Virus record (IMG/VR): IMGVR_UViG_3300037991_001277
Span: 32,001 to 96,000 of that record
DNA: 64,000 nt
Direction: 5' to 3' (one strand)
From: a virus
Lineage: Duplodnaviria > Caudoviricetes
Positions within the stretch are counted from its first letter, which is position 1, and every line of letters begins with the position of its first letter. The notes below the pieces were generated by a model that was given only the letters and a program-made list of their open reading frames with translations, was not told the origin of the DNA and did no database searches. Positions 1-64,000 of this stretch are shown here, piece after piece. Position numbers and translations under genes: made by a program.

Positions 1-83
1 ACGAACATTTGCGTAACAAACGCAAAAAGAGAAAAAAGGGCAAGCAGCACAGCGATTTCAATAAGTATGGTGAAGAAGAGTGA
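1..83 (+). CDS. 3' end of upstream ORF (partial, basic C-terminus)
   Basis: Frame open from the window edge (EHLRNKRKKRKKGKQHSDFNKYGEEE) to TGA at 81-83. Confidence 0.4.
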   Translation, partial: EHLRNKRKKRKKGKQHSDFNKYGEEE

Positions 84-118
84 TGCCGCTTTATTTATGT
101 AGGTGAACAAACAGAGGA

Positions 119-1510
119 TTGGTTAGTGTGTTGCGAAGTCAGCGGAGGAATGGTATCGAACTCCTCAAGGGGGTCAATGACCTCATTGTGGCAGGGTATG
201 CTTCAGTTGAACTCGTAGACAAACAAGGAGATTTAATTACAAGGTCAGCATTGAAAGACGCTTTCAAGAAGTTTATGTCAGACCCAAAATACAGAAATGT
301 CCAACTAGCACATTCAAACATACAAGTAGGAGAAGTAATTTCAAATTATACAGATAATCAAGGGAGGTTGTGGAAAAGCGAAGTAGACGATGCTGGAATG
401 TTTGTTGTAGTAAAATTAAGAAACGACATTGAGAAGGCACGAGAAGTAGCAAGCGAAATCCGAAAAGGAAACCTAACGGGATTCAGCATCGGAGGACAGG
501 CATTCAAGCGAGTAAACAAAAGCGATAAATCCCACGGCTCATATCAAGAAATATCAAAACTAGAATTACACGAAATCACAATATGCGAAAAAGGAATTAA
601 CCCCGAAGCCACATTCAACATACTAAAAGAAGATAAAAACAAGGTGAACAAAATGACCGATGAAGTAATGGAACAAATGAACGATGTACTAACCCGATTA
701 GAAGGCAGACTTGACTCTATGGAGAAAGGAGAAATGCCTCAAGCATTGAAAGACGCTCAAAAGAAGAAAAAAGAAGATTCTGAAGAGAAAGACGACAAAA
801 TGAAGGCGAACTACATGGACAAAGATGAGAAGAAAGATGAAGAGAAAGACGACAAGAAAGATGACAAGATGAAATCTGAGTTTTCAGATGTTATCACTTC
901 TGAATACCTAGATTGGATGGAGAGCACTCTCAAATCCGCAGGTATTGACACTGATGGTGCTCGTGCTCACTTTGACGGAATCGCAAAAGCAAATCTAGGC
1001 TCTACTCCTGAAGCAATTGGAGACGGTGCTGATTACTTCGCTGGTCAAGTCAAGGGTCGTGCTCAAGAAGGAGGCAACCCATCTACTAACGCTATCCAGC
1101 GTGCTGGACTAAGCGGTGGTGGCAGTCTTGAAAAGTCTGACTTTATCACAGGTCACAACATTGATGCTTACCGCATTGAAGAAGCATATGGCGTATTCAA
1201 AGCAGCAAAGCAAGAAGAAGAGTTCCGCAAGTCTCTTGAAGCAAACTTTGAAGGTCGCTTCGCACAAGAAACTCAAGCAGAAATCGCAAAGGCTCAGGCA
1301 GCAAACTTTGACGCTCGTGCTCCTCTTGACGAGGTAATGAAGGCTCTAGGAGCACTCAACGAGAGAATTGACAATCTATCTAATGGCGAAGGCGAATTAA
1401 TCGCTAAGTCTGCCTCACCAACCATTGATGTACCAAGCACACAAGACTTGGCTAACATGAGTTGGGAGGAAGTTCACCAACTTGCTGGAGGACTATACCG
1501 CAGTGAGTGA
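119..1510 (+). CDS. HK97-type prohead protease fused to scaffold domain
   Basis: Protease motifs VAGYAS..VDKQGD, LAH, GFSIGG, LHEITI..GINPEA, followed by a charged helical region; directly upstream of the capsid gene. True start may be GTG 128. Confidence 0.85.
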   Translation: MVSVLRSQRRNGIELLKGVNDLIVAGYASVELVDKQGDLITRSALKDAFKKFMSDPKYRNVQLAHSNIQVGEVISNYTDNQGRLWKSEVDDAGMFVVVKLRNDIEKAREVASEIRKGNLTGFSIGGQAFKRVNKSDKSHGSYQEISKLELHEITICEKGINPEATFNILKEDKNKVNKMTDEVMEQMNDVLTRLEGRLDSMEKGEMPQALKDAQKKKKEDSEEKDDKMKANYMDKDEKKDEEKDDKKDDKMKSEFSDVITSEYLDWMESTLKSAGIDTDGARAHFDGIAKANLGSTPEAIGDGADYFAGQVKGRAQEGGNPSTNAIQRAGLSGGGSLEKSDFITGHNIDAYRIEEAYGVFKAAKQEEEFRKSLEANFEGRFAQETQAEIAKAQAANFDARAPLDEVMKALGALNERIDNLSNGEGELIAKSASPTIDVPSTQDLANMSWEEVHQLAGGLYRSE

Positions 1511-1547
1511 GGACTCATACAATAACAAAAAATAGGAGATGAAAAAT

Positions 1548-2723
1548 ATGGCACGAAATTATGTACGAACAGTAACAGACATGGAAAGATACTACTACGG
1601 AGCAGGTAACTCAATGGGTTACACTTACACTGGTAGTGAACTTCTCAAAGCAGATTCACCAATGCTAAGCACCACTGCTGGAACATACCAAGCAATCTAT
1701 GGTCGCAAAGTTTGGTCACAGTTGAACCAAGAGTTCAACGCATTTTCAATTCTACCAAAGAAGCCGTGGGAGCGCAGTGGATGGAGAGTCATCACTGAGA
1801 AGCCTAACAGCGGTGCAGTACACGGTGGAATCGCAGAAAACGGTACACTACCTGAAACTGTTAAGCCTACTTTCCAACATGTAGCAGCAAAGCCAAAGAC
1901 AATCGCTCACTCTTTCGATGTAAGCGAAGTTGCAGTATTCCTTGCAGACAAGGATGACGGACTTGGTGACATGCGCTCAGTTCTGAAAGAAGAAATGGGT
2001 AAGCACCACGCTGAAATGGTAAACAAGATGCTCTTGACTGACTGTTCTACAGCAGCAGGTAACAACTTTGAATCACTTGACAGAATCACCGCTGCTGAAG
2101 CAAGCAACGGAGCAGGTTCAGCAACTACCTTGAAAACCACATCCAGCAACAACCACGCTGATGATGGTGACCTTGACATTTACAGCATTGACCGCAGAGA
2201 CAATGCTTGGGCTAGTGCAGAAGTAAACTGTGCAGCAGATACTACAGCAGGTAACAAGCGTGTTCTATCATTAGACCACCTTGACACAATCTTCCAGCAA
2301 GTTTGGGAGCGTGGTGGTAATCCAAAGGTTATCCTAACTGGATATGACACTCTAATGAGACTACAGCAACTACTACAGGCTCAACAAAGATTCATGGAGG
2401 AGAAGAGAGTTACTCCAACCTACAACGGTGTTAAGGGTGTACCCGGTATCGAAGCAGGTTTCATTGTAGCAACTTACAATGGTGTACCTATCATTCCATC
2501 CAAGGATGTTGTAAAGACAGATGGCCTAAGCAGAATGTACCTCTTAGACACTGACTACATGTACTTTAGCACAGCAATCCCTACTCAATACTTTGAGTCC
2601 GGTATCGAAACTGGCGACCCATTCGCTATCAACAGACTAGGACAAGAAGGACTTTACCGTACAATGGGTGAAGTTTGGACTACTTTCTTCGGAGCACAGG
2701 CAAGCATCCGTGACTTGAAGTGA
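1548..2723 (+). CDS. major capsid protein (HK97 fold, magrovirus/halovirus type)
   Basis: ~390 aa after the protease; FESLDRI and YNGVPIIPS motifs; RBS AGGAGATGA before ATG 1548. Confidence 0.85.
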   Translation: MARNYVRTVTDMERYYYGAGNSMGYTYTGSELLKADSPMLSTTAGTYQAIYGRKVWSQLNQEFNAFSILPKKPWERSGWRVITEKPNSGAVHGGIAENGTLPETVKPTFQHVAAKPKTIAHSFDVSEVAVFLADKDDGLGDMRSVLKEEMGKHHAEMVNKMLLTDCSTAAGNNFESLDRITAAEASNGAGSATTLKTTSSNNHADDGDLDIYSIDRRDNAWASAEVNCAADTTAGNKRVLSLDHLDTIFQQVWERGGNPKVILTGYDTLMRLQQLLQAQQRFMEEKRVTPTYNGVKGVPGIEAGFIVATYNGVPIIPSKDVVKTDGLSRMYLLDTDYMYFSTAIPTQYFESGIETGDPFAINRLGQEGLYRTMGEVWTTFFGAQASIRDLK

Positions 2724-2758
2724 GGATAATAACAAAAAAATATAGGAGATGAAAAAAT

Positions 2759-3160
2759 ATGGCAGTAACATTGACAAGAACGACAGGCAGTGGTGGAGTA
2801 ATGACCATCAAAACTGAACTAGACCTTTATGCAGGTAGCCCAAATGATAGCACAGCATGGCTCGATGGTGGAGCAGCGGCTGACTCTTATCCGGGTGCTC
2901 TTGATGGATTCCAAGCAAAAAATACCAACACAACTGATGCAGTGGCTGGATTAAAACTCATTGTTGGAGAATGCACTTTGGTTCAAAATGGAAATGTATT
3001 CACAGTTGGAGGAGACGCAAGTATTGTTCAATCCGTTATCATTGGTGGTAGCGGTGCGGCTGGTAAGTCTTTGACAGCAGTAGCAAGCGGTGGTACAATC
3101 ACATTTACCGCAGAAGCAACCATTGATACTACAGTTGGATTCATGGCTATCGTGGCATGA
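2759..3160 (+). CDS. putative capsid decoration / minor structural protein
   Basis: Beta-rich G/T/A/V protein right after the capsid gene, with a near-identical leader. Confidence 0.55.
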   Translation: MAVTLTRTTGSGGVMTIKTELDLYAGSPNDSTAWLDGGAAADSYPGALDGFQAKNTNTTDAVAGLKLIVGECTLVQNGNVFTVGGDASIVQSVIIGGSGAAGKSLTAVASGGTITFTAEATIDTTVGFMAIVA

Positions 3161-3170
3161 GGTGAACCTC

Positions 3171-3545
3171 ATGCCTACAGTAACCTACATGGGGCGTTCT
3201 TGGACTACAAGAAATATAGACGCTTCTTATCCCGACTTTGTGAGGGGTAGACCTGTTGAAGTCACAACAGCGTGGCTCGACAAGTGGGGGCATAGACTTA
3301 GTGACGATTTTATCGTAGAAGGGTATGAATCTGTAGATTCAGGTAATGATGATATTCCTGATGCTGGATGGAGTCGTGCTGATATAGCAGCATGGCTCGC
3401 AAAATACGACATTAAGCCAAAAGGCTATGCAACTAAAACTACTCTCCTACAACTTGTCGAGACTGTTATGAGTCCTGACGGTGCTGAGGAGACAGAAGCA
3501 CTTATAGAAGAGAGTGCAGAAGAAGAAACAACTGGAGATGAATGA
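3171..3545 (+). CDS. HeH/LEM/SAP-like domain protein
   Basis: RBS GAGGTGA before ATG 3171; WSRADIAAWLAKYDIKPKGYATKTTLLQLV resembles a helix-extension-helix motif; acidic tail. Confidence 0.55.
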   Translation: MPTVTYMGRSWTTRNIDASYPDFVRGRPVEVTTAWLDKWGHRLSDDFIVEGYESVDSGNDDIPDAGWSRADIAAWLAKYDIKPKGYATKTTLLQLVETVMSPDGAEETEALIEESAEEETTGDE

Positions 3546-3547
3546 AT

Positions 3548-3778
3548 ATGGCAGTAACTATTGACCCACGACCAACCTATTTTGGAGACAGAATGATTGT
3601 AACAGGTAGCACCGATGGTGCTGAAACGATTGATTTGAGTAGTCTTTTGGCCTCAATTGATGGCGCAATTGCTAACCCAATCGGCTCAGCGGCTACGGCT
3701 ACTACTACTGGTATTGACGGAGCAACACTAGATGTTGGTGCGGCTTGTACTTTTGTAGCAATCGGCAGACGCTCTTGA
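3548..3778 (+). CDS. small virion structural protein (putative)
   Basis: RBS GGAGATGA; beta-rich; located in the head module. Confidence 0.55.
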   Translation: MAVTIDPRPTYFGDRMIVTGSTDGAETIDLSSLLASIDGAIANPIGSAATATTTGIDGATLDVGAACTFVAIGRRS

Positions 3779-3789
3779 GGTGGCTGTAA

Positions 3790-3963
3790 TTGGCAAAGAC
3801 CGTGACAATCCTTGGCCCTTATCCGCCAAAGGATTTCCAAGATAACACCGCTAAGTCTGCAATAGAGACAGCAATTAGTGATGCTATCGCTAGTAATACC
3901 TGTGTGTCTTGTGACCCACATGTTATTCTAGGTAATGTGTTCATATTCGTTACAACCAGTTGA
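3790..3963 (+). CDS. 57-aa hypothetical protein (not in ORF track)
   Basis: TTG start after GAGGTGG; MAKTVTILGPYPPKDFQD...FIFVTTS; fills the operon gap. Confidence 0.55.
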   Translation: MAKTVTILGPYPPKDFQDNTAKSAIETAISDAIASNTCVSCDPHVILGNVFIFVTTS

Positions 3964-3978
3964 GAGTGAGGGGTATGT

Positions 3979-4278
3979 ATGTCACTGAAGGAGCAATCAA
4001 TTGACTTAACGGATATTGAGCGTTTTCAAAAGCAAGGCATTCGTTCTGACGCACAAACTCTACTTGGTAAAGTCATTGATGAGGAAAACCCGCTAAAGGG
4101 TGTGACTCAAACACAGCGTAAGCGTAATCTTGAGGCCAGTGATGTTCTAAACATTGGCTCAGGCACTCGCTGCCAACACTGTGGTATGCTTCATTTCCTA
4201 TGGCGAGAAACCTGCGGTAGTTGCAGTAAACCTATGGAATACAACCTTGCTTCTGTTGATGAGGAGGCAAGAGCATGA
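3979..4278 (+). CDS. Zn-ribbon protein
   Basis: CQHC...CGSC; RBS GAGGGG. Confidence 0.65.
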   Translation: MSLKEQSIDLTDIERFQKQGIRSDAQTLLGKVIDEENPLKGVTQTQRKRNLEASDVLNIGSGTRCQHCGMLHFLWRETCGSCSKPMEYNLASVDEEARA

Positions 4279-4388
4279 CCCGTTGTAAACTCCTTGATGA
4301 ATGGTTTGATGCTAAGTCGAAAGAAGTCGATGATGCTGAAAAGAAAAGCAAGAAGTGTTTTGTAACGGGGGATAAGAAATGCCAATAA
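4275..4388 (+). CDS. 37-aa hypothetical protein
   Basis: ATGA overlap with the upstream stop, GAGGAGG upstream; fills the gap. Confidence 0.35.
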   Translation: MTRCKLLDEWFDAKSKEVDDAEKKSKKCFVTGDKKCQ

Positions 4389-5941
4389 TTTTCAATCCCG
4401 GTGAGGCTGAAACACGACCACTTGACCCTTCTGCTATTGTCTATACTACTGCACAGAAAGTTGCAGATTTCCTCTCAATTGGCCCTCAAGATGCGGTACT
4501 TGTTAGTGCAGATAGCACTACTAATACCGTTTTCGTCACTGGTGCTGATTACAGAACTATTGGTTTTGAATCGGGAGATACTATCCTCATTTACTCGGAT
4601 GCTGACCCACTAGGTATTGAGAGAGTAATTACAACCATAAGCACAAGTGCAAATGGGGTTGAACTTAATTTTGATACTACAATCACTGCTTCTAATTATC
4701 AGGCTGCTGACAATACCTATGTTCAAAACACAGCATCGTTTACCAATGGTAAAACTCGTGGTATGAAAAGGTCAGTTGTAGAGGCTCGTATCAAAGAGGC
4801 TCAGGATAAAATTGACAACCTTACACACAACGCTTGGCGACCATATCTTGTGAGTGCCGAGTACATTAACTTCGACACATACAAGCCATACAGGAGAAGA
4901 TACTATACAGATTATGTCGGTACTGCTCCTCTACTGTTTAGAAATGTGCAACAGATTCTTCGTCTTGAATTATGGCAGGGAGACGACTATCGAGAAATCT
5001 GTAGTGCTGAGGCTCGTATTCACATACCTGACGATGTAAGAGCACTTTCAGGCTCTATCATCATGTCTACAGGTAACGGCTCGGCTGCTACATTGACTAT
5101 CGGTACTGGTAGTAATCAATGGCGTGCTGACTTTGACCCTGCTACAACTGCACAAAATCTTGCTGACCTCATCAATAAAGAGGACAGAGTAAATAAAGCA
5201 GCAGTGGAGTTTTCACCAGCATACAAATTAGAAGGTTCTTCAAGCAACATCAATGTCGATAACGAGTTCCTCGCTACAGCAAATGCTGATTACGGCACTG
5301 GTAAAGTAAAGGTTACCAGTATGCGTGCTGGTAAAGGTGGTGAAACTTGTTCTATTGTCACCACTGACAGCAATATCCAACTCAAACAAACCACCAAACA
5401 TACAGCAACTATTACCAGTATTGTATCTACTACTGTCAATGTAGACGATACCAGTTCTTTTTCACACGCTGGTGTCTGTGTAAAGGGCGACACTGTGTTT
5501 AGATATACTGGTAAAACTGCTACATCATTTACAGGATGCGTTATTGTTGTAGGTAGTCCTCTTAGTGACCTTAGTGGAGAAATCATTCAGCACACTTTTA
5601 CTATCGACTTACAAGGTGGCTCAGCAAGTGGTGATAATGCTCGTCTAAGAGATTGGTGGGCTGACTATGAGATGGGTATTATCTACTTCAACAACTCCTA
5701 TCCGTTCTTTGAGTGGAATGCTATCAAGTGCTCATACATTTATGGTGAGAGATACTTAGAGAAAGCCATTGAAGAGGCTGCTACAAAGATGGTGGCGATT
5801 GATGTTCTAATGTCAGATGACAGAAGTGTATTGATTCCTGAAGGAACTCAGAATGTAGATTTGACTTCAAAGATTCAGTTGCTACGGGCTGAAGTCGATG
5901 CTATCTTAGCCCGATATATCGAAATTGTTGTGTTTGAGTGA
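4379..5941 (+). CDS. putative head-tail adaptor with inserted beta domains
   Basis: Helical IKEAQDKIDNLT and C-terminal YIYG...IEEAATKMVAIDVL resemble SPP1 gp15/HK97 gp6-type adaptors; position between head and tail genes. Confidence 0.55.
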   Translation: MPIIFNPGEAETRPLDPSAIVYTTAQKVADFLSIGPQDAVLVSADSTTNTVFVTGADYRTIGFESGDTILIYSDADPLGIERVITTISTSANGVELNFDTTITASNYQAADNTYVQNTASFTNGKTRGMKRSVVEARIKEAQDKIDNLTHNAWRPYLVSAEYINFDTYKPYRRRYYTDYVGTAPLLFRNVQQILRLELWQGDDYREICSAEARIHIPDDVRALSGSIIMSTGNGSAATLTIGTGSNQWRADFDPATTAQNLADLINKEDRVNKAAVEFSPAYKLEGSSSNINVDNEFLATANADYGTGKVKVTSMRAGKGGETCSIVTTDSNIQLKQTTKHTATITSIVSTTVNVDDTSSFSHAGVCVKGDTVFRYTGKTATSFTGCVIVVGSPLSDLSGEIIQHTFTIDLQGGSASGDNARLRDWWADYEMGIIYFNNSYPFFEWNAIKCSYIYGERYLEKAIEEAATKMVAIDVLMSDDRSVLIPEGTQNVDLTSKIQLLRAEVDAILARYIEIVVFE

Positions 5942-5947
5942 TGCCCT

Positions 5948-6283
5948 ATGAAGCCTCAAGATGAGTTTTTGGAAATGCTGACTGCTGAATTGTCAGACCC
6001 AAAGATGCAAAAAGAACTTCGTGCTGTTATTACTCAGCGACCTGAAGTGTTTAGAGATAAGGTCGAAGCACAAGAATTAGGCATGTATAGTATTAGAAAA
6101 ACTGACGATGGTTACAAAAAAGGTAACCAAGCAGCACCTCAGTCTGAGATTAATGCTGCATTAAAAAATGCCGATAAGCGTATGCTCCGTGAATCACCAC
6201 TGTTAATTGAGAAAAAGTTGGTGTTTAAGGGTGGCTTGTTGCTGCCTGATAAGAAGGCATACAAGAAAATGAAGGCGGAGTGA
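5948..6283 (+). CDS. hypothetical protein (neck region)
   Basis: ORF within a tightly packed operon. Confidence 0.6.
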   Translation: MKPQDEFLEMLTAELSDPKMQKELRAVITQRPEVFRDKVEAQELGMYSIRKTDDGYKKGNQAAPQSEINAALKNADKRMLRESPLLIEKKLVFKGGLLLPDKKAYKKMKAE

Positions 6284-6287
6284 TAAT

Positions 6288-6734
6288 ATGGTTGCTACAT
6301 TTACTGAGTCTCTTGATATGGTTATTAGCACTCTCAATGACTGGAATCGTGCTAACACTAGCAACATCAAACCAGTCATAGCCGATATTGCTACCCTTGT
6401 TCCTGAGCGTGGAAAGAGGATTGATTTATCTCGCCACGACTATATTCTGTGCTACGAAACAGCACACAACGAAGAAGCACCTGAATTGCTGTATGACTTC
6501 GTTACCACTCGTCTCAACATAACAGTTGATGCTCGTACATCAAAGGGTAGAAAGCATCTTCAGTTGATGGAGAATGAGATTAGAAGATTGATTCACTCCG
6601 TAAGAAAAGGTGACGGTGTAAACTTTGACCGCATGGTTTACAAGACCCGTACCGATTTATCTGATAGGTCGAAAGTATTATTCCGAATGACCTTTCAGAT
6701 AGAAGTAGTTATCTTTGCGGAGTTAGTGCCTTGA
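6288..6734 (+). CDS. putative tail terminator / completion protein
   Basis: 148 aa alpha/beta protein immediately before the tail tube gene. Confidence 0.5.
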   Translation: MVATFTESLDMVISTLNDWNRANTSNIKPVIADIATLVPERGKRIDLSRHDYILCYETAHNEEAPELLYDFVTTRLNITVDARTSKGRKHLQLMENEIRRLIHSVRKGDGVNFDRMVYKTRTDLSDRSKVLFRMTFQIEVVIFAELVP

Positions 6735-6745
6735 GTTGAGCCGAC

Positions 6746-8758
6746 ATGCCATCTACAGTATACAAAGGAGATTTAACCGAAGTCTCATTCGGTCACGAAA
6801 CAGCATTGGAACTAAAACACAATGGATTTGGCTCATCGTTTTTGTTCAAACATGTATCTACAGATGCTAATTCAAACACCAGTGTTATTGGATTTTCAGG
6901 CGGTGGCTCTGCTTTACCTTGTGCTGGAGGACTTTTGAAATATCCAGTTGGTATGCTGGTCGGTTGTAAAATCTCTATTGTTGGTAAGACAAACTTCACG
7001 GCAGACGATTCTCACAATACTGGTCGCACTTACACTGTATTAGAGCACAAAAATCACTCTTCAAATGGAACGGAATTAACCGTTACACCTGCTTTGAAAT
7101 CAGGAATTGGTAATTCTGGCGCAAACGATATACTCATCATCAACTCTTTTGGTACACCAACCTTTGATGCAAATATGACTGGATGGAATATCACAGCGGC
7201 TTCTAGTAGTGAGCGTGTGCTTACTGACCAGTTCCTCGGTCTTGCTGCTACTGTTACTCTACCTGAAACAAAAGTAGACCTCAAGCGTTACCACATTGTA
7301 GGACTTGGCCGTGATGCTGCGGTGCAAGTACCGGGTCGTTTCCTAAATGAAGGTGGGTCATTTGAAGTCAATCTACACAATCCACGATGGTTGTATTATT
7401 GCTTAGGTATGGAGTCTATATCTTACATGGCAAACGGTGCTGCTGCAAATCTGTATGACTCACTTATGAGCAACACTCGCACTCTAAATGGTGCTGTCGA
7501 AAAAGGACAGTCTCTGATTACAGTAGATGGTGCTCTTCAATTTACCAGTGCTGCAAATGGTAGTGCTGGAACATCTAACGCTCAAGCAGGTGATTACATT
7601 CTTATTAGAGACACAACGGTAGAGGATATTATAACTCACCGTGAAGGTACAACAGCGACTGGTGCTGCTTTTGGTGCGGTGAATATTGAAGGAGATGACT
7701 TCTTTGACACCACTCAAAAGAATGAGATTCGTAGAATCGCTGCTATTGATGGTAATACTATCTTCCTAGATGACGGTCTTTGTTACGGTCACGCTGATGG
7801 TTGTCAAGTGCGTATCATTCGCTTTGATGGAGACGGGGGAGGAGCAACCAATACTGGTAGCCCTCATCGTGCATCAACAGGTGCTCTTACATTCCCTATC
7901 AGTCGTTTGCTTTATTCTCGTGATAGCGTGCCATCTTTTGCTATGGAGGTAAGCATTCGTAGAAGAGATGTAGAGGGTGCTGATGCTGATGTTACAGACG
8001 GAGGAACAACAGACCCTAAACAACTCACTCGTGTGTTTAAGGGGTGCAAGGTCAAAGATTTCTCTATGACTGCTGATACAGATGCTGCTCTTCGACTTAG
8101 CGTAAACTTTGATTCAGCACTATGCTACACAGATACTGGTCGTCTTGAAACCACTGCTGTATCTAATTACTCAAGTGGTACAAAAGGTGACAGATACAAA
8201 ACTCATCGTATGTTTGAAGAAACAGCAAGCACGCCTGTTCTACGAAAAGAGGCTGGTATTGAGAAAGGTACACAAAAGCCATACATGTTCTACAACGGAA
8301 CAGTTGTAATTGCTGGAGTAAACATAGGTCAAGTTGTTTCATTCACTATTACTGGCAACACTGGAGTGCAGCAATTCTACACCATCAACGGTGCTGCTAC
8401 ATCCGACAGTGTTACTGACCAAATCCCATTCGGTGGCTCTCGTAACGCTTCACTTGCTATTGAGGGTAAAACTGAGTACAGCATGGACTGTGAGATTATT
8501 GTAGATGACCCAGTATTCTATCATAAGATGCGAAGGGCAGTAGACCACCCATCAAGTGCTGATAATATGATTCGTTTATCCTTTACAAAGCCGGGGTCTG
8601 CCACTCCTCGTGAGCAGATTGACATTATAGTAGATGACTTCTTTATCACAGAAGCACCACTACCAATCCCTGAAGATAAAGGCGTAATCAAAGCACCTTT
8701 GAAGATTTTACCAAAGGCTTTGCGTGTAGTTTCAAGAGACACGATACTACATTCTTGA
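6746..8758 (+). CDS. major tail tube protein with insertion domains
   Basis: N-terminal YKGDLTEVSFGHE, RVFKGCKVKDFSMT and C-terminal beta strands typical of tube proteins; upstream of chaperones and tape measure. Confidence 0.6.
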   Translation: MPSTVYKGDLTEVSFGHETALELKHNGFGSSFLFKHVSTDANSNTSVIGFSGGGSALPCAGGLLKYPVGMLVGCKISIVGKTNFTADDSHNTGRTYTVLEHKNHSSNGTELTVTPALKSGIGNSGANDILIINSFGTPTFDANMTGWNITAASSSERVLTDQFLGLAATVTLPETKVDLKRYHIVGLGRDAAVQVPGRFLNEGGSFEVNLHNPRWLYYCLGMESISYMANGAAANLYDSLMSNTRTLNGAVEKGQSLITVDGALQFTSAANGSAGTSNAQAGDYILIRDTTVEDIITHREGTTATGAAFGAVNIEGDDFFDTTQKNEIRRIAAIDGNTIFLDDGLCYGHADGCQVRIIRFDGDGGGATNTGSPHRASTGALTFPISRLLYSRDSVPSFAMEVSIRRRDVEGADADVTDGGTTDPKQLTRVFKGCKVKDFSMTADTDAALRLSVNFDSALCYTDTGRLETTAVSNYSSGTKGDRYKTHRMFEETASTPVLRKEAGIEKGTQKPYMFYNGTVVIAGVNIGQVVSFTITGNTGVQQFYTINGAATSDSVTDQIPFGGSRNASLAIEGKTEYSMDCEIIVDDPVFYHKMRRAVDHPSSADNMIRLSFTKPGSATPREQIDIIVDDFFITEAPLPIPEDKGVIKAPLKILPKALRVVSRDTILHS

Positions 8759-8769
8759 GGTGATTTAAC

Positions 8770-9312
8770 ATGGTAACACCAGCACAGCGAGCAAAAAAAT
8801 ATGGAGAACTGTCTTACGAAGAGTATGCTCTTTGGTATGCTTCTGAGATAGGAGTAACTGAAGGAGATATTACTGCTGCTGGTAAAATGCGCTCAGTAGA
8901 ACTCATTGAAGATGCAGTTACTGCACTTTTACCTACAGTAGATGAGCAAGATGTTGCTGAAGAGCCAACAGAAGAAGTATATGAAGCAACATCAGAATTG
9001 GCTACACCTGAAGAGATTGGTGATAGCGAAGATTTTCCAACAGACCTGACCTATGACGCTATGACCGTCAAGGAACTTCAGGCACTATGCAAAGACCGTG
9101 GGCTACCTGTCTACGGCACAAAAGCCGAAATCGCTCTACGCTTGAAGCGTGACGATGAAGGCATATCCGAGTCCACGACTGAGACTGAAGCCCCCGCTGA
9201 AGCGGCTGCTGAAGTTGAGTCGGACACCCCCGCTGAAGCGGCTGTGACCAATGGTGAGACAAATGACGAAAACAGTAGTAGCAAACAAGAATCTTTTGAT
9301 GAGACGGCATGA
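8770..9312 (+). CDS. acidic SAP-domain protein
   Basis: YDAMTVKELQALCKDRGLPVYGTKAEIALRL matches the SAP consensus. Confidence 0.75.
   Translation: MVTPAQRAKKYGELSYEEYALWYASEIGVTEGDITAAGKMRSVELIEDAVTALLPTVDEQDVAEEPTEEVYEATSELATPEEIGDSEDFPTDLTYDAMTVKELQALCKDRGLPVYGTKAEIALRLKRDDEGISESTTETEAPAEAAAEVESDTPAEAAVTNGETNDENSSSKQESFDETA
9191..9244 (+). repeat. 18-bp GC-rich direct repeat CCCCCGCTGAAGCGGCTG x2
   Basis: Copies at 9191-9208 and 9227-9244, each containing the hairpin CCGC-TGAA-GCGG. Confidence 0.8.
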
Positions 9313-9640
9313 TGAACAGAAACACGAAATTAGCGTAGACCCCGATAATCCTGATATTATCATGGAGGTTTGGGTGCGTGATGTTTCTTTCTTCGACATT
9401 CAAAAGGCTGCACAAGAAATGTTTAACATCGGTAAAGATGGTCAAATGTCTCTAAACCTAGAAGGCTTTTACAAATACGCTTTTTCAAATTGGGTAGTAC
9501 GAACTAACCCAGCCATGTCGAATGATGACTTATTGAAACTCAAGGGTCACATTGGTGAACAAATATCTGCACTCCTACCAAGTCCTAACGAACTGGGTGA
9601 AATGATGGCAGGGGGGTTTACCAAAGGCGGGAAGAAGTGA
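9263..9640 (+). CDS. tail assembly chaperone (gpG-like)
   Basis: Between tail tube and tape measure; RBS GGTGAG before ATG 9263. Confidence 0.6.
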   Translation: MTKTVVANKNLLMRRHDEQKHEISVDPDNPDIIMEVWVRDVSFFDIQKAAQEMFNIGKDGQMSLNLEGFYKYAFSNWVVRTNPAMSNDDLLKLKGHIGEQISALLPSPNELGEMMAGGFTKGGKK

Positions 9641-9915
9641 TTCGGGATTTCCTGAGTCGCAAAGTCATAGCGACACCTGCCGATTTAGAACTCTCTCTTG
9701 AGATGAAAGCATACATTGTAGCAAAGCATTATACAATTTCAATAAAAGAGGTACATGAGATGACTCCACAGCAATTCTATCAATCCTATACTTGGGCGAT
9801 GATTGCTCGTGAAGAAGAGGAAAAAGCAAACAAAAGAGCAACACAATCAGCGAAAAATGGTAGTCGAGAAACAGTGTCTCTTGACTATGATTTCCTAAAT
9901 AGGGAGGATTTCTGA
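9637..9915 (+). CDS. tail assembly chaperone C-terminal part (gpT-like)
   Basis: -1 frame overlap with the previous ORF; SIKEVHEMTPQQF motif; abuts the tape measure gene. Confidence 0.55.
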   Translation: MIRDFLSRKVIATPADLELSLEMKAYIVAKHYTISIKEVHEMTPQQFYQSYTWAMIAREEEEKANKRATQSAKNGSRETVSLDYDFLNREDF

Positions 9916-11228
9916 TGGTAGCACTGGCTGGCTTAACCGTAGCCCTTACTGGGTTATCGACTGGTGCTGGTGTAGTATCAGGTATCTTTGGTGCTCTTGG
10001 TGGTATATTTGGTAGTGCAATTTCAGCAATAACTGGTGCTTTTGCTGGTGCTGTTACACTCATAAAAGAGGGGTTTCAAGTTGTCAAAGATTGGTTTAAT
10101 GAAAATATCATGCCAATTTTCCAAGCACTTTGGGAGTATTCTGAGCCTATTATAATGACAATAGGGCAGTTCATAATGGACACGCTTGGCCTTGCGTTTG
10201 ATACATTAAAGGTAGCATGGGAGATTTTCGTGCTTGCGATGGATTTATTGTGGCAAGAAGTAATAGTACCGTTATGGAATCTAGTTGGCCCAATTATCGA
10301 AGGCGGTCTTGTTGTATTAGGTATCTTATGGGATGTTCTTGTTAAAGGAATGAAATTAGCATGGGATAATTTGATTGTGCCTCTTTGGAACTTAGTGGGT
10401 ATTCCTATCACGGCTGGCTTAACTGCGATTGGTTTACTTTGGGATGCGATTATGGCTGGTATGGCCTTGGCTTGGAATAATATTACAGTTCCTTTATGGA
10501 ATCTAGTTGGCCCACCAATAGAGGATGGTATAAAGGCAGTCGGTGCAGGGTGGGATTTACTCGTAGATGGTATGAAAGCAATTTGGGGTGTTACAGTTGT
10601 ACCACTTTGGAATCTAGTTGGTGGGCCAATGATTGCTGGTATGGAGGTTATCAAAGCATTTTGGAATGTACTCGTAAGCGGTATGAAATTAGTTTGGGAT
10701 AATACTCTTGGTGCTCTATGGGATGCAGCAGGGCCGGGTATAATGCAGGGTATAGAAAATCTGAAGGTTGTTTGGGATGCTATGGTAACAGTGCTTGAAT
10801 GGACTTGGGATAATATTCTATCACCTGTATTTGACGCATTTGCCTATGCACTAGATTTAGTATGGGATGCTATACAGCCGATTCTCGATGCAATTGAAAA
10901 GGTGATGGAATATGGCGGCAAAATCATTGATGCTGGTTTAGAAATGATGGGATTCGCTGACGGTGGTATAGCAACTGGGCCTGAGTCGGGTTACCCAGTA
11001 ATGTTACACGGAACAGAAGCAGTTGTTCCTCTACCGGATGGTCGTTCTATTCCTGTAGAAATGAAAGGTGGTGGAGGCGGAGGCGGTAACACCTACAATA
11101 TTACAATCAATCCATCAGGCATGACAGACAGAACTGACAAGCGTGAGTTCGCAAGAAAGATGAGCAACGCCATCCAGCAAGAGATTGCTCGTGCAAGCGG
11201 TGGTTCAACAATGAGGTCGGGTAGATGA
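9915..11228 (+). CDS. tail tape measure protein
   Basis: Trp-periodic 37-aa repeats (PLWNLVG every 111 bp at 10269, 10380, 10491, 10602); C-terminal FADGGI..GP..GYPVMLHGTEAVVPL motif. Confidence 0.85.
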   Translation: MVALAGLTVALTGLSTGAGVVSGIFGALGGIFGSAISAITGAFAGAVTLIKEGFQVVKDWFNENIMPIFQALWEYSEPIIMTIGQFIMDTLGLAFDTLKVAWEIFVLAMDLLWQEVIVPLWNLVGPIIEGGLVVLGILWDVLVKGMKLAWDNLIVPLWNLVGIPITAGLTAIGLLWDAIMAGMALAWNNITVPLWNLVGPPIEDGIKAVGAGWDLLVDGMKAIWGVTVVPLWNLVGGPMIAGMEVIKAFWNVLVSGMKLVWDNTLGALWDAAGPGIMQGIENLKVVWDAMVTVLEWTWDNILSPVFDAFAYALDLVWDAIQPILDAIEKVMEYGGKIIDAGLEMMGFADGGIATGPESGYPVMLHGTEAVVPLPDGRSIPVEMKGGGGGGGNTYNITINPSGMTDRTDKREFARKMSNAIQQEIARASGGSTMRSGR

Positions 11229-12466
11229 GTGACGGATATGGTACACCTATTCGCCTCCACTTTGACGGTGGAGTAGGTCACAAAATAGGTCTTGGTGACA
11301 AACCTTTTCCTCCTATGGAACTTCAAGCACTCTCTATTGCTCTTAGCGTAGAGCGTAAAGTTGGTGGTATGCCTATACCGCTATTCGGAGGGTCAAGAAT
11401 AGGTATTGATTTGAACATGGTTAATTCTACAATTGTTATTGAGGGTATTTTTACAGACGATGATGTAAACAGACGCTCATCACCTGCTACTGCTGCTACC
11501 AGTGTAATTGATTTTGCAGTTAATCAAGCAGAAACTTCTAGCATTGGTAAGTTCGTACAAGTAGCAAACTCAATTTTTTTCAGCAATTTAGAAAAACTAG
11601 AGTTAAAGGAAAAGCAATCTGCTGATAGTAGCGTCACTGTAGTAAAGACTATTCATTTTGTGCCTGATAACAGTAAGGACTTTTCAAACCCCGGTGTTTC
11701 AAATGTTGTAACAGACACTAATTCTCCATCCGGTACAAAAGTATACACTCATTCTTCATCAACAACACCAGCACATATCGCTGCTTCTGTCGTGACAGCA
11801 TTAGGAGCAAGTCATCTAAACTCAACAATCACTGGCTCTGTATCAACATCTGAGTTTGCACCTGCTGCTGGTAGTTCAAAACTTACACTTACACAAGGCG
11901 TTAATGGTGCGATGTTAGTTAATGATAGCGTAAAATGGTTTGTAGATGCTGACAACTATGCTCCATATCACCGACCATTCAGTGGAGGCTCAAGCGCAAC
12001 TGATTTGAACAATAAATCGGCTGGAGATAAAGTGCAAGACTTGTATGGTATCTTACACAATACAGACAGAGGCACTGCTGCTTTAGTCGCTGGCTTAGCA
12101 GTTGGTGTGGCAACTGGCGGTGTTGGTTTAGCCGTTGGTGCTGTAGCAGGTGGTGTTTTAGGTTTTGATGGTTTATTTAATGGTGATTATCCTATTGGTT
12201 TACAAATACCTTACAACTCAATGATTACTGCTGATGATGGTAAAAAATATAGTGTCCGTAACTTTATGATTCAGACTGGTCTTTTTGTAGATACAAATGA
12301 AAAAATAGCATCGGGTAATACAAAGTCAGCAAATGTAGATTTTAGTACAACAGATGAAACCACTGGTATTCAAGGTACAATACAGAAGTTTGATGTTGGG
12401 TACAATGCTGGTGAGCAACACTATACATTCCAAATGGTCTTTGCTCCGATTGACATGATTATTTGA
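11225..12466 (+). CDS. putative distal tail / baseplate protein
   Basis: Follows the tape measure gene; beta-rich; contains a Gly-rich hydrophobic segment. Confidence 0.5.
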   Translation: MSDGYGTPIRLHFDGGVGHKIGLGDKPFPPMELQALSIALSVERKVGGMPIPLFGGSRIGIDLNMVNSTIVIEGIFTDDDVNRRSSPATAATSVIDFAVNQAETSSIGKFVQVANSIFFSNLEKLELKEKQSADSSVTVVKTIHFVPDNSKDFSNPGVSNVVTDTNSPSGTKVYTHSSSTTPAHIAASVVTALGASHLNSTITGSVSTSEFAPAAGSSKLTLTQGVNGAMLVNDSVKWFVDADNYAPYHRPFSGGSSATDLNNKSAGDKVQDLYGILHNTDRGTAALVAGLAVGVATGGVGLAVGAVAGGVLGFDGLFNGDYPIGLQIPYNSMITADDGKKYSVRNFMIQTGLFVDTNEKIASGNTKSANVDFSTTDETTGIQGTIQKFDVGYNAGEQHYTFQMVFAPIDMII

Positions 12467-12475
12467 GGTGATAAA

Positions 12476-15400
12476 ATGCCAATTATGCTTCAATCTAATC
12501 ACGCTTTATTTTTTGACGGAGTAAGCGACAGCGTGATTATTCCTCAAGGTAATTTTAGCAAGTTAGGGCAAGATTACGATAAAGAGACAGCCATCACTAG
12601 AAGAAGTTCTGAAGAAATTGTATCTCATTCATCAGGGCGAGGTATAATTGCTGATGCGTTAGGCAGTGGGCTTGCTATTGAAGCATGGGTTATACCTGAC
12701 TGCGGTGGTGTGATTTTGATGAAAGACGGTCAGTTTAGGCTAAGCATGGGTACTGTCGATACACCCGGCCCAATTGAGTTTGAAGCCAATCTTACATCTT
12801 CTTCTATTGGTGATTTCAAAGTTTTACTTCGTAGTGCTCAACCTGAAACAAATGGCTACGATGGTCATGTTTACCCAGTTACAACATTTGGTGGTTTAGA
12901 TGACTCATACAATCGTTTTGATAGTGGTAAAGATAAAGCAACATCGTTAAGCAAAAATCAAAGACCGTTATACCACATTGTTGCGTGTATTAATCAAAGT
13001 AATGCTGAAATCTATGTAAATGGTGATTTAGTTGCTAATCAAAATATTCCTGTTGGTAGTGCTTTGAAAAGTAAAAACTCTCATGTTTACATTGGAGGAA
13101 AAGGCGGTGAGTTTAGAGGTGTAATTGAGGGTATTCATGTCTCTTCTTCATTTAGTAATGAAATGACAACTCGTAATCCTTCTATGGTAAGTGAGAAAAC
13201 CATATCGTTATTTAGATTTGAAGAACCTATTTCACCACTAGATACTGTTTACACTATTAGCAGTATAGATTCTACATACAGTGATTCGGGGGGTGGAACT
13301 CCGTTTACTGAAAATGACCTTACTGCCATCACCATACCCACTGCTGATGCTCAGTCTTTGGCTAATGCTTTGACTGGTAAAACAATTACAGACACTTATG
13401 TTGATTTTACAATCTCTCCATACTCAACTGGTGACTATTCTGTTATTGACAGATACAGCACTCCCGGCACGACTACTAATCATCTTGTTCCTCATGTTCC
13501 TTACAATCTTCTTATTAATCCCGGCTCGATAAATCAAAACTCAAAGAAGCCAAACGGTAAACCACCTGAGCGTGTACGACTCCATCGTATCAATATTTCA
13601 TCAGGTGAATTATTAGTATCAAGCATTCATTTAGATTTCAAAAATACAACAAATACCAATGGGTTGCGACCTATTCTTCATTCTACTCACACTTCTGCTA
13701 ATGGAGCAAACTCGTTTGTTGTTATTTCAGCAGATTGTTTAATTGAAAATGGTACAGGTCGCCCATATCAACCACCGCATCTTGCTACTCAGTTGATTGA
13801 TAGAGCAGGTCAAATGTTGATTGATGAAGGTGAGTATGAGCAACACGCTATGGTATATTCAAGCCGTATGTCTACAACCGCTGTTGATACTGATAATCCA
13901 TTTGCTGTAGCATGGCCTACAGATTTAGACGAAAGTTTTCAGATAGGTCACTCAGGTCGCCATATTCTAAATCATATTGAAGGACATTCATATCTTAGAA
14001 TGATGCCTCGTGCTAACGAGGAAAACCTAGACCAACAGGCTGGTAATTCAGACATTCTTACACTGATGTACGATGCTGCTACAAAAGGCATTGACAAAAT
14101 GTTCCCTATTAATTCTCAAGTTGATTATTACAAAGACACAGCAGCGTTTGAAATCAAAACAGTTGTGAACTCAAGTGCGCCACATGAAGTAGTATCAAAT
14201 GGTCTAGCAGGGGCTAATAGAACTTTGATAGCAATTGGTGGTTCTAAGACTGGTGCTCGTAACTTTAACCCACTACCGTTTGTTTTGAAAGGGCCAGTTC
14301 CGTCAGACTTAGATAATATTGATAGTAATGTTCGTAAGTTCCATCTACACCCTTCAAGAAATAGCCGTGTTGCTCTATTACATGTACCCACTCTTGCTTC
14401 TCGTGGCTTAGCACCATATGTAGAAGTACACTACAACGCAATTGATTTTACAGGCGCATCAATGAATAAAACCGCACCAATGTTAATGGTCGAAAAAACT
14501 GTACCTGCTTCAAATTATGAAGTAGCAAGTGGGGTATATGTTTACGATGACATAGCCACAGATGTTGCTGCTGGAACTGCCACACTTTACTCCCCCGGTG
14601 GTTACATTGATGTTGGTAAATCAAAAGAAGGAAACTTAGGCTCTATTAATTTCTCTCATTCTCTAGTTGGGGATAATAGCGAAGGATTTGAGGCTGATGT
14701 TGAATTAGACGAGAGACTCACACCTGCTAATTTTACAGCAACAACCACTAATGGTAATACTACTCCTCAAAGTCTTACTGCGTCTCATACAACAAAGGCT
14801 CAGCACGACTCTGTTTTCCATCGCATACTTATTGAAAGAGTGCAAAACGCTGACGCTTTAGAAATTACATCTGAGTTTAATCGTATGACTCCTCATACTG
14901 TTCACGGTAGCCCAAGTGCTGGTCAATTTGATATTGGTGTAACTTCTTCTGCCTCTGCTATACATGAAATGTTTGACATTATTGACAATGTAGAAATCAC
15001 AACTCTAGTTGGAGTTACACATCGCTTCTTTATTCAACCATCTGATAGAACTAGAACTAATCAATTACAGTACATTTACTCAACAGGGGATAGACCTGAC
15101 TCTAGTAACATAGCCGTTGTAATGTTCCTTATGGGTCGCTCAAAATTGCGTGGTGTTGAGCAGATAGAAGGTGATGAAGGGCGTTTCACAGTGGTAAACT
15201 GCGTAGGTCTTTCTGATGTAGCAGCGACTCGTAGTATCAATGAGTTAGGCTCAGGTAGCCCTGACTCTCATGTTGTCAAAGAGATAGACCCTAACGCACC
15301 AGTTGTGAGTGTAACGCTAGGAGGAGTAGGTCAAGGAGCATATGATACAAAGCCATCGTTTGACAGAAGCACACTAGCGCATTTACCTTACAGTAGCAGA

Positions 15401-18400
15401 AGAGGTTTCTCTTGTCTTGCTACTAAAGTAAGAGTTGATTTGAGTTCAAGTAATGAAACTCAGTTCATAGAAGTGTCTCCTCTAAACAATGAGTCGCCTG
15501 ATTTAGCAAGTTGGGGTACATACCCATTCCCTAAAGTTGGGAGAATATATCTGAAGAACGGAGCGAATGCGGAGTATCAGAGTAAGAACGGCTCTTGCTT
15601 TTTGTTTACGGATTCTACTATTGCTACCCGAAGATTCCTATTACCAAATGGTAACGCAGTTGCTACATTCCAAGACTGGGTAGTTGGTAGTGGATTGCGT
15701 AAAGATGCTGGAACTTTAACAGGCACTCAGTCTCAAGATTTCCCGCTTGGTGAAATTATTATGGGAGACGGGCATTTCTTTGTCGAAAACTTGCAGTCAG
15801 ATGGTACAACTGTTAATGACAGAATGTTCCAATCTATGGATAATATATCGCATGACTATCAACTTGGAACTCAATTTGCTTCTACTCGTGCGCTAGTAGA
15901 GATTCCTTTGTTTAGAGGGCAATTCTTTGTAGATAGATTCCGTAACAGTTACCCAAGCCCTGACAACTCTTTGAAACTACATATCGACCCTACTATGACA
16001 GCGCATACATGGAATCCATCTCCAGTTGGTCGTAGATACCAAGATATGCCTCCTTCTGATAGAAGTGCATACGGAGCATTCGCAAAGAGTATACTTAGTA
16101 ATCAGCGAAATAATCAGTCTAACATTACTAATTTTGAGATACTTACTTCTACTTATCGAATCTATGTAAGCAATCCTAAAATGTACCCAGCAGGTGATAC
16201 ATCATCTAACAAATATTTCAATGTAGACGATGTACTGCTCTACCGTAGAGTATTTTTACCATCGGGTGAATGGGCTATCTATTCTAATAACCCAGCGGCA
16301 GATGGTTACATAGAAATTGTAAAAGAAGAATCCTATGTATCTGAAGCATTTGTAGGAGAAGTGGTAATAGGATTGCCATTACTAATGGGTAATGCTTACG
16401 ATTCCCAAGTGTTAGTACCACTGAAAGGAGATTCTCTTAATGCTGCTGCTGACTTTGAAAACAGAGGTGAACATTACTACGATGCTGCTAGTGTAAAAAC
16501 ACAAGGCGGCAATATTGACTATGGTTTACGACAGTATGTGAGCGCAGTAGAGTTCAAAGCAGGGCCACTGTCAAATCCTCACGCAGCAAAGATTCAATCT
16601 AAGCGTGCAGCGGGAACTATTCTGAGTGTAGAGCCTATTATGAATGGGTCTGTTTACACTGGGTTTGCTCATCTTATTATGAGTCAAGAAGATGTAGATA
16701 AGTTCCCGACTATTGAAAGGCAACCTAATGCGATAAACGCTGATTATGAATGGGAAATGGGTCAAGCGCACTATAGTTTAGAAATCGGTGCTAATACATT
16801 TGTTTACTTTGGAGAAGGTAACAAAAACAAAAGTACGCTGGTTACCAGCGGTACAACTCCTACTGATTCTCTTGATACACTTTCAAGCATTATAGTAATG
16901 ACAAAAGAAAACAACTCAATTCCATCTTATCTTGACAACGACACTCTGAAAGGAGAAGTTGCCACGCTTACTAAATATGGATATGATGTTTTCTTTTCAA
17001 GTGACAAGTACAACACATTATTGGATAATACAGTAAATATGTCACACACTGGTAGACCACTTCATTATTCAGCACCTTGGGAAGTTACTGGGTTGGGTGG
17101 TTCGGATGATGAACTGGGTCTAGCCATAGGTAAAAGCGAAATACTTCAATCAAACACTTTTCATCTAAATGTCCAACATGAGGACTGGCTTTATGCTGAG
17201 CATCATAAGGATGGAGAAGTAGTCAAAGTCACACTACTAGGACAAGTTGATTACATAGACGAAAGTATAATTGTCCATAATCCAGTTACTCTCCCACAGG
17301 CTGCTGGAATAGTTCATCTCAAATCAGCAGTACCTACTGCTAACAAAACCAGTCTGAACGCTATGATAGGAGCAGCGGCTCTTTCTGCTACAGAGTTTGT
17401 TTACCTTAGAACTGGTTGTCATTCAATGATGGTAAATGATGAGGAGGCTTGTCTAAACAGAACTTGGCTATTCCCTTACGCTCAAGGTGGTCTGCGTAGA
17501 GGAGATACAATATGGATGAATATGACTTACAATAACCCCCATGCTGTTCAAGGAATGTTTGCTAAAAGCCGTGGTGTACTGAATGAAGCACTTGTTTGGA
17601 AAGGCTTCAACGGTGGTTTAGGTTTGATGGCGGCTGAGCCTCGTGATTCTATACCACTTGAAAACTTCTTAATTGGAGACAGTTGTATTGATACTGCTCG
17701 TAATTTTGTTCAGCATGTGAATAAAACAATTGAGTTAAATTACACTAACCTTGGTATTGGTAACCCACCAACAGTTGCTTACCTCGACCCATACTTAGCA
17801 ACAGAAGGACACGCTCGTGTATTATTATACGATGTAGCGCATGACCGTGAGTTCATAGCATTCCAAGATATACATATGCAAGTTCAAACATCTCAAAAGG
17901 CTGCTGAAATTGGCTTTGAAAGACTATCTACCTCTCAAAATGTAGCCGATGGAACTGATGAAGTTGATTTGAGTTTTTATTCTATCAAGTATAATGGTGG
18001 TGGTCAAAATCCATTTATCACTCAAGTAGATGTTGCTAATGGTTATCCTTCTCAAAATAAATACATCAGAGCGTATCAACATTCTAATTTTATGGAAAGT
18101 GCTTATGCTCATAATATTGCTAACAGTATGGCAAGTGAAATGCTAGACCCCGTAAAGGGTATTGTTACAAGAGTAGCAGCATTACGGGGGCAAACAGCAT
18201 TCAACAAACAAAATGGTACTGGTTACCCATCAGGTACGACTACTAATGTGGCTACAACTGCCATAAATACTACAGGCACTGGATTAACTGTAGATATTAC
18301 TACAACAGGAGGTCAAATTACTACTATTGCTGTTAATAATCCCGGTAGCGGCTATTTAACTTCAAGAAGTGGCGGTAGCGGCTTTGAGTCAAAAGTAAGA

Positions 18401-21400
18401 ATTAGCGGTGGAGATAACAATGCTGTTTTCAAAGTATTCACAACAAACACATCTTTGATTAACACATTAACTACCATGACTCAGAGTATGATTTATGGTA
18501 AAGCCCACGGTCATTTCGTACATACAGGTTTCCACACTGGTGGGCCACTAGCAAGAGAGCGCACTCTTGGTGATAGTATTACATCAAGAACAAACAATGC
18601 AACAGTTACAATATACCACGCAAATAAAGAGCATAAAAAGACAAGAAAATTATTTTCATCAAATGATATTCTAGTCAAGGCTTTAATGCAGCATCGAATA
18701 AAGAAAGGTAAAACATTGACTTTGAAGGCAGGTGGGTCTACTTACAACAATGGTACTTTCTTTAATGTAAGAACAACATCTGATGGTAAAGGAAAAGGAA
18801 TGACTGTTGATGTTACAATATCAAGTAATGCAGTGGCTACAGCCACAGTAAGAAGGCATGGTAACAGTCTATACAAAGATGGAGATACAATTTTCATTGA
18901 GGATAGAAGAGTCAATGATTTACCATCAGCAGCACCACCTGTTGTGGCCGGTGATGGTAAAGGTAGTTTTACACTAAACCTTAACAATACTAACGATGAA
19001 ACATCTACTCTCTTTGATACACCGGATGGAACTCGTGTAATCCCAGCATTCCTTGCATTAAAGGGGATTAGGTCTGAGGCTCTTGATTTATCTAACATGA
19101 ATGAAACAAGATTACAACATTTGCCTCAATGGACTCAAATGGATTTCACAAGAAGAATGACTATCGACTTAGGAGAAGTTGCTGTTAAAGATGGTATTAC
19201 TAATGTCGAAGCAGCGGCAACTGAAGTAGTTCGTATGATTAATCAGGCTGCTGCTAAGAAAGGGCGCACTCACAGCGATAATAACAACAAACAATATCCC
19301 GTAAAAGTTGCTGGTGAGGCTGATTTTGCTACAACTGGTTCTACTCACGACCCTGCTGTATGGTGGGATGAGGACAAAGCGTTTGAGTCTCACGACAAAG
19401 GAACTCATATGGGTTACATTCGTGCTCACCTTGGTAGGGTTGTGAAAAATATAGATGGTAGCGAAGAAGGATTTTCAATAATTATCCACAGCACTGTACC
19501 GGGTGCTACTGGTCGTAATTTCTGTGTATGGCTCGACAATAGTAAGGGGCAAATACCTTACAGACCTGAGTTTATGATAGGTCACGGAGGTAGATTCAGA
19601 ACATTTTGGTGTATGCCTGATGAAATAAGTGGGGAAAATATGCACCCAGCACCAATGCCGCTAAATAAACACGGTAGACCTTTTGCTCCTATTACTTCTT
19701 TACGACAGTACACACAGCCCGATGAGTCAATGCAAGCAGTAGCATCGAAGGGAGAGTTTTCCAACAATCACGATGAAACTACAACACCAAAATTGCGTGC
19801 TGTATCAGCATATAGTGGTAGTGGTCAAAATCATAATACACTCAATACCGAGTCTGTTGAAATAGAAGGATTCAACACATCGTTTACTGAAGGACTAAGA
19901 GTAGGTACTAATGCTGTAGCAAGAGTAAACTTTGGTGGTCTTGTAGCGGCTGGTATTCCGGGCTTTGCTCCTGATGCGGGTAAGTGGGGATTCGGTAGAA
20001 AAGGAGATAATAGATTTGCTAATGATTATGGCCTACTAACAACAGTAAGTAACACAGACCCGGCTTCTACATACACAGGTCATGTGCCTACACCTGATAC
20101 ATTCCCTGAAAACATAGGAGACACCAATCTCTATGGGCTACGCCTTCAAGACCATAGAGGAGTAAGTCACGGACTGCGTTACATTTACAAAAATATGGAT
20201 GATGAGTTTGCTTTAGATAACACAATCTTACCAAAAACTTTGGATAACGAAGTTGCCATCTATTTCAATCACAAAGACTGCTCTCAGGGCGGCTTTACAA
20301 TTGGGAGACATATGCATGGTATAAGTGACCCAACTGGTAGATTCCCTGCTATACCTGATAATGCTAATTTAGCAAATTGGAGAGGTAACTACTGGAGAGG
20401 AACACCTGCACCAAACGCTTCTTACAACACAAATGTAGTTTACAGCGCAGCAAATCAAACAATTACTGTCACTCTCTATGCTCCATATGACGCTTGTGAC
20501 CATCACGACATTTTAGGCTATATGGGATTCCCCGCTGAGAATGGTGTCATACATTTATCTGACCCATTTAATCACATGGGTATAGCCACTATAACCGCTG
20601 GTGGTTCAGGATATACAGCAAATCAAACAGGTGCAGATGCCATAGGAGTAGGCGGTAGTGGCGATGGGATGACTTTGAGTATCAATACAAATAGTAGTAA
20701 TGCAGTCACAAGTGTTACTATTACATCCCTTGGTGAAGGTGGTTACATTAACGGAGATACAATTAGCGTAAGTGGTATAGGAGGTACTAACGCTCAGTTT
20801 ACGCTAGGAGAATCTATCAATGGTAACTGGGGTAATATGTTCTCCTATACTCATCGAACAAGGAATGATAAAACCGGCACTCATGTTTTCCACGGTGTTG
20901 TTGGTGATACATATGTTTCAAGACATAAACATCACTCTTCGTCTACTATCAGTGCTCCAGTCTTTGAGGCTGGTGATTATGTTGTAGGCGAAACAACCGA
21001 ATCTACATCAGCACTTATCACACCAGTTGCTAATTGGACTACACTGATAACAGATGAATTAATGGCTGCTGTGACTGCTTTTGCTATCAACTTAGACAAT
21101 CCTAACAAACAAGAAGGACACTTCTTTGATTGCACAGAAATGTATGCTGCTGACGGTAGAACATTTGCTGAATGGGGTATTACTGAAGAGTCAATTAAAA
21201 TTAAGGCTTACAATACAAAAAATGACATAGAACCCATATCTAACTTCTTTACAGCAAGTTTATCCCAAGATATAGGTATTAGAGCCAGTCATATTGAATA
21301 TGGTGAAGTTGAGAGTTTGAAACTTGACGATGAAGGCGTATCTATAGGAGGTACTGGAGATAGACCAGTGACTAATGATTTGATAGATAATGGGCGTAGC

Positions 21401-24400
21401 GTAAACTGTGGGTATATACCATCGACTGTTTTACAAATTACAACAAGCGGTAGAGGTCATAACGCTAATACACCTACTCCAAACATAGTAGACTCACAAA
21501 ACAATCCAATTGATACTAACACATGGCGTAAAAACTTGATAGGAGAGAACTTTATTGAATCTAGTGGTGACTTAATTCTACCAAATATTGACAACCCAAC
21601 ATTAAAAATGAGTGCTATAGGACACTCAGGAGGGGCTTTACTCCTTCATAGTGACAATGCTATGTGGCATTTTGCTAAACCATCGGGCGAAGAATCTAAT
21701 GTAAATCATGTTTTCAATGGTTCATCAAATGACTTAACAAGAGTAAACTCTTTTGGTACTCAAACTCCAATAAGTTACGGCAAACACACAGCAATTACTG
21801 AAAGCCAAGGAACATCATTAGCCGCTGCTGAAAGCACATTTAAGGCAATTAGTGATGAAAACTTGAGAAGTGAAGATTGGCCTTCATCAAACCCAAGTGG
21901 TACTATTGTTATACAGAAATACAATGACACTAGGAGAGCATTTTTGTTTGCTGGTAAACGCTCTCTTGGTAGCGTACATTCTATACCAATTATTCGTTTT
22001 ACAGGTGCTCGTGATAGCCCTGATAACTATGTTCCTCTGTTCTTTGGTGGTGGGTTTAGTGGGGCTACTATTGACATAAATGATGGTACTCAAAATGACT
22101 ATTCAGAGCACAATACACATCCGTATGCAAATGGGCCGACTGGTTCATCAGGCATTCAAAATGCCAATGAGATTCTTTCATCTTTCTCTACAATTGATTG
22201 TAACGCTATCATGGCATTTTTCCCAGCAACTGCGTTGTTAAAGCAACATCGTGGTAGTATTAACCCACCAGTTTACAACAAAGATAGTATTCTTTCTCAA
22301 GACCTAAAACGAGGTTCACATACTCCAAGTAACATTCACCCCAATGCTGCTCCATATACTGCTGGAGTACATATGCAAGTTCCTTCTCCTATGGTATTAC
22401 GCTTTGCACACCCAACTGCAAGGTATCAAGACCATAGAGATGGAACAGAAAATAAAACAACCTTCATCATATTTGGGCCGGGTCAGGCATTTCCATTAAC
22501 ACAAGAGTCTGCAAGTCCAAATAATAATTTTGAACCACATCCCGGTCATGCTATTAGCACTGGTAATGGTTGGTCAAGAGTTCCGAATATGTCAAGCGGG
22601 GCTGGTGGTCGTGCCTTTTTACCAAATCACATTCATAATTCAAATGGCGATTATATGCCTGAGCGTGCTGCTACCCAGTTAAATAAACGCAGATTCCATT
22701 ATCGCCAAGTGCTTAATTGGGAATCACCTCTTGGTATTGCCGATAATGTATTTTTGAGAGAGCGACCTGAAAGCGGTAGAAACTATGGTAATTCATTTAC
22801 CGCTGCTGCGTTTAAGCAGTACAACAGTTTTGGTAACTTTACTGATAATGTTGCACTAGCATATTCTGTGGCTCAACCAAGTAGGCACGCTATGTTTTAT
22901 GGTCATGGTATGGTTAAGAATGCTGATTTGTGTTGGCATATGGATAATGGTAACCATCCCGGTGGTTCGTGGATGGATAATCAAATTACCATGAATCCAC
23001 CAAGAGAAGCAGATGACGCTAGAATCCCAGCCCAAACCACTACAACTCAAATTAACAAAACTGCATTTAGAGTCGCTGGAACACTGGCTACAAAAATGTT
23101 GTATTCTAATGGTAATTCAAGTTCCCCAGCGTTTGCAGCAGAAACGCTAGATGCTGATGATGTAGACCATGATTACATCGTAGTTGATGCCACTCGTTGT
23201 CAAAATAGCGAAGAGTTAGCGTGTGTACTAGGTGCTGCAATCAATACATTCCCCGGTAAAGGTGCTCTAAAAGCAATAGGTGGTACATTCATGCCATCTA
23301 TGGGTAACTCTACTAAACAAGACCGTTATGGTTGGATTGAGGCTGAGTCTACTGTTATACCAGCAGGTGTTTATGGTGGAGGCGCAGGTGGTGTGACCCC
23401 ACACTCTAGTGTTTCGGGGTTAGGTTATTCAAACAATGTAATTTCAAATGAGCCTATGACTAGACAGATTCTGACTACATCTACATTTACTGGAAATATT
23501 ACTAGCGGTGACCCAGTAATTGCAGTTACTGGTACATTCCCTCCGAATATGCAAGCAGGGCAAACTGTAACTGGTCTTGGAATACAAGCCAACACTGTTG
23601 TTGTCAGTTTTACTTCTAATACCATTACTGTATCTCCTAACCCTAATGCAACAAACAGCGGTGTAACCATTACGCATACACATAACACATTGGGTAATAC
23701 GGCATCATTAGCATCAAATCTCAAAGCAGGTGACTGTTTTATTGATTTACGAATAGTAGGTTATTCAATCACTGATGCTCAATCTGTTGTTAATCGTATA
23801 CCTGCTTCGGGTTGGTTGCGTACTGAAGCAAATACTGATTATGGCGGTGTTGTATCGTCTAGTGTAAAAACGGCAGCATGGGCTTGTTATCACAGTCGTG
23901 CTACCTATAGAGACGGCTCTGATTTATTCTGTAGATTCTTCTTATCTAACAATAAAATCACAGGTTTGAAGGCGTTTGAAGATGGCGAGGCTTGGCGTAT
24001 TTATGCTAACACCACCACTCCGTTTAATAGTCAAAATGGCTCAAATGTAGGAGGAGTAAGTCTACCTCACCCTGCTCCTACTAATGGTACAAAAGTATGG
24101 ATATGGTCAAAGAGTTCAACTCTTGGTGTAGACAACTCTACTAACTTTCAAAGATACCTTGAGAAAGGAATAGGAGCAGTTCACTTTAGCGGTATTGTCG
24201 ATGCAATAGATAGAACAAAACCAGTTGGTGTCGTTGGTTGGCATGGTGAAAGGTACTCTTACCTCAACACTCTACCAGTAGATGGTGGTTATTCCGCTGG
24301 TCTAGGTGCTTGGCATTCTATGCTTGGATTCTCACCATATGGTGCTGCATCATCTTGTGCGACTATACTAGGGCATTTACCACATACCACTCCTCTACCT

Positions 24401-27400
24401 AACTCGCCTGAAAGTATGCCTCCCACTGATGTACCGGGTCGCAGTCTTGACAATTTCCCAAGTGACGGTGATACAGAATCAGACCAAGTAAGTTTCTCTG
24501 TAGATGACCCAGTGGCATTTGGCACATATGTCGTAGGCTGGGCTGACGGTGCTCAGTTCAACAACCCACCAGTGATGCGAACTATGCCTGAGTTACAGAA
24601 AGAGTTGGTTCATCCTCAAGGTACTTACGCTCGTGCGTTATTAGTAGTAGCACATGAGGGTGAACTTAGTTTAGTAGCAAGGAAAGATAGAGATTCATAC
24701 ACTACTACTGGTGATTATCTTTTAGCCGGTGGTACTACTCAATGGGATGAAAGATTCCATAACGCTGACCGATTTATTGCTCCAGCAAACGCTGGGCCAA
24801 ATGTTGAGGCTTTGATTGTCGATGGCACAGCACCGCCTACAATTGCTGATTATACAGCAACAAGTGCTTTAGATGACGCACCTTTCAATGCTCAGTTCTA
24901 CCTACATGGTAGTATATCTGCTGATACTTCATTGTTAAACGCACAGCCTTGCTTTGCTGAAACAGGCGATTTATTCTTTGATATTGACAAAAATGTAGGT
25001 ATTATAAATCACGAAGAAGATATAGCGGAAAGAAATCTTGCTACTGATTTTATTACAGCGAATACAAATCCTTCTGCTATTTTGGTTCACAATGTAGGTA
25101 CTAATCAATCTCCAGTATTTTGGGCTGGTGATGTAAACGCTTACGATGTGCTAAAACGCTCCCCTCACAAAAACTTCAGCACAGAACATATTGTGTGGAA
25201 GCGAATGGATGGTGGTACAGTTACTATGCCAGCATCAAATGCTCGTGGTTTAGGAGCAGTGCCGTGGATTACTCGTGTTAAAAACGCAGTAGTAGGTGGT
25301 GCTGCTGGAACTGCTCATCAAATGGGAGAGAAGTTGTATGGTAACATTCGATTCTCTTTTGAGACAACAAACTCAGCCATGATGCCAGTTCTACAGGCAC
25401 AAGAAATAGCACACCCTACATTAGCAAAAGAGCACCCTATTGCTCTTGGTGGTATACTTGAGATACCAAATGAAGAAATACAATTTGAAGATATTACCGT
25501 TGTTGATGATACAGGACAGGTACACACACTAGAAGGCGGCTCTCCTTTGGGTATTGTTATCAGAGCGTATAAACCAACATCGACTAGACTAGCAAGTGGT
25601 TTACAGCCAGTTCCAGCCAACAGCGGTATCGCTCCTAACTTTGAGATTCAGTTACCCGACCCTGAATCTATACCCGGAAATATCCTTGTCCGTAGTGGCT
25701 TTGACCCAATTCAAGCGTACCAAACTGAAACCGTTGGTGACGGTGGTATGATTCATCCTGATTTGGGTGCTTCTCACATTGGTCATTTGTTTGACAATGT
25801 AGTGAAGTCACCGAGAAAAGGGCCAACTATGAACGAAGTAGGATGGGAGCACATATCGCAAGGAGAAAACTTCCCTGAGTCTACTCGTGATGGATGGGTA
25901 GAAGCAACACGCAATAACTCACTACGCAGTTCTTACGAGCAGCAAGACAGAGCACTGTATTTCCACATCACTAAGATGGGTCACAGTCACACTGAAAAGT
26001 TCCCAGTAACTTACACTCACGCTGCTGGGGTAGTAAATCAAGATTTGACGGTCAATAGTTTCGCCAGTCCTGTTCTAACTGCTAGTGCTACTATTACTCC
26101 CTCTATATTCGATGCTGGATTTGGAACAAAAGAAGTAGCGGATAATCGTAGATTTATTCGCATAACAAATCCAGCGGGTGAAAGCGTTGTTGCTTCATAT
26201 GCTTCTATTGGAACTGGCGGTGAGGCTAATCAATTCAAGGGTGTAGTAGGAGATATTGACTTCGACCAATTCCTTGTAGACAACCCACCTGCTACAACAA
26301 CATTGACGATTACTCCTTCTTACTATATCCCAGCGGGTAGCACTCGTATATTTGCAGCAAGAAGATTGCGTGACCACGCAGAAGTAAGTGGTAACAGTCC
26401 TGACATGGCTCACACTCTATACTTTGATGGTGATTCTCAAACCACTATTCATTCAAGATATAGCAAACCACAACTAACTCCAATGCCTATTCCTCGTATG
26501 GGTCACCACTTCGTCAATGCTACCATGCCTATGATGCCGGGTCATTGGGCGCATCCTTCGTATGCAGGTTTGTATGACAGAGCAAACTCAGATAGACTTG
26601 CTGCTCTAGGTGACGAGGACTACACTTCATTGGCTGAGAACTTAGTTGAAGTAGATGGTACAACAAATAATCAAACATCAATTCCTACAGCAGTTAAAGA
26701 GAGAATATTCCCTCTTAACCCAGCATTAAGAGTAGGTTCGCTCACTGCCAACCCATCAGGGCCAAGTGACATTCACGGTGGCGCATTTACCCTAATGTTT
26801 GAGACAAAAATCAAGTATGACGGTTACGGTATACTAGCATCAAAAGGCACTGCTGGAGATATGAATAAGGCCGGAGGTCACTCTATTGTGCTTGAGGCTG
26901 GGGGCAATTATACTCAAACCAATCATTTCCCTGACCCTGCTGAAGTTGGAGCATATCAAATTGTCATTCAACCAAACTTGCGCTCACAACAAATTACAGG
27001 ATTTCATCGTAACAATGCTGACTCTACAGGCTTACCAACTGCTGGTACAGAATTGTCGAGTCTCACAAGTCAGCAAGTTGCTCTTGTAATAGGAATAAGG
27101 TACGATGAAGGGCGACACGCAACACTAACTAACTCTGCTAATATCGGTGGTTTGACACTAATATTGTCCGAGGCTACATTGGCTGATGTAAGAGGTTGTG
27201 AGATATTCTTGAATGAGGTCATACTAGACCACGACCCTGACCACGGTAGCCAGTTTACCAACATCCCTCCGATGCTGCTTTATAATCCACTTGGAGTCCA
27301 AGGTAGCGAAAGTCCTCACTTTACTCGTAGAGGTCACCCATACCACCCTACTACATCTGAAGTTTCTTTCAAAGATGCTACGCCCGGATTTACAACTAAC

Positions 27401-30400
27401 ATTCCGTGGTGGAGTATTATGCACCAAGGTACTCCATCTGACGCATCTGCTGTTGGTTTCAGGCATCTTGCCTTGTATCGTATTGACAATTACTATCAGT
27501 TCTGTCGTGCAAGTTATGGAGCAATAGGTGCTCAATTGACACTGGCTGGTTATCCTAGCATATACCCTGATATTTACTCAAAGATAATGGAGAATGTCAG
27601 TCTTACTCCTACTTGTATAGTAGTAGGAAATCACAGTTCTTCTACTACTATACAAGTTGATGACTGTTCACTATTCCCTGAGATACCGTATTATGGTCAA
27701 AAATTACAGTATATCGACCCTGATACGGGGGAAACTGTATCTTTTGCTTACACAAAAAGACGGGGTACAACACACAGTTCAAGCAGTATGAATGAGCCTG
27801 ATATATTCCATCTACCTACAGGTGTCACATTAACAAGCGGTACTAAACTGACACTAAGCAAACCGTACTCTACAAAATCTGTTAATGACATTTTCAACAT
27901 AGATAGTGAAAGTGTAATGACAAAGAATCTAGGACAGTTACTAAATGGTACAAGAGATACAAACAGTCTTTTCCTAACCGATGCGTACCTATGTGCTTGG
28001 AGTCCTAATTTGGGTCGCCCTCATACTTTCTATTCCGATGCAAGTAGAACATGGATTACAAACGGTGTGAATCACACAGCAGATAGAGCAGTGAACAACG
28101 CAGCATACAACAGTATGCCACAGCATTTTGAGACAATACACTATCAGGATGTTAATTATACCGCAAGTCATGGGCCGTTTGCTTTGAAGATGAAAACACC
28201 AAAGCCTCCTCAACCACTTGCTGGAACTGTTCATGCTATTACTACCACTACTGTTACAGTGATAACAATGACCACGACTGTTAGTGGTGTATCTTCAAAT
28301 GATGTGCTATTCGCAAAAGGTAGAGTTATTGGTAGAGTAAACACTGTTAGTGGTGCTAATATTACGCTCCACACCAAAATATTTCAGAGCAGTAACTTGG
28401 TAACTGGAGATACTGTGTATGTAGGTGCTGATGGTTCAATTGATACCGCTGTAAATATAAACTCTATGACTGGTATTTCGTCTCAGGGTGGTGCAACTGC
28501 TATGCTCACTAACTTTTGGCCTTGCGGTAGTCGTGGTGGGGCATTGGTTAGTCGATTAGATGGCTACGCCATGTCAGCGGCAGCATGGCATTTACCGCAA
28601 AATTATGCACATGGGGCTGGCCTTCACTGGCGAGATGATGACGATAGTGGTAGTTATGCAGTTGCTAACGGTGTAAGCACTATATCAGCAACTGGTATTC
28701 GCACTTATCCATTTGGTTATCGCTTTGGATTAAGACAGGCTTGGAATAGACCTCAATGGGGTCATTATGGTATGCGTGCATTCCAAGAGCAAGCCACTCA
28801 TTCAGGAGCAAGTAACTTTGCAGTAGGCTACAAAGCAGGGCCACTGGTAGAATATGAAGCCATAACAAGTAACGGATGGCTTTACGCTGGTGGAGATACA
28901 ACGCAAAGCAATACTAACTTACCAACAACCTATGTTGGTATTATCGAGCGTAGCACTACAGCAGCGGGTATGTTGAATGCTGACAAGTACGAATGGCAAG
29001 TTCGTTACAGTGAAGGGCGAAGAATGACAAGAGGATTTGGTTGTGCTATTCGTACCATAAGAAATGCGAGCACTGTACTAAGAGATTGGTGGGGTGATTC
29101 AGCAGGTAAAGGCATGAGTCAATATAGACAAGCGGCTGCGTATTATCTGATTGATTGGTGGGGTAATACTCGTGGTGAAGATGTACGAAGATTCCCAGTT
29201 CGTAGTTTCGGTATTAACCCATCTTGGGATGCTGGAGATGCATACGAATATGATAGAGCCAATGGTCGTACACCATTTGAGCGAGTTTGGAATAACGGTA
29301 AGCCTATCTTTGACTTGAAGGGTATTGTCGATTTCACTAACGGTAATGTATTATCATCACCTACAGTTACTATTCCTAGATTCGGTGGTAGAAAGAACAC
29401 TGGTAACAATAATACAGACACTACCTTAGTCGATGTATTTGCTCCTACAAACGCTATGCGAGTAGGAGATATGGGTAATGGTCGTGGTGTACGATTCCCA
29501 ACTCAGTTTAACGAAGATAGATTGGTAGAACTCAGTGCCGTCTACGAAAACTCAGGTATAGTGTTATCAGGTAACACAGCAGAGCCTACATTTGGCGAAG
29601 GTCTAATTCGCCCAAGAAACGATGTACTGCAAGCAAGTGAAATTGTAAGAGGTATCAGTAGTAGACTAGAAGTAGACGAGGATGGTTTGTTAAAACCTGA
29701 AGCAACAGTGAGTGACAAGGTAGAGTCAATCAGTGGTACATCAGTACACAAAGATGCTATTTCTCGCTCTTCTCCAAGAATTGGTATAGATGGTGATACA
29801 ATAGAATCTTTCACTGGTAGTAATAGCAACATGATAGCCATTAACTCAGAGGCACATAGTCTACACACTAACAGAGGCGTGGGTCAAAGAGTTGTATTAC
29901 ATGGTGGTATGCAATCAGGTTCTCAAACGCTTGGTGACTATGACTTAACATCACTATCGTTTGCTGCTCAGCCTCATGGTGGTGTGATGAGATTTAGCCA
30001 CACTAGCAACTTTAAGCCGATGGGTGGAACTTACATCCTAGAGGCTCGCAGTTTCGCTAGTCCATTCGATGACACAGGATGGGGGCGCAGCGGTATGAGT
30101 GGTACTAAAACAAGCAATCCATACCAAACAACAAGTTCGATAGCAAACCCAACAAACAAGAGTGATGACGCTGTGCAGTTTATGCTTAGACCTATTCGAT
30201 TGCTTGACAATCAACACATAGCAGTATTTAGACCAGCATTGGCTCTACATAGCGGTAGTAAACAAAATGGTAGCACTGCATTTACTGCCACTGCTGGTGG
30301 TAAGTATGGGTTGTTTACCTACTCAACACCAAACGGTAGAGCGAGCAGTGGGTCATACATGCGTGCTACTAACCCTGACACATCAGCCCCGTATCAACCA

Positions 30401-30682
30401 GTGTACTTAGTTGAGTCTAGCAGTGACACTGTGCCAGTGTCAAAAGGCCCAAAGTTGCCGGGTACGGAGGTTACTGGCTTTGATAAAACGACATTGAAGA
30501 GTAGCGTTACTAGACTTATCATAAGTGAAAATACCCTACAGCATTTCAAGAGTGATGCTCCTAGAAGAACAGGCCAAGGTAAGGACTACACTGTTAAATC
30601 AAGGTTCAGTCAATCGCTGCATAGTAAAGGGCATAAAGAAGATGTATCATTCAACACATCAGACCACAGTGGTGATGCGTGA
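12476..30682 (+). CDS. giant 6068-aa virion/tail protein with N-terminal LamG (ConA-like) domain
   Basis: Uninterrupted 18.2-kb ORF with RBS GAGGTGA; IEAWV...YHIVA...IYVNG...YIGG...FRGVIEGI is LamG-like; repeated GxGY beta modules. Confidence 0.85.
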   Translation: MPIMLQSNHALFFDGVSDSVIIPQGNFSKLGQDYDKETAITRRSSEEIVSHSSGRGIIADALGSGLAIEAWVIPDCGGVILMKDGQFRLSMGTVDTPGPIEFEANLTSSSIGDFKVLLRSAQPETNGYDGHVYPVTTFGGLDDSYNRFDSGKDKATSLSKNQRPLYHIVACINQSNAEIYVNGDLVANQNIPVGSALKSKNSHVYIGGKGGEFRGVIEGIHVSSSFSNEMTTRNPSMVSEKTISLFRFEEPISPLDTVYTISSIDSTYSDSGGGTPFTENDLTAITIPTADAQSLANALTGKTITDTYVDFTISPYSTGDYSVIDRYSTPGTTTNHLVPHVPYNLLINPGSINQNSKKPNGKPPERVRLHRINISSGELLVSSIHLDFKNTTNTNGLRPILHSTHTSANGANSFVVISADCLIENGTGRPYQPPHLATQLIDRAGQMLIDEGEYEQHAMVYSSRMSTTAVDTDNPFAVAWPTDLDESFQIGHSGRHILNHIEGHSYLRMMPRANEENLDQQAGNSDILTLMYDAATKGIDKMFPINSQVDYYKDTAAFEIKTVVNSSAPHEVVSNGLAGANRTLIAIGGSKTGARNFNPLPFVLKGPVPSDLDNIDSNVRKFHLHPSRNSRVALLHVPTLASRGLAPYVEVHYNAIDFTGASMNKTAPMLMVEKTVPASNYEVASGVYVYDDIATDVAAGTATLYSPGGYIDVGKSKEGNLGSINFSHSLVGDNSEGFEADVELDERLTPANFTATTTNGNTTPQSLTASHTTKAQHDSVFHRILIERVQNADALEITSEFNRMTPHTVHGSPSAGQFDIGVTSSASAIHEMFDIIDNVEITTLVGVTHRFFIQPSDRTRTNQLQYIYSTGDRPDSSNIAVVMFLMGRSKLRGVEQIEGDEGRFTVVNCVGLSDVAATRSINELGSGSPDSHVVKEIDPNAPVVSVTLGGVGQGAYDTKPSFDRSTLAHLPYSSRRGFSCLATKVRVDLSSSNETQFIEVSPLNNESPDLASWGTYPFPKVGRIYLKNGANAEYQSKNGSCFLFTDSTIATRRFLLPNGNAVATFQDWVVGSGLRKDAGTLTGTQSQDFPLGEIIMGDGHFFVENLQSDGTTVNDRMFQSMDNISHDYQLGTQFASTRALVEIPLFRGQFFVDRFRNSYPSPDNSLKLHIDPTMTAHTWNPSPVGRRYQDMPPSDRSAYGAFAKSILSNQRNNQSNITNFEILTSTYRIYVSNPKMYPAGDTSSNKYFNVDDVLLYRRVFLPSGEWAIYSNNPAADGYIEIVKEESYVSEAFVGEVVIGLPLLMGNAYDSQVLVPLKGDSLNAAADFENRGEHYYDAASVKTQGGNIDYGLRQYVSAVEFKAGPLSNPHAAKIQSKRAAGTILSVEPIMNGSVYTGFAHLIMSQEDVDKFPTIERQPNAINADYEWEMGQAHYSLEIGANTFVYFGEGNKNKSTLVTSGTTPTDSLDTLSSIIVMTKENNSIPSYLDNDTLKGEVATLTKYGYDVFFSSDKYNTLLDNTVNMSHTGRPLHYSAPWEVTGLGGSDDELGLAIGKSEILQSNTFHLNVQHEDWLYAEHHKDGEVVKVTLLGQVDYIDESIIVHNPVTLPQAAGIVHLKSAVPTANKTSLNAMIGAAALSATEFVYLRTGCHSMMVNDEEACLNRTWLFPYAQGGLRRGDTIWMNMTYNNPHAVQGMFAKSRGVLNEALVWKGFNGGLGLMAAEPRDSIPLENFLIGDSCIDTARNFVQHVNKTIELNYTNLGIGNPPTVAYLDPYLATEGHARVLLYDVAHDREFIAFQDIHMQVQTSQKAAEIGFERLSTSQNVADGTDEVDLSFYSIKYNGGGQNPFITQVDVANGYPSQNKYIRAYQHSNFMESAYAHNIANSMASEMLDPVKGIVTRVAALRGQTAFNKQNGTGYPSGTTTNVATTAINTTGTGLTVDITTTGGQITTIAVNNPGSGYLTSRSGGSGFESKVRISGGDNNAVFKVFTTNTSLINTLTTMTQSMIYGKAHGHFVHTGFHTGGPLARERTLGDSITSRTNNATVTIYHANKEHKKTRKLFSSNDILVKALMQHRIKKGKTLTLKAGGSTYNNGTFFNVRTTSDGKGKGMTVDVTISSNAVATATVRRHGNSLYKDGDTIFIEDRRVNDLPSAAPPVVAGDGKGSFTLNLNNTNDETSTLFDTPDGTRVIPAFLALKGIRSEALDLSNMNETRLQHLPQWTQMDFTRRMTIDLGEVAVKDGITNVEAAATEVVRMINQAAAKKGRTHSDNNNKQYPVKVAGEADFATTGSTHDPAVWWDEDKAFESHDKGTHMGYIRAHLGRVVKNIDGSEEGFSIIIHSTVPGATGRNFCVWLDNSKGQIPYRPEFMIGHGGRFRTFWCMPDEISGENMHPAPMPLNKHGRPFAPITSLRQYTQPDESMQAVASKGEFSNNHDETTTPKLRAVSAYSGSGQNHNTLNTESVEIEGFNTSFTEGLRVGTNAVARVNFGGLVAAGIPGFAPDAGKWGFGRKGDNRFANDYGLLTTVSNTDPASTYTGHVPTPDTFPENIGDTNLYGLRLQDHRGVSHGLRYIYKNMDDEFALDNTILPKTLDNEVAIYFNHKDCSQGGFTIGRHMHGISDPTGRFPAIPDNANLANWRGNYWRGTPAPNASYNTNVVYSAANQTITVTLYAPYDACDHHDILGYMGFPAENGVIHLSDPFNHMGIATITAGGSGYTANQTGADAIGVGGSGDGMTLSINTNSSNAVTSVTITSLGEGGYINGDTISVSGIGGTNAQFTLGESINGNWGNMFSYTHRTRNDKTGTHVFHGVVGDTYVSRHKHHSSSTISAPVFEAGDYVVGETTESTSALITPVANWTTLITDELMAAVTAFAINLDNPNKQEGHFFDCTEMYAADGRTFAEWGITEESIKIKAYNTKNDIEPISNFFTASLSQDIGIRASHIEYGEVESLKLDDEGVSIGGTGDRPVTNDLIDNGRSVNCGYIPSTVLQITTSGRGHNANTPTPNIVDSQNNPIDTNTWRKNLIGENFIESSGDLILPNIDNPTLKMSAIGHSGGALLLHSDNAMWHFAKPSGEESNVNHVFNGSSNDLTRVNSFGTQTPISYGKHTAITESQGTSLAAAESTFKAISDENLRSEDWPSSNPSGTIVIQKYNDTRRAFLFAGKRSLGSVHSIPIIRFTGARDSPDNYVPLFFGGGFSGATIDINDGTQNDYSEHNTHPYANGPTGSSGIQNANEILSSFSTIDCNAIMAFFPATALLKQHRGSINPPVYNKDSILSQDLKRGSHTPSNIHPNAAPYTAGVHMQVPSPMVLRFAHPTARYQDHRDGTENKTTFIIFGPGQAFPLTQESASPNNNFEPHPGHAISTGNGWSRVPNMSSGAGGRAFLPNHIHNSNGDYMPERAATQLNKRRFHYRQVLNWESPLGIADNVFLRERPESGRNYGNSFTAAAFKQYNSFGNFTDNVALAYSVAQPSRHAMFYGHGMVKNADLCWHMDNGNHPGGSWMDNQITMNPPREADDARIPAQTTTTQINKTAFRVAGTLATKMLYSNGNSSSPAFAAETLDADDVDHDYIVVDATRCQNSEELACVLGAAINTFPGKGALKAIGGTFMPSMGNSTKQDRYGWIEAESTVIPAGVYGGGAGGVTPHSSVSGLGYSNNVISNEPMTRQILTTSTFTGNITSGDPVIAVTGTFPPNMQAGQTVTGLGIQANTVVVSFTSNTITVSPNPNATNSGVTITHTHNTLGNTASLASNLKAGDCFIDLRIVGYSITDAQSVVNRIPASGWLRTEANTDYGGVVSSSVKTAAWACYHSRATYRDGSDLFCRFFLSNNKITGLKAFEDGEAWRIYANTTTPFNSQNGSNVGGVSLPHPAPTNGTKVWIWSKSSTLGVDNSTNFQRYLEKGIGAVHFSGIVDAIDRTKPVGVVGWHGERYSYLNTLPVDGGYSAGLGAWHSMLGFSPYGAASSCATILGHLPHTTPLPNSPESMPPTDVPGRSLDNFPSDGDTESDQVSFSVDDPVAFGTYVVGWADGAQFNNPPVMRTMPELQKELVHPQGTYARALLVVAHEGELSLVARKDRDSYTTTGDYLLAGGTTQWDERFHNADRFIAPANAGPNVEALIVDGTAPPTIADYTATSALDDAPFNAQFYLHGSISADTSLLNAQPCFAETGDLFFDIDKNVGIINHEEDIAERNLATDFITANTNPSAILVHNVGTNQSPVFWAGDVNAYDVLKRSPHKNFSTEHIVWKRMDGGTVTMPASNARGLGAVPWITRVKNAVVGGAAGTAHQMGEKLYGNIRFSFETTNSAMMPVLQAQEIAHPTLAKEHPIALGGILEIPNEEIQFEDITVVDDTGQVHTLEGGSPLGIVIRAYKPTSTRLASGLQPVPANSGIAPNFEIQLPDPESIPGNILVRSGFDPIQAYQTETVGDGGMIHPDLGASHIGHLFDNVVKSPRKGPTMNEVGWEHISQGENFPESTRDGWVEATRNNSLRSSYEQQDRALYFHITKMGHSHTEKFPVTYTHAAGVVNQDLTVNSFASPVLTASATITPSIFDAGFGTKEVADNRRFIRITNPAGESVVASYASIGTGGEANQFKGVVGDIDFDQFLVDNPPATTTLTITPSYYIPAGSTRIFAARRLRDHAEVSGNSPDMAHTLYFDGDSQTTIHSRYSKPQLTPMPIPRMGHHFVNATMPMMPGHWAHPSYAGLYDRANSDRLAALGDEDYTSLAENLVEVDGTTNNQTSIPTAVKERIFPLNPALRVGSLTANPSGPSDIHGGAFTLMFETKIKYDGYGILASKGTAGDMNKAGGHSIVLEAGGNYTQTNHFPDPAEVGAYQIVIQPNLRSQQITGFHRNNADSTGLPTAGTELSSLTSQQVALVIGIRYDEGRHATLTNSANIGGLTLILSEATLADVRGCEIFLNEVILDHDPDHGSQFTNIPPMLLYNPLGVQGSESPHFTRRGHPYHPTTSEVSFKDATPGFTTNIPWWSIMHQGTPSDASAVGFRHLALYRIDNYYQFCRASYGAIGAQLTLAGYPSIYPDIYSKIMENVSLTPTCIVVGNHSSSTTIQVDDCSLFPEIPYYGQKLQYIDPDTGETVSFAYTKRRGTTHSSSSMNEPDIFHLPTGVTLTSGTKLTLSKPYSTKSVNDIFNIDSESVMTKNLGQLLNGTRDTNSLFLTDAYLCAWSPNLGRPHTFYSDASRTWITNGVNHTADRAVNNAAYNSMPQHFETIHYQDVNYTASHGPFALKMKTPKPPQPLAGTVHAITTTTVTVITMTTTVSGVSSNDVLFAKGRVIGRVNTVSGANITLHTKIFQSSNLVTGDTVYVGADGSIDTAVNINSMTGISSQGGATAMLTNFWPCGSRGGALVSRLDGYAMSAAAWHLPQNYAHGAGLHWRDDDDSGSYAVANGVSTISATGIRTYPFGYRFGLRQAWNRPQWGHYGMRAFQEQATHSGASNFAVGYKAGPLVEYEAITSNGWLYAGGDTTQSNTNLPTTYVGIIERSTTAAGMLNADKYEWQVRYSEGRRMTRGFGCAIRTIRNASTVLRDWWGDSAGKGMSQYRQAAAYYLIDWWGNTRGEDVRRFPVRSFGINPSWDAGDAYEYDRANGRTPFERVWNNGKPIFDLKGIVDFTNGNVLSSPTVTIPRFGGRKNTGNNNTDTTLVDVFAPTNAMRVGDMGNGRGVRFPTQFNEDRLVELSAVYENSGIVLSGNTAEPTFGEGLIRPRNDVLQASEIVRGISSRLEVDEDGLLKPEATVSDKVESISGTSVHKDAISRSSPRIGIDGDTIESFTGSNSNMIAINSEAHSLHTNRGVGQRVVLHGGMQSGSQTLGDYDLTSLSFAAQPHGGVMRFSHTSNFKPMGGTYILEARSFASPFDDTGWGRSGMSGTKTSNPYQTTSSIANPTNKSDDAVQFMLRPIRLLDNQHIAVFRPALALHSGSKQNGSTAFTATAGGKYGLFTYSTPNGRASSGSYMRATNPDTSAPYQPVYLVESSSDTVPVSKGPKLPGTEVTGFDKTTLKSSVTRLIISENTLQHFKSDAPRRTGQGKDYTVKSRFSQSLHSKGHKEDVSFNTSDHSGDA

Positions 30683-32106
30683 TGGGTTTACTCAAGGACA
30701 AGCGAGCAACAGCAGATACAGATGCTGTAATGAAAGCGGTTCGTAAACCAAAGTTTGTGGATAATGCTCTACATCTTGGTGAGTATACTCCACAGAGAAA
30801 CTTGGAGAAGAAAGTCACAGTAAAGCAGCGCAAGACTGCTAACTATGGTATCGCTACTCCGCATACTTACACCTTGACCGAACTGCAAGATTCTGTAATT
30901 CTGAAACATACAGGTACACATGGTAGAAACTACGAAGGAGCAATTGTTTACTTAGATTCATCAATCACCAGTGACACTGACAAAAACAAACCAGTGCTGC
31001 TTTATGGTAAAGATGCTGAGCATGAGAGACTACGAACATCTTCAGTAATTTCTAGCGGCACTGGTACTACATTCGCTGTTAGAAACACCAAGGGTAAAAC
31101 ACTGGAGTCGCTTGGATTTGCAGGTAGGCAAGCGCACTTCGGACAGCCTGTTGATGCTGGTTTAAGAACCACAGACTTGGCAGTACGCATTAGTAGAGAT
31201 ATTGCTGACTCTCTTACATCTGTGAACATAGCACTACCTATGAGTCCAAGTAACTCTGAGGTAGATAGAAGGGCGCACAGTAATAGTTTCCTTGGTGTAG
31301 ATTTCCACGGAATAACACTTGTAGATGCTATGCGATTTATTAGCCGACATGATGGTAGAGTTATCCACTTTGACAGGTTTGGTAACTTGCTTTATGTTCC
31401 ATTCCAATTTGAAGAAAAGAGTAGATTCATAGACGCTAACGCTCGTACTGGCCCTGCTATCAACAACCCAGTTGAGAACATATCAAATCGAGTTATTGTA
31501 GAAGGCGTGGCTACGGCTGTAAACGATACTGCTTATGCAGAGGTAAACAATTCAGAAAAGCAGTCAGGTCGTGCCGGAGAGGTATTAGAAGAACCGCAAG
31601 TTGTCGGTGATTTTACTGTACGCAGTAATGAGCAAGCAAGAGAAGTAGGGCGTAACATACTCAAAGCCAACTCAGTCATGCTTGGTAATTTAACAAGTGC
31701 TGGTCACCCTAACTCTTGGGATTTAAGACCGGGTATGACTATTGAGTACGATGGTCAGAGAAAGATATTGGTAGAGGTTAGACACAAACTCGCTAGTAAT
31801 ACTGCTGACCTTGTATTCTTGAGTGTAGAAAGTGGTGTAGAAGGTGTACTACAAGGATTGCTTGAAGGTACTAAAAACACAGGCGACCTAGAAGATTCAA
31901 TCGAGCAGATTGTTGAGAAGAATATGGCTTTATTCGGTGACTTAGAAATCATATCAGTTGTTATCACAGAGGTAGTAGGCCACGGTGTATCAGGCGATGG
32001 TTTCATCATCGGTAGAGGTATGGGTCGAGGTGTCGTAGGTAGAAGTGGCGACAAAGAATCCGTTGGTGGCAGCAAGACTTTGAAGTTTGTAAATAGAGGT
32101 GAGTAG
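30679..32106 (+). CDS. putative baseplate hub / tail tip protein
   Basis: DAMRFIS..DG..IHFDRFGNL, NRVIVEG and DLRPGMTI resemble hub-type tail proteins. Confidence 0.55.
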   Translation: MMGLLKDKRATADTDAVMKAVRKPKFVDNALHLGEYTPQRNLEKKVTVKQRKTANYGIATPHTYTLTELQDSVILKHTGTHGRNYEGAIVYLDSSITSDTDKNKPVLLYGKDAEHERLRTSSVISSGTGTTFAVRNTKGKTLESLGFAGRQAHFGQPVDAGLRTTDLAVRISRDIADSLTSVNIALPMSPSNSEVDRRAHSNSFLGVDFHGITLVDAMRFISRHDGRVIHFDRFGNLLYVPFQFEEKSRFIDANARTGPAINNPVENISNRVIVEGVATAVNDTAYAEVNNSEKQSGRAGEVLEEPQVVGDFTVRSNEQAREVGRNILKANSVMLGNLTSAGHPNSWDLRPGMTIEYDGQRKILVEVRHKLASNTADLVFLSVESGVEGVLQGLLEGTKNTGDLEDSIEQIVEKNMALFGDLEIISVVITEVVGHGVSGDGFIIGRGMGRGVVGRSGDKESVGGSKTLKFVNRGE

Positions 32107-32451
32107 ATGCCAGTATCAAATCATGTAAGACGATTGTTAATTGAGACTATTGCTGATAACATCAATGAGATGGTTATTGGTTTCGATGGTAACCCTGCAA
32201 CAAAAAGTGACGGGGCAGCAGGTAGACCTGCTAAAGTTATCAATCCTACAGTACGAATAGTCAGCGATTCTTCTTTGCTAGTGGAGGGCTTCTTAGGGGC
32301 AAATCACACATTTAACGAGGACTTACGAGAAGTCTTTGTTCAATTCAGAGGTGCTCTGAATACGATACCAATAGCAAGGCATACGATAGCAGCGTTTAAT
32401 AAAACAGCATCAAACGAGATACGAATACAGATTCTAATTGAGGTGAAGTAA
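32107..32451 (+). CDS. small tail/baseplate protein
   Basis: ORF coupled between the hub and fibre genes. Confidence 0.6.
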   Translation: MPVSNHVRRLLIETIADNINEMVIGFDGNPATKSDGAAGRPAKVINPTVRIVSDSSLLVEGFLGANHTFNEDLREVFVQFRGALNTIPIARHTIAAFNKTASNEIRIQILIEVK

Positions 32452-35153
32452 TGGGGCAGAATCCAATATCAGGACATACAGCAGGTGCGAATGACGGACT
32501 AAGAGATGGTGACCATATAATATCACCATCACTGACTAATATCTACGAAGGACTACACGGCAACGGTATACTAAATCCATATGATACAGCATATGGTAGC
32601 CCTACTGGTGACCGTATTACTCCCGCTAATCTACCGGGTGCAGTGAGTAGTGGTGCTGACCATCAAGTTACAATCAAGGCTTGTAGTGTGATTCTTGACG
32701 GAGTACCTTACACCATAGACAATGGTTCGGGTGGAGATGTAACTCTTAATTTGACAACAACTTCAAGTGACAAATTAGCAGGTACAAGTCATACTGTTTT
32801 GACCGGTTCACCGGACAAAGAGTGTTTGTTTGCTATTGTTGCTACCGCACATGGAGCAAAATGGGTACAAACTACAGCAGTCACTACTGCTGCTGGTGCT
32901 TATGCAGATTTAGATAGTACAATTGCTAACTCATATCTAAGAATGGATGGGGCTAGTACCCCTGCTCATAACAAACAGTCTTTGGTATTGGCTACCGTGA
33001 GGGCTTCGTATAACAGCGGTGCTGCTGCCGCTAATGACCTTTACTTAGACATTGATGAAATTAACGATAAGAGGGTTTTCATTAGACCTTCTCCGTTCTA
33101 TTTGTCTCCCGTAACCACAGGCGCACCTAACTCTACCGACCATTTGAATACACACACTGCGTTAGAACAAATACATGGTTCAGGGCAACATGGTGATTTT
33201 GGTAATAATGGTGTTATATGGCTGTCTTACAATGAAGATGATGGACTACCAAATCTATACTTTAGTGCTAAAGATGGTTCTAACAGACACACGCACTTAC
33301 TTGGGCCAAATCGTATTTTATCCTTAACAGCAAGTCGTAACTTTGAGTTTGATGACGCACAGGTATTCACATTCAGTGGTAGTGGTGCTAAGAGTTTGAC
33401 TCCAACAGGAACATTCCCTCCCGGTCACACAGTTATCGTAAGTAACACAGGGGCTGGTGTTGTTACCTTTGACCCTAGTGGGGTGAACATAGGACTGGCT
33501 AACACAGAGGCAGTTATGTTCGTATACAACGGCACTGCTTGGGTGAAGGTGATTCACAGTTCTACTGTTACTCACTTAGCAAGTGGTGCAACAGGTTTAG
33601 TTCAGTTGTCTGATGGTTCAGGTAGCCACACCAGTGATGCTAAGTTGTTTTGGACTACTGGTACTTCTACACTTACAGTGAATGGTAAACTCACAGTTAC
33701 TGGGTTGATTGACCCTACTGGACTTGAACTCACACCAGTCGGCTCTAATCCGGGTAACACTGGTGCTAACACGCTTTGGTTAGATAGTGGTGCGTCTAAC
33801 GCTTTGAAACATGGAACTGCTACAGTTCTTAACTCAGCATCAAGTGTTGCTGACTTGAGTGATGTAACAGCAGCAGGTTCAGGTTCAATCATAACTTCAA
33901 GCGAGCGTAGTAAACTCGCAGGTATAGAGACTGCTGCCGATGTTACTGATGAAGCAAATATCAAGACTGCTTTATCAGGGTCATTGAGTGCTATCACAAG
34001 TGGCTCTGTAGCATCAGGTGACTTAGTGTTCGTTAGGGATATTGATGATTCTAATAATCTCAAAACTGTAACTGCTACTTCTATAGCGGCACTGGGCGGG
34101 TCTACCCCCAGTAACATAGCCGATGCTGATGCTGATACTAAGGTAGATGTAGAAACTTCATCTGATGCTGATACTATTTCCATGCACACAGCGGGAACTG
34201 AGAGAGTGCTTATTGATACTAATGTCAATCTTGGTGTAGATGTTAATGTTGTCTTTGAAGGCTCTGCTGCTAACGCTCACGAAACTACGCTAACTGTAGC
34301 AAACCCTGACGCTGATAGAACTATTACTCTACCAAATGCTACAGGCACTGTTGCTTTAACAAGTGATATTAACGCTGGAACAGTCACTTCTATCGCTACT
34401 TCTGCACCGATTACAGGTGGTACAATTACATCTACAGGTACTATCGGTATATCCGCTGCAACAACAAGTGCAGCAGGTTCAATGTCGGGTGCTGACAAAA
34501 CAAAACTTGACGGTATTACTGCTGGCATAGCCAACGGGAACTATTTAGTCGCAAATGCCAATGTAGCCGATGATGATTTCCTAAGAATTGACGGAACATC
34601 GGTTGAAGGTTTGACAGCGGCTGAAGTCAGAACTGCATTGAATGTTGCTGATGGTGCAAATGTTACTGATGCTACTACTGTTGATGCAGCAGGTGCAGTT
34701 ATGGAAACTGATGTAAATGCAAAGGGTGACATTTTCGTAGCAACTGCTAACAATACTCTTACACGCCTAGCGGTAGGAACTAACAATCATGTTCTAACTG
34801 CCGATAGTGCTCAAGCATCCGGTGTTAAATGGGCTGCTGTAAGTGGTGGCGGTGGTAGTGGTGATGTAGTCGGGCCATCCTCTGCGACTGCTAACAACTT
34901 TGTTGCATTTGATGGTACTACAGGTAAGTTAGTCAAGGATAGTGCCAAAGGTGCTGCTGACTTCGCAACTGCTGCTCAAGGTGCTTTGGCTGCATCTGCA
35001 CTTCAACCAACCCAAGCAGAAACCGACCCCTTTACTCCATTAGGCGCACCGGGTATAGGTGCTTGGGGTGGCGGTGGCCCTCCGGCTAACATTCAAGAGG
35101 CTATTGATAGAATAGCAGTACAAGTCGCTCTATTAGGTGGGCCGATTCCGTGA
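32451..35153 (+). CDS. tail fibre / receptor-binding protein
   Basis: A/T/G/S-rich mosaic with fibre-type motifs ERSKLAGIE, DKTKLDGI, ADRTITLPNATGTVAL and KGDIFVATA..TRLAVGTNNHVL. Confidence 0.7.
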   Translation: MGQNPISGHTAGANDGLRDGDHIISPSLTNIYEGLHGNGILNPYDTAYGSPTGDRITPANLPGAVSSGADHQVTIKACSVILDGVPYTIDNGSGGDVTLNLTTTSSDKLAGTSHTVLTGSPDKECLFAIVATAHGAKWVQTTAVTTAAGAYADLDSTIANSYLRMDGASTPAHNKQSLVLATVRASYNSGAAAANDLYLDIDEINDKRVFIRPSPFYLSPVTTGAPNSTDHLNTHTALEQIHGSGQHGDFGNNGVIWLSYNEDDGLPNLYFSAKDGSNRHTHLLGPNRILSLTASRNFEFDDAQVFTFSGSGAKSLTPTGTFPPGHTVIVSNTGAGVVTFDPSGVNIGLANTEAVMFVYNGTAWVKVIHSSTVTHLASGATGLVQLSDGSGSHTSDAKLFWTTGTSTLTVNGKLTVTGLIDPTGLELTPVGSNPGNTGANTLWLDSGASNALKHGTATVLNSASSVADLSDVTAAGSGSIITSSERSKLAGIETAADVTDEANIKTALSGSLSAITSGSVASGDLVFVRDIDDSNNLKTVTATSIAALGGSTPSNIADADADTKVDVETSSDADTISMHTAGTERVLIDTNVNLGVDVNVVFEGSAANAHETTLTVANPDADRTITLPNATGTVALTSDINAGTVTSIATSAPITGGTITSTGTIGISAATTSAAGSMSGADKTKLDGITAGIANGNYLVANANVADDDFLRIDGTSVEGLTAAEVRTALNVADGANVTDATTVDAAGAVMETDVNAKGDIFVATANNTLTRLAVGTNNHVLTADSAQASGVKWAAVSGGGGSGDVVGPSSATANNFVAFDGTTGKLVKDSAKGAADFATAAQGALAASALQPTQAETDPFTPLGAPGIGAWGGGGPPANIQEAIDRIAVQVALLGGPIP

Positions 35154-35158
35154 TGCGG

Positions 35159-35323
35159 TTACTTGAAGGCACTATCTTGCCAAATGTGACCGCATTCTTT
35201 GCACTGCCATAGGCTTATTCGCTCACGCTTACCATCTAGGTAACGGGCTTGTAGCCTTCTTGGGATATGCTCGTGTAAACAAGCCCTACATTTTACCTTG
35301 AGTTTGTCAAGGAGTCTACCCAT
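35159..35323 (-). CDS. 54-aa TFS/TFIIS-like C-terminal Zn ribbon (not in ORF track)
   Basis: MGRLLDKLKVKCRACLHEHIPRRLQARYLDGKRERISLWQCKECGHIWQDSAFK; TGATG overlap with the chaperonin stop. Confidence 0.65.
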   Translation of the reverse strand: MGRLLDKLKVKCRACLHEHIPRRLQARYLDGKRERISLWQCKECGHIWQDSAFK

Positions 35324-36798
35324 CACTCAGCACCTCTACGCCCGATTACATCATCAATGCGTAGAATAGCACTAGCAACTTCAGTAGCACCATTGATGGC
35401 ACTACGAATAAGCGATGTTGGTTCTAATACTCCCTTCATTTCTTTAATTCCACCATTCTCCACATCAGGGCCATAAGGCTCAGGTAAAGAGTGTCTCATC
35501 GCTAAGACAGTATCAAGTGGGTCATAACCAGCATTCTCAGCGATGGTAGCAGGGATTGCTTCAAGTGCATCTGCAAAGGCTTCTATCGCCATCTGAGCAC
35601 GACCACCTACTTCACTAGCATTTGCACGCAGGTGCATAGCAATAGCAAGATAAGTAGAGCCACCACCATAGCGCATAGAGTCGCCATTCTCAATCAATGA
35701 TACAACCCCTAGAGCATCATCAAATCCACGCTGAATCTCATCAAGAGTAGATTGAGTAGCACCGAACAATACTAGCGTAGCCTCTTTGTTTTGTGCGTGT
35801 AAGAATAGATAGGGTACATCATTGTATGTCTCACGAGAAATAAAAGCAGTACCAGTTGTAGATGTAGCGTCAGGGAACATATGTGTAGGTGCTCCTAATT
35901 CATTTGACAGTCTACGCATTGTACTCTCAGGTACTCTCTGTACTACAGATATGCCTTGTTTGCGTAGATATGCTATGGCTGTATCGTGGATTGCGTCACG
36001 ACATAGAACCACATTAGCACCACTGCTTACCACTGCCTTAGAAGCAGCGAGTAATTTGTCACGCCCCATCGCTTGAACTTGACTGTAAGAGTTAGCATCA
36101 GATACTTGAACAGATACATTTGTGTTATCCTTGCCTTCTGTAAGCCCACCATTGAGTAGTAATACTTCTACACCATCTTCATTTGACCAGTTGTTGAACT
36201 CATCGCCACCACCAATGAAGTCCTTATTGAGAACTACACCACGGAACAGATAAGAGTCAGACAAAGAGCCACCGGGGGCAGCGAGTGTCTTTACCTCACG
36301 AGCGTCTCCAACTGCTTCTATTGTTTCTACACACAAGTCAGCAACTCTATCCTCTGATGTTTCAAGGGATTTACCAGTGATTGCAGTCTTTGCTATGGTT
36401 TGTAAGTCTCCCTCAGCATTAGGCATACCGTTAAGACATTCAATAGCCATATTTCGTGCCGCTGCATAACCTTTGATGACCACATTAGGGTGCAGTCCTT
36501 TACTGAATAAGTTCTCTGAATTGGCAAGCATTGAACTCGCTAGTACAACTGTGCTAGTAGTACCATCGTATGCATTTGCCTCTTGCATCTTAGATACCTC
36601 TACTACCATCTTAGCAGCAGGGTGAGCAGTGTCAAGTTCTCGTAGGATAGTAGCACCATCGTTAGTTACGATAACATTACCACCACCGTCTACCATCATC
36701 TTGTCCATGCCTAGTGGCCCAAGTGTCGTTCTCACAGTTTCAGCGATACGCTTTACTGCTTCTATGTTTAACCTCTGTGTTGTATTATTCTCCGTCAT
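35323..36798 (-). CDS. group II chaperonin (thermosome-like)
   Basis: TTLGPLGMDKM, TNDGATIL, DGTTS, GGG and AILRIDDVI motifs; start ATG 36798 after GAGG. Confidence 0.95.
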   Translation of the reverse strand: MTENNTTQRLNIEAVKRIAETVRTTLGPLGMDKMMVDGGGNVIVTNDGATILRELDTAHPAAKMVVEVSKMQEANAYDGTTSTVVLASSMLANSENLFSKGLHPNVVIKGYAAARNMAIECLNGMPNAEGDLQTIAKTAITGKSLETSEDRVADLCVETIEAVGDAREVKTLAAPGGSLSDSYLFRGVVLNKDFIGGGDEFNNWSNEDGVEVLLLNGGLTEGKDNTNVSVQVSDANSYSQVQAMGRDKLLAASKAVVSSGANVVLCRDAIHDTAIAYLRKQGISVVQRVPESTMRRLSNELGAPTHMFPDATSTTGTAFISRETYNDVPYLFLHAQNKEATLVLFGATQSTLDEIQRGFDDALGVVSLIENGDSMRYGGGSTYLAIAMHLRANASEVGGRAQMAIEAFADALEAIPATIAENAGYDPLDTVLAMRHSLPEPYGPDVENGGIKEMKGVLEPTSLIRSAINGATEVASAILRIDDVIGRRGAE

Positions 36799-37405
36799 TC
36801 CAATCAACCTCAATTTCAACTATAGAGCCGTCATCCATACTGCGACTCTTTACAATGCCATTGTCACAACCATACTTGTATAGGTCGTAAGTCAATTGAC
36901 AATCTTTCAGGCAGTAGTCGGCTACCTCAAGATACTTACCTTCACGCCATGCTAATGGCGCATCGCTACTCTGCATACTCTTTGACAAGTCAAGAGTAGT
37001 GCGTACAAGAGTGTCAAGTGTGGTGTGAACTTTACCCACGCTCAATGCTGCTTTATCAACTAGCATCTTGGTGTCAATGATACTTTCACTTTTGCTCATC
37101 AAATCACCAGCAGTCCAGCAGTCCAGTGCAGCATTTAGAACTGGTAAATCGAACTTACGAATATTGTGACCCAGTATCTTACCACCACCGTCAATGTGTT
37201 TCTGCAAATGGTCACCAAGAGTACGAGGGTGTAAGTCGTGAACAGTAGCATTTGCCATTTCTATATTCTGCTTAGCAAACACATTACCCTCTATGCCATC
37301 CCATGTTGCTACAACTGTAGGCTCAAACAGACTATGTTTATCCCAACCGCCTATTTCCCAAGAGTAGTTACCAGTCTCAATATCCAGTGCCATAATGTCA
37401 CTCAT
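36785..37405 (-). CDS. DnaQ/DEDD-like 3'-5' exonuclease (RNase H fold)
   Basis: ALDIET, GHNIRKFDLPVL and YCLKDCQLT motifs. Confidence 0.85.
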   Translation of the reverse strand: MSDIMALDIETGNYSWEIGGWDKHSLFEPTVVATWDGIEGNVFAKQNIEMANATVHDLHPRTLGDHLQKHIDGGGKILGHNIRKFDLPVLNAALDCWTAGDLMSKSESIIDTKMLVDKAALSVGKVHTTLDTLVRTTLDLSKSMQSSDAPLAWREGKYLEVADYCLKDCQLTYDLYKYGCDNGIVKSRSMDDGSIVEIEVDWNDGE

Positions 37406-37478
37406 ATTCACGCCTCCTTGTATTCCCAGTAAATCCATTCTTCAGTCTCGATTTTTACTACTAAGTTTTCTTCATTCA

Positions 37479-37643
37479 CTAAGCCCACCATCCTACTTCT
37501 TTCTTAATCAGCCCGTAGTGTCCTTCGGGTTTTACTTCAAGGCCGTTATATTCAGCCCAGCACTTCTCGGTACAAAAATGCCTTACACCTACAGCAGTGT
37601 TGTCACTAAACTTTGCTTCGTTATCACAACAGACACACTTCAT
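37479..37643 (-). CDS. 54-aa TRASH/YHS-like Zn-finger microprotein (not in ORF track)
   Basis: MKCVCCDN...HFCTEKCW; ATGA overlap with the helicase stop; RBS GGAGGTGG. Confidence 0.55.
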   Translation of the reverse strand: MKCVCCDNEAKFSDNTAVGVRHFCTEKCWAEYNGLEVKPEGHYGLIKKEVGWWA

Positions 37644-39046
37644 GCATCCACCTCCTTCTGACGAATGTATACAGTAGAACCATCTTTAGCCGCATCGAAT
37701 AGGTGAGCACCCCACTTTGAGAAGCGGCTGAATGCAGTACCACGAGTCACTTGCTCAGCGACACAATACTGCTTGATGACTGCTGACTTCTTTCGCCAAC
37801 CCTCACCCTTCTTATTCAGTTCAACTGGGGCAATTGTGTTGTAAGCAGTCATCCAATTCTTTGCATGGTTAGCCTTCTCAGTTTGCTTAGCACCAACTTC
37901 AACTTCACCCTCAAGCCACAGAATCAGGTTCTTGAACAGGTCGTAGATAATTTCCTTAGCCATGTCAAGATGCTCACCAGTAATAACCCACTTCTCATCC
38001 ATCATAGCGATGTGAGTAGCAAGGATAACTGAGTAGTTCTCCATAGCAGGTATGAAAGATGCAACAACATTTCCGATAGCGAAGTTCAGTCCATCCAGTA
38101 GGGAATACAAGTCCTCTACCAAGTCATATGTAGCCACATAGAATGATTCATCTGCTGTGAACATTTCGTGCATGACTGACTGAACTACATCTTCTTGCTC
38201 TTCACGAGTCATGCCATCCCATTCAGTGAATGAAATCTCAGTTAGATTGAGAACTCGGTCACGCAGTCTCTTCTCAAGCCCAGTGAAATAGTCAATGATT
38301 TCCTCGTAGGATAATTTCTGCTTAGGAGTCTTTGTGAAGGCTCTCTCCATACGCTTCATACTGACTCCCATACGCCTATCCATATCCCAATCAGACCAAT
38401 ACAATAGAACACGCTGGAAAATACCTTTTGTCAAAACATACTCTTTAACACCAGCGGGTGGGTAGGTAGTAATCCACAATGAGACAAGTGACTCTGTTTC
38501 TATTCTTCTACCACTCAAGTGTTTGACCAGTATGTTTGAATTACTACCAATCGGGTTACAGGCTGACTGTAGATACAGAACAGTCTCTTGCGAGTGCTTG
38601 CCCGGATTGAGGATAATACTGCCTTCATCGAAGTTTAGTGCCTTCTGACCAGCAAGCATACCTTCTGTTTGAACGGCTACCTGCTCTTTCTTTCCGTTCT
38701 CATCAACAACTGTTTCGTTAGTGACACCACCAATCAAACCAGCATCTGAACCTGATGTATACATATCCTGATGTAAACCACAGTCTTTGAGTACATCACC
38801 TACGAACTCCCATGCTACTGACTTACCAGTCCTTGATGGCTGAATCCAAAAGACATGGACACGAGGGTCGAGGTGACTTGCATCCCACGGAATACGAATG
38901 AAAGGGGCGGCTATCTGACCTTGTATGTAGAAGAAGGATAACATCGCTGGTATGTCGTTATCTATACTTGTTCTACTAAACCTATCTACATAGCCATCAA
39001 AGACAGGGTATTGCTTGACTGCCATGTAATCTTGTGCTTTTCTCAT
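37640..39046 (-). CDS. MCM-related AAA+ ATPase, probable replicative helicase
   Basis: Walker A QPSRTGKS, MCM-like SDAGLIG, Walker B FDE, Arg finger FQR. Confidence 0.65.
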   Translation of the reverse strand: MRKAQDYMAVKQYPVFDGYVDRFSRTSIDNDIPAMLSFFYIQGQIAAPFIRIPWDASHLDPRVHVFWIQPSRTGKSVAWEFVGDVLKDCGLHQDMYTSGSDAGLIGGVTNETVVDENGKKEQVAVQTEGMLAGQKALNFDEGSIILNPGKHSQETVLYLQSACNPIGSNSNILVKHLSGRRIETESLVSLWITTYPPAGVKEYVLTKGIFQRVLLYWSDWDMDRRMGVSMKRMERAFTKTPKQKLSYEEIIDYFTGLEKRLRDRVLNLTEISFTEWDGMTREEQEDVVQSVMHEMFTADESFYVATYDLVEDLYSLLDGLNFAIGNVVASFIPAMENYSVILATHIAMMDEKWVITGEHLDMAKEIIYDLFKNLILWLEGEVEVGAKQTEKANHAKNWMTAYNTIAPVELNKKGEGWRKKSAVIKQYCVAEQVTRGTAFSRFSKWGAHLFDAAKDGSTVYIRQKEVDA

Positions 39047-39062
39047 ATCTCTCAACTCTAAC

Positions 39063-39081
39063 TGTTCCTTTATATATCAAC
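39063..39081 (-). promoter_or_regulatory. conserved viral promoter motif GTTGATATATAAAGGAACA
   Basis: TATA-containing 19-mer ~16 nt upstream of ATG 39046. Confidence 0.8.
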
Positions 39082-39211
39082 TATCAATATTGGTTGTCTT
39101 GATTGTCCGATGTACCGTCTGAACATTATATTCGTAATTCATACACTCTATAAACATGTAAGTATAGACAAGACAACGGACAACCCGTACAATTAGGAGT
39201 ACGATGCTGCC

Positions 39212-39922
39212 TTAAATACCCCTCTTACGCCTGACACTTCGTTGTATGTGGACTGGTGATTCGCTGGTCAAAACCTCAACAATGAGTTGTCTTTTCTTAT
39301 CACCCAGCCCCTTAACTTGCTTCAGGGATTCAGGGAAACACATCTCTTCTAAGTTACCACATTTCTCTAGTAAACGCTCTGCTAACTCAGCACCGACACC
39401 CGGAATTGTTAGCAACATATCTACCCGTACATCGTTTGTAGATACCCTACGAATAGCATGAGCACCATGCTTACTCGCTGGCTTGTGTAACTTATTGTGT
39501 AGTTTAGTGACGAACATAGCAGCCTCGCTGATGTTTGGAGTGAAGAATACCTGACATTCAAAATCAGCCATGATACGAGCAATAGTACCAGTGAGTTCAT
39601 TCTGCACTCTACTATGTGTCAAGAACCTACCTTGCTTCTTAGCGAATGCAACATACTTGGCAATCGAACCATGTATGACTAGAAAGAATCGCTCGTAGTT
39701 GGCATCCATGTTGTCTAACTGTCGCCATAGGTGACCACTATGGCTTGATTGAAACAAGTCGGTAACACTCTTTGCTTCTACACAAGCAGCACCTAGTAAG
39801 TAATCACCTACTACTAATGGTTGTCTAACTACATTTAGACCTTCTTTCTTAGCCCTGCGCTCTATTGATTCACAAAGGCTACCTCTCTCGTTAGAGTCTA
39901 TAATTAAATCAGGCTTAGGCAT
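39212..39922 (-). CDS. ERCC4/XPF-family nuclease with HhH domain
   Basis: IDSNE, GDY, VEAKSVTD; HhH motifs IPGVG and VKGLG. Confidence 0.9.
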   Translation of the reverse strand: MPKPDLIIDSNERGSLCESIERRAKKEGLNVVRQPLVVGDYLLGAACVEAKSVTDLFQSSHSGHLWRQLDNMDANYERFFLVIHGSIAKYVAFAKKQGRFLTHSRVQNELTGTIARIMADFECQVFFTPNISEAAMFVTKLHNKLHKPASKHGAHAIRRVSTNDVRVDMLLTIPGVGAELAERLLEKCGNLEEMCFPESLKQVKGLGDKKRQLIVEVLTSESPVHIQRSVRRKRGI

Positions 39923-40173
39923 TACTCCTCCTCCTCTTGATGCTTATGATTATGACAATAACCTGTACCATCTGTGACTACTGTTCTACATCTTGCGCCA
40001 TGTACTGTCTCACCTTTACAACGGTATTCTTCGGGTAGCAAGTCTACATTTTTAGCACACTTTGAACACAACATATTTTTTCTCCTGTTGTTGTTCATTC
40101 TACCTAATCTCTCACCGCAGTTAAAGCAAAGATTAGCGTGCATTCTATGTTGTTTAATCTTCATCCGAATCAC
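39922..40173 (-). CDS. Zn-finger protein
   Basis: CFNC..CSKC plus C..T..G..C...YCHNH. Confidence 0.55.
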   Translation of the reverse strand: MIRMKIKQHRMHANLCFNCGERLGRMNNNRRKNMLCSKCAKNVDLLPEEYRCKGETVHGARCRTVVTDGTGYCHNHKHQEEEE

Positions 40174-41269
40174 CTATACTGCCGTCATAGTAGCGGCATC
40201 TCCCGCTGCATAGTCCATCGTATTCAAGTGTAGCGCATGACGCTGCCGAGTAACCATTGTTACCAGCACCACCAAATACAATGTTTTCTACCTGCTCACG
40301 AGTAACACGAGGGGAGAAATCTACCCATCCCTGCTCTTCTATGATAGCACATATACGATTGACATGCTCAGTCTTTGTTTCATCATCTACTGCATCAGGA
40401 GGATAGAACCATCGTAGTCTCGCAGCAAGATATGATGCTAAGTGAAACCTCGCCTTGTGGGTAGGGTTACCCTCACCTAATGCTGATTGAGCAAGGCATG
40501 GTAATACAATAATATCGCCTAGTGTAATGTCAGGTAGACCGTCTACTTTCTCAACAGTTTTCTTGAATGGGCTTTTACGCTGAGCCACTGTTATAGCAAC
40601 ATCGTTTTCACCATGTTCTATATACCCACTAATCGGGTCTTGCGCTTTCTCCATCAAATCATCGTGTGTTAGATTGAGAATGGAATCTGAATCTAGTGGT
40701 ATGCTCCAGCAACCTCTCCTAGAGTTGTAGGAGTTAGGAATACGAATCATGCCTGATGTGTCGAAGGCAACTGTAGGGTCATTACATGACAAGTTGAGTT
40801 TCTTATGCCATGCTGCTATTAGTTTTCTACCACCTTCTTTTACTCTAGCAACACTGTAACCATCTGATGGTGTATGTGTATTCTTTAGAGGAATCCAAAT
40901 ATGAAAACCACCACCACTGAACCAAACAAAGTGACGAGTATTCTCTCTCAGTAGAAAACGATGTAGCCTTTTAACCTGCTCGTGCATGAATGAAAAATCA
41001 ACTTCAGCACCTCTTTGCTTGAAGTCCTTACAATCAAAGTCCATGACAAAATGACGGATGATAGGTGTGTCATAATCTACTCTGTGGTTTCTTGGTGGCT
41101 TAGTGGCTCGGTAACCGTAGGCTGTGAAGTATACATTACCACTACCGTTCTTACCTTTCCAGTATCTTTCTAACTCACTCCAGTTTTTTACGCAATAACG
41201 ACCACCTTGTTTACCATTAGAGGCTATTTCAAGGACTTCACGAGGAAAATCAAGCGTGATGAAACTCAT
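40154..41269 (-). CDS. archaeo-eukaryotic primase: PriS catalytic domain fused to PriL-like Fe-S C-terminus
   Basis: MDFD, FSGGGFH, D..GMIRIPNS; C-terminal LPC...THKARFHLASYL...SCATL...LC..RC. Confidence 0.85.
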   Translation of the reverse strand: MSFITLDFPREVLEIASNGKQGGRYCVKNWSELERYWKGKNGSGNVYFTAYGYRATKPPRNHRVDYDTPIIRHFVMDFDCKDFKQRGAEVDFSFMHEQVKRLHRFLLRENTRHFVWFSGGGFHIWIPLKNTHTPSDGYSVARVKEGGRKLIAAWHKKLNLSCNDPTVAFDTSGMIRIPNSYNSRRGCWSIPLDSDSILNLTHDDLMEKAQDPISGYIEHGENDVAITVAQRKSPFKKTVEKVDGLPDITLGDIIVLPCLAQSALGEGNPTHKARFHLASYLAARLRWFYPPDAVDDETKTEHVNRICAIIEEQGWVDFSPRVTREQVENIVFGGAGNNGYSAASCATLEYDGLCSGRCRYYDGSIGDSDED

Positions 41270-41273
41270 TCTA

Positions 41274-41573
41274 TCACCCCTCTATCAATGCCATTTCGTA
41301 TATCACTTTACTAACGATAGTGTCGTATGTATTCCTAATATGCTCTAGGGTTAATTTAGATGGATGGATGGCGATGAAGAAGCAAATGTGTCTATCCTTT
41401 ACATCAGATTCTTCATTATAATCATCAAGGACTAATTGAGACATTGACTTGACCATGATACGCTTACCAGTGGGGAGAAGTGATGTTTCTACAGAAAACT
41501 CATACTTAGGCCATAACTTCTCTAGTGACATTTGTAGCAACAATGAAATCGTATCTAGCCCTTCTTTATCCAC
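41274..41573 (-). CDS. hypothetical protein
   Basis: ORF with GAGGTGA RBS, within the operon. Confidence 0.55.
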   Translation of the reverse strand: MDKEGLDTISLLLQMSLEKLWPKYEFSVETSLLPTGKRIMVKSMSQLVLDDYNEESDVKDRHICFFIAIHPSKLTLEHIRNTYDTIVSKVIYEMALIEG

Positions 41574-41577
41574 TCTA

Positions 41578-42666
41578 TCACCTCATATCATCAGGGTCGA
41601 TTGCTAAGTCACCCATCCAAGCCGGACACATTTCCATGAAGTCACACCAAGCGCATTTTGCCTCGTGAGCCTCAGCAGGGAAATCATCATTCAAATGTGC
41701 ATCAATTAAGCGCACAAGCCTCTTCTCTACAGTTTTAGGAGCGTACCGACCACCCGGCCCTTTTACGCTCTCGTAATCCCACATAGCACCTTCGCCACCA
41801 TTGATACCTCCGCCCGGAAACTGCCAGCCCCAGCCGACAACAGGTAGGTATTCTATGTGAGGGCTGTGCTCTAGCATCATACGATAGAACTGCATTTCAG
41901 CACGCATAGAAGCACGCTTACGCTCTACCCACTTACCAGTTTTCAACTCCATTAGAATGATACCAGTGTGGTCATCATCAATGAAGATACGGTCAATGAA
42001 CCCCTTCATGTGAATTGGTACTACTCTACCATCAGTGGCTACCACCACTCTTGTTGAATGAATCTCTACTTCATTAGCAATAGGAAACCAATCTTTAGGA
42101 TTGTTCTGCATCTGTAATAGCCTTTCAAATTGCCAGTCTACATACTGATTGAGTTGAGGCTCTTCACCATAGACATAGGGAGTAGGAGGCTTGGGTAGTG
42201 CTTTACGCAACTCCATCTTAGCAGTGTTTACTTTTCCTTCACTTATCAGTTCATTAACAACTGGTAGGCTCGTGTGTGACTCTTTCCAAAACCACTCCAC
42301 TGCATCGTGAACATTTGACCCACGGATGTGATGGTCTTGCTCTTCACCTCTCATTCCTAGTATGTTTTGAAAATAATACTGCTTAGGACAGAAATCGAAA
42401 GTACCCAGCGATGACTTAGTTACACGGAGTATCTTGTCCTCCATGCTAGGTTGCCAGTTGTATGCACTCTTGTCATACGACTCAAGCATTTCAGGATAAG
42501 GGTACTGAGTATCTACTAGGTACTCAGGGAAAGTATTCATTGACTTCTCTACAATGCAGTCATAGTCATTACAGATGGAACAGGCTTTGCCTTCGTCAGC
42601 ATCTTTCACTACCACACTACACGCTTCACACCAGTAAACAGTAGTTTCATTCGGATTGAACCTCAT
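41578..42666 (-). CDS. PD-(D/E)XK Cas4/AddB-like exonuclease with Fe-S cysteines
   Basis: SSLGTFDFCPKQY, GSNVH, GFIDRI, ELKTG, Q..Y, C.WC.F...C. Confidence 0.85.
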   Translation of the reverse strand: MRFNPNETTVYWCEACSVVVKDADEGKACSICNDYDCIVEKSMNTFPEYLVDTQYPYPEMLESYDKSAYNWQPSMEDKILRVTKSSLGTFDFCPKQYYFQNILGMRGEEQDHHIRGSNVHDAVEWFWKESHTSLPVVNELISEGKVNTAKMELRKALPKPPTPYVYGEEPQLNQYVDWQFERLLQMQNNPKDWFPIANEVEIHSTRVVVATDGRVVPIHMKGFIDRIFIDDDHTGIILMELKTGKWVERKRASMRAEMQFYRMMLEHSPHIEYLPVVGWGWQFPGGGINGGEGAMWDYESVKGPGGRYAPKTVEKRLVRLIDAHLNDDFPAEAHEAKCAWCDFMEMCPAWMGDLAIDPDDMR

Positions 42667-43120
42667 CCCCACCACCGAACTTGTTGTACTTTCTTACTGC
42701 TCTTTCTAACTTTTCAGGTGGGATAAATGGCTCATACCTGCCCTCTCTTTCCTTTACCAAATCTTGAGGGTGATAAGGGTCGAAGTCCTTGTTTCTGTAG
42801 TAGTCTAACTCCCCTTCTGCTCCTTCTGAAAGTGGCTGTGGGTCAGGTCTTTCATCCTCCATTGTCAATCGCAATAGAATGAAGTAACCAATCAAGTCCT
42901 CAATCACATCAATGTCAGACTCAATGGTATCACTCCCTCGCATGAGTCTACTGAGTTTATCATCAATCCTCACTCTTAAACCAGCATCAGGGGGTAAGTC
43001 GCTAAAGAATCGGATAGGGTCAAATGCGCTATCGCCATACTGTTCATTCTTCTCAGCAAGTAGATTTACTACTGTCGCTGCTATCTTAGCACACTTCATC
43101 TTAAACGAATCTTCTGTCAC
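42647..43120 (-). CDS. DUF1599 / nucleotide-modification-associated all-alpha (MazG-like) protein
   Basis: KNEQYGDS...RIDDKLSRL...DVIEDLIGY pattern. Confidence 0.7.
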   Translation of the reverse strand: MTEDSFKMKCAKIAATVVNLLAEKNEQYGDSAFDPIRFFSDLPPDAGLRVRIDDKLSRLMRGSDTIESDIDVIEDLIGYFILLRLTMEDERPDPQPLSEGAEGELDYYRNKDFDPYHPQDLVKEREGRYEPFIPPEKLERAVRKYNKFGGGDEVQSE

Positions 43121-43254
43121 TCTTCTTCACCAACTTGGTCTTTAGTGTTCCTTTTTATATCAGCCTCAAAAGTCATTCCAAACTCAGTGAGTTTTGTCTG
43201 TCCTTCAAATGTCATTCCATACTCCGTCAATTTTGTTTGTCTTGTTTTTGTCAT
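43117..43254 (-). CDS. 45-aa tandem PIP-box microprotein (not in ORF track)
   Basis: MTKTRQTKLTEYGMTFEGQTKLTEFGMTFEADIKRNTKDQVGEEE; RBS GAGGTGAT; GTGA overlap with the next gene. Confidence 0.7.
   Translation of the reverse strand: MTKTRQTKLTEYGMTFEGQTKLTEFGMTFEADIKRNTKDQVGEEE
43146..43164 (-). promoter_or_regulatory. variant promoter motif GCTGATATAAAAAGGAACA
   Basis: 2 mismatches to the consensus; flank CTAAAGACC shared with the 55576 copy. Confidence 0.55.
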
Positions 43255-43263
43255 TTTATCACC

Positions 43264-45678
43264 TCAAAAATATGACTTAGGCATAGTCGCTCCAGCGGCA
43301 GCATCTAGTTCCCAGTCAAGGCTCTCGTATATTCGCATGAGTTTAGACTTAACCATTACACTGAGCACTTTATCCCAGTCTATGGTGTAGTTCTTCAACT
43401 CAGACTTATCACGGAAAGCAACGAAGTCTACCTTCTTCTTCTCCCCGTTGAGAGTATAATAGTCAGGTACATCATTGTTGAAGCCCTTGACATAAATCCA
43501 TGATACACTGTCACCCTTAGCCCATCTTTCATCAGCATTAGTAGCCACATGCTCATTGTAATACATAGCAGCCTTTGCTGGTGCTGGTAGGCTCTTGTAA
43601 TCTTTGAAATCCATAGTCAATCGAGAAGAGCAAGCCACATCTTCAATTGGTATTTCACCGTTCCTAACTTGGAGACTTATTTCTCTCAGTGCATCAGTCA
43701 CAGCCTCTTCGTCTTTACCAGTGCCTATCATTTGCATAGCCACTTCTTGAATGCGTTTGGTAATCCGTGATGAACTAGAGGCTTTGATTTCATAACCACT
43801 AATCTTCATTTCACCCTTGCTCTTTTCAGGCCACACCTTGATACCGAAGTAACGGTTTTTCACTGGAGCAGTAATCCAGTAGTCAAAGTATGCTTCAAGT
43901 TCAACCTCCATTGTTGGTAAGTTCAACTTATCCTTCGCAGTTTGAGTAAGATGCTTAGCGAGTGGCTCAGCATCATCGAATGGAACTTGAATAAACGCTG
44001 AATCAGTATGACCATACAGCGACTTGTAGCCCTGCTCTTCACTCTCCTTTAGCAAATGTTGGATAGCCTCACGCCCTCTGTATGTGATAGCGGCTGCTAT
44101 ATCATTATCAATCCACATACCTTGAACAGACTTCATTCCCGTCATACCGTATAGGGCATTGACAAGGACTTTTGCTGCGGTCTGCATCATGTCGTACCCC
44201 AACTTCTCATCAGGGTCTGTAGCGTCACGCATGAGCCTTTTGTATTCAGCACGAAGAGCGAGCATTTCTTCAACAATAGAAGGTAGTAGACCCTTCTCTT
44301 TCTGACACCAGTGTGAACCATTATCCAATGTCTTGGTAGTGGTAGTCGGATGGTCACGCTTAGTAGTGTAACATAAATTGTCACTGAGAATGATGTTTGG
44401 ATATAGTGAGGCATAGTCTACAATGGCTACACCCTCATGTCTACCGGGAATAGGGTCAGGTATGTGTGCAGCAGTGAGTTGCTCACGCCTGTTATTGATA
44501 GCACTCTTGGCTTTCATCTTAGTCCTTCTACCAACAAGACCTCTAAAGTATCGAGTGACCTTGTGTGTACTGGCAAATGATACACCACATAACTGTTGTA
44601 CTGCTACGAAGAAATCAATGGCATTGAGTTTCTTGTCAATGTCACGCAGTAGCGTAGTGTCAAGGAGACAGTAATCTACGAAGTCACTCCAGTATTCGTA
44701 CCAACCATTGTGAACAGTCATACCCTCAATCTCCTCAGTTAGTTTGCTACCAAGTTCAAGTCGCTCTGCTATGGTATTCAACTTACGATTAGGTAATTGT
44801 CCTCTACCTGACTTCTGCCATAAGGATTCAAAGCCACTACCTGATTTCCAAGGTGCTGCTGAGTCAAAACATATTCTACCCTTGATAGGCTGTTGAGTAT
44901 CTTTGTAACCGTCTCTACCCTTGAATGGTCTAATCACTTGACCAAGTGGTGAAAGTTGGTCAGGGTCTTTGAGTCTACGCATAAGGTGTGGTAAGTCAGC
45001 CCACATGATAGCATGGGCTACGAGAATATCGGGGTCACGCTTGTGTAAGAACTTGATGAAACTCTCGTGCATTTCTGCTTCAGAAGAGTGATTGAAGAGA
45101 GTGTATTTTTGACCTCGGACTTCTTTATCTATTGGCCCACTTGGGGTCGAGCGTGTAGGGTGAGGGCAGTTAGTTTTCTCCCAGTCAGCCCAAGCAAATA
45201 CAACAGGCTTCTCAAGGTCGCTGTCTACTACAGCCATAACTGATGTGAAGTCCTCCTTTATATCCCACTCCAAATCAAAGTACCATACACGAGGCTTAAA
45301 CTCAGGTAGTTTGTCAGGATATAATTGTAGTAACACTTGGTCAAGATAATTCAAGTCTGCTTCATAAGTAGGCATTTCATCTTTAATATCCCAAAGGTCT
45401 GTAGGTTTGTCTACCTCGACTTTCATCAGTGGCTTCTTGTCAATACCTTTGGCACGAATGTCTCGATGAATCTTAGCACTGGGGTATCTACCCATCATAC
45501 GATTGAGTTTCCACTCAGGAGTATCTACTGGAATCCAACAATGCGGCTTTACATACCTATCATCTTCAGGCCATATGTGCTCTTCTTGCAGCGTACCATG
45601 CTTGTCACGAGTACGCAAGTACAGATTAGGTTGTCCGAAGTTGTCGGACTCAGCAGGGTAATACCAGTCAATAATCAT
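43264..45678 (-). CDS. polB: family B DNA polymerase
   Basis: Exonuclease DLE; polymerase motifs DYASLYPNI, K..VNALYG, YGHTDS, KNRY. Confidence 0.95.
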   Translation of the reverse strand: MIIDWYYPAESDNFGQPNLYLRTRDKHGTLQEEHIWPEDDRYVKPHCWIPVDTPEWKLNRMMGRYPSAKIHRDIRAKGIDKKPLMKVEVDKPTDLWDIKDEMPTYEADLNYLDQVLLQLYPDKLPEFKPRVWYFDLEWDIKEDFTSVMAVVDSDLEKPVVFAWADWEKTNCPHPTRSTPSGPIDKEVRGQKYTLFNHSSEAEMHESFIKFLHKRDPDILVAHAIMWADLPHLMRRLKDPDQLSPLGQVIRPFKGRDGYKDTQQPIKGRICFDSAAPWKSGSGFESLWQKSGRGQLPNRKLNTIAERLELGSKLTEEIEGMTVHNGWYEYWSDFVDYCLLDTTLLRDIDKKLNAIDFFVAVQQLCGVSFASTHKVTRYFRGLVGRRTKMKAKSAINNRREQLTAAHIPDPIPGRHEGVAIVDYASLYPNIILSDNLCYTTKRDHPTTTTKTLDNGSHWCQKEKGLLPSIVEEMLALRAEYKRLMRDATDPDEKLGYDMMQTAAKVLVNALYGMTGMKSVQGMWIDNDIAAAITYRGREAIQHLLKESEEQGYKSLYGHTDSAFIQVPFDDAEPLAKHLTQTAKDKLNLPTMEVELEAYFDYWITAPVKNRYFGIKVWPEKSKGEMKISGYEIKASSSSRITKRIQEVAMQMIGTGKDEEAVTDALREISLQVRNGEIPIEDVACSSRLTMDFKDYKSLPAPAKAAMYYNEHVATNADERWAKGDSVSWIYVKGFNNDVPDYYTLNGEKKKVDFVAFRDKSELKNYTIDWDKVLSVMVKSKLMRIYESLDWELDAAAGATMPKSYF

Positions 45679-45682
45679 TCAA

Positions 45683-46438
45683 TCACGCCCTTTGGTCTAC
45701 AATCACCAGTAAATCATCATCTTTCTCAAGTGCGATGATAGTCGCTTCACCCATGTGTATAGTAGCCTCTCCTTTACCAAGCAGTGCTATGTTATCCATG
45801 AGCCATGAACCAAATGTAGAACTTACGCTGCCCGTAACTGGGCCAGTAGAATCACGCAACTCAAGCGTAGTAAACAACTTCGTCTCATGTCTTTTACCTG
45901 ATGATATGAGGAACTCGTTTTCACTTGGGTTTGCTGTAATCTTGAAGATAGGTGTGCTGTTAAGAATACCTCTCATCTTTGACACAGTAGACAACTCATC
46001 CAATGTGATGACTCCTGATGTATTCAGGTCACATGAATGAAACTTAGTCCACTTAGATTCGACTGCTTCATCAATCAACTTCTGAAACAGCACAGCCTTA
46101 GCAGCACTGACAATCGTAGAAGATGTAGGCATAGAAATCTTAGACGAACCACAAGTAATGTTCAGCGTCTTTGCTGAACCTGTTTGCCTGATGGTTACCA
46201 AGTCACTCTTTGCAGCCTTGATGAACTGTCGAACCTTGACAAGTTCGGTAATGTCTAGCGTACCTGCCTCCAGTATAGAACCCTCTACCTTTCTAGTCTT
46301 AGACAAGTAGTGAGAAATGAATGCTACCGAGGCTGTCATCTTACCATCAGCGAACTTGATACGCAAGTCCTCAGTGTTCTTACCAAAGTCGGATAGGAAA
46401 TCCAACAACTGTTTTCTGTCAATCTGTATCTTAGTCAT
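45683..46438 (-). CDS. putative PCNA-like sliding clamp
   Basis: 251 aa two-domain alpha/beta pattern, adjacent to polB and near RFC; sequence is divergent. Confidence 0.6.
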   Translation of the reverse strand: MTKIQIDRKQLLDFLSDFGKNTEDLRIKFADGKMTASVAFISHYLSKTRKVEGSILEAGTLDITELVKVRQFIKAAKSDLVTIRQTGSAKTLNITCGSSKISMPTSSTIVSAAKAVLFQKLIDEAVESKWTKFHSCDLNTSGVITLDELSTVSKMRGILNSTPIFKITANPSENEFLISSGKRHETKLFTTLELRDSTGPVTGSVSSTFGSWLMDNIALLGKGEATIHMGEATIIALEKDDDLLVIVDQRA

Positions 46439-46453
46439 GTTATCACCTTTAGG

Positions 46454-46600
46454 TGGGGGAACGGTGTGAGGTGAAAGGATAAGACCCCACTGGCATTAGT
46501 AACTGTCTACAACTATTGTACTCGTGACAAGTATTTAATCGGGAAAAGACCTGTTACTGCGTCAAACACCTTTACCGTTTTTAATCTGCCAAAACCCCCA
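46454..46600 (-). ncRNA. candidate structured RNA element (long interrupted hairpin)
   Basis: Nested complementary segments TGGGGG/CCCCCA, AACGGT/ACCGTT, AGGTG/CACCT, AGTAAC/GTTACT, GTCT/AGAC, CGATTA/TAGTTG, TACTTG/CGAGTA. Confidence 0.5.
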
Positions 46601-46608
46601 TGAGAATA

Positions 46609-47610
46609 TCAAAGTGTGCCGTCATAGAGTTCAGGTAGTCCGAACCACTGTGGTTCTTTACCTGCCTCAGTAACGAGTGTAGTCCTCTTCTGTCCTTGTA
46701 ATCGTGCATTGGTTTTGCTCTTGTCAAATCGAATAGTGTATTCGGACTTGACTATATCACCAGTGTCCTCGTCAAGAGTATCTTCACGCTCACAAATTAG
46801 TATCTGATAGACAAAGTTGTTACTTGCCTTCTCCCAGTCAGGTCGCCATGTAGAAGCAGTGTCCTCATTCTTACCCCAAGAGTAGTTAGTCAATCGTAGG
46901 TGAGTCTCCCAAAAGACACGCACTCCTGACTTTACCAAGCCACGGCATAGTCCAGTGAGTTGATGGAATCTAGTCTTACGAATAGCCCAATCCCACTGGT
47001 GGCCGACCTTCTTGTTCCAGTCAGCAGCCTCGATACCATTTTTAGCGATGTTCAAATCTACGATACGCATACAGTTCACACATACACTATCCCAAAGGTC
47101 TACCCCAGTAACATGGAATCCCCATAAACGAGGGCCAGTGTACTCAGGGTCACGCTGCTTCTGAGCAATATCATTAGCGAACTGAGTGATACCCATGACA
47201 CGAAGATGTGTGTCAGGATAGTTGTAAGCAGTGCTGTCATTCTTCATCATAACCCACGGCTCAAAAATCTTGATGTTGTCATTGTTACGATGGAATGCTG
47301 ACTTGTTAGCAGCACCTCCGCCTTCAAAGTCCATAATCCACAGTTGCATTTCTTTCTCCTGTTCTGTTCTCTCAGGCGCAGCCAACCACTTAGTAAAGGC
47401 ATCAGTTACGATAGCCGTCTTTCCAGTGTTGTCATGCCCTGCGATACCCATGAAGATATGAGTCTGTGGTGTATTATCCATCATCTGTAGTTCCTTGCGT
47501 AGAGAAGCAAAGGGGTCAGCGTCAGTACGCTTGACTGCTGGAGTTTCCTCCAGTACCTTCTCTTCTTCTTCTGCCTTGTTTGCTTCTTTCGTCTTACCAA
47601 ATCCCGCCAT
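46609..47610 (-). CDS. RecA-superfamily P-loop ATPase (Sak4/RadB/AAA_24-like)
   Basis: GHDNTGKT Walker A, MDFEGG; next to the putative SSB. Confidence 0.7.
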   Translation of the reverse strand: MAGFGKTKEANKAEEEEKVLEETPAVKRTDADPFASLRKELQMMDNTPQTHIFMGIAGHDNTGKTAIVTDAFTKWLAAPERTEQEKEMQLWIMDFEGGGAANKSAFHRNNDNIKIFEPWVMMKNDSTAYNYPDTHLRVMGITQFANDIAQKQRDPEYTGPRLWGFHVTGVDLWDSVCVNCMRIVDLNIAKNGIEAADWNKKVGHQWDWAIRKTRFHQLTGLCRGLVKSGVRVFWETHLRLTNYSWGKNEDTASTWRPDWEKASNNFVYQILICEREDTLDEDTGDIVKSEYTIRFDKSKTNARLQGQKRTTLVTEAGKEPQWFGLPELYDGTL

Positions 47611-47621
47611 TATTTGTCACC

Positions 47622-48953
47622 TCAATTGAATTGTCCTTCGCCAGTGTCTCCACCAGTCTGCCTTCTTCTGATGCGTCTTGCATCAGCAAAGACTCCCATG
47701 ACCTTGATACTTGGAATGTCAGCACCGTCTTTACGCTTTACAGCGACACGGCCACACACCAATACTGTGGAACGCTCTGCATAAGGAATAGTCTCATCAT
47801 CTGTTCTAGCCACGAATGGCGCAGTCAAATCATTAGCAGCACTACCAATCCAGCACATTACATCTGCTGCATCCTTGCTACCATGTAAACTCTGTAAAGC
47901 AGTAGATGTAAGAGTGAGTGAGTAACCTCGCCCATCTTCGTCATACTGGTTGTCACGAGGCTCAGTAGACATACGATTGACTGTACCTTTAGTCAGTACA
48001 ACTGGGCCACTGCGCCCCTGTTCACCGTTGATAGTGAAGGTACGACTGCCAGCCTCAAACGCTTCTACCAAATCTTCTAGTGCTGTGAAGTGAGGGTGTA
48101 GTTCACTATCAGTCCAAAACTTGAACGGCTTGAGTAGTCCACGCATATTCTCATTAACGAACTCATCAGTGTACTCAATCATCTTCGCTGTACCCATACT
48201 GGTAGACAGCACATCTTTGAATCCTTCAGCAGCCTTCTCACTTGGAGGGCGTGCCATGATACGACAAGGCTCTCCAATCAGGACTTCTGCATCAGCATCT
48301 TCGCCTTGCATGTCAAGTCTCCATAGTTGAATAGCACCATCATTAGTGAACTCATCTTCGGGAGCACCCAAGAAGTAGTAGTTACGACCATTCATTGTCA
48401 TAGCCTTTGGTCGGCCACTCTTAGCAAGCAAACAAATGCGCTCACCATCTGCAACGAATGAATGCTCAGGAACTTCATCTACTGGAGTCTCTGTAACAAC
48501 TGTGTCGTTGTTGCTCTCTAAGCACCATACTCCGTCTTTCTTGACATAGTGACCAACCATACCGCTAGTCACAGCAGCAAGTGGGTCGAGAGTAAAGTCA
48601 CGCTTAGCACGATTAACAAGGTTGCTTCTACGGTCACGCCTCTTATCATCGACACCGACAAAGCATCCTACGAATGGTACAGAGCCAGCCATTACTGTGC
48701 CGCCTCTACCTACATTCCTTGTCTCAATGAACATCTGTTCAGCCCAGTCAATGAGTAAGTCCTCATCTTCTTGGCTTGGGTCACTACAACCATGTTCTCT
48801 CTCAATCTGTTCACGGAACTTGGCTACCACATCTTTGAGTTCTTGCTTAGTGCGGGTAGCATATTGCTCCAGCCTCTCCAAGACACCATCGGGTAACACA
48901 GTACCTGCTTCTTTGTTTACTTCTTCATTAACATCTTCGTATTCTTCTGTCAA
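47622..48953 (-). CDS. putative RPA-like ssDNA-binding protein
   Basis: Acidic and beta-rich, between RFC and the recombinase; TTG start after GGAGGTGA. Function inferred from context. Confidence 0.45.
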   Translation of the reverse strand: MTEEYEDVNEEVNKEAGTVLPDGVLERLEQYATRTKQELKDVVAKFREQIEREHGCSDPSQEDEDLLIDWAEQMFIETRNVGRGGTVMAGSVPFVGCFVGVDDKRRDRRSNLVNRAKRDFTLDPLAAVTSGMVGHYVKKDGVWCLESNNDTVVTETPVDEVPEHSFVADGERICLLAKSGRPKAMTMNGRNYYFLGAPEDEFTNDGAIQLWRLDMQGEDADAEVLIGEPCRIMARPPSEKAAEGFKDVLSTSMGTAKMIEYTDEFVNENMRGLLKPFKFWTDSELHPHFTALEDLVEAFEAGSRTFTINGEQGRSGPVVLTKGTVNRMSTEPRDNQYDEDGRGYSLTLTSTALQSLHGSKDAADVMCWIGSAANDLTAPFVARTDDETIPYAERSTVLVCGRVAVKRKDGADIPSIKVMGVFADARRIRRRQTGGDTGEGQFN

Positions 48954-49885
48954 ACCTTCACCTCCTTTCGTAGTCTTGCCACTAGGCAATCAACAAAGGA
49001 ATAAGAGCCGATAGGCCACTCATACATGTGGGGTATCATTTCACCCAACACACACATGACTGTCCATGTATTATCTTCATCCATCTCAAAGAACTCGGTC
49101 AGGTTCTCATGGAATGTTCGCATGACAAAGGTAAGTGAAAGTCCTCGGTCAAGCATGGAATAGAATTGCTTTCTCATATCACCGTACTCACCGCTGATAG
49201 CAGCAAGTGCGGCCTGTGATGGGTTACCCCCATCGGATAGTGAATCGGTTAAGGAGTCCATAGAAGTGTGCATTTCAGCGATAGCAATAGCACTACGCAT
49301 ATCCCCACCAGTATGCTTCATAAGCCTCATGTAAGCCTCTATGCATCTAGTTGTTTGTTGATAGTGTGTCTGTGGGTAAAAGATATTCTTTAGTCTCTCA
49401 GCCCCATCTTCAGGACTGATAGGCTTGAACTCATACACAAGACACCTGCTTTGAATAGCAGGTTTGATTTTGCTAATCTCATTACATGTGAAGATGTAGA
49501 TAACATTGTCAGCATACTCCTCCATGATACCTCTCAGTGCATCTTGAGCAGCAGGGGTAAGCCCGTCAGCCTCGTCTACGATAATGCCTCTCTTGTCAGT
49601 GCCTACAGCCTTGACTGCGCTCATCTGTTTGAGTTGATTGCGAATGTAGTCAAGCCCTCTGTCGTCTGAGGCATTGACGATAATGTAATTCATCGGGTCA
49701 AAGTAGTCACCCATCTTCTCACGGAGTATGACCTTAGCAGCACTAGACTTACCAGTGCCTTGCATACCGTGGAGGAGAACAGCACGAGGCCACTGACCAC
49801 CATCACGCCAGCCCACAGCGTCAGATACGAATGCAGTTTGACCTGCTATATCCTCTAATACCAGTGGCTCGGTACTGTTCTCCAT
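48950..49885 (-). CDS. rfcS: clamp loader, RFC small subunit-like AAA+
   Basis: GMQGTGKS, NASDDRG, DEADGLT..AQDALR, IQSRC. Confidence 0.9.
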   Translation of the reverse strand: MENSTEPLVLEDIAGQTAFVSDAVGWRDGGQWPRAVLLHGMQGTGKSSAAKVILREKMGDYFDPMNYIIVNASDDRGLDYIRNQLKQMSAVKAVGTDKRGIIVDEADGLTPAAQDALRGIMEEYADNVIYIFTCNEISKIKPAIQSRCLVYEFKPISPEDGAERLKNIFYPQTHYQQTTRCIEAYMRLMKHTGGDMRSAIAIAEMHTSMDSLTDSLSDGGNPSQAALAAISGEYGDMRKQFYSMLDRGLSLTFVMRTFHENLTEFFEMDEDNTWTVMCVLGEMIPHMYEWPIGSYSFVDCLVARLRKEVKV

Positions 49886-49900
49886 GAGTTTCACCTTTAT

Positions 49901-49919
49901 TGTTCCTTTATATATCAAC
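49901..49919 (-). promoter_or_regulatory. conserved viral promoter motif
   Basis: GTTGATATATAAAGGAACA ~15 nt upstream of ATG 49885. Confidence 0.8.
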
Positions 49920-49926
49920 TTGAGTT

Positions 49927-50352
49927 TTAGTTGTACTCAGTTATCATTTCATGCTCACTGTCATACGCTTTAGCCCACTCTTCAATTTCCTCGTAGTTGC
50001 TAGGGAGTGGGTTATCATAAGTCCAAATCCACATATGATACCCTTCTGCATCTGAGAACGCATTAGCGAGTCTGTATTCTTTATCGAGTGTGTTAATGAG
50101 TAAGCGTAATCGCTCTTGCTCTTTCTTGTTAGAGTACCCCTCTCCCTTGTAATCTAGGTTAGCAATATCCAACACTTGTTGAATGTAAGGTAGTATGTGT
50201 AGCGATGGCTCTTTGTGCCACTCTACACTACGCCTGAGTCTATAGCCGCTTTTCGCACTTGAGGATTTGCTAAAGTAAGTATTGAACTTTAACTCACCTA
50301 GCATGTAGCCTATACCTATACCGAATCCTGTTTTATCATCTGTCTGCATCAT
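49927..50352 (-). CDS. hypothetical protein, possible degenerate LAGLIDADG fold
   Basis: GYMLGELKFNTYFSK...KSGYRL weakly resembles the LAGLIDADG helix plus beta saddle. Confidence 0.45.
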   Translation of the reverse strand: MMQTDDKTGFGIGIGYMLGELKFNTYFSKSSSAKSGYRLRRSVEWHKEPSLHILPYIQQVLDIANLDYKGEGYSNKKEQERLRLLINTLDKEYRLANAFSDAEGYHMWIWTYDNPLPSNYEEIEEWAKAYDSEHEMITEYN

Positions 50353-50513
50353 CCGTTTATTCCCTCCCCACTCGTACAAGCAGCACACCAAAACTGAACA
50401 TCTGTTATCATTCCAGTCTCGTCAGTGTCTATTATCAGGCTAACTTCTTCTTTACCTTCAAAGTGCTCTTTGTCTAAATTACAACCACACTTACCGCATT
50501 TTGTTTCTTTCAT
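50349..50513 (-). CDS. 54-aa CxxC Zn-ribbon microprotein (not in ORF track)
   Basis: MKETKCGKCG...FWCAACT; ATGA overlaps on both sides. Confidence 0.6.
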   Translation of the reverse strand: MKETKCGKCGCNLDKEHFEGKEEVSLIIDTDETGMITDVQFWCAACTSGEGING

Positions 50514-51799
50514 GTCATTCCCCTCTCTATGAGTTCTGTGAACTGGGTAACATCACGAATACCCAAGTCCTCTCTTAAACCTATCACTGTGAAATTGATT
50601 AGTTGTCCTTTCTCACTTACTCGCACTGCTGCTACTTCTACAACCCAGCACCCTTCATTGATACCGGAGTAACCCTTCACATTTATGTCGTCAGTAGTCG
50701 CTACTGGTACGAAGTCGTCAATACCATCTATCGCACTAAGCGTAATTGACCCATCGAACTCAATGCCTCTTTCATGTATGGTTGCTCTAAGGAATACCTT
50801 AGTTCGGTCAGCGTGCATTACATACCCACCGATAGCATCAGGCTTGAACTTCTGCTCAGGCTTGATGAGTCTAATACATCTTACTTCGGGTGACTGCAAT
50901 TGATTAACAATATCATCCCAGTGCTCGTCTGTATTCATATCACTGAGATTACTTCTAAGATTGCGACTAGAGAACGGTGAGTCAGGATTTGCTTGCCTGA
51001 CTTCATCAAGTACAATACAATCGTAATCAAACTCATCAATTACTAATTCGATGTATGCATCTAAATCTTTGAAGGCATTGTGAGTAGTAGGTTGTCTAAC
51101 CCCTGCTCTGTTACGAATCTGTCCTTTGTAAGCATACACAATTTTACCTTCAGGTACAACCACTGCTAAGTGTTTCTCTTCAGGAGGAGAAAGTGATGTA
51201 TAGGCTTTCCAACGCATAGGTGCTGGAGGCATAGCATAATCCCACCATCTTTCAAGCCCAAGTATACTGTCTTTCTGATTGTAGACTTTAGCAATAGTGC
51301 TGATGTTCATGTTCGCTTGTAAGACATGAGTTGGTAAACCGTGTATACGAGCCAGTGTGCCGAAAAATGTTCTCTTTGTCATAAGAGGAGCACCCCCTTT
51401 ACCACATGAGCGTAAAGCCCACCTCCAAAGCAAGCGTGCCTCCTTTTCATTGAACTGCTTCGCTATTGCAGTGAAGGACTTTTCTACATTGAGTAAAGCA
51501 CGAACATACTTAGTGTCATAATCCCTTGAGCCATAGTTAGCACTCTCCGATGCTATTGTCATCCAAGGCTCTTCGTCAGGTAGCATATCTTTGACTACAT
51601 CATAAAACGATGCTGCTTCATAAGCGATTAGTCGAATTGGGTCTTGAGTAGGAACTGATGGAAATAAGAACTGAAAGAATACTATAGCATCGTCAGCATT
51701 CGTCAATCGTGCTAACTGCTGCAATCTGACTTCATGTGAATTATCCAATCTTATACGCTCATGTATATCAGCGAGTAATGCAAACTTTGTCATAACCAT
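50510..51799 (-). CDS. ATP-dependent DNA ligase-like protein, catalytic motif I degenerate
   Basis: Ligase-like N-terminus (KFALLADIHE) and OB-like end (VVEV...GLREDL); no KxDG motif. Confidence 0.55.
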   Translation of the reverse strand: MVMTKFALLADIHERIRLDNSHEVRLQQLARLTNADDAIVFFQFLFPSVPTQDPIRLIAYEAASFYDVVKDMLPDEEPWMTIASESANYGSRDYDTKYVRALLNVEKSFTAIAKQFNEKEARLLWRWALRSCGKGGAPLMTKRTFFGTLARIHGLPTHVLQANMNISTIAKVYNQKDSILGLERWWDYAMPPAPMRWKAYTSLSPPEEKHLAVVVPEGKIVYAYKGQIRNRAGVRQPTTHNAFKDLDAYIELVIDEFDYDCIVLDEVRQANPDSPFSSRNLRSNLSDMNTDEHWDDIVNQLQSPEVRCIRLIKPEQKFKPDAIGGYVMHADRTKVFLRATIHERGIEFDGSITLSAIDGIDDFVPVATTDDINVKGYSGINEGCWVVEVAAVRVSEKGQLINFTVIGLREDLGIRDVTQFTELIERGMT

Positions 51800-52128
51800 G
51801 CCTCAATAAAATCGGTGAAGTCATTCTGCCAACTGTTTGGCCGAGGCTGAGTACCTACTCCAAATATGTCAAATGACAAGTCACGAATCTTAATGGCACT
51901 GGTCTTGATACCCTTACGCTTAGCACACAGATACAAGCAGTCCACCATTAAACCGTGAGGACTTCTTTGATTTCTCCACCTATCGTCACCTGCTACCTTG
52001 ATTGATAGAGCCTTAGCGGAGGCATACTCGCCTCCCTTTAGACCCATAGCCAATGCTAGTTCCATGCCTCTATCTACACCAGCGTGCGCTGCTATAGCAC
52101 GAGCCAATATTTCTGCCTTATCACTCAT
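51790..52128 (-). CDS. TFB/TFIIB cyclin-repeat-like protein
   Basis: RSPHGLMVDCLYLCAKRKG...FGV resembles the TFB repeat GRSPxGxAAAxLYIA...GV. Confidence 0.55.
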   Translation of the reverse strand: MSDKAEILARAIAAHAGVDRGMELALAMGLKGGEYASAKALSIKVAGDDRWRNQRSPHGLMVDCLYLCAKRKGIKTSAIKIRDLSFDIFGVGTQPRPNSWQNDFTDFIEAWL

Positions 52129-52313
52129 TCTTTATCCCACACATTTTTCATAAAGTTGAAACCACCAGTCTCTTTCAATCGTTCACGAAGCGATTGATTT
52201 TCTCTTTCTAACTCCTTGACCTTCTTATCAAACGCTTCAAGGTTCGCTGTCAAAATCTTGATTGTAGCCTTCTGTATCTTTACCATCTTCTCTAAGTCTT
52301 TCTTCTTACTCAT
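52125..52313 (-). CDS. coiled-coil hypothetical protein
   Basis: Coupled ORF with heptad pattern. Confidence 0.55.
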   Translation of the reverse strand: MSKKKDLEKMVKIQKATIKILTANLEAFDKKVKELERENQSLRERLKETGGFNFMKNVWDKE

Positions 52314-52560
52314 CGCCTAACACCTTCTTTCTTGTTATCTTCAAATCACCGAGAACCCAACGGAGTCCATAGATGACTCCTTGTAGTCCTTTGAAATCCC
52401 TCATGTGCTGAACCTTCTGTTCCTTAGTCAGACCTTTACGCCTAAGTGCCATCAAGTGCTGATTCTGTTTTCGCTCAGCCTCCCATAGCAAATCTTCAAT
52501 CTCTTTCCAAGTACGGTTGTACCCAAAGTTCTCACTGTCTTGATGGTCGCTCATTGTCAT
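52306..52560 (-). CDS. hypothetical protein
   Basis: Coupled ORF; RBS GGAGGA. Confidence 0.6.
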   Translation of the reverse strand: MTMSDHQDSENFGYNRTWKEIEDLLWEAERKQNQHLMALRRKGLTKEQKVQHMRDFKGLQGVIYGLRWVLGDLKITRKKVLGDE

Positions 52561-52751
52561 ATCTTATCCTCCTTCAGTTTGTTCATATACTCTGTAATGG
52601 TTTCAGCGCATCTCCAACATACAGGTATGCCACTCATACATTGATGGGGATGACCCCAAATCTTGATTTGCTCAGGGTGAATATCAACACACAAAAGGCA
52701 GCGTCTCATTTCACCATCCTTAGTGTAATGATAACAAACTTCAGCCTTCAC
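52557..52751 (-). CDS. Cys-rich Zn-finger microprotein
   Basis: CLLC...CWRC. Confidence 0.5.
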   Translation of the reverse strand: MKAEVCYHYTKDGEMRRCLLCVDIHPEQIKIWGHPHQCMSGIPVCWRCAETITEYMNKLKEDKI

Positions 52752-53313
52752 TAACAGTCACCTCTTTCTTATTCTCCTTGATAGCGGAAACATCCATCAT
52801 GGCTGTCTCTATTTCAGTGACCTTGACATTGAGTAGTGTATCACCAGCACGAGTGCTAAGTGTTTCATCCATCAGTTTACTGATAGCCTTGTTCAATGCT
52901 GGGGCGTGCTTCTCTTCTTCAATGCTCCATTCAGAATCATTGGCAAGCATGGCTGCTATATCCTTGATAGCATTCTCAACTACCACACTGTAGTAGGTAG
53001 GGTCAGTATCTGTAGGTACAAAGTTACGGATAGCCATAGCCAGTAAACGAGTTATTACCTTCTTCTGAGGAAACTTGGCTGGCATTCTTTGCTCAACCTG
53101 AGCGCACTTTCGATAGCCTCTACCGTGAGTCTTGCCCTTAGTGTTGTCAGTATCAGACTCAATCAGTACAGCAGCACCAGTGTTCAAATCCATGACATAC
53201 AGTTGAGGGTCAGCGTAGTATTCCACTTTAGGGTCACGCTTATCCTTCTCGCTCTTACTAAGTTCACTACCTAGTTTACTCAATGCTTTACCAGTTCCAT
53301 CAGTCCATTCCAT
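52741..53313 (-). CDS. hypothetical protein
   Basis: Start ATG 53313 (MEWTDG), downstream of the promoter motif and GGTGA. Confidence 0.65.
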   Translation of the reverse strand: MEWTDGTGKALSKLGSELSKSEKDKRDPKVEYYADPQLYVMDLNTGAAVLIESDTDNTKGKTHGRGYRKCAQVEQRMPAKFPQKKVITRLLAMAIRNFVPTDTDPTYYSVVVENAIKDIAAMLANDSEWSIEEEKHAPALNKAISKLMDETLSTRAGDTLLNVKVTEIETAMMDVSAIKENKKEVTVSEG

Positions 53314-53328
53314 GTTATCACCATTCAT

Positions 53329-53347
53329 TGTTGCTTTATATATCAAT
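53329..53347 (-). promoter_or_regulatory. conserved viral promoter motif
   Basis: ATTGATATATAAAGCAACA ~15 nt upstream of ATG 53313. Confidence 0.8.
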
Positions 53348-53906
53348 CAAGGTCGAAAGTTGAATGAGTCATACCGTCTTGTGTAATAGCCCAATCATGT
53401 TTCTTAGCCTGATGCCTGAGTTCCCTTTGCCTCTTAATGAGTAGGCTGATTCTACTTTCAACATCAGTCCTTAGTTGTATGATACGAGAATTAACTGAAG
53501 CAAGTAGCGTTTTCATTTTGTCCTCATGCTCTTTCTGTGAGGCTTCTATGTCTGCTTTAAGTGCGATAAAATCATCAGCGTGTTCCAGTGCTGCTTTATC
53601 ACCAATGGCCTTGAGTGCTTCTTCTATCGCTGCGTCTACCTTTGTTTGGATAGTTTCTGATATATCCTCGTCTAACAACTTTTGAGCCTCAAGCAACTTC
53701 TCCATCTTCTCATCCATCTTATCCAGTTTTTTTACCAACTGCTTCTTAGTCAATTCATCATTTGCTACAACAGCGTACTTGTTATCTGTTTTAGTCCATA
53801 TGCCTTTGTAAAGACAATCGTGACATACCTTTTGCTTTGAATTGAATGAACTCCTTTGCATTTGCTTCTTGCATCTTTCACATTCTACAATGAGTCCACC
53901 CATCAA
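53343..53906 (-). CDS. Zn-finger plus coiled-coil protein
   Basis: CERC..CHDC followed by a long heptad region. Confidence 0.6.
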   Translation of the reverse strand: MMGGLIVECERCKKQMQRSSFNSKQKVCHDCLYKGIWTKTDNKYAVVANDELTKKQLVKKLDKMDEKMEKLLEAQKLLDEDISETIQTKVDAAIEEALKAIGDKAALEHADDFIALKADIEASQKEHEDKMKTLLASVNSRIIQLRTDVESRISLLIKRQRELRHQAKKHDWAITQDGMTHSTFDLD

Positions 53907-54226
53907 GCATCCCTCCTGTAGTTGCTAACATATAATTCTCCAGCATCAAAGTCAATGATACTTGGAGAAGAGAGCATATTCTCTGTCAATGTAGGTGGAG
54001 CGAAAGTTACAGCAGTCTTAGCAGTCTTTTGTTCCCCAGTCATACCAACGAATCTTTGACTCTTCACTTCTTCACAGCCTTCGCACAAAGGTAAAGTTCT
54101 TGCGAACCTATCGCTCAAACATCTATCGTGCCACGAACCTTCTACCTTGTCACCGCATAGGTATGCTTTACCATCTACGCTAGTATGCAATACTTTCGGT
54201 GTATATCTTCTATCACTCATCTTCAA
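53903..54226 (-). CDS. hypothetical Zn-binding protein
   Basis: H...LCG...CEGC pattern. Confidence 0.55.
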   Translation of the reverse strand: MKMSDRRYTPKVLHTSVDGKAYLCGDKVEGSWHDRCLSDRFARTLPLCEGCEEVKSQRFVGMTGEQKTAKTAVTFAPPTLTENMLSSPSIIDFDAGELYVSNYRRDA

Positions 54227-54314
54227 TCACCTTTTGGTCAGGCATCCATATACCACCCAGCCAATACAAAAATATCATCATCCCAATTCCACATAACAAT
54301 TCAATCATCTTCAC
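54213..54314 (-). CDS. 33-aa single-TM microprotein (not in ORF track)
   Basis: MKMIELLCGIGMMIFLYWLGGIWMPDQKVIEDE; GTGA overlap; RBS GGAGGAGG. Confidence 0.45.
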   Translation of the reverse strand: MKMIELLCGIGMMIFLYWLGGIWMPDQKVIEDE

Positions 54315-54730
54315 TCCTCCTCCATGCTTTCATCTACACTGTTATCTGATGCCATCTTGAAACAGTCATCTGCAATAACCCAGTCTTTAGAGTGGATAGT
54401 CACAGCGATAAGTGTACCACCCTTCGTGTTATACAGTTTACCTCTACACCATCTCTGTAGCCTACGAGTAGTCTTTTGACCGAATGACCATGTATAGTCT
54501 AACACTCTACCTTCGGATGTAATCTGAACTCCCATCTGTCCTTTACCATATGCCAAGTGATTGTTTTTGTCTATCTTGTGTAAGTCTATGACAAGTTGTT
54601 CTTTCCATTTGTTGTGGTCACCGGCTATTTCATCGGGTAACTTAGTGACATAGTTCAACAGAGACTCTATGCAAGTTCTACCTTCGTAGACTTTACAGGA
54701 TGCTTTCTCAGGCTCAAAGAAGAAACTCAT
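54311..54730 (-). CDS. hypothetical protein
   Basis: Coupled ORF; RBS GGAGGTGA. Confidence 0.6.
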   Translation of the reverse strand: MSFFFEPEKASCKVYEGRTCIESLLNYVTKLPDEIAGDHNKWKEQLVIDLHKIDKNNHLAYGKGQMGVQITSEGRVLDYTWSFGQKTTRRLQRWCRGKLYNTKGGTLIAVTIHSKDWVIADDCFKMASDNSVDESMEEE

Positions 54731-55251
54731 GCTGTCACCTCCAGTTCAGGTTCGACCCACCATGTAGGAGTAGGTGACCTATCCCACCGTGGTGGCCCGT
54801 TAGCGAATCGCTTGCTGTGGTAGTATGCTCGGTAAGCAGTAACAGCATTGTCATGTTTGTATTCATCAGGCATAGCCTGAGCAAAAGGAGTAAGGCCATC
54901 TTTTACAGGAATTATATGAGACATAGCCTCCAAGTGGCGAATGCCTTTCTCACAGAAGTGGGTCTTGCCAAACCTACGAGTGTATTCTTCACATAACTCT
55001 ACAGCATGAAGAGCAGCCCACTCAAAGTTGGCTCTTGAGTCTCCACACCAAACAGTGCAGGGGTGATGATGGTAACCGCCTTTCAGTGGTGTACCCTTCT
55101 TAGTCAATGGCATCATGTCAGGTGTAGCACCATGGCGAATCACTGCACTGCCAAGTTGTTGTAATAATTCTACGCACATCTTAGGCGAATGTTTGTCACA
55201 GTAGTGTCTTGCTGCTATGATTGGGTTGAAATGTAGGATAAATATGTTCAT
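54727..55251 (-). CDS. pyrimidine-dimer DNA glycosylase (DenV / Pyr_excise-like)
   Basis: MNIF.L......A....DKH..KM..E..Q, HPCTVW, EY..RFGK.H, F.QAMPDEY, AYRAYY. Confidence 0.8.
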   Translation of the reverse strand: MNIFILHFNPIIAARHYCDKHSPKMCVELLQQLGSAVIRHGATPDMMPLTKKGTPLKGGYHHHPCTVWCGDSRANFEWAALHAVELCEEYTRRFGKTHFCEKGIRHLEAMSHIIPVKDGLTPFAQAMPDEYKHDNAVTAYRAYYHSKRFANGPPRWDRSPTPTWWVEPELEVTA

Positions 55252-55333
55252 GTCACTCACCTACAAACTCACCAATGTATGGCATTTCATTATGTTCATC
55301 TGTCATTCTTATCAGTCCTATTTCAAACTCCAT

Positions 55334-55561
55334 TTATTTCACCTTCTCTTTGTATTCAGTATGTGTCTTAGGCAACTTATGTGTGCGTCTGTTACACATA
55401 TTATCTAGTAACTCACAAACATTGGCTACACCAGTAGACCAACGCTTCTCAGTAACATCATCAGTAACCATCACTTGTTTCAGTGATGTTAGGTCTATGC
55501 TATCACGAAGTAATGCAATCACTTCGTATTCCACATGGCTAACACTTGCTGCTCTTTCCAT
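55334..55561 (-). CDS. hypothetical protein
   Basis: ATG directly downstream of the promoter motif. Confidence 0.6.
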   Translation of the reverse strand: MERAASVSHVEYEVIALLRDSIDLTSLKQVMVTDDVTEKRWSTGVANVCELLDNMCNRRTHKLPKTHTEYKEKVK

Positions 55562-55575
55562 AGAGTGGTCTTTAG

Positions 55576-55594
55576 TGTTGCTTTATATATCAAC
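55576..55594 (-). promoter_or_regulatory. conserved viral promoter motif
   Basis: GTTGATATATAAAGCAACA ~14 nt upstream of ATG 55561. Confidence 0.8.
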
Positions 55595-55595
55595 T

Positions 55596-55856
55596 TCAAG
55601 AGTCGTCTTTTCTATCTGCTTGCTCTTGTGCATCTTTGATACTCTCAATTGCTTCTATGAGTCGTGGTAGCATCTCAGTCGCCTGTTCTATAGACAAGCG
55701 AACTCCGTGTCTAGTGTGCTGTTTACCATCACGAAGAATGCGTAGGTCAATCCAGTCTTTACCGTAGAAGTTTACATGAGCCAATCTTACATCGCCTCTA
55801 CCATCTTTCCATTTAGCCTCAAGGCTACTCGATTGCCAAACTACTTTCTCAGTCAT
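55596..55856 (-). CDS. PC4/Sub1-like ssDNA-binding / transcription coactivator
   Basis: FYGKDWIDLR...TRHGVRLSIEQ matches the PC4 pattern. Confidence 0.75.
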   Translation of the reverse strand: MTEKVVWQSSSLEAKWKDGRGDVRLAHVNFYGKDWIDLRILRDGKQHTRHGVRLSIEQATEMLPRLIEAIESIKDAQEQADRKDDS

Positions 55857-55858
55857 GT

Positions 55859-56062
55859 CTACTCCTCTTCATCTATAGGTTCATCACCAATGTACTCCCA
55901 GTGTTTATGTAAATCACGAGAGCACCATCGTTGATTCTCTAGTATGCTTTTATGCTTACCAGTCTCTTCTAGGTAGCGTAATTCAAAGACACCACTCAAA
56001 GGCTCAGAAACTATTTCTGCTAAGCGATGGGTATGCTTGTTTTGCCAGTAGCCACCAATCAC
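55859..56062 (-). CDS. hypothetical protein
   Basis: Coupled ORF. Confidence 0.5.
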   Translation of the reverse strand: MIGGYWQNKHTHRLAEIVSEPLSGVFELRYLEETGKHKSILENQRWCSRDLHKHWEYIGDEPIDEEE

Positions 56063-56778
56063 TCTTCTTCATCTCCAAGGAGTAGGTCTGCTTCTGATAC
56101 TCTAGCACAGTATGTACCCCACATCCACGGAGGAACTTTGTCTCCACTATCAGGACAAGTAGCACCTACTAATACACCGAGTTCTCCTGACTCAGCAGCA
56201 TCATACATCTGCTGTCTAGTCATAGCAATCATGTAAGTATCAGTATCTGTTACACGGTAACGCATAAACAATGAGTCACCAGCAAGTAAATTGTAATCAT
56301 CAGGATTCATTGTGATTGTATCACCTTCATCAGTTGGTACAGCAACGCCCCAATCTTCTACTGTGTGTGTTTCTCCGTTATCTAGCAGCACTTCTCTATT
56401 ACCAATGAAAACTGGATAGGCTTGCTCTAGTGGTAAGTCTGCTAATCTAGTACCGTTCTCTGTAGTCCAAGAAGCAGCAACCGCTTGACGCTCTTGCATT
56501 TCTTGTCTGAAAGCATCCTCGGCTGATAAAGCAGCACTGGTAATCATTGGGTTGTCGTCTATCATATTGATATTAACTGAGGCAAACAAGCCAGTAATAC
56601 GATTGTGATGTGCTTCTGAGTCAGGGTGGTCTACCCTATGCTCAAGTTGCAGTGTCTGCTCGTCTACCTTACGGTATCTACAGCCAGTTCCATCAGGTCG
56701 CCATACAGCCTTCTCAGCCATTTGGTTAAAGTGTTCTAACGCCCATACTTGTAATTCAGGTTCATATTCTTCTGTCAT
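56059..56778 (-). CDS. hypothetical acidic protein
   Basis: 239-aa ORF within the operon. Confidence 0.65.
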   Translation of the reverse strand: MTEEYEPELQVWALEHFNQMAEKAVWRPDGTGCRYRKVDEQTLQLEHRVDHPDSEAHHNRITGLFASVNINMIDDNPMITSAALSAEDAFRQEMQERQAVAASWTTENGTRLADLPLEQAYPVFIGNREVLLDNGETHTVEDWGVAVPTDEGDTITMNPDDYNLLAGDSLFMRYRVTDTDTYMIAMTRQQMYDAAESGELGVLVGATCPDSGDKVPPWMWGTYCARVSEADLLLGDEEE

Positions 56779-56782
56779 AATT

Positions 56783-57106
56783 TCACATCCATATATCTAG
56801 GTTTATCTTTTGGTTTTGATACAGTAGGAGTTTGTCGCAGCAGCGTACAACCAAGTAGTGATGATTCTCCATGATGAGAACCATCCCTTCTTTGAGTTCT
56901 TGCTCGCACTCAGGGCATACTTCGTAGATTCCCTCTGCCGATAGTATGACACCTAGTACCCACTCCTCGCCCCTCCCATCAGGGAGTTGTAATTGAACAT
57001 GCCGGAGGTCACACTTGTGACCATCAGGGAGTACCCACATACCATCAGGAGTGATGGCGGAGGGTTTCAACTCGGCATTCCTGTACTTCTCTTTATCTTC
57101 TTTCAT
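56783..57106 (-). CDS. CxxC hypothetical protein
   Basis: CPEC...RCC. Confidence 0.55.
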   Translation of the reverse strand: MKEDKEKYRNAELKPSAITPDGMWVLPDGHKCDLRHVQLQLPDGRGEEWVLGVILSAEGIYEVCPECEQELKEGMVLIMENHHYLVVRCCDKLLLYQNQKINLDIWM

Positions 57107-58665
57107 TACTCAACAGCCGCCTCTTCTTTCGGTGGGGCTTGTTTTACAGTGTAAGAAGGTGCTCTCTCAAAGTTAGGCTTGTGCTCTGCAAGTACAGCAG
57201 GTGCTCCTTGTCGCCACATAGCCACGACTTCTTGAGGGGATAAGTAATCTTCAGGGTCTATACGACCATACATGACTACAGTGATTTCGATAGAGCGAAT
57301 GCTCCATTCACCATTGTCATTCTTCTCTAGTCCATCGTGAGTACGATTAGCAAAGTGACCGCCACCATCAAGGTGAGCATTGGAAATAGCCTCCATGAAG
57401 TCGATACACTGCTGCTTGGTAGAGAAGCGAAGGTTTGTCATAATACCTGAAGCATTCCAGTCGCTTACTTCTTTACGGCCAACCACATAGTCTTTGATAA
57501 CATCAACTGGTTTCCAAACGAAGTCAGCAATTTCGTGACCATGAGACCTACGAGAGCGAACCTTGGTGTATTTCCAACCGTTCTCAACATCACCCTCTTT
57601 ACGATTCTTGCTGCTAGTGTTCTTCACATAAGCAGTCATTTCAGCAAGCCAACTCCAGTCAGACCATGAGTGCTGAGCAGTCTTACCCTTGCCAGTCTTA
57701 GAAACAATGTTGTCATTACGCTTTAGCATACGAGTCAAAGATTCACGAATGTGTTTGATTACATCTGCTTCAGGTACAGCCTGAGCCATTCCTCTACGCA
57801 TTTCATCCCATGATACTACATTCTTAGCATCCATGTCTTGCTGTGGCCTAGACCATTGGTGACTGTTCCAGCCACTGTGACATGGAGCACGCTTCCATGC
57901 AGTAATGAAACCATCAGCACCATTGTTTGCTCTTCGCATAGCCCACATGGTTTCAGTAGGTCTGTCGTGGTGTCGGCAGGTCTTTTCAGTGTCATTAGCC
58001 CACTTACATTCACCGTAGGTGTGGTTTATCGACCTGAAAATCGTACTGCTGTTATTAGCAGGTCGAATATGCACATCACCAAAGAAGTCTTGGAAAGCAT
58101 CTATCAGTTCAGCAAAGAACTCATCTGTCACCATAGTTGAGTGAGTGATTACGGTCTGCTTACTCATACGAATAACAGAATACTTCTCTGACAATGCAAC
58201 TGGGTCATGTCCTAACTCCTTGAGTTTGTCAGCCTTATCAGTGAACCATTCGCTGATATTGCTTGAAGCCCAACCAGTTTGTATGTAGAGTTCAGACTCA
58301 TTATCACCATACAGAATCGGTAATCCCATGTAATGATTGTAACCAATGACTTCATCATGGCCGCAAGAATCAACACTTGGTTTAGGTACTGTACCCCAAC
58401 CAACTTTACCTGTCATCATCACAGCAGCAGCACGAGTGTAGTTGTTCACCATGTCACTCCATGTCAGCCCAGTATCAGGGCCAGCCTTCATCAGCGTATA
58501 CGCAACTGCTGCATCCATAGGCCAGCACTTACGAATAGCATTCTTCGTTCTCCCAACAGCGTGGTCTACGATAATCGCTTCTTCGCTGAAATCTACAGCG
58601 TTTTCTACAATACCTGCTTTCTCGTATCTATCCCAACTTTGCCATCCTTTCCATTCTCCACTCAT
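57106..58665 (-). CDS. hypothetical protein (519 aa, Trp-rich)
   Basis: Long ORF; no family recognised. Confidence 0.7.
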   Translation of the reverse strand: MSGEWKGWQSWDRYEKAGIVENAVDFSEEAIIVDHAVGRTKNAIRKCWPMDAAVAYTLMKAGPDTGLTWSDMVNNYTRAAAVMMTGKVGWGTVPKPSVDSCGHDEVIGYNHYMGLPILYGDNESELYIQTGWASSNISEWFTDKADKLKELGHDPVALSEKYSVIRMSKQTVITHSTMVTDEFFAELIDAFQDFFGDVHIRPANNSSTIFRSINHTYGECKWANDTEKTCRHHDRPTETMWAMRRANNGADGFITAWKRAPCHSGWNSHQWSRPQQDMDAKNVVSWDEMRRGMAQAVPEADVIKHIRESLTRMLKRNDNIVSKTGKGKTAQHSWSDWSWLAEMTAYVKNTSSKNRKEGDVENGWKYTKVRSRRSHGHEIADFVWKPVDVIKDYVVGRKEVSDWNASGIMTNLRFSTKQQCIDFMEAISNAHLDGGGHFANRTHDGLEKNDNGEWSIRSIEITVVMYGRIDPEDYLSPQEVVAMWRQGAPAVLAEHKPNFERAPSYTVKQAPPKEEAAVE

Positions 58666-59258
58666 ACAATCAACTCCTCTATATCGTTTGTCTTTTCTAA
58701 TTTGGTTTGCTTACCTTCAATTGAATAACTACTCTTAATGTCCTTGCATCCCTTCTGTATCACATCTACTTTGTTGAATATCATACTCAAATCACCCATG
58801 TAATATCTGCTGTTACCATCGAAGATATACAGACTGGCATAGTGATTAGCGAATATGGGTTTAGGTGTAACACGCACCACATCCCAGTTCATTCTGTCTG
58901 AGTCTACTTCATCCATCTTCTGAGTCATCCTTTCAAAACTAGGCTTACCTGTTGATACAGTAAATACAGCATCACTAGACATAGTACCATCTAGTTTGTA
59001 TGTAGATACAGAGTCACTACCATGTCTGCTAGAATGGTATGCAAAAATAATCCCTGTAGGATTGTGCATAAATGCCAAGTATTCTCCCTGTAGCCAACTA
59101 TTAACAGGGCTGTAGTACAAAGTGTCTCTCGACCAACTTCTATGCTGGGCGTAGCCAAACTTCGCCTTTATTTCTGCCACTGTCATTTCAGAAGGGTGAG
59201 GTATTCCACTTCGCCCAACTATCTTCACATCATCTGTTTCGTTTGTCATGTTCATCAT
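58662..59258 (-). CDS. hypothetical protein
   Basis: ORF downstream of the promoter motif. Confidence 0.6.
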   Translation of the reverse strand: MMNMTNETDDVKIVGRSGIPHPSEMTVAEIKAKFGYAQHRSWSRDTLYYSPVNSWLQGEYLAFMHNPTGIIFAYHSSRHGSDSVSTYKLDGTMSSDAVFTVSTGKPSFERMTQKMDEVDSDRMNWDVVRVTPKPIFANHYASLYIFDGNSRYYMGDLSMIFNKVDVIQKGCKDIKSSYSIEGKQTKLEKTNDIEELIV

Positions 59259-59284
59259 TCCTTTGCTTCGTTTGTTTCATTCAT

Positions 59285-59303
59285 TGTTGCTTTATATATC
59301 AAC
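59285..59303 (-). promoter_or_regulatory. conserved viral promoter motif
   Basis: GTTGATATATAAAGCAACA. Confidence 0.75.
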
Positions 59304-59311
59304 TTCTCCAA

Positions 59312-59590
59312 TCATCGACTTTCATTGTAATCCCGCATGAGGTCGTCTATGTCGTGCTGTATTTCTATACACTCCTTACACCACATATCCCCGCTATCAT
59401 TGTGATACAACTGCTCAACTGTTTCTGTGCAGCCACTGCACTCAGGACAGTCAGGACAATTGGAATACTCATCTGTATCGAATAATTCGTCACATAATTT
59501 GCACTGCTCAAAGGGATAATTGTCACAGACATTCTTGATAATGCCCTCCAGCACTGCTATCTTTCGCTCAAGTTTCTTGCTATCGCTCAT
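59312..59590 (-). CDS. multi-CxxC Zn-finger protein
   Basis: CKLC, CPDCPECSGC, CKEC. Confidence 0.6.
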   Translation of the reverse strand: MSDSKKLERKIAVLEGIIKNVCDNYPFEQCKLCDELFDTDEYSNCPDCPECSGCTETVEQLYHNDSGDMWCKECIEIQHDIDDLMRDYNESR

Positions 59591-59624
59591 ACATTCACTC
59601 TCCTAGACGACTATCATCATTCTC

Positions 59625-60278
59625 TCATGCGAGGAATACATCTTCTCCTATGTCTCCGCCCATCATAACATCTAGGAAAGTTGGCTTGTCACCTTCTACT
59701 CCCATGTCCGAAAGCACGCTTGCTATCAAATCATCGAACTGGTTCATTTCCTCTAGCGATAGTGCTAGTGCAGGTGGATGGAGTTCAGCAATATCCCAAC
59801 CGAACTCTTCTGCATGAGCATTAGCATAAGCAACAAACTCAGGTGCAGTCTTATTGTCTGATGTAAGCATAGGTTTCAATCCTCTAATCTTGATTACACT
59901 CTTGGCTGGGTCTGCTGATATACCCATGTCGATACAGTTGATTGCATCAACCGATACACCATACTTCGACGCTAGTGCTTGGTAACATAACTCCCATGCA
60001 ATACCATCAACAAGTGGAGCATTCTGTGCTATGTTTTGATGATATGTAATCCATGTTAAGTGTGTACTCGCTGTGTCCTGTGCTCTGCACGAAGAAGAGG
60101 ATAATGCTTTCCTTCGTGCATGTAAGTAGCCTTCTACTTCTTCAGGTAACACATGTAGTCCTTTCATCATCCCTTCAAAGTGAGAATTGTTCTTGACCAT
60201 AGTATCAATCAAGGAGAGTATTCTCTTCTTCATGTTTGCGTAAATCTTGGGCTGTATGTCCGAAGTCATTATGCTCAC
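59625..60278 (-). CDS. hypothetical protein
   Basis: 217-aa coupled ORF. Confidence 0.6.
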   Translation of the reverse strand: MSIMTSDIQPKIYANMKKRILSLIDTMVKNNSHFEGMMKGLHVLPEEVEGYLHARRKALSSSSCRAQDTASTHLTWITYHQNIAQNAPLVDGIAWELCYQALASKYGVSVDAINCIDMGISADPAKSVIKIRGLKPMLTSDNKTAPEFVAYANAHAEEFGWDIAELHPPALALSLEEMNQFDDLIASVLSDMGVEGDKPTFLDVMMGGDIGEDVFLA

Positions 60279-60682
60279 TCCTCTTCTGTTGAATATACTT
60301 CACCACTCTCAAGTACAAGACCTGAGTTGGTGTTCTTTACGAATGTGATTAGCGTAGCAACTGCTGTTGATTCATCCTTTACATCAAGCATAGCACCCTT
60401 TGGGTGATTCAGTTCTTCACCTTCAATGAGTATCTGCACTGTGCCTTCTTGCTCTACATAGGATATGACTGACATAGGTGCATACAACAAAGAGCCACTT
60501 GCTGGACTTGCCAGTGTAGGTTCTTGTTCGCTTAGCCATTCAGTCAATTCAGGTGGTGCTCGTAGTTCCAATGCAATACCATACTTACGATTCACGGTAG
60601 GTTCACCTACACCCTGAATGTGTATACGGTTAGTATCGAACTGTGTTCTAACTTGTAGTCTTGCTTCTCCATATTCTGCCAT
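60275..60682 (-). CDS. hypothetical protein
   Basis: Start ATG 60682 (MAEYGE), after the promoter motif. Confidence 0.65.
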   Translation of the reverse strand: MAEYGEARLQVRTQFDTNRIHIQGVGEPTVNRKYGIALELRAPPELTEWLSEQEPTLASPASGSLLYAPMSVISYVEQEGTVQILIEGEELNHPKGAMLDVKDESTAVATLITFVKNTNSGLVLESGEVYSTEEE

Positions 60683-60697
60683 GTTATCTGTCTCCAA

Positions 60698-60716
60698 TGT
60701 TCCTTTATATATCAAC
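60698..60716 (-). promoter_or_regulatory. conserved viral promoter motif
   Basis: GTTGATATATAAAGGAACA ~15 nt upstream of ATG 60682. Confidence 0.8.
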
Positions 60717-60718
60717 AA

Positions 60719-61927
60719 TCAAACTGTAAAGTCGTCTCGCCAGTCCTCATCCTCTACAGTCATGCCGTACTTACCCAGCCCCTGTAGGAATGCAGCCTCC
60801 TCCTTACGCCTTTCCATTTCCTTGTCGAGTTTGTTTTTCTTCTTAGCAGGGTAGTTCTTACCTTTGCCCTTACCCTTACCTTTCTTTTTCTTCTTAGCCT
60901 TGAGTCGCTCGTTGCGCTCAGCATCATATGAAATCCATGTCTCTACATTGATGAACTCAGGTAGGTAGAACTTCTTAGACTTCTTACATTGAACCATACC
61001 ATCACGAGTCTTGACCTTAGCCTCCTCAGCAGCACAGACAATACAGTGACCATCGTGGTGCATACCAAAGTGTGATACAGTGTTGTCACACTTAGGACAT
61101 ATATCTACCATGTCATACAGACCATCAGTAGCCAGCATCAGTTCAGGTGCTCCACAGTTGTCACACACTTCAGGTACACCATCTTCTTTGTGAACCCACT
61201 GATGGGTAGTACATACTGCACAAGCATACAGTTCCCATGAAGGTGGGAATCCATCACCCTCATCATCTTCTTCTTCGGGAATCCAATACTCGGACTTTGG
61301 TTTCTTCTGCTTCTTCTTTGGTATGTCCGATTCATCTGAGAATGTAAAGTTACCACGGTTGCTACCAAGTGATGCAAACAGAGACTTACCTTCAGGTATC
61401 TGTAGAACTTCAGCAACATACTTCTGTTGCGACTTGCCTTCGACTGCATGGTGGCAGTACAAGTCACGAACATGCTCGATTAAAGAAGCAGCATCAGGTT
61501 GCTTGAGACAACCAGCATCACCCATGAGGTAACCAAGAATACACAGTTGAACACCAGTACGACCATGACCACCAACGCACTGAGTAGATACAGTCTTGAT
61601 ACCCTGAGCCTTTATGTCAGCAACAAGTGCAAGCCAAAACTCACGGTGAACATCTTGAGGGATAGAGAAGTCAGGCCAGTCGATACTGATAATCTGTGGT
61701 GTGCCACCACCAATGTAACCTTGACATGACCAACCAGTAGGCACAACAGTAGCACGAGAGTTCTCCATTACTTGCGCTGGCCCAATCGCTAGGTCAGGCA
61801 TAGGAGTCATACGATGCCAGCCACCATTACGACTGTGACCACCAGCGTGAATTACTACACCATCAATCTCAAACACAACTGGGTTACCAGTGTGACAACC
61901 TGCTTTACTATTATTCATCCAATTCAT
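60719..61927 (-). CDS. Cys-based (PTP/DSP-like) phosphatase with C-terminal Zn ribbons and Lys-rich tail
   Basis: WPD loop (IDWPDFSIP), CX5R (QCVGGHGRTG), AVE..Q..Y; several CxxC pairs. Confidence 0.85.
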   Translation of the reverse strand: MNWMNNSKAGCHTGNPVVFEIDGVVIHAGGHSRNGGWHRMTPMPDLAIGPAQVMENSRATVVPTGWSCQGYIGGGTPQIISIDWPDFSIPQDVHREFWLALVADIKAQGIKTVSTQCVGGHGRTGVQLCILGYLMGDAGCLKQPDAASLIEHVRDLYCHHAVEGKSQQKYVAEVLQIPEGKSLFASLGSNRGNFTFSDESDIPKKKQKKPKSEYWIPEEEDDEGDGFPPSWELYACAVCTTHQWVHKEDGVPEVCDNCGAPELMLATDGLYDMVDICPKCDNTVSHFGMHHDGHCIVCAAEEAKVKTRDGMVQCKKSKKFYLPEFINVETWISYDAERNERLKAKKKKKGKGKGKGKNYPAKKKNKLDKEMERRKEEAAFLQGLGKYGMTVEDEDWRDDFTV

Positions 61928-64000
61928 TGTTTCACTTCCTTTACTTCATCCTCAGTCATAGCCTTGAGGAAATCCTCTAGCCCATCACCCTGCTTCGCTA
62001 GATACTTGTTCAGTATCAGCATCATTTCAGGAGTGTCAGGGTCAGTAGGGTCAATCGCTTCATACAGAGCATTGAACTCCTTCGCTGTAGGTAGGAACTC
62101 TTTCGCTTTGATGAGAGCAATCTGCTCCTTGATACTGGTACGAGTCTCACCTTGAGAGCCAACCAACCATACATCAACAGGAGGAGGGGCAATCATCAGT
62201 GAAGCACTGTGCTCATCGAACAGTGACTTGAGTTCAGCCAACTGTGTGTGAGCCACTTCGTTAGGATTGTTAGCAGCCCAAGTCAGATGCTTAGAACACT
62301 GCTGGCAAGTAGATACACCACACATAATGAAGTCCTTATTCAATGGGTTGTTGTGGCTACCTTTGTCACCATGTCTCCACCCAACTGGTAGAATCTCCAT
62401 GACATTACGAAGAGCCTCGTGAACATTCTTGCTAGAAGCAATAGGAGTCTTACGCCAGTAGGCTGGAGTTTTCTTCTCAACATAGTCAAGTATTTCTCCC
62501 CAATCGTTCTCAGGTGGAGAAGCACTCTCCCATTGAGTACGCTTCTCTTCAAGGTCAGGGTCAAGGAACTCACGAGCCATCTCAAAGACTGAGGCCATAG
62601 CATTCATGTCTCTTCTTGGATTGAAGCCAGCAGTACCAGCATCGAAAGCATACTTGCTGAGCCACTTGTTGAACAGTGAACCATTGTTGTGTACTGCATT
62701 CTCACCTTTGTTCACAACTACAATGAGTTGTCCAAGAGTGGTGGCATCAGGTTGAGCAGTGAACGCTTGTATAGCATCACATATTTCAGCACCCATCAGC
62801 ATGGAGTCGCCCCACTTCGGGCCACCGTATGAGGATGACCACCCTTTGCGATAGTGCTTGTTCAAGAAGCGAAGCATCTTTGCACAGTCAGCCCAGTCCA
62901 CTTCGATGTGACCTATTGCTGCATAGTAGTGACCACGAGTAGAGTCAAGGTGAGGAGTGTTGTTGATTTTTTTCCATACATCGCTACCAATACAAGCAGT
63001 CATTGTAGCAAACAGTTCTGCATTGGCATTGGTCTTGAGGCTACGAGCGTGTCGCATTTCACCGAGTCCAAGAGCAAGCATGGCTTTAGGTAACCAAGCA
63101 CAGAACATACCAGCAAGGTATGCTACATCAGATGGTTTGCTGTATGGTAGACTGACCCACTGGTGGAAGAAGGTGGAGAACCAGCCCTGTTGCTTTCGCC
63201 AGTACAAGTTACCATCCTTGAGTCCACGAGAGAAGTCATCAAGGTAAGCATGAGGAGCATACGGCTTAGGAGTAAACTTGTGCTCATTGTCTTTGACAAC
63301 CCAGCCAGCAGCAGCCTCAACCCAACGGTCACCCACAGTCACTGAAGGAGTGATAGCATAAGCAACACCAACACCACGGCAGTGAGCATAGATGTGAGAG
63401 AGACGAGAACCAGCAGGTTCGACAACCATGAAACCTTCAGGTAGTTTCTCAGGAGTGATGTTCTCTTCAAGCCAAGCGACTTCTTCAAGACCACTCATTA
63501 CAATGAAGTCCTTCACTATGACTTCACCATCAGCAATCATACCGATAGTATCTACACCTTCAGGTGGAGGGTGAACTGGAGTGTGGGATGGAGCACCACG
63601 AATCTGTGTAAGGCTGTGCTTCATTTCAGGTAGTTCTAGTAATCCTCTATCACGATTCTCATTGACTAGATTGAATACGAACTCCAACTCGTGACGAGTA
63701 GGAGAATAGGACAGCGAGTTCATAATCATGTTATCCTTCGTATAGTCATCAATGCGGAGAGGGAATGCAAGATTGAATCCATGTCCAGCAGTGACACCAT
63801 CGTGACCAACTCCCATGATGTTGTAACCTTGGAACATTACTGGTTTGTCAAGCCCAGTCTCAGGGTCAGCAGTCATAATGGTCTTGCCAGTCTCATCCAC
63901 TTCAGGGTGAGACAATGCCATAACAGAAGATGACGAAGCATCAATGAATGGCATGAGTAGCATACAACCATTAGGGTCAGCATCAGTCATAACTTGAGCA
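61924..64000 (-). CDS. PEP-synthase/PPDK-like dikinase (ATP-grasp part + phospho-His swivel domain + unknown C-terminal domain), 5'-partial
   Basis: ELEFV...LTQIR (cf. DIEWA..lQxRP); GSRLSHIYAHCRGVGV (cf. GGxxSHAAIxARExGIP); frame open to the window edge. Confidence 0.65.
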   Translation of the reverse strand, partial: AQVMTDADPNGCMLLMPFIDASSSSVMALSHPEVDETGKTIMTADPETGLDKPVMFQGYNIMGVGHDGVTAGHGFNLAFPLRIDDYTKDNMIMNSLSYSPTRHELEFVFNLVNENRDRGLLELPEMKHSLTQIRGAPSHTPVHPPPEGVDTIGMIADGEVIVKDFIVMSGLEEVAWLEENITPEKLPEGFMVVEPAGSRLSHIYAHCRGVGVAYAITPSVTVGDRWVEAAAGWVVKDNEHKFTPKPYAPHAYLDDFSRGLKDGNLYWRKQQGWFSTFFHQWVSLPYSKPSDVAYLAGMFCAWLPKAMLALGLGEMRHARSLKTNANAELFATMTACIGSDVWKKINNTPHLDSTRGHYYAAIGHIEVDWADCAKMLRFLNKHYRKGWSSSYGGPKWGDSMLMGAEICDAIQAFTAQPDATTLGQLIVVVNKGENAVHNNGSLFNKWLSKYAFDAGTAGFNPRRDMNAMASVFEMAREFLDPDLEEKRTQWESASPPENDWGEILDYVEKKTPAYWRKTPIASSKNVHEALRNVMEILPVGWRHGDKGSHNNPLNKDFIMCGVSTCQQCSKHLTWAANNPNEVAHTQLAELKSLFDEHSASLMIAPPPVDVWLVGSQGETRTSIKEQIALIKAKEFLPTAKEFNALYEAIDPTDPDTPEMMLILNKYLAKQGDGLEDFLKAMTEDEVKEVKQ

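What the first reader, a model, noticed from the sequence alone, without database searches (positions are those of the whole stretch)
43117..43266. Hidden 45-aa tandem PIP-box microprotein, in frame behind polB
Seen: an unannotated ORF with its own RBS encodes two 13-aa repeats, QTKLTEYGMTFEG and QTKLTEFGMTFEA. The DNA copies differ mostly at synonymous positions, which suggests selection on the peptide. It lies in frame 9 nt after the polB TGA (TTT TGA GGT GAT AAA ATG), and PolB itself ends (ATMPKSYF) without a PIP box. Known: QxxLxx[FY] is the PCNA-interacting motif, normally at the C-terminus of archaeal PolB. Inference: it could be (a) a bivalent clamp-blocking peptide against host PCNA (p21-like), (b) a split-off polymerase-clamp adaptor, or (c) a UGA-readthrough extension giving a clamp-binding PolB isoform. 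Caveat: the same TGAGGTGATAAAATG junction occurs at 12464-12478, so the in-frame spacing may just be RBS geometry.
Basis: partly seen in the sequence, partly recalled or inferred. Interest (0 to 1): 0.85.

Follow-up and report, generated by a model that had tools for sequence, protein, structure and literature searches.

The report
Viral mini-protein of two clamp-docking motifs
A virus of marine archaea encodes, right after its DNA polymerase gene, a real 45-residue protein that is little more than two copies of the short peptide replication enzymes use to dock onto the sliding clamp, so it probably works by plugging a clamp's docking pocket, although binding is untested.

Summary
A 45-aa ORF with a strong Shine-Dalgarno site carries two 13-aa repeats, QTKLTEYGMTFEG and QTKLTEFGMTFEA. 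They differ at 9 of 39 nt (5 synonymous codons, 2 not).

It is a conserved gene. A 25-69 aa ORF with one or two (R)QTxLxE[FYW] motifs starts 1-13 nt after polB in 27 of 77 related viral loci, in three PolB clades.

UGA read-through is rejected: only 6 of 27 loci are in frame, and 11 of 27 polB stops are TAA. A split-off PolB adaptor is unlikely. None of 77 PolB tails has a PIP whether or not the ORF is present, some peptides are only 25-31 aa, and the same peptides also sit near a DNA ligase gene.

New here:
- The tail ADIKRN...GEEE is a translated promoter plus ribosome site of the next gene.
- A ~100-aa neighbour keeps the same motif exactly where the micro-ORF is absent.
- Fusions to a lipobox-like segment exist.
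- The profile also picks up DUF7487 repeat arrays, which is a caveat.

Best reading: a PIP-only competitor for a PCNA-type clamp pocket, most likely the host's. Binding and target are unshown.

The scan made the same finding on four other genomes.

The parts
43117..43254 (-). Micro-ORF, 45 codons plus TGA stop
   Evidence: The frame is open in 22 of 22 related loci examined, while four of the other five frames carry stops in 7 to 21 of 22.
43258..43265 (-). Shine-Dalgarno-like GAGGTGAT, 3 nt (AAA) before the ATG; its first two bases are the last two of the polB TGA stop
   Evidence: SD-like words precede 27 of 97 long ORFs against 69 of 2000 random positions. GGTGA(T/C)AAA-ATG is kept in L001-L006.
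43201..43239 (-). Repeat 1, QTKLTEYGMTFEG (PIP-like core QTKLTEY at 43219-43239)
43162..43200 (-). Repeat 2, QTKLTEFGMTFEA (PIP-like core QTKLTEF at 43180-43200). This is the motif copy present in all 24 aligned relatives.
43146..43164 (-). Promoter-like element GCTGATATAAAAAGGAACA inside the ORF tail (codons A31-N36 and the first base of codon 37). It is a variant of the 19-nt GTTGATATATAAAGGAACA found six times in the replication arm.
Evidence: The core TGATATAAAAAG is kept at the same place in L001-L004, L006, L007 and L082; L008/L009 have a variant.
43118..43131 (-). GGTGAAGAAGAGTG: SD-like GGTGA plus the GTG start of the next gene. It overlaps the micro-ORF's last codons (GEEE) and its stop.
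42647..43120 (-). Next gene, 157 aa (phrog_1485, function unknown)
   Evidence: A relative follows the micro-ORF in 13 of 59 further loci.
43264..45678 (-). Family B DNA polymerase, 804 aa, ends ...PKSYF without a PIP box
45683..46438 (-). Viral PCNA-fold sliding clamp, 251 aa
   Evidence: AlphaFold2 pLDDT 94, pTM 0.89. Foldseek top hits are archaeal PCNAs: E 4e-13, TM 0.65-0.70 over the top ten, 12-15% identity.
41274..41573 (-). 99-aa protein of a ~100-aa family. Its flexible loop (SQLVLDDY, 41418-41438) carries a weakened copy of the same motif.

Best explanation
The ORF is a separately translated, conserved microprotein. Its working part is residues ~4-30: two tandem extended PIP-box-like motifs, (R)QTxLxE[FYW]G followed by a hydrophobic-x-F-E stretch. 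The last 15 residues are mostly a by-product of DNA signals, namely the promoter, ribosome site and start codon of the next gene.

The peptide has no other domain. The most likely mechanism is therefore that it inserts one motif at a time into the PIP pocket of a PCNA-type sliding clamp and competes with the clamp's clients. The second motif, 13-15 residues away, would raise occupancy by rapid exchange on the same site rather than by reaching a second pocket.

The most likely target is the host (Poseidoniales) PCNA. The virus replicates with its own very divergent clamp and a polymerase without a PIP, so the effect would be to shut down or divert host replication and repair.

Shown: the gene, its conservation, the motif, the overlap with regulatory DNA, and the viral clamp fold. 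Inferred: clamp binding, competition, and the host as target. The confidence given is for 'clamp-pocket competitor'; the host as target alone is about 0.3-0.35.
For: 1. Real gene. A 25-69 aa ORF with one or two motifs starts 1-13 nt after polB in 27 of 77 loci, in three PolB clades on both sides of the midpoint root. Its frame is open in 22 of 22 loci. The 9-codon core exists in 17 distinct DNA versions with pooled pN 0.19 against pS 0.75.

2. Large family. An HMMER scan of 1.84 billion representatives gives 35 proteins at E<=1e-3, and 28 of them are 28-99 aa peptides of one or two such units.

3. The motif fits Q-x-x-h-x-x-a. It resembles the archaeal consensus PIP peptide KTTQSTLDSFFK that was crystallised on A. 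fulgidus PCNA (PMC4929162, parts 1-2 read). An Arg precedes the Gln in 90% or more of rows, and positive flanks raise PIP affinity (PMC6881253, abstract).

4. It behaves as a portable linear motif:
- at the C-terminus of 29-30 aa peptides (...RQTTLEEFL*);
- at the C-terminus of a 117-130 aa protein;
- in a low-confidence loop of a ~100-aa protein (pLDDT about 50);
- after a Zn-ribbon;
- in front of a lipobox-like segment.

5. All 60 instances of the DNA pattern for RQTTLEEFG in IMG/VR lie in open frames of 24-85 aa.

6. No other replication protein of this virus has a terminal PIP-like motif (97 ORFs), and 0 of 77 PolB tails do. The viral replisome therefore does not seem to use this motif itself. 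This favours a foreign target, though only weakly.

7. Precedents:
- the p21 PIP peptide and the 64-aa TIP block PCNA clients (PMC6204406 passages; PMC4929162);
- Spd1 uses two tandem low-affinity motifs that exchange on one site (PMC10939359, abstract);
- phages Twort and G1 shut off host replication through DnaN (PMC3594737 passages).
Against: - No binding to any clamp is shown.
- Position 8 of the motif is Gly, not aromatic, in the window and in most relatives, so the canonical Qxxhxxaa is not fully met.
- The micro-ORF profile also matches DUF7487 repeat arrays (KxRQTxLEKYGVENPxQ) at E down to 7e-8. The core may therefore be a structural or nucleic-acid-binding unit rather than a PIP.
- The ORF is absent from 50 of 77 related loci. 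It is not found elsewhere in three near-complete genomes of such viruses, so it is dispensable.
- Host PCNA and host PIP sequences could not be fetched, so 'mimics the host motif' is untested.
- The tight, recurrent position right after polB has no explanation under a host-shut-off model.
Confidence: 0.5

Rival explanations
1. The peptide acts on the virus's own clamp. It could be a regulator that times or limits access of viral clients, or a hand-off factor within the viral replisome.
For: - It sits in the clamp-polB operon, 1-13 nt after polB.
- Other small viral proteins of the replication module carry the same motif, as expected if a viral clamp reads it.
- The viral clamp has the PCNA fold.
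- In one clade the motif sits either on the ~100-aa protein (14 of 14 loci without the micro-ORF) or on the micro-ORF (loop motif lost in 6 of 9 and weak in 3 of 9 loci with it). This suggests one function that every virus keeps.
Against: - PolB, the RFC-like ATPase, the primase and the nucleases of this virus have no terminal PIP-like motif.
- A standing competitor of one's own clamp seems costly.
- The complementary pattern is a single split in the tree (n = 1 event). It is broken in L032/L033/L037, which have both the micro-ORF and the motif on the larger protein.
Confidence: 0.2
2. It is the split-off PIP tail of PolB. It works in trans as an adaptor that tethers the PIP-less polymerase to a clamp.
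For: - Archaeal PolB normally carries a PIP, usually at the C-terminal end (PMC4929162, PMC6204406).
- The ORF starts 1-13 nt after polB in 27 loci.
- Magrovirus polB is itself split into NTD and CTD genes in YSH_150918 (figure legend in PMC10768690).
Against: - PolB tails are the same (aromatic end, no PIP) in clades with and without the ORF.
- Peptides of 25-31 aa with one motif leave no room for a PolB-binding part.
- 33 of 59 further loci have the peptide away from polB, several beside a DNA ligase gene.
- No PolB-length fusion was found, though a single motif on a long protein would score too low to be seen.
Confidence: 0.1
3. The repeat is not a PCNA motif but a short version of the DUF7487-type repeat. 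That would make it a small structural or nucleic-acid-binding unit with another partner.
For: Seven DUF7487 arrays match the micro-ORF profile with 2-5 stretches each, at E 7e-8 to 4e-4. They share R-Q-T-x-L-x-x-Y-G plus a hydrophobic residue.
Against: - 0 of 24 micro-ORFs match Pfam DUF7487 even at E<=10, and there is none in this genome.
- The period is about 19 aa with a VENPxQ turn in DUF7487, against 13-15 aa without it here.
- One or two units could hardly fold alone.
- Summed scores over many repeats inflate the match.
Confidence: 0.07
4. Stop-codon read-through or frameshifting adds the peptide to PolB, giving a clamp-binding isoform.
For: In the window and in L001-L005 the ORF is in frame, 9 nt behind a TGA, with no further stop.
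Against: - Only 6 of 27 loci are in frame; 17 are in frame +1 and 4 in frame +2.
- 11 of 27 polB stops are TAA, including L006, which is in frame.
- Every ORF has its own start codon (ATG, or TTG in three loci), and most have an SD-like word.
Confidence: 0.02
5. The ORF is kept open only because the DNA holds regulatory signals, and the peptide has no function.
For: The last third of the ORF is a promoter-like element plus the SD and start codon of the next gene. One antisense frame is also open in 21 of 22 loci.
Against: - The motif part lies upstream of those signals.
- It is conserved at the peptide level with saturated synonymous change (pS 0.75, pN 0.19).
- It recurs in lineages and contexts without that promoter.
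Confidence: 0.03

Closest known systems
C-terminal PIP peptide of p21 (CDKN1A)
   Same: Both are short disordered peptides with Q-T-x-[LM]-T-[DE]-F. The p21 peptide occupies the PIP pocket and blocks other PCNA clients (PMC6204406 passages). Here the flank after the core (G-M-T-F-E) could play the role of p21's strand along the connector loop; that comparison is recalled, not tested.
   Different: p21's motif is one motif at the end of a 164-aa regulator of a eukaryote (length recalled). This one is a free-standing viral gene product with two motifs. There is no sequence match to any PDB chain.
TIP, Thermococcales inhibitor of PCNA
   Same: TIP is a small archaeal protein (64 aa) with an N-terminal PIP-like motif. 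[quoted passage not shown]
   Different: TIP has a further helix or PH-like part and breaks the trimer (PMC6204406). It is cellular, restricted to Thermococcales, and has a single motif. No sequence similarity was found.
Spd1 of S. pombe (tandem disordered PCNA-binding motifs)
   Same: Spd1 has two closely spaced low-affinity motifs that exchange on the same PCNA site, forming a competition-based system (PMC10939359, abstract).
   Different: Spd1 is a larger eukaryotic regulator with other partners (ribonucleotide reductase). Its motifs are divergent, not near-identical repeats.
Phage proteins that target the host sliding clamp (Twort gp168, G1 gp240)
   Same: They are virus-encoded small proteins that hit the host clamp to shut off host replication, while the phage uses other machinery (PMC3594737 passages).
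   Different: Their target is the bacterial beta clamp, they are unrelated proteins, and they are not built from the client motif itself.
Archaeal client PIP boxes (PolB, PolD, RFC, Fen1, RNase H2, NucS, NreA)
   Same: They share the Q-x-x-h-x-x-a core and the consensus peptide KTTQSTLDSFFK, and are usually terminal (PMC4929162).
   Different: Those motifs tether an enzyme to the clamp. Here there is no enzyme attached.

Membership tests
Canonical PIP box (QXXhXXaa) | Gln at position 1 | tested here: met
   Q6 and Q19. The Gln of the second motif is invariant in 24 of 24 aligned relatives.
Canonical PIP box (QXXhXXaa) | Leu/Ile/Met at position 4 | tested here: met
   L9 and L22. Relatives have L or I.
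Canonical PIP box (QXXhXXaa) | Aromatic residue at position 7 | tested here: met
   Y12 and F25. Relatives have F, Y or W.
Canonical PIP box (QXXhXXaa) | Aromatic residue at position 8 | tested here: not met
   Gly in both window motifs and in most relatives. The other residues seen are I, L, M, S and C, and F in P0059. This makes it a PIP-like (Qxxhxxa) motif, not a full canonical one.
Canonical PIP box (QXXhXXaa) | Lies in a disordered region or at a terminus | tested here: inconclusive
   The peptide is too short for a fold prediction of its own. In relatives the motif is at the very C-terminus (L035, L038) or in a loop of pLDDT about 50.
Canonical PIP box (QXXhXXaa) | Binds the pocket under the interdomain connector loop of PCNA | not testable with these tools
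   The one complex job gave no verdict (see Tried and rejected). Host PCNA could not be fetched.
TIP (Thermococcales inhibitor of PCNA) | Sequence homology to TIP | tested here: not met
   A profile search of all PDB chains, which include the TIP-PCNA entry 5da7, gave no relevant hit at E<=10.
Pfam DUF7487 repeat | Match to the family model | tested here: not met
   0 of 24 members match at E<=10. The resemblance runs one way only, from the micro-ORF profile to the arrays.
Programmed read-through extension of PolB | Conserved reading frame and a leaky stop | tested here: not met
   In frame in 6 of 27 loci; TAA stop in 11 of 27.

The most novel reading that the evidence does not exclude
Magroviruses, among the most abundant viruses of ocean archaea, carry a family of PIP-only microproteins that act as the first known archaeal-virus inhibitors of host PCNA. 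The peptide mimics the host's client motif in two rapidly exchanging copies. It strips polymerases, Fen1 and ligase from the host clamp. The virus itself is immune because its own clamp and PIP-less polymerase use a different handshake (the conserved aromatic PolB end). Variants fused to a lipid-anchored segment would pin host PCNA to the membrane.
Probability: 0.3. Interest if true: 0.75.

Novelty: new variant of a known kind. Interest (0 to 1): 0.6.

Why it matters
If the peptide binds PCNA, it would be a natural, minimal, genetically encoded clamp blocker from uncultured viruses that infect one of the most abundant archaeal groups in the sea. It would give a first handle on how these viruses deal with host replication.

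It is directly testable with synthetic peptides and two recombinant clamps. It also shows how a linear motif can move between small viral proteins: a free peptide, a loop, a C-terminus, and a membrane-anchored form.

For annotation, it shows that a 45-codon ORF can be one third promoter and two thirds functional peptide.

Tried and rejected
- Complex prediction of the viral clamp (alignment A1) with the microprotein (alignment A2) gave no verdict: score 0.02 against a mark of 0.32, and controls were not run. It counts neither for nor against binding.
- RNA runs: no RNA holder was listed for window 42600-45700.
- Host PCNA: the genome-contig scan with PolB found only one contig. It is 82% identical and sits in a MAG labelled Parvibaculum, most likely a mis-binned viral contig. 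The control genomes of the genome search gave no handles. No Poseidoniales PCNA or host PIP set could therefore be obtained, and the comparison of host against viral clamp stays open.
- Pfam and PHROGs on the microprotein gave nothing. The ESM Atlas gave no usable hit.
- The fold of the 99-aa neighbour has no PDB match (best E 0.17).
- The A2 profile finds no micro-ORF elsewhere in three near-complete related viruses that lack it after polB. That search also missed the known RQSTLGEFG of L011, so its sensitivity is low.
- I considered and dropped a +1 frameshift at the polB stop in the YGWW clade. The micro-ORF frame is open upstream there, but a Trp codon offers no re-pairing and the frames differ between clades.
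- Print search. Two magrovirus papers do not mention PIP or a PCNA motif in their main text (PMC5434244, PMC10160649; find mode), and neither does the ICTV profile (whole text). Searches turned up no free-standing tandem-PIP viral peptide. Supplements were closed and may hold gene tables that list the ORF.
Full report
WHAT IS THERE

The ORF lies on the minus strand, 43254 down to 43117. It encodes MTKTRQTKLTEYGMTFEGQTKLTEFGMTFEADIKRNTKDQVGEEE.

It is the third gene of a tight minus-strand row:
- a 251-aa gene (45683-46438);
- polB (43264-45678; Pfam DNA_pol_B E 1.8e-47);
- the micro-ORF;
- a 157-aa gene whose GTG start overlaps the micro-ORF stop (42647-43120);
- a PD-(D/E)XK nuclease;
- a 99-aa gene;
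- a primase-like gene.

The window is bases 32001-96000 of a 105.5-kb virus record rated 99% complete. Its gene set (PolB, clamp, RFC-like ATPase, primase, chaperonin, ERCC4 nuclease) matches what is described for magroviruses (PMC5434244 passage; PMC10768690 whole text).

The 251-aa protein has no Pfam, PHROG or PDB sequence match. With an alignment of 39 relatives it folds at pLDDT 94, and its best structural matches are archaeal PCNAs (E 4e-13, TM 0.65-0.70 over the top ten, 12-15% identity). The virus therefore has its own, very divergent clamp.

IS THE OBSERVATION MORE THAN CHANCE?

Yes. The two 13-aa repeats differ at 9 of 39 nt: five codons change synonymously and two do not.

In all six frames of the whole virus, the core QT.[LIM].[ED][FYW] occurs only twice, both here. 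The loose Q..[LIM]..[FYW] occurs 78 times in 121,765 residues, so two in a 45-aa peptide has a Poisson probability of about 3e-4.

GAGGTGAT, which ends 3 nt (AAA) before the ATG, is a Shine-Dalgarno-like word. Such words precede 27 of 97 long ORFs against 69 of 2000 random sites.

IS IT A GENE?

Conservation behind polB:
- Of 80 polB-related loci from IMG/VR, 76 reach the polB stop. Of these, 26 have a 25-69 aa ORF with one or two (R)QTxLxE[FYW] motifs directly behind it.
- A 27th is on a contig binned into a Parvibaculum MAG.
- On a PolB tree of 77 rows these fall in three clades (10, 13 and 4 rows) on both sides of the midpoint root. At least three gains or losses are needed (FastTree; the 4 loci whose polB runs off the end were left out).

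Signs of coding:
- The micro-ORF frame is open in 22 of 22 loci examined. Stops occur in four of the other five frames in 7 to 21 of 22 loci.
- One antisense frame is open in 21 of 22. This is expected when TTA, CTA and TCA codons are absent from such short ORFs.
- The nine-codon core exists in 17 DNA versions with pooled pN 0.19 against pS 0.75. The pairs are not independent.

Size of the family:
- A full HMMER scan of 1.84 billion representatives finds 35 proteins at E<=1e-3. Of these, 28 are 28-99 aa peptides made of one or two such units, for example 28-30 aa peptides that are nothing but two units.
- A DNA pattern for RQTTLEEFG finds 59 IMG/VR loci with 60 instances. All 60 lie in open frames of 24-85 aa, none in a long protein.
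- Gene callers have already called the 47-aa relative a 'hypothetical protein'.

WHAT THE TAIL IS

I checked it.
- GTTGATATATAAAGGAACA stands upstream of six genes of this arm.
- GCTGATATAAAAAGGAACA is codons 31-36 (ADIKRN) and the first base of codon 37 of the micro-ORF.
- It is followed by GGTGAAGAAGAGTG, which is the SD-like word and GTG start of the 157-aa gene.
- The TATA-like core is kept at that place in L001-L004, L006, L007 and L082, with a variant in L008/L009.

The conserved '[AV]DIK...VGEEE' tail is thus best read as translated regulatory DNA. The peptide's own function sits in the first 30 residues. In the second large clade the peptides simply end at or just after the second motif.

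READ-THROUGH AND ADAPTOR IDEAS

The gap between the polB stop and the micro-ORF start is 1-13 nt in all 27 loci. The ORF is in frame in only 6 of them, and 11 polB stops are TAA.

Several results speak against an adaptor for PolB:
- None of 77 PolB tails has a PIP-like pattern in its last 30 residues, and 73 end in an aromatic residue (YW 42, WW 17, YF 7, EW 4, LW 3), in clades with and without the micro-ORF.
- Six of 24 aligned family members have a single motif in 25-54 aa.
- Of the 59 pattern loci, only 19 have the peptide right after polB. Seven have the motif pair inside an 83-85 aa Zn-ribbon ORF 312-506 nt further on. The other 33 have it elsewhere: 28 have no polB in the stored stretch, and 5 have polB far away or on the other strand.
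- In seven of the longer such loci (L092, L094, L106, L113, L128, L129, L140) the upstream ORF is at most 252 aa.
- In L092 and L140 the context is a ThiF-like gene (shown for L140), the micro-ORF, two small genes, then an ORF of 506-509 aa that Pfam confirms as an ATP-dependent DNA ligase in L092. L084 has the same neighbourhood.

THE MOTIF AS A PORTABLE MODULE

The same motif turns up in other settings.

(i) The central loop of a ~100-aa family, to which window ORF 41274-41573 belongs.
- The model is helix, three strands, helix, with the motif at the start of a loop of pLDDT about 50. There is no PDB fold match.
- In the clade that holds the window, the loop reads [RKTLS]Q[TM]TLx[DE][FYW] in 14 of 14 loci that lack the micro-ORF (L010-L023).
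- It is lost in 6 of 9 loci that have the micro-ORF (SRILIENY, SRIINEDD, or deleted) and weakened in the other three (SQLILDDY, SQTSLLEYF).
- This looks like one function that is kept either on the protein or on the free peptide. It is, however, a single split in the tree, and L032/L033/L037 carry both.

(ii) The C-terminus of that larger protein in L032/L033/L037.

(iii) The N-terminus of 142-144 aa proteins, where two motifs are followed by LLFLSASLAGC (a lipobox-like segment) and a ~100-aa domain.

(iv) The N-terminus of 125-164 aa proteins of unknown fold, and two GC-rich proteins, one of them with DUF6884.

No other replication protein of this virus has a terminal PIP-like motif (97 ORFs).

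HOW IT MOST LIKELY WORKS

The motif matches Q-x-x-h-x-x-a of the PIP definition QXXhXXaa. It is close to the archaeal consensus peptide KTTQSTLDSFFK seen on A. fulgidus PCNA (PMC4929162). Position 8 is Gly rather than aromatic, so the full canonical motif is not met.

A protein that is only PIP motifs can do little but occupy the pocket. That is what the p21 peptide and the 64-aa TIP do to PCNA clients.

The motifs are 13 (7 members), 15 (9), 16 (1) or 28 (1) residues apart. From recalled PCNA geometry (pockets roughly 50 Å apart on the ring), the five to seven residues between the end of one core and the start of the next cannot bridge two pockets. I therefore expect one pocket at a time with fast exchange, as measured for the two motifs of Spd1 (PMC10939359, abstract only). 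This step is inference.

Which clamp is the target is open. I lean to host PCNA for two reasons:
- The motif looks like the cellular archaeal consensus.
- The viral PolB and the other viral replication proteins lack it, as if the viral clamp were read through something else, perhaps the aromatic PolB end.

Phages offer the precedent of host-clamp shut-off. The operon position and the motif on other viral proteins keep the viral clamp in play as a target.

A CAVEAT FOUND HERE

Seven long proteins in the HMMER list are arrays of the Pfam family DUF7487, with the unit KxRQTxLEKYGVENPxQ and a period of about 19. They share R-Q-T-x-L-x-x-Y-G with the micro-ORF.

Against homology:
- None of the 24 micro-ORFs matches the DUF7487 model at E<=10.
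- The genome has no DUF7487.
- The periods differ, and summed repeat scores inflate the E-values.

I keep it as a low-probability rival. No paper in the library mentions DUF7487.

COMPARISON AND NOVELTY

The peptide works like a p21-PIP or TIP-type clamp competitor and like phage anti-clamp proteins. It is not a member of any of those families.

A free-standing viral gene made of tandem client motifs was not found in the literature searches I ran or in the magrovirus papers' main texts. Supplements were closed.

This same scan reached the same reading on four other genomes.

VERDICT

- The gene is real (about 0.9).
- It is a clamp-pocket peptide (about 0.5-0.6).
- The host PCNA is the target (about 0.3-0.35).
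- Interest 0.6: a new variant of a known kind.

Noticed in passing
window 12476-30682 (+): A single 6068-aa ORF in the structural arm. It starts at the second copy of TGAGGTGATAAAATG (12464). Earlier notes on this genome discuss tagged cargo modules there.
   Followed up: no
window 39063, 49901, 53329, 55576, 59285, 60698 (-), variant at 43146-43164: The 19-nt promoter-like motif GTTGATATATAAAGGAACA stands upstream of six replication-arm genes. The variant lies inside the micro-ORF tail and precedes the 157-aa gene.
   Followed up: yes
window 41274-41573 (-); L010-L023: A ~100-aa helix-three-strands-helix protein family with no PDB fold match carries the same PIP-like motif in a flexible loop. 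The motif is intact where the micro-ORF is absent and decayed where it is present.
   Followed up: partly
L084:3492-3920 (+); P0007, P0008, P0011, P0019, P0045: In these proteins two PIP-like motifs at the N-terminus run straight into a hydrophobic lipobox-like segment (LLFLSASLAGC) and a ~100-aa domain. This could be a membrane-anchored form of the module. It sits between a 169-aa ORF and a 131-aa ORF, with ThiF-like and DNA ligase-like ORFs further along on either side (named by likeness to L140/L092, not tested on L084 itself).
   Followed up: partly
L096, L098-L100, L126, L139, L142; L010-L012 (about 3100): An 80-99 aa Zn-ribbon ORF (CCVCG/CPHCG) carries one or two of the motifs (RQTTLEEFGF...GQTKLTDFY). 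It lies near polB or just before the clamp gene.
   Followed up: no
77 PolB tails (L001-L082): PolB ends in a conserved P-x-x-Y-W, Y-G-W-W or S-Y-F carboxy-terminus in 73 of 77 loci. This is a candidate non-PIP handle for the viral clamp.
   Followed up: no
L039, L044-L080, directly after polB: In the large clade without the micro-ORF, polB is followed by a 66-125 aa coiled-coil protein. Most of these (66-92 aa) end ...ELQEEL..F..INKI.APT.VG; function unknown.
   Followed up: no
L082 (genome contigs): A 30-kb contig with an 82%-identical polB, clamp and a 67-aa two-motif ORF is filed in a MAG labelled Parvibaculum sp. It is most likely a mis-binned viral contig.
   Followed up: no
P0042, P0044, P0050, P0054 and others: DUF7487 arrays of a 19-aa unit (KxRQTxLEKYGVENPxQ) sit between a Zn-finger and, in the longest ones (P0042, P0044, P0050), what looks by eye like a nuclease-type C-terminal part (no Pfam match). 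Each unit contains a Q-x-x-L-x-x-Y pattern.
   Followed up: partly
window 35323-36819 (-): A viral chaperonin of the Cpn60/TCP-1 family (E 1e-120), next to the replication module.
   Followed up: no
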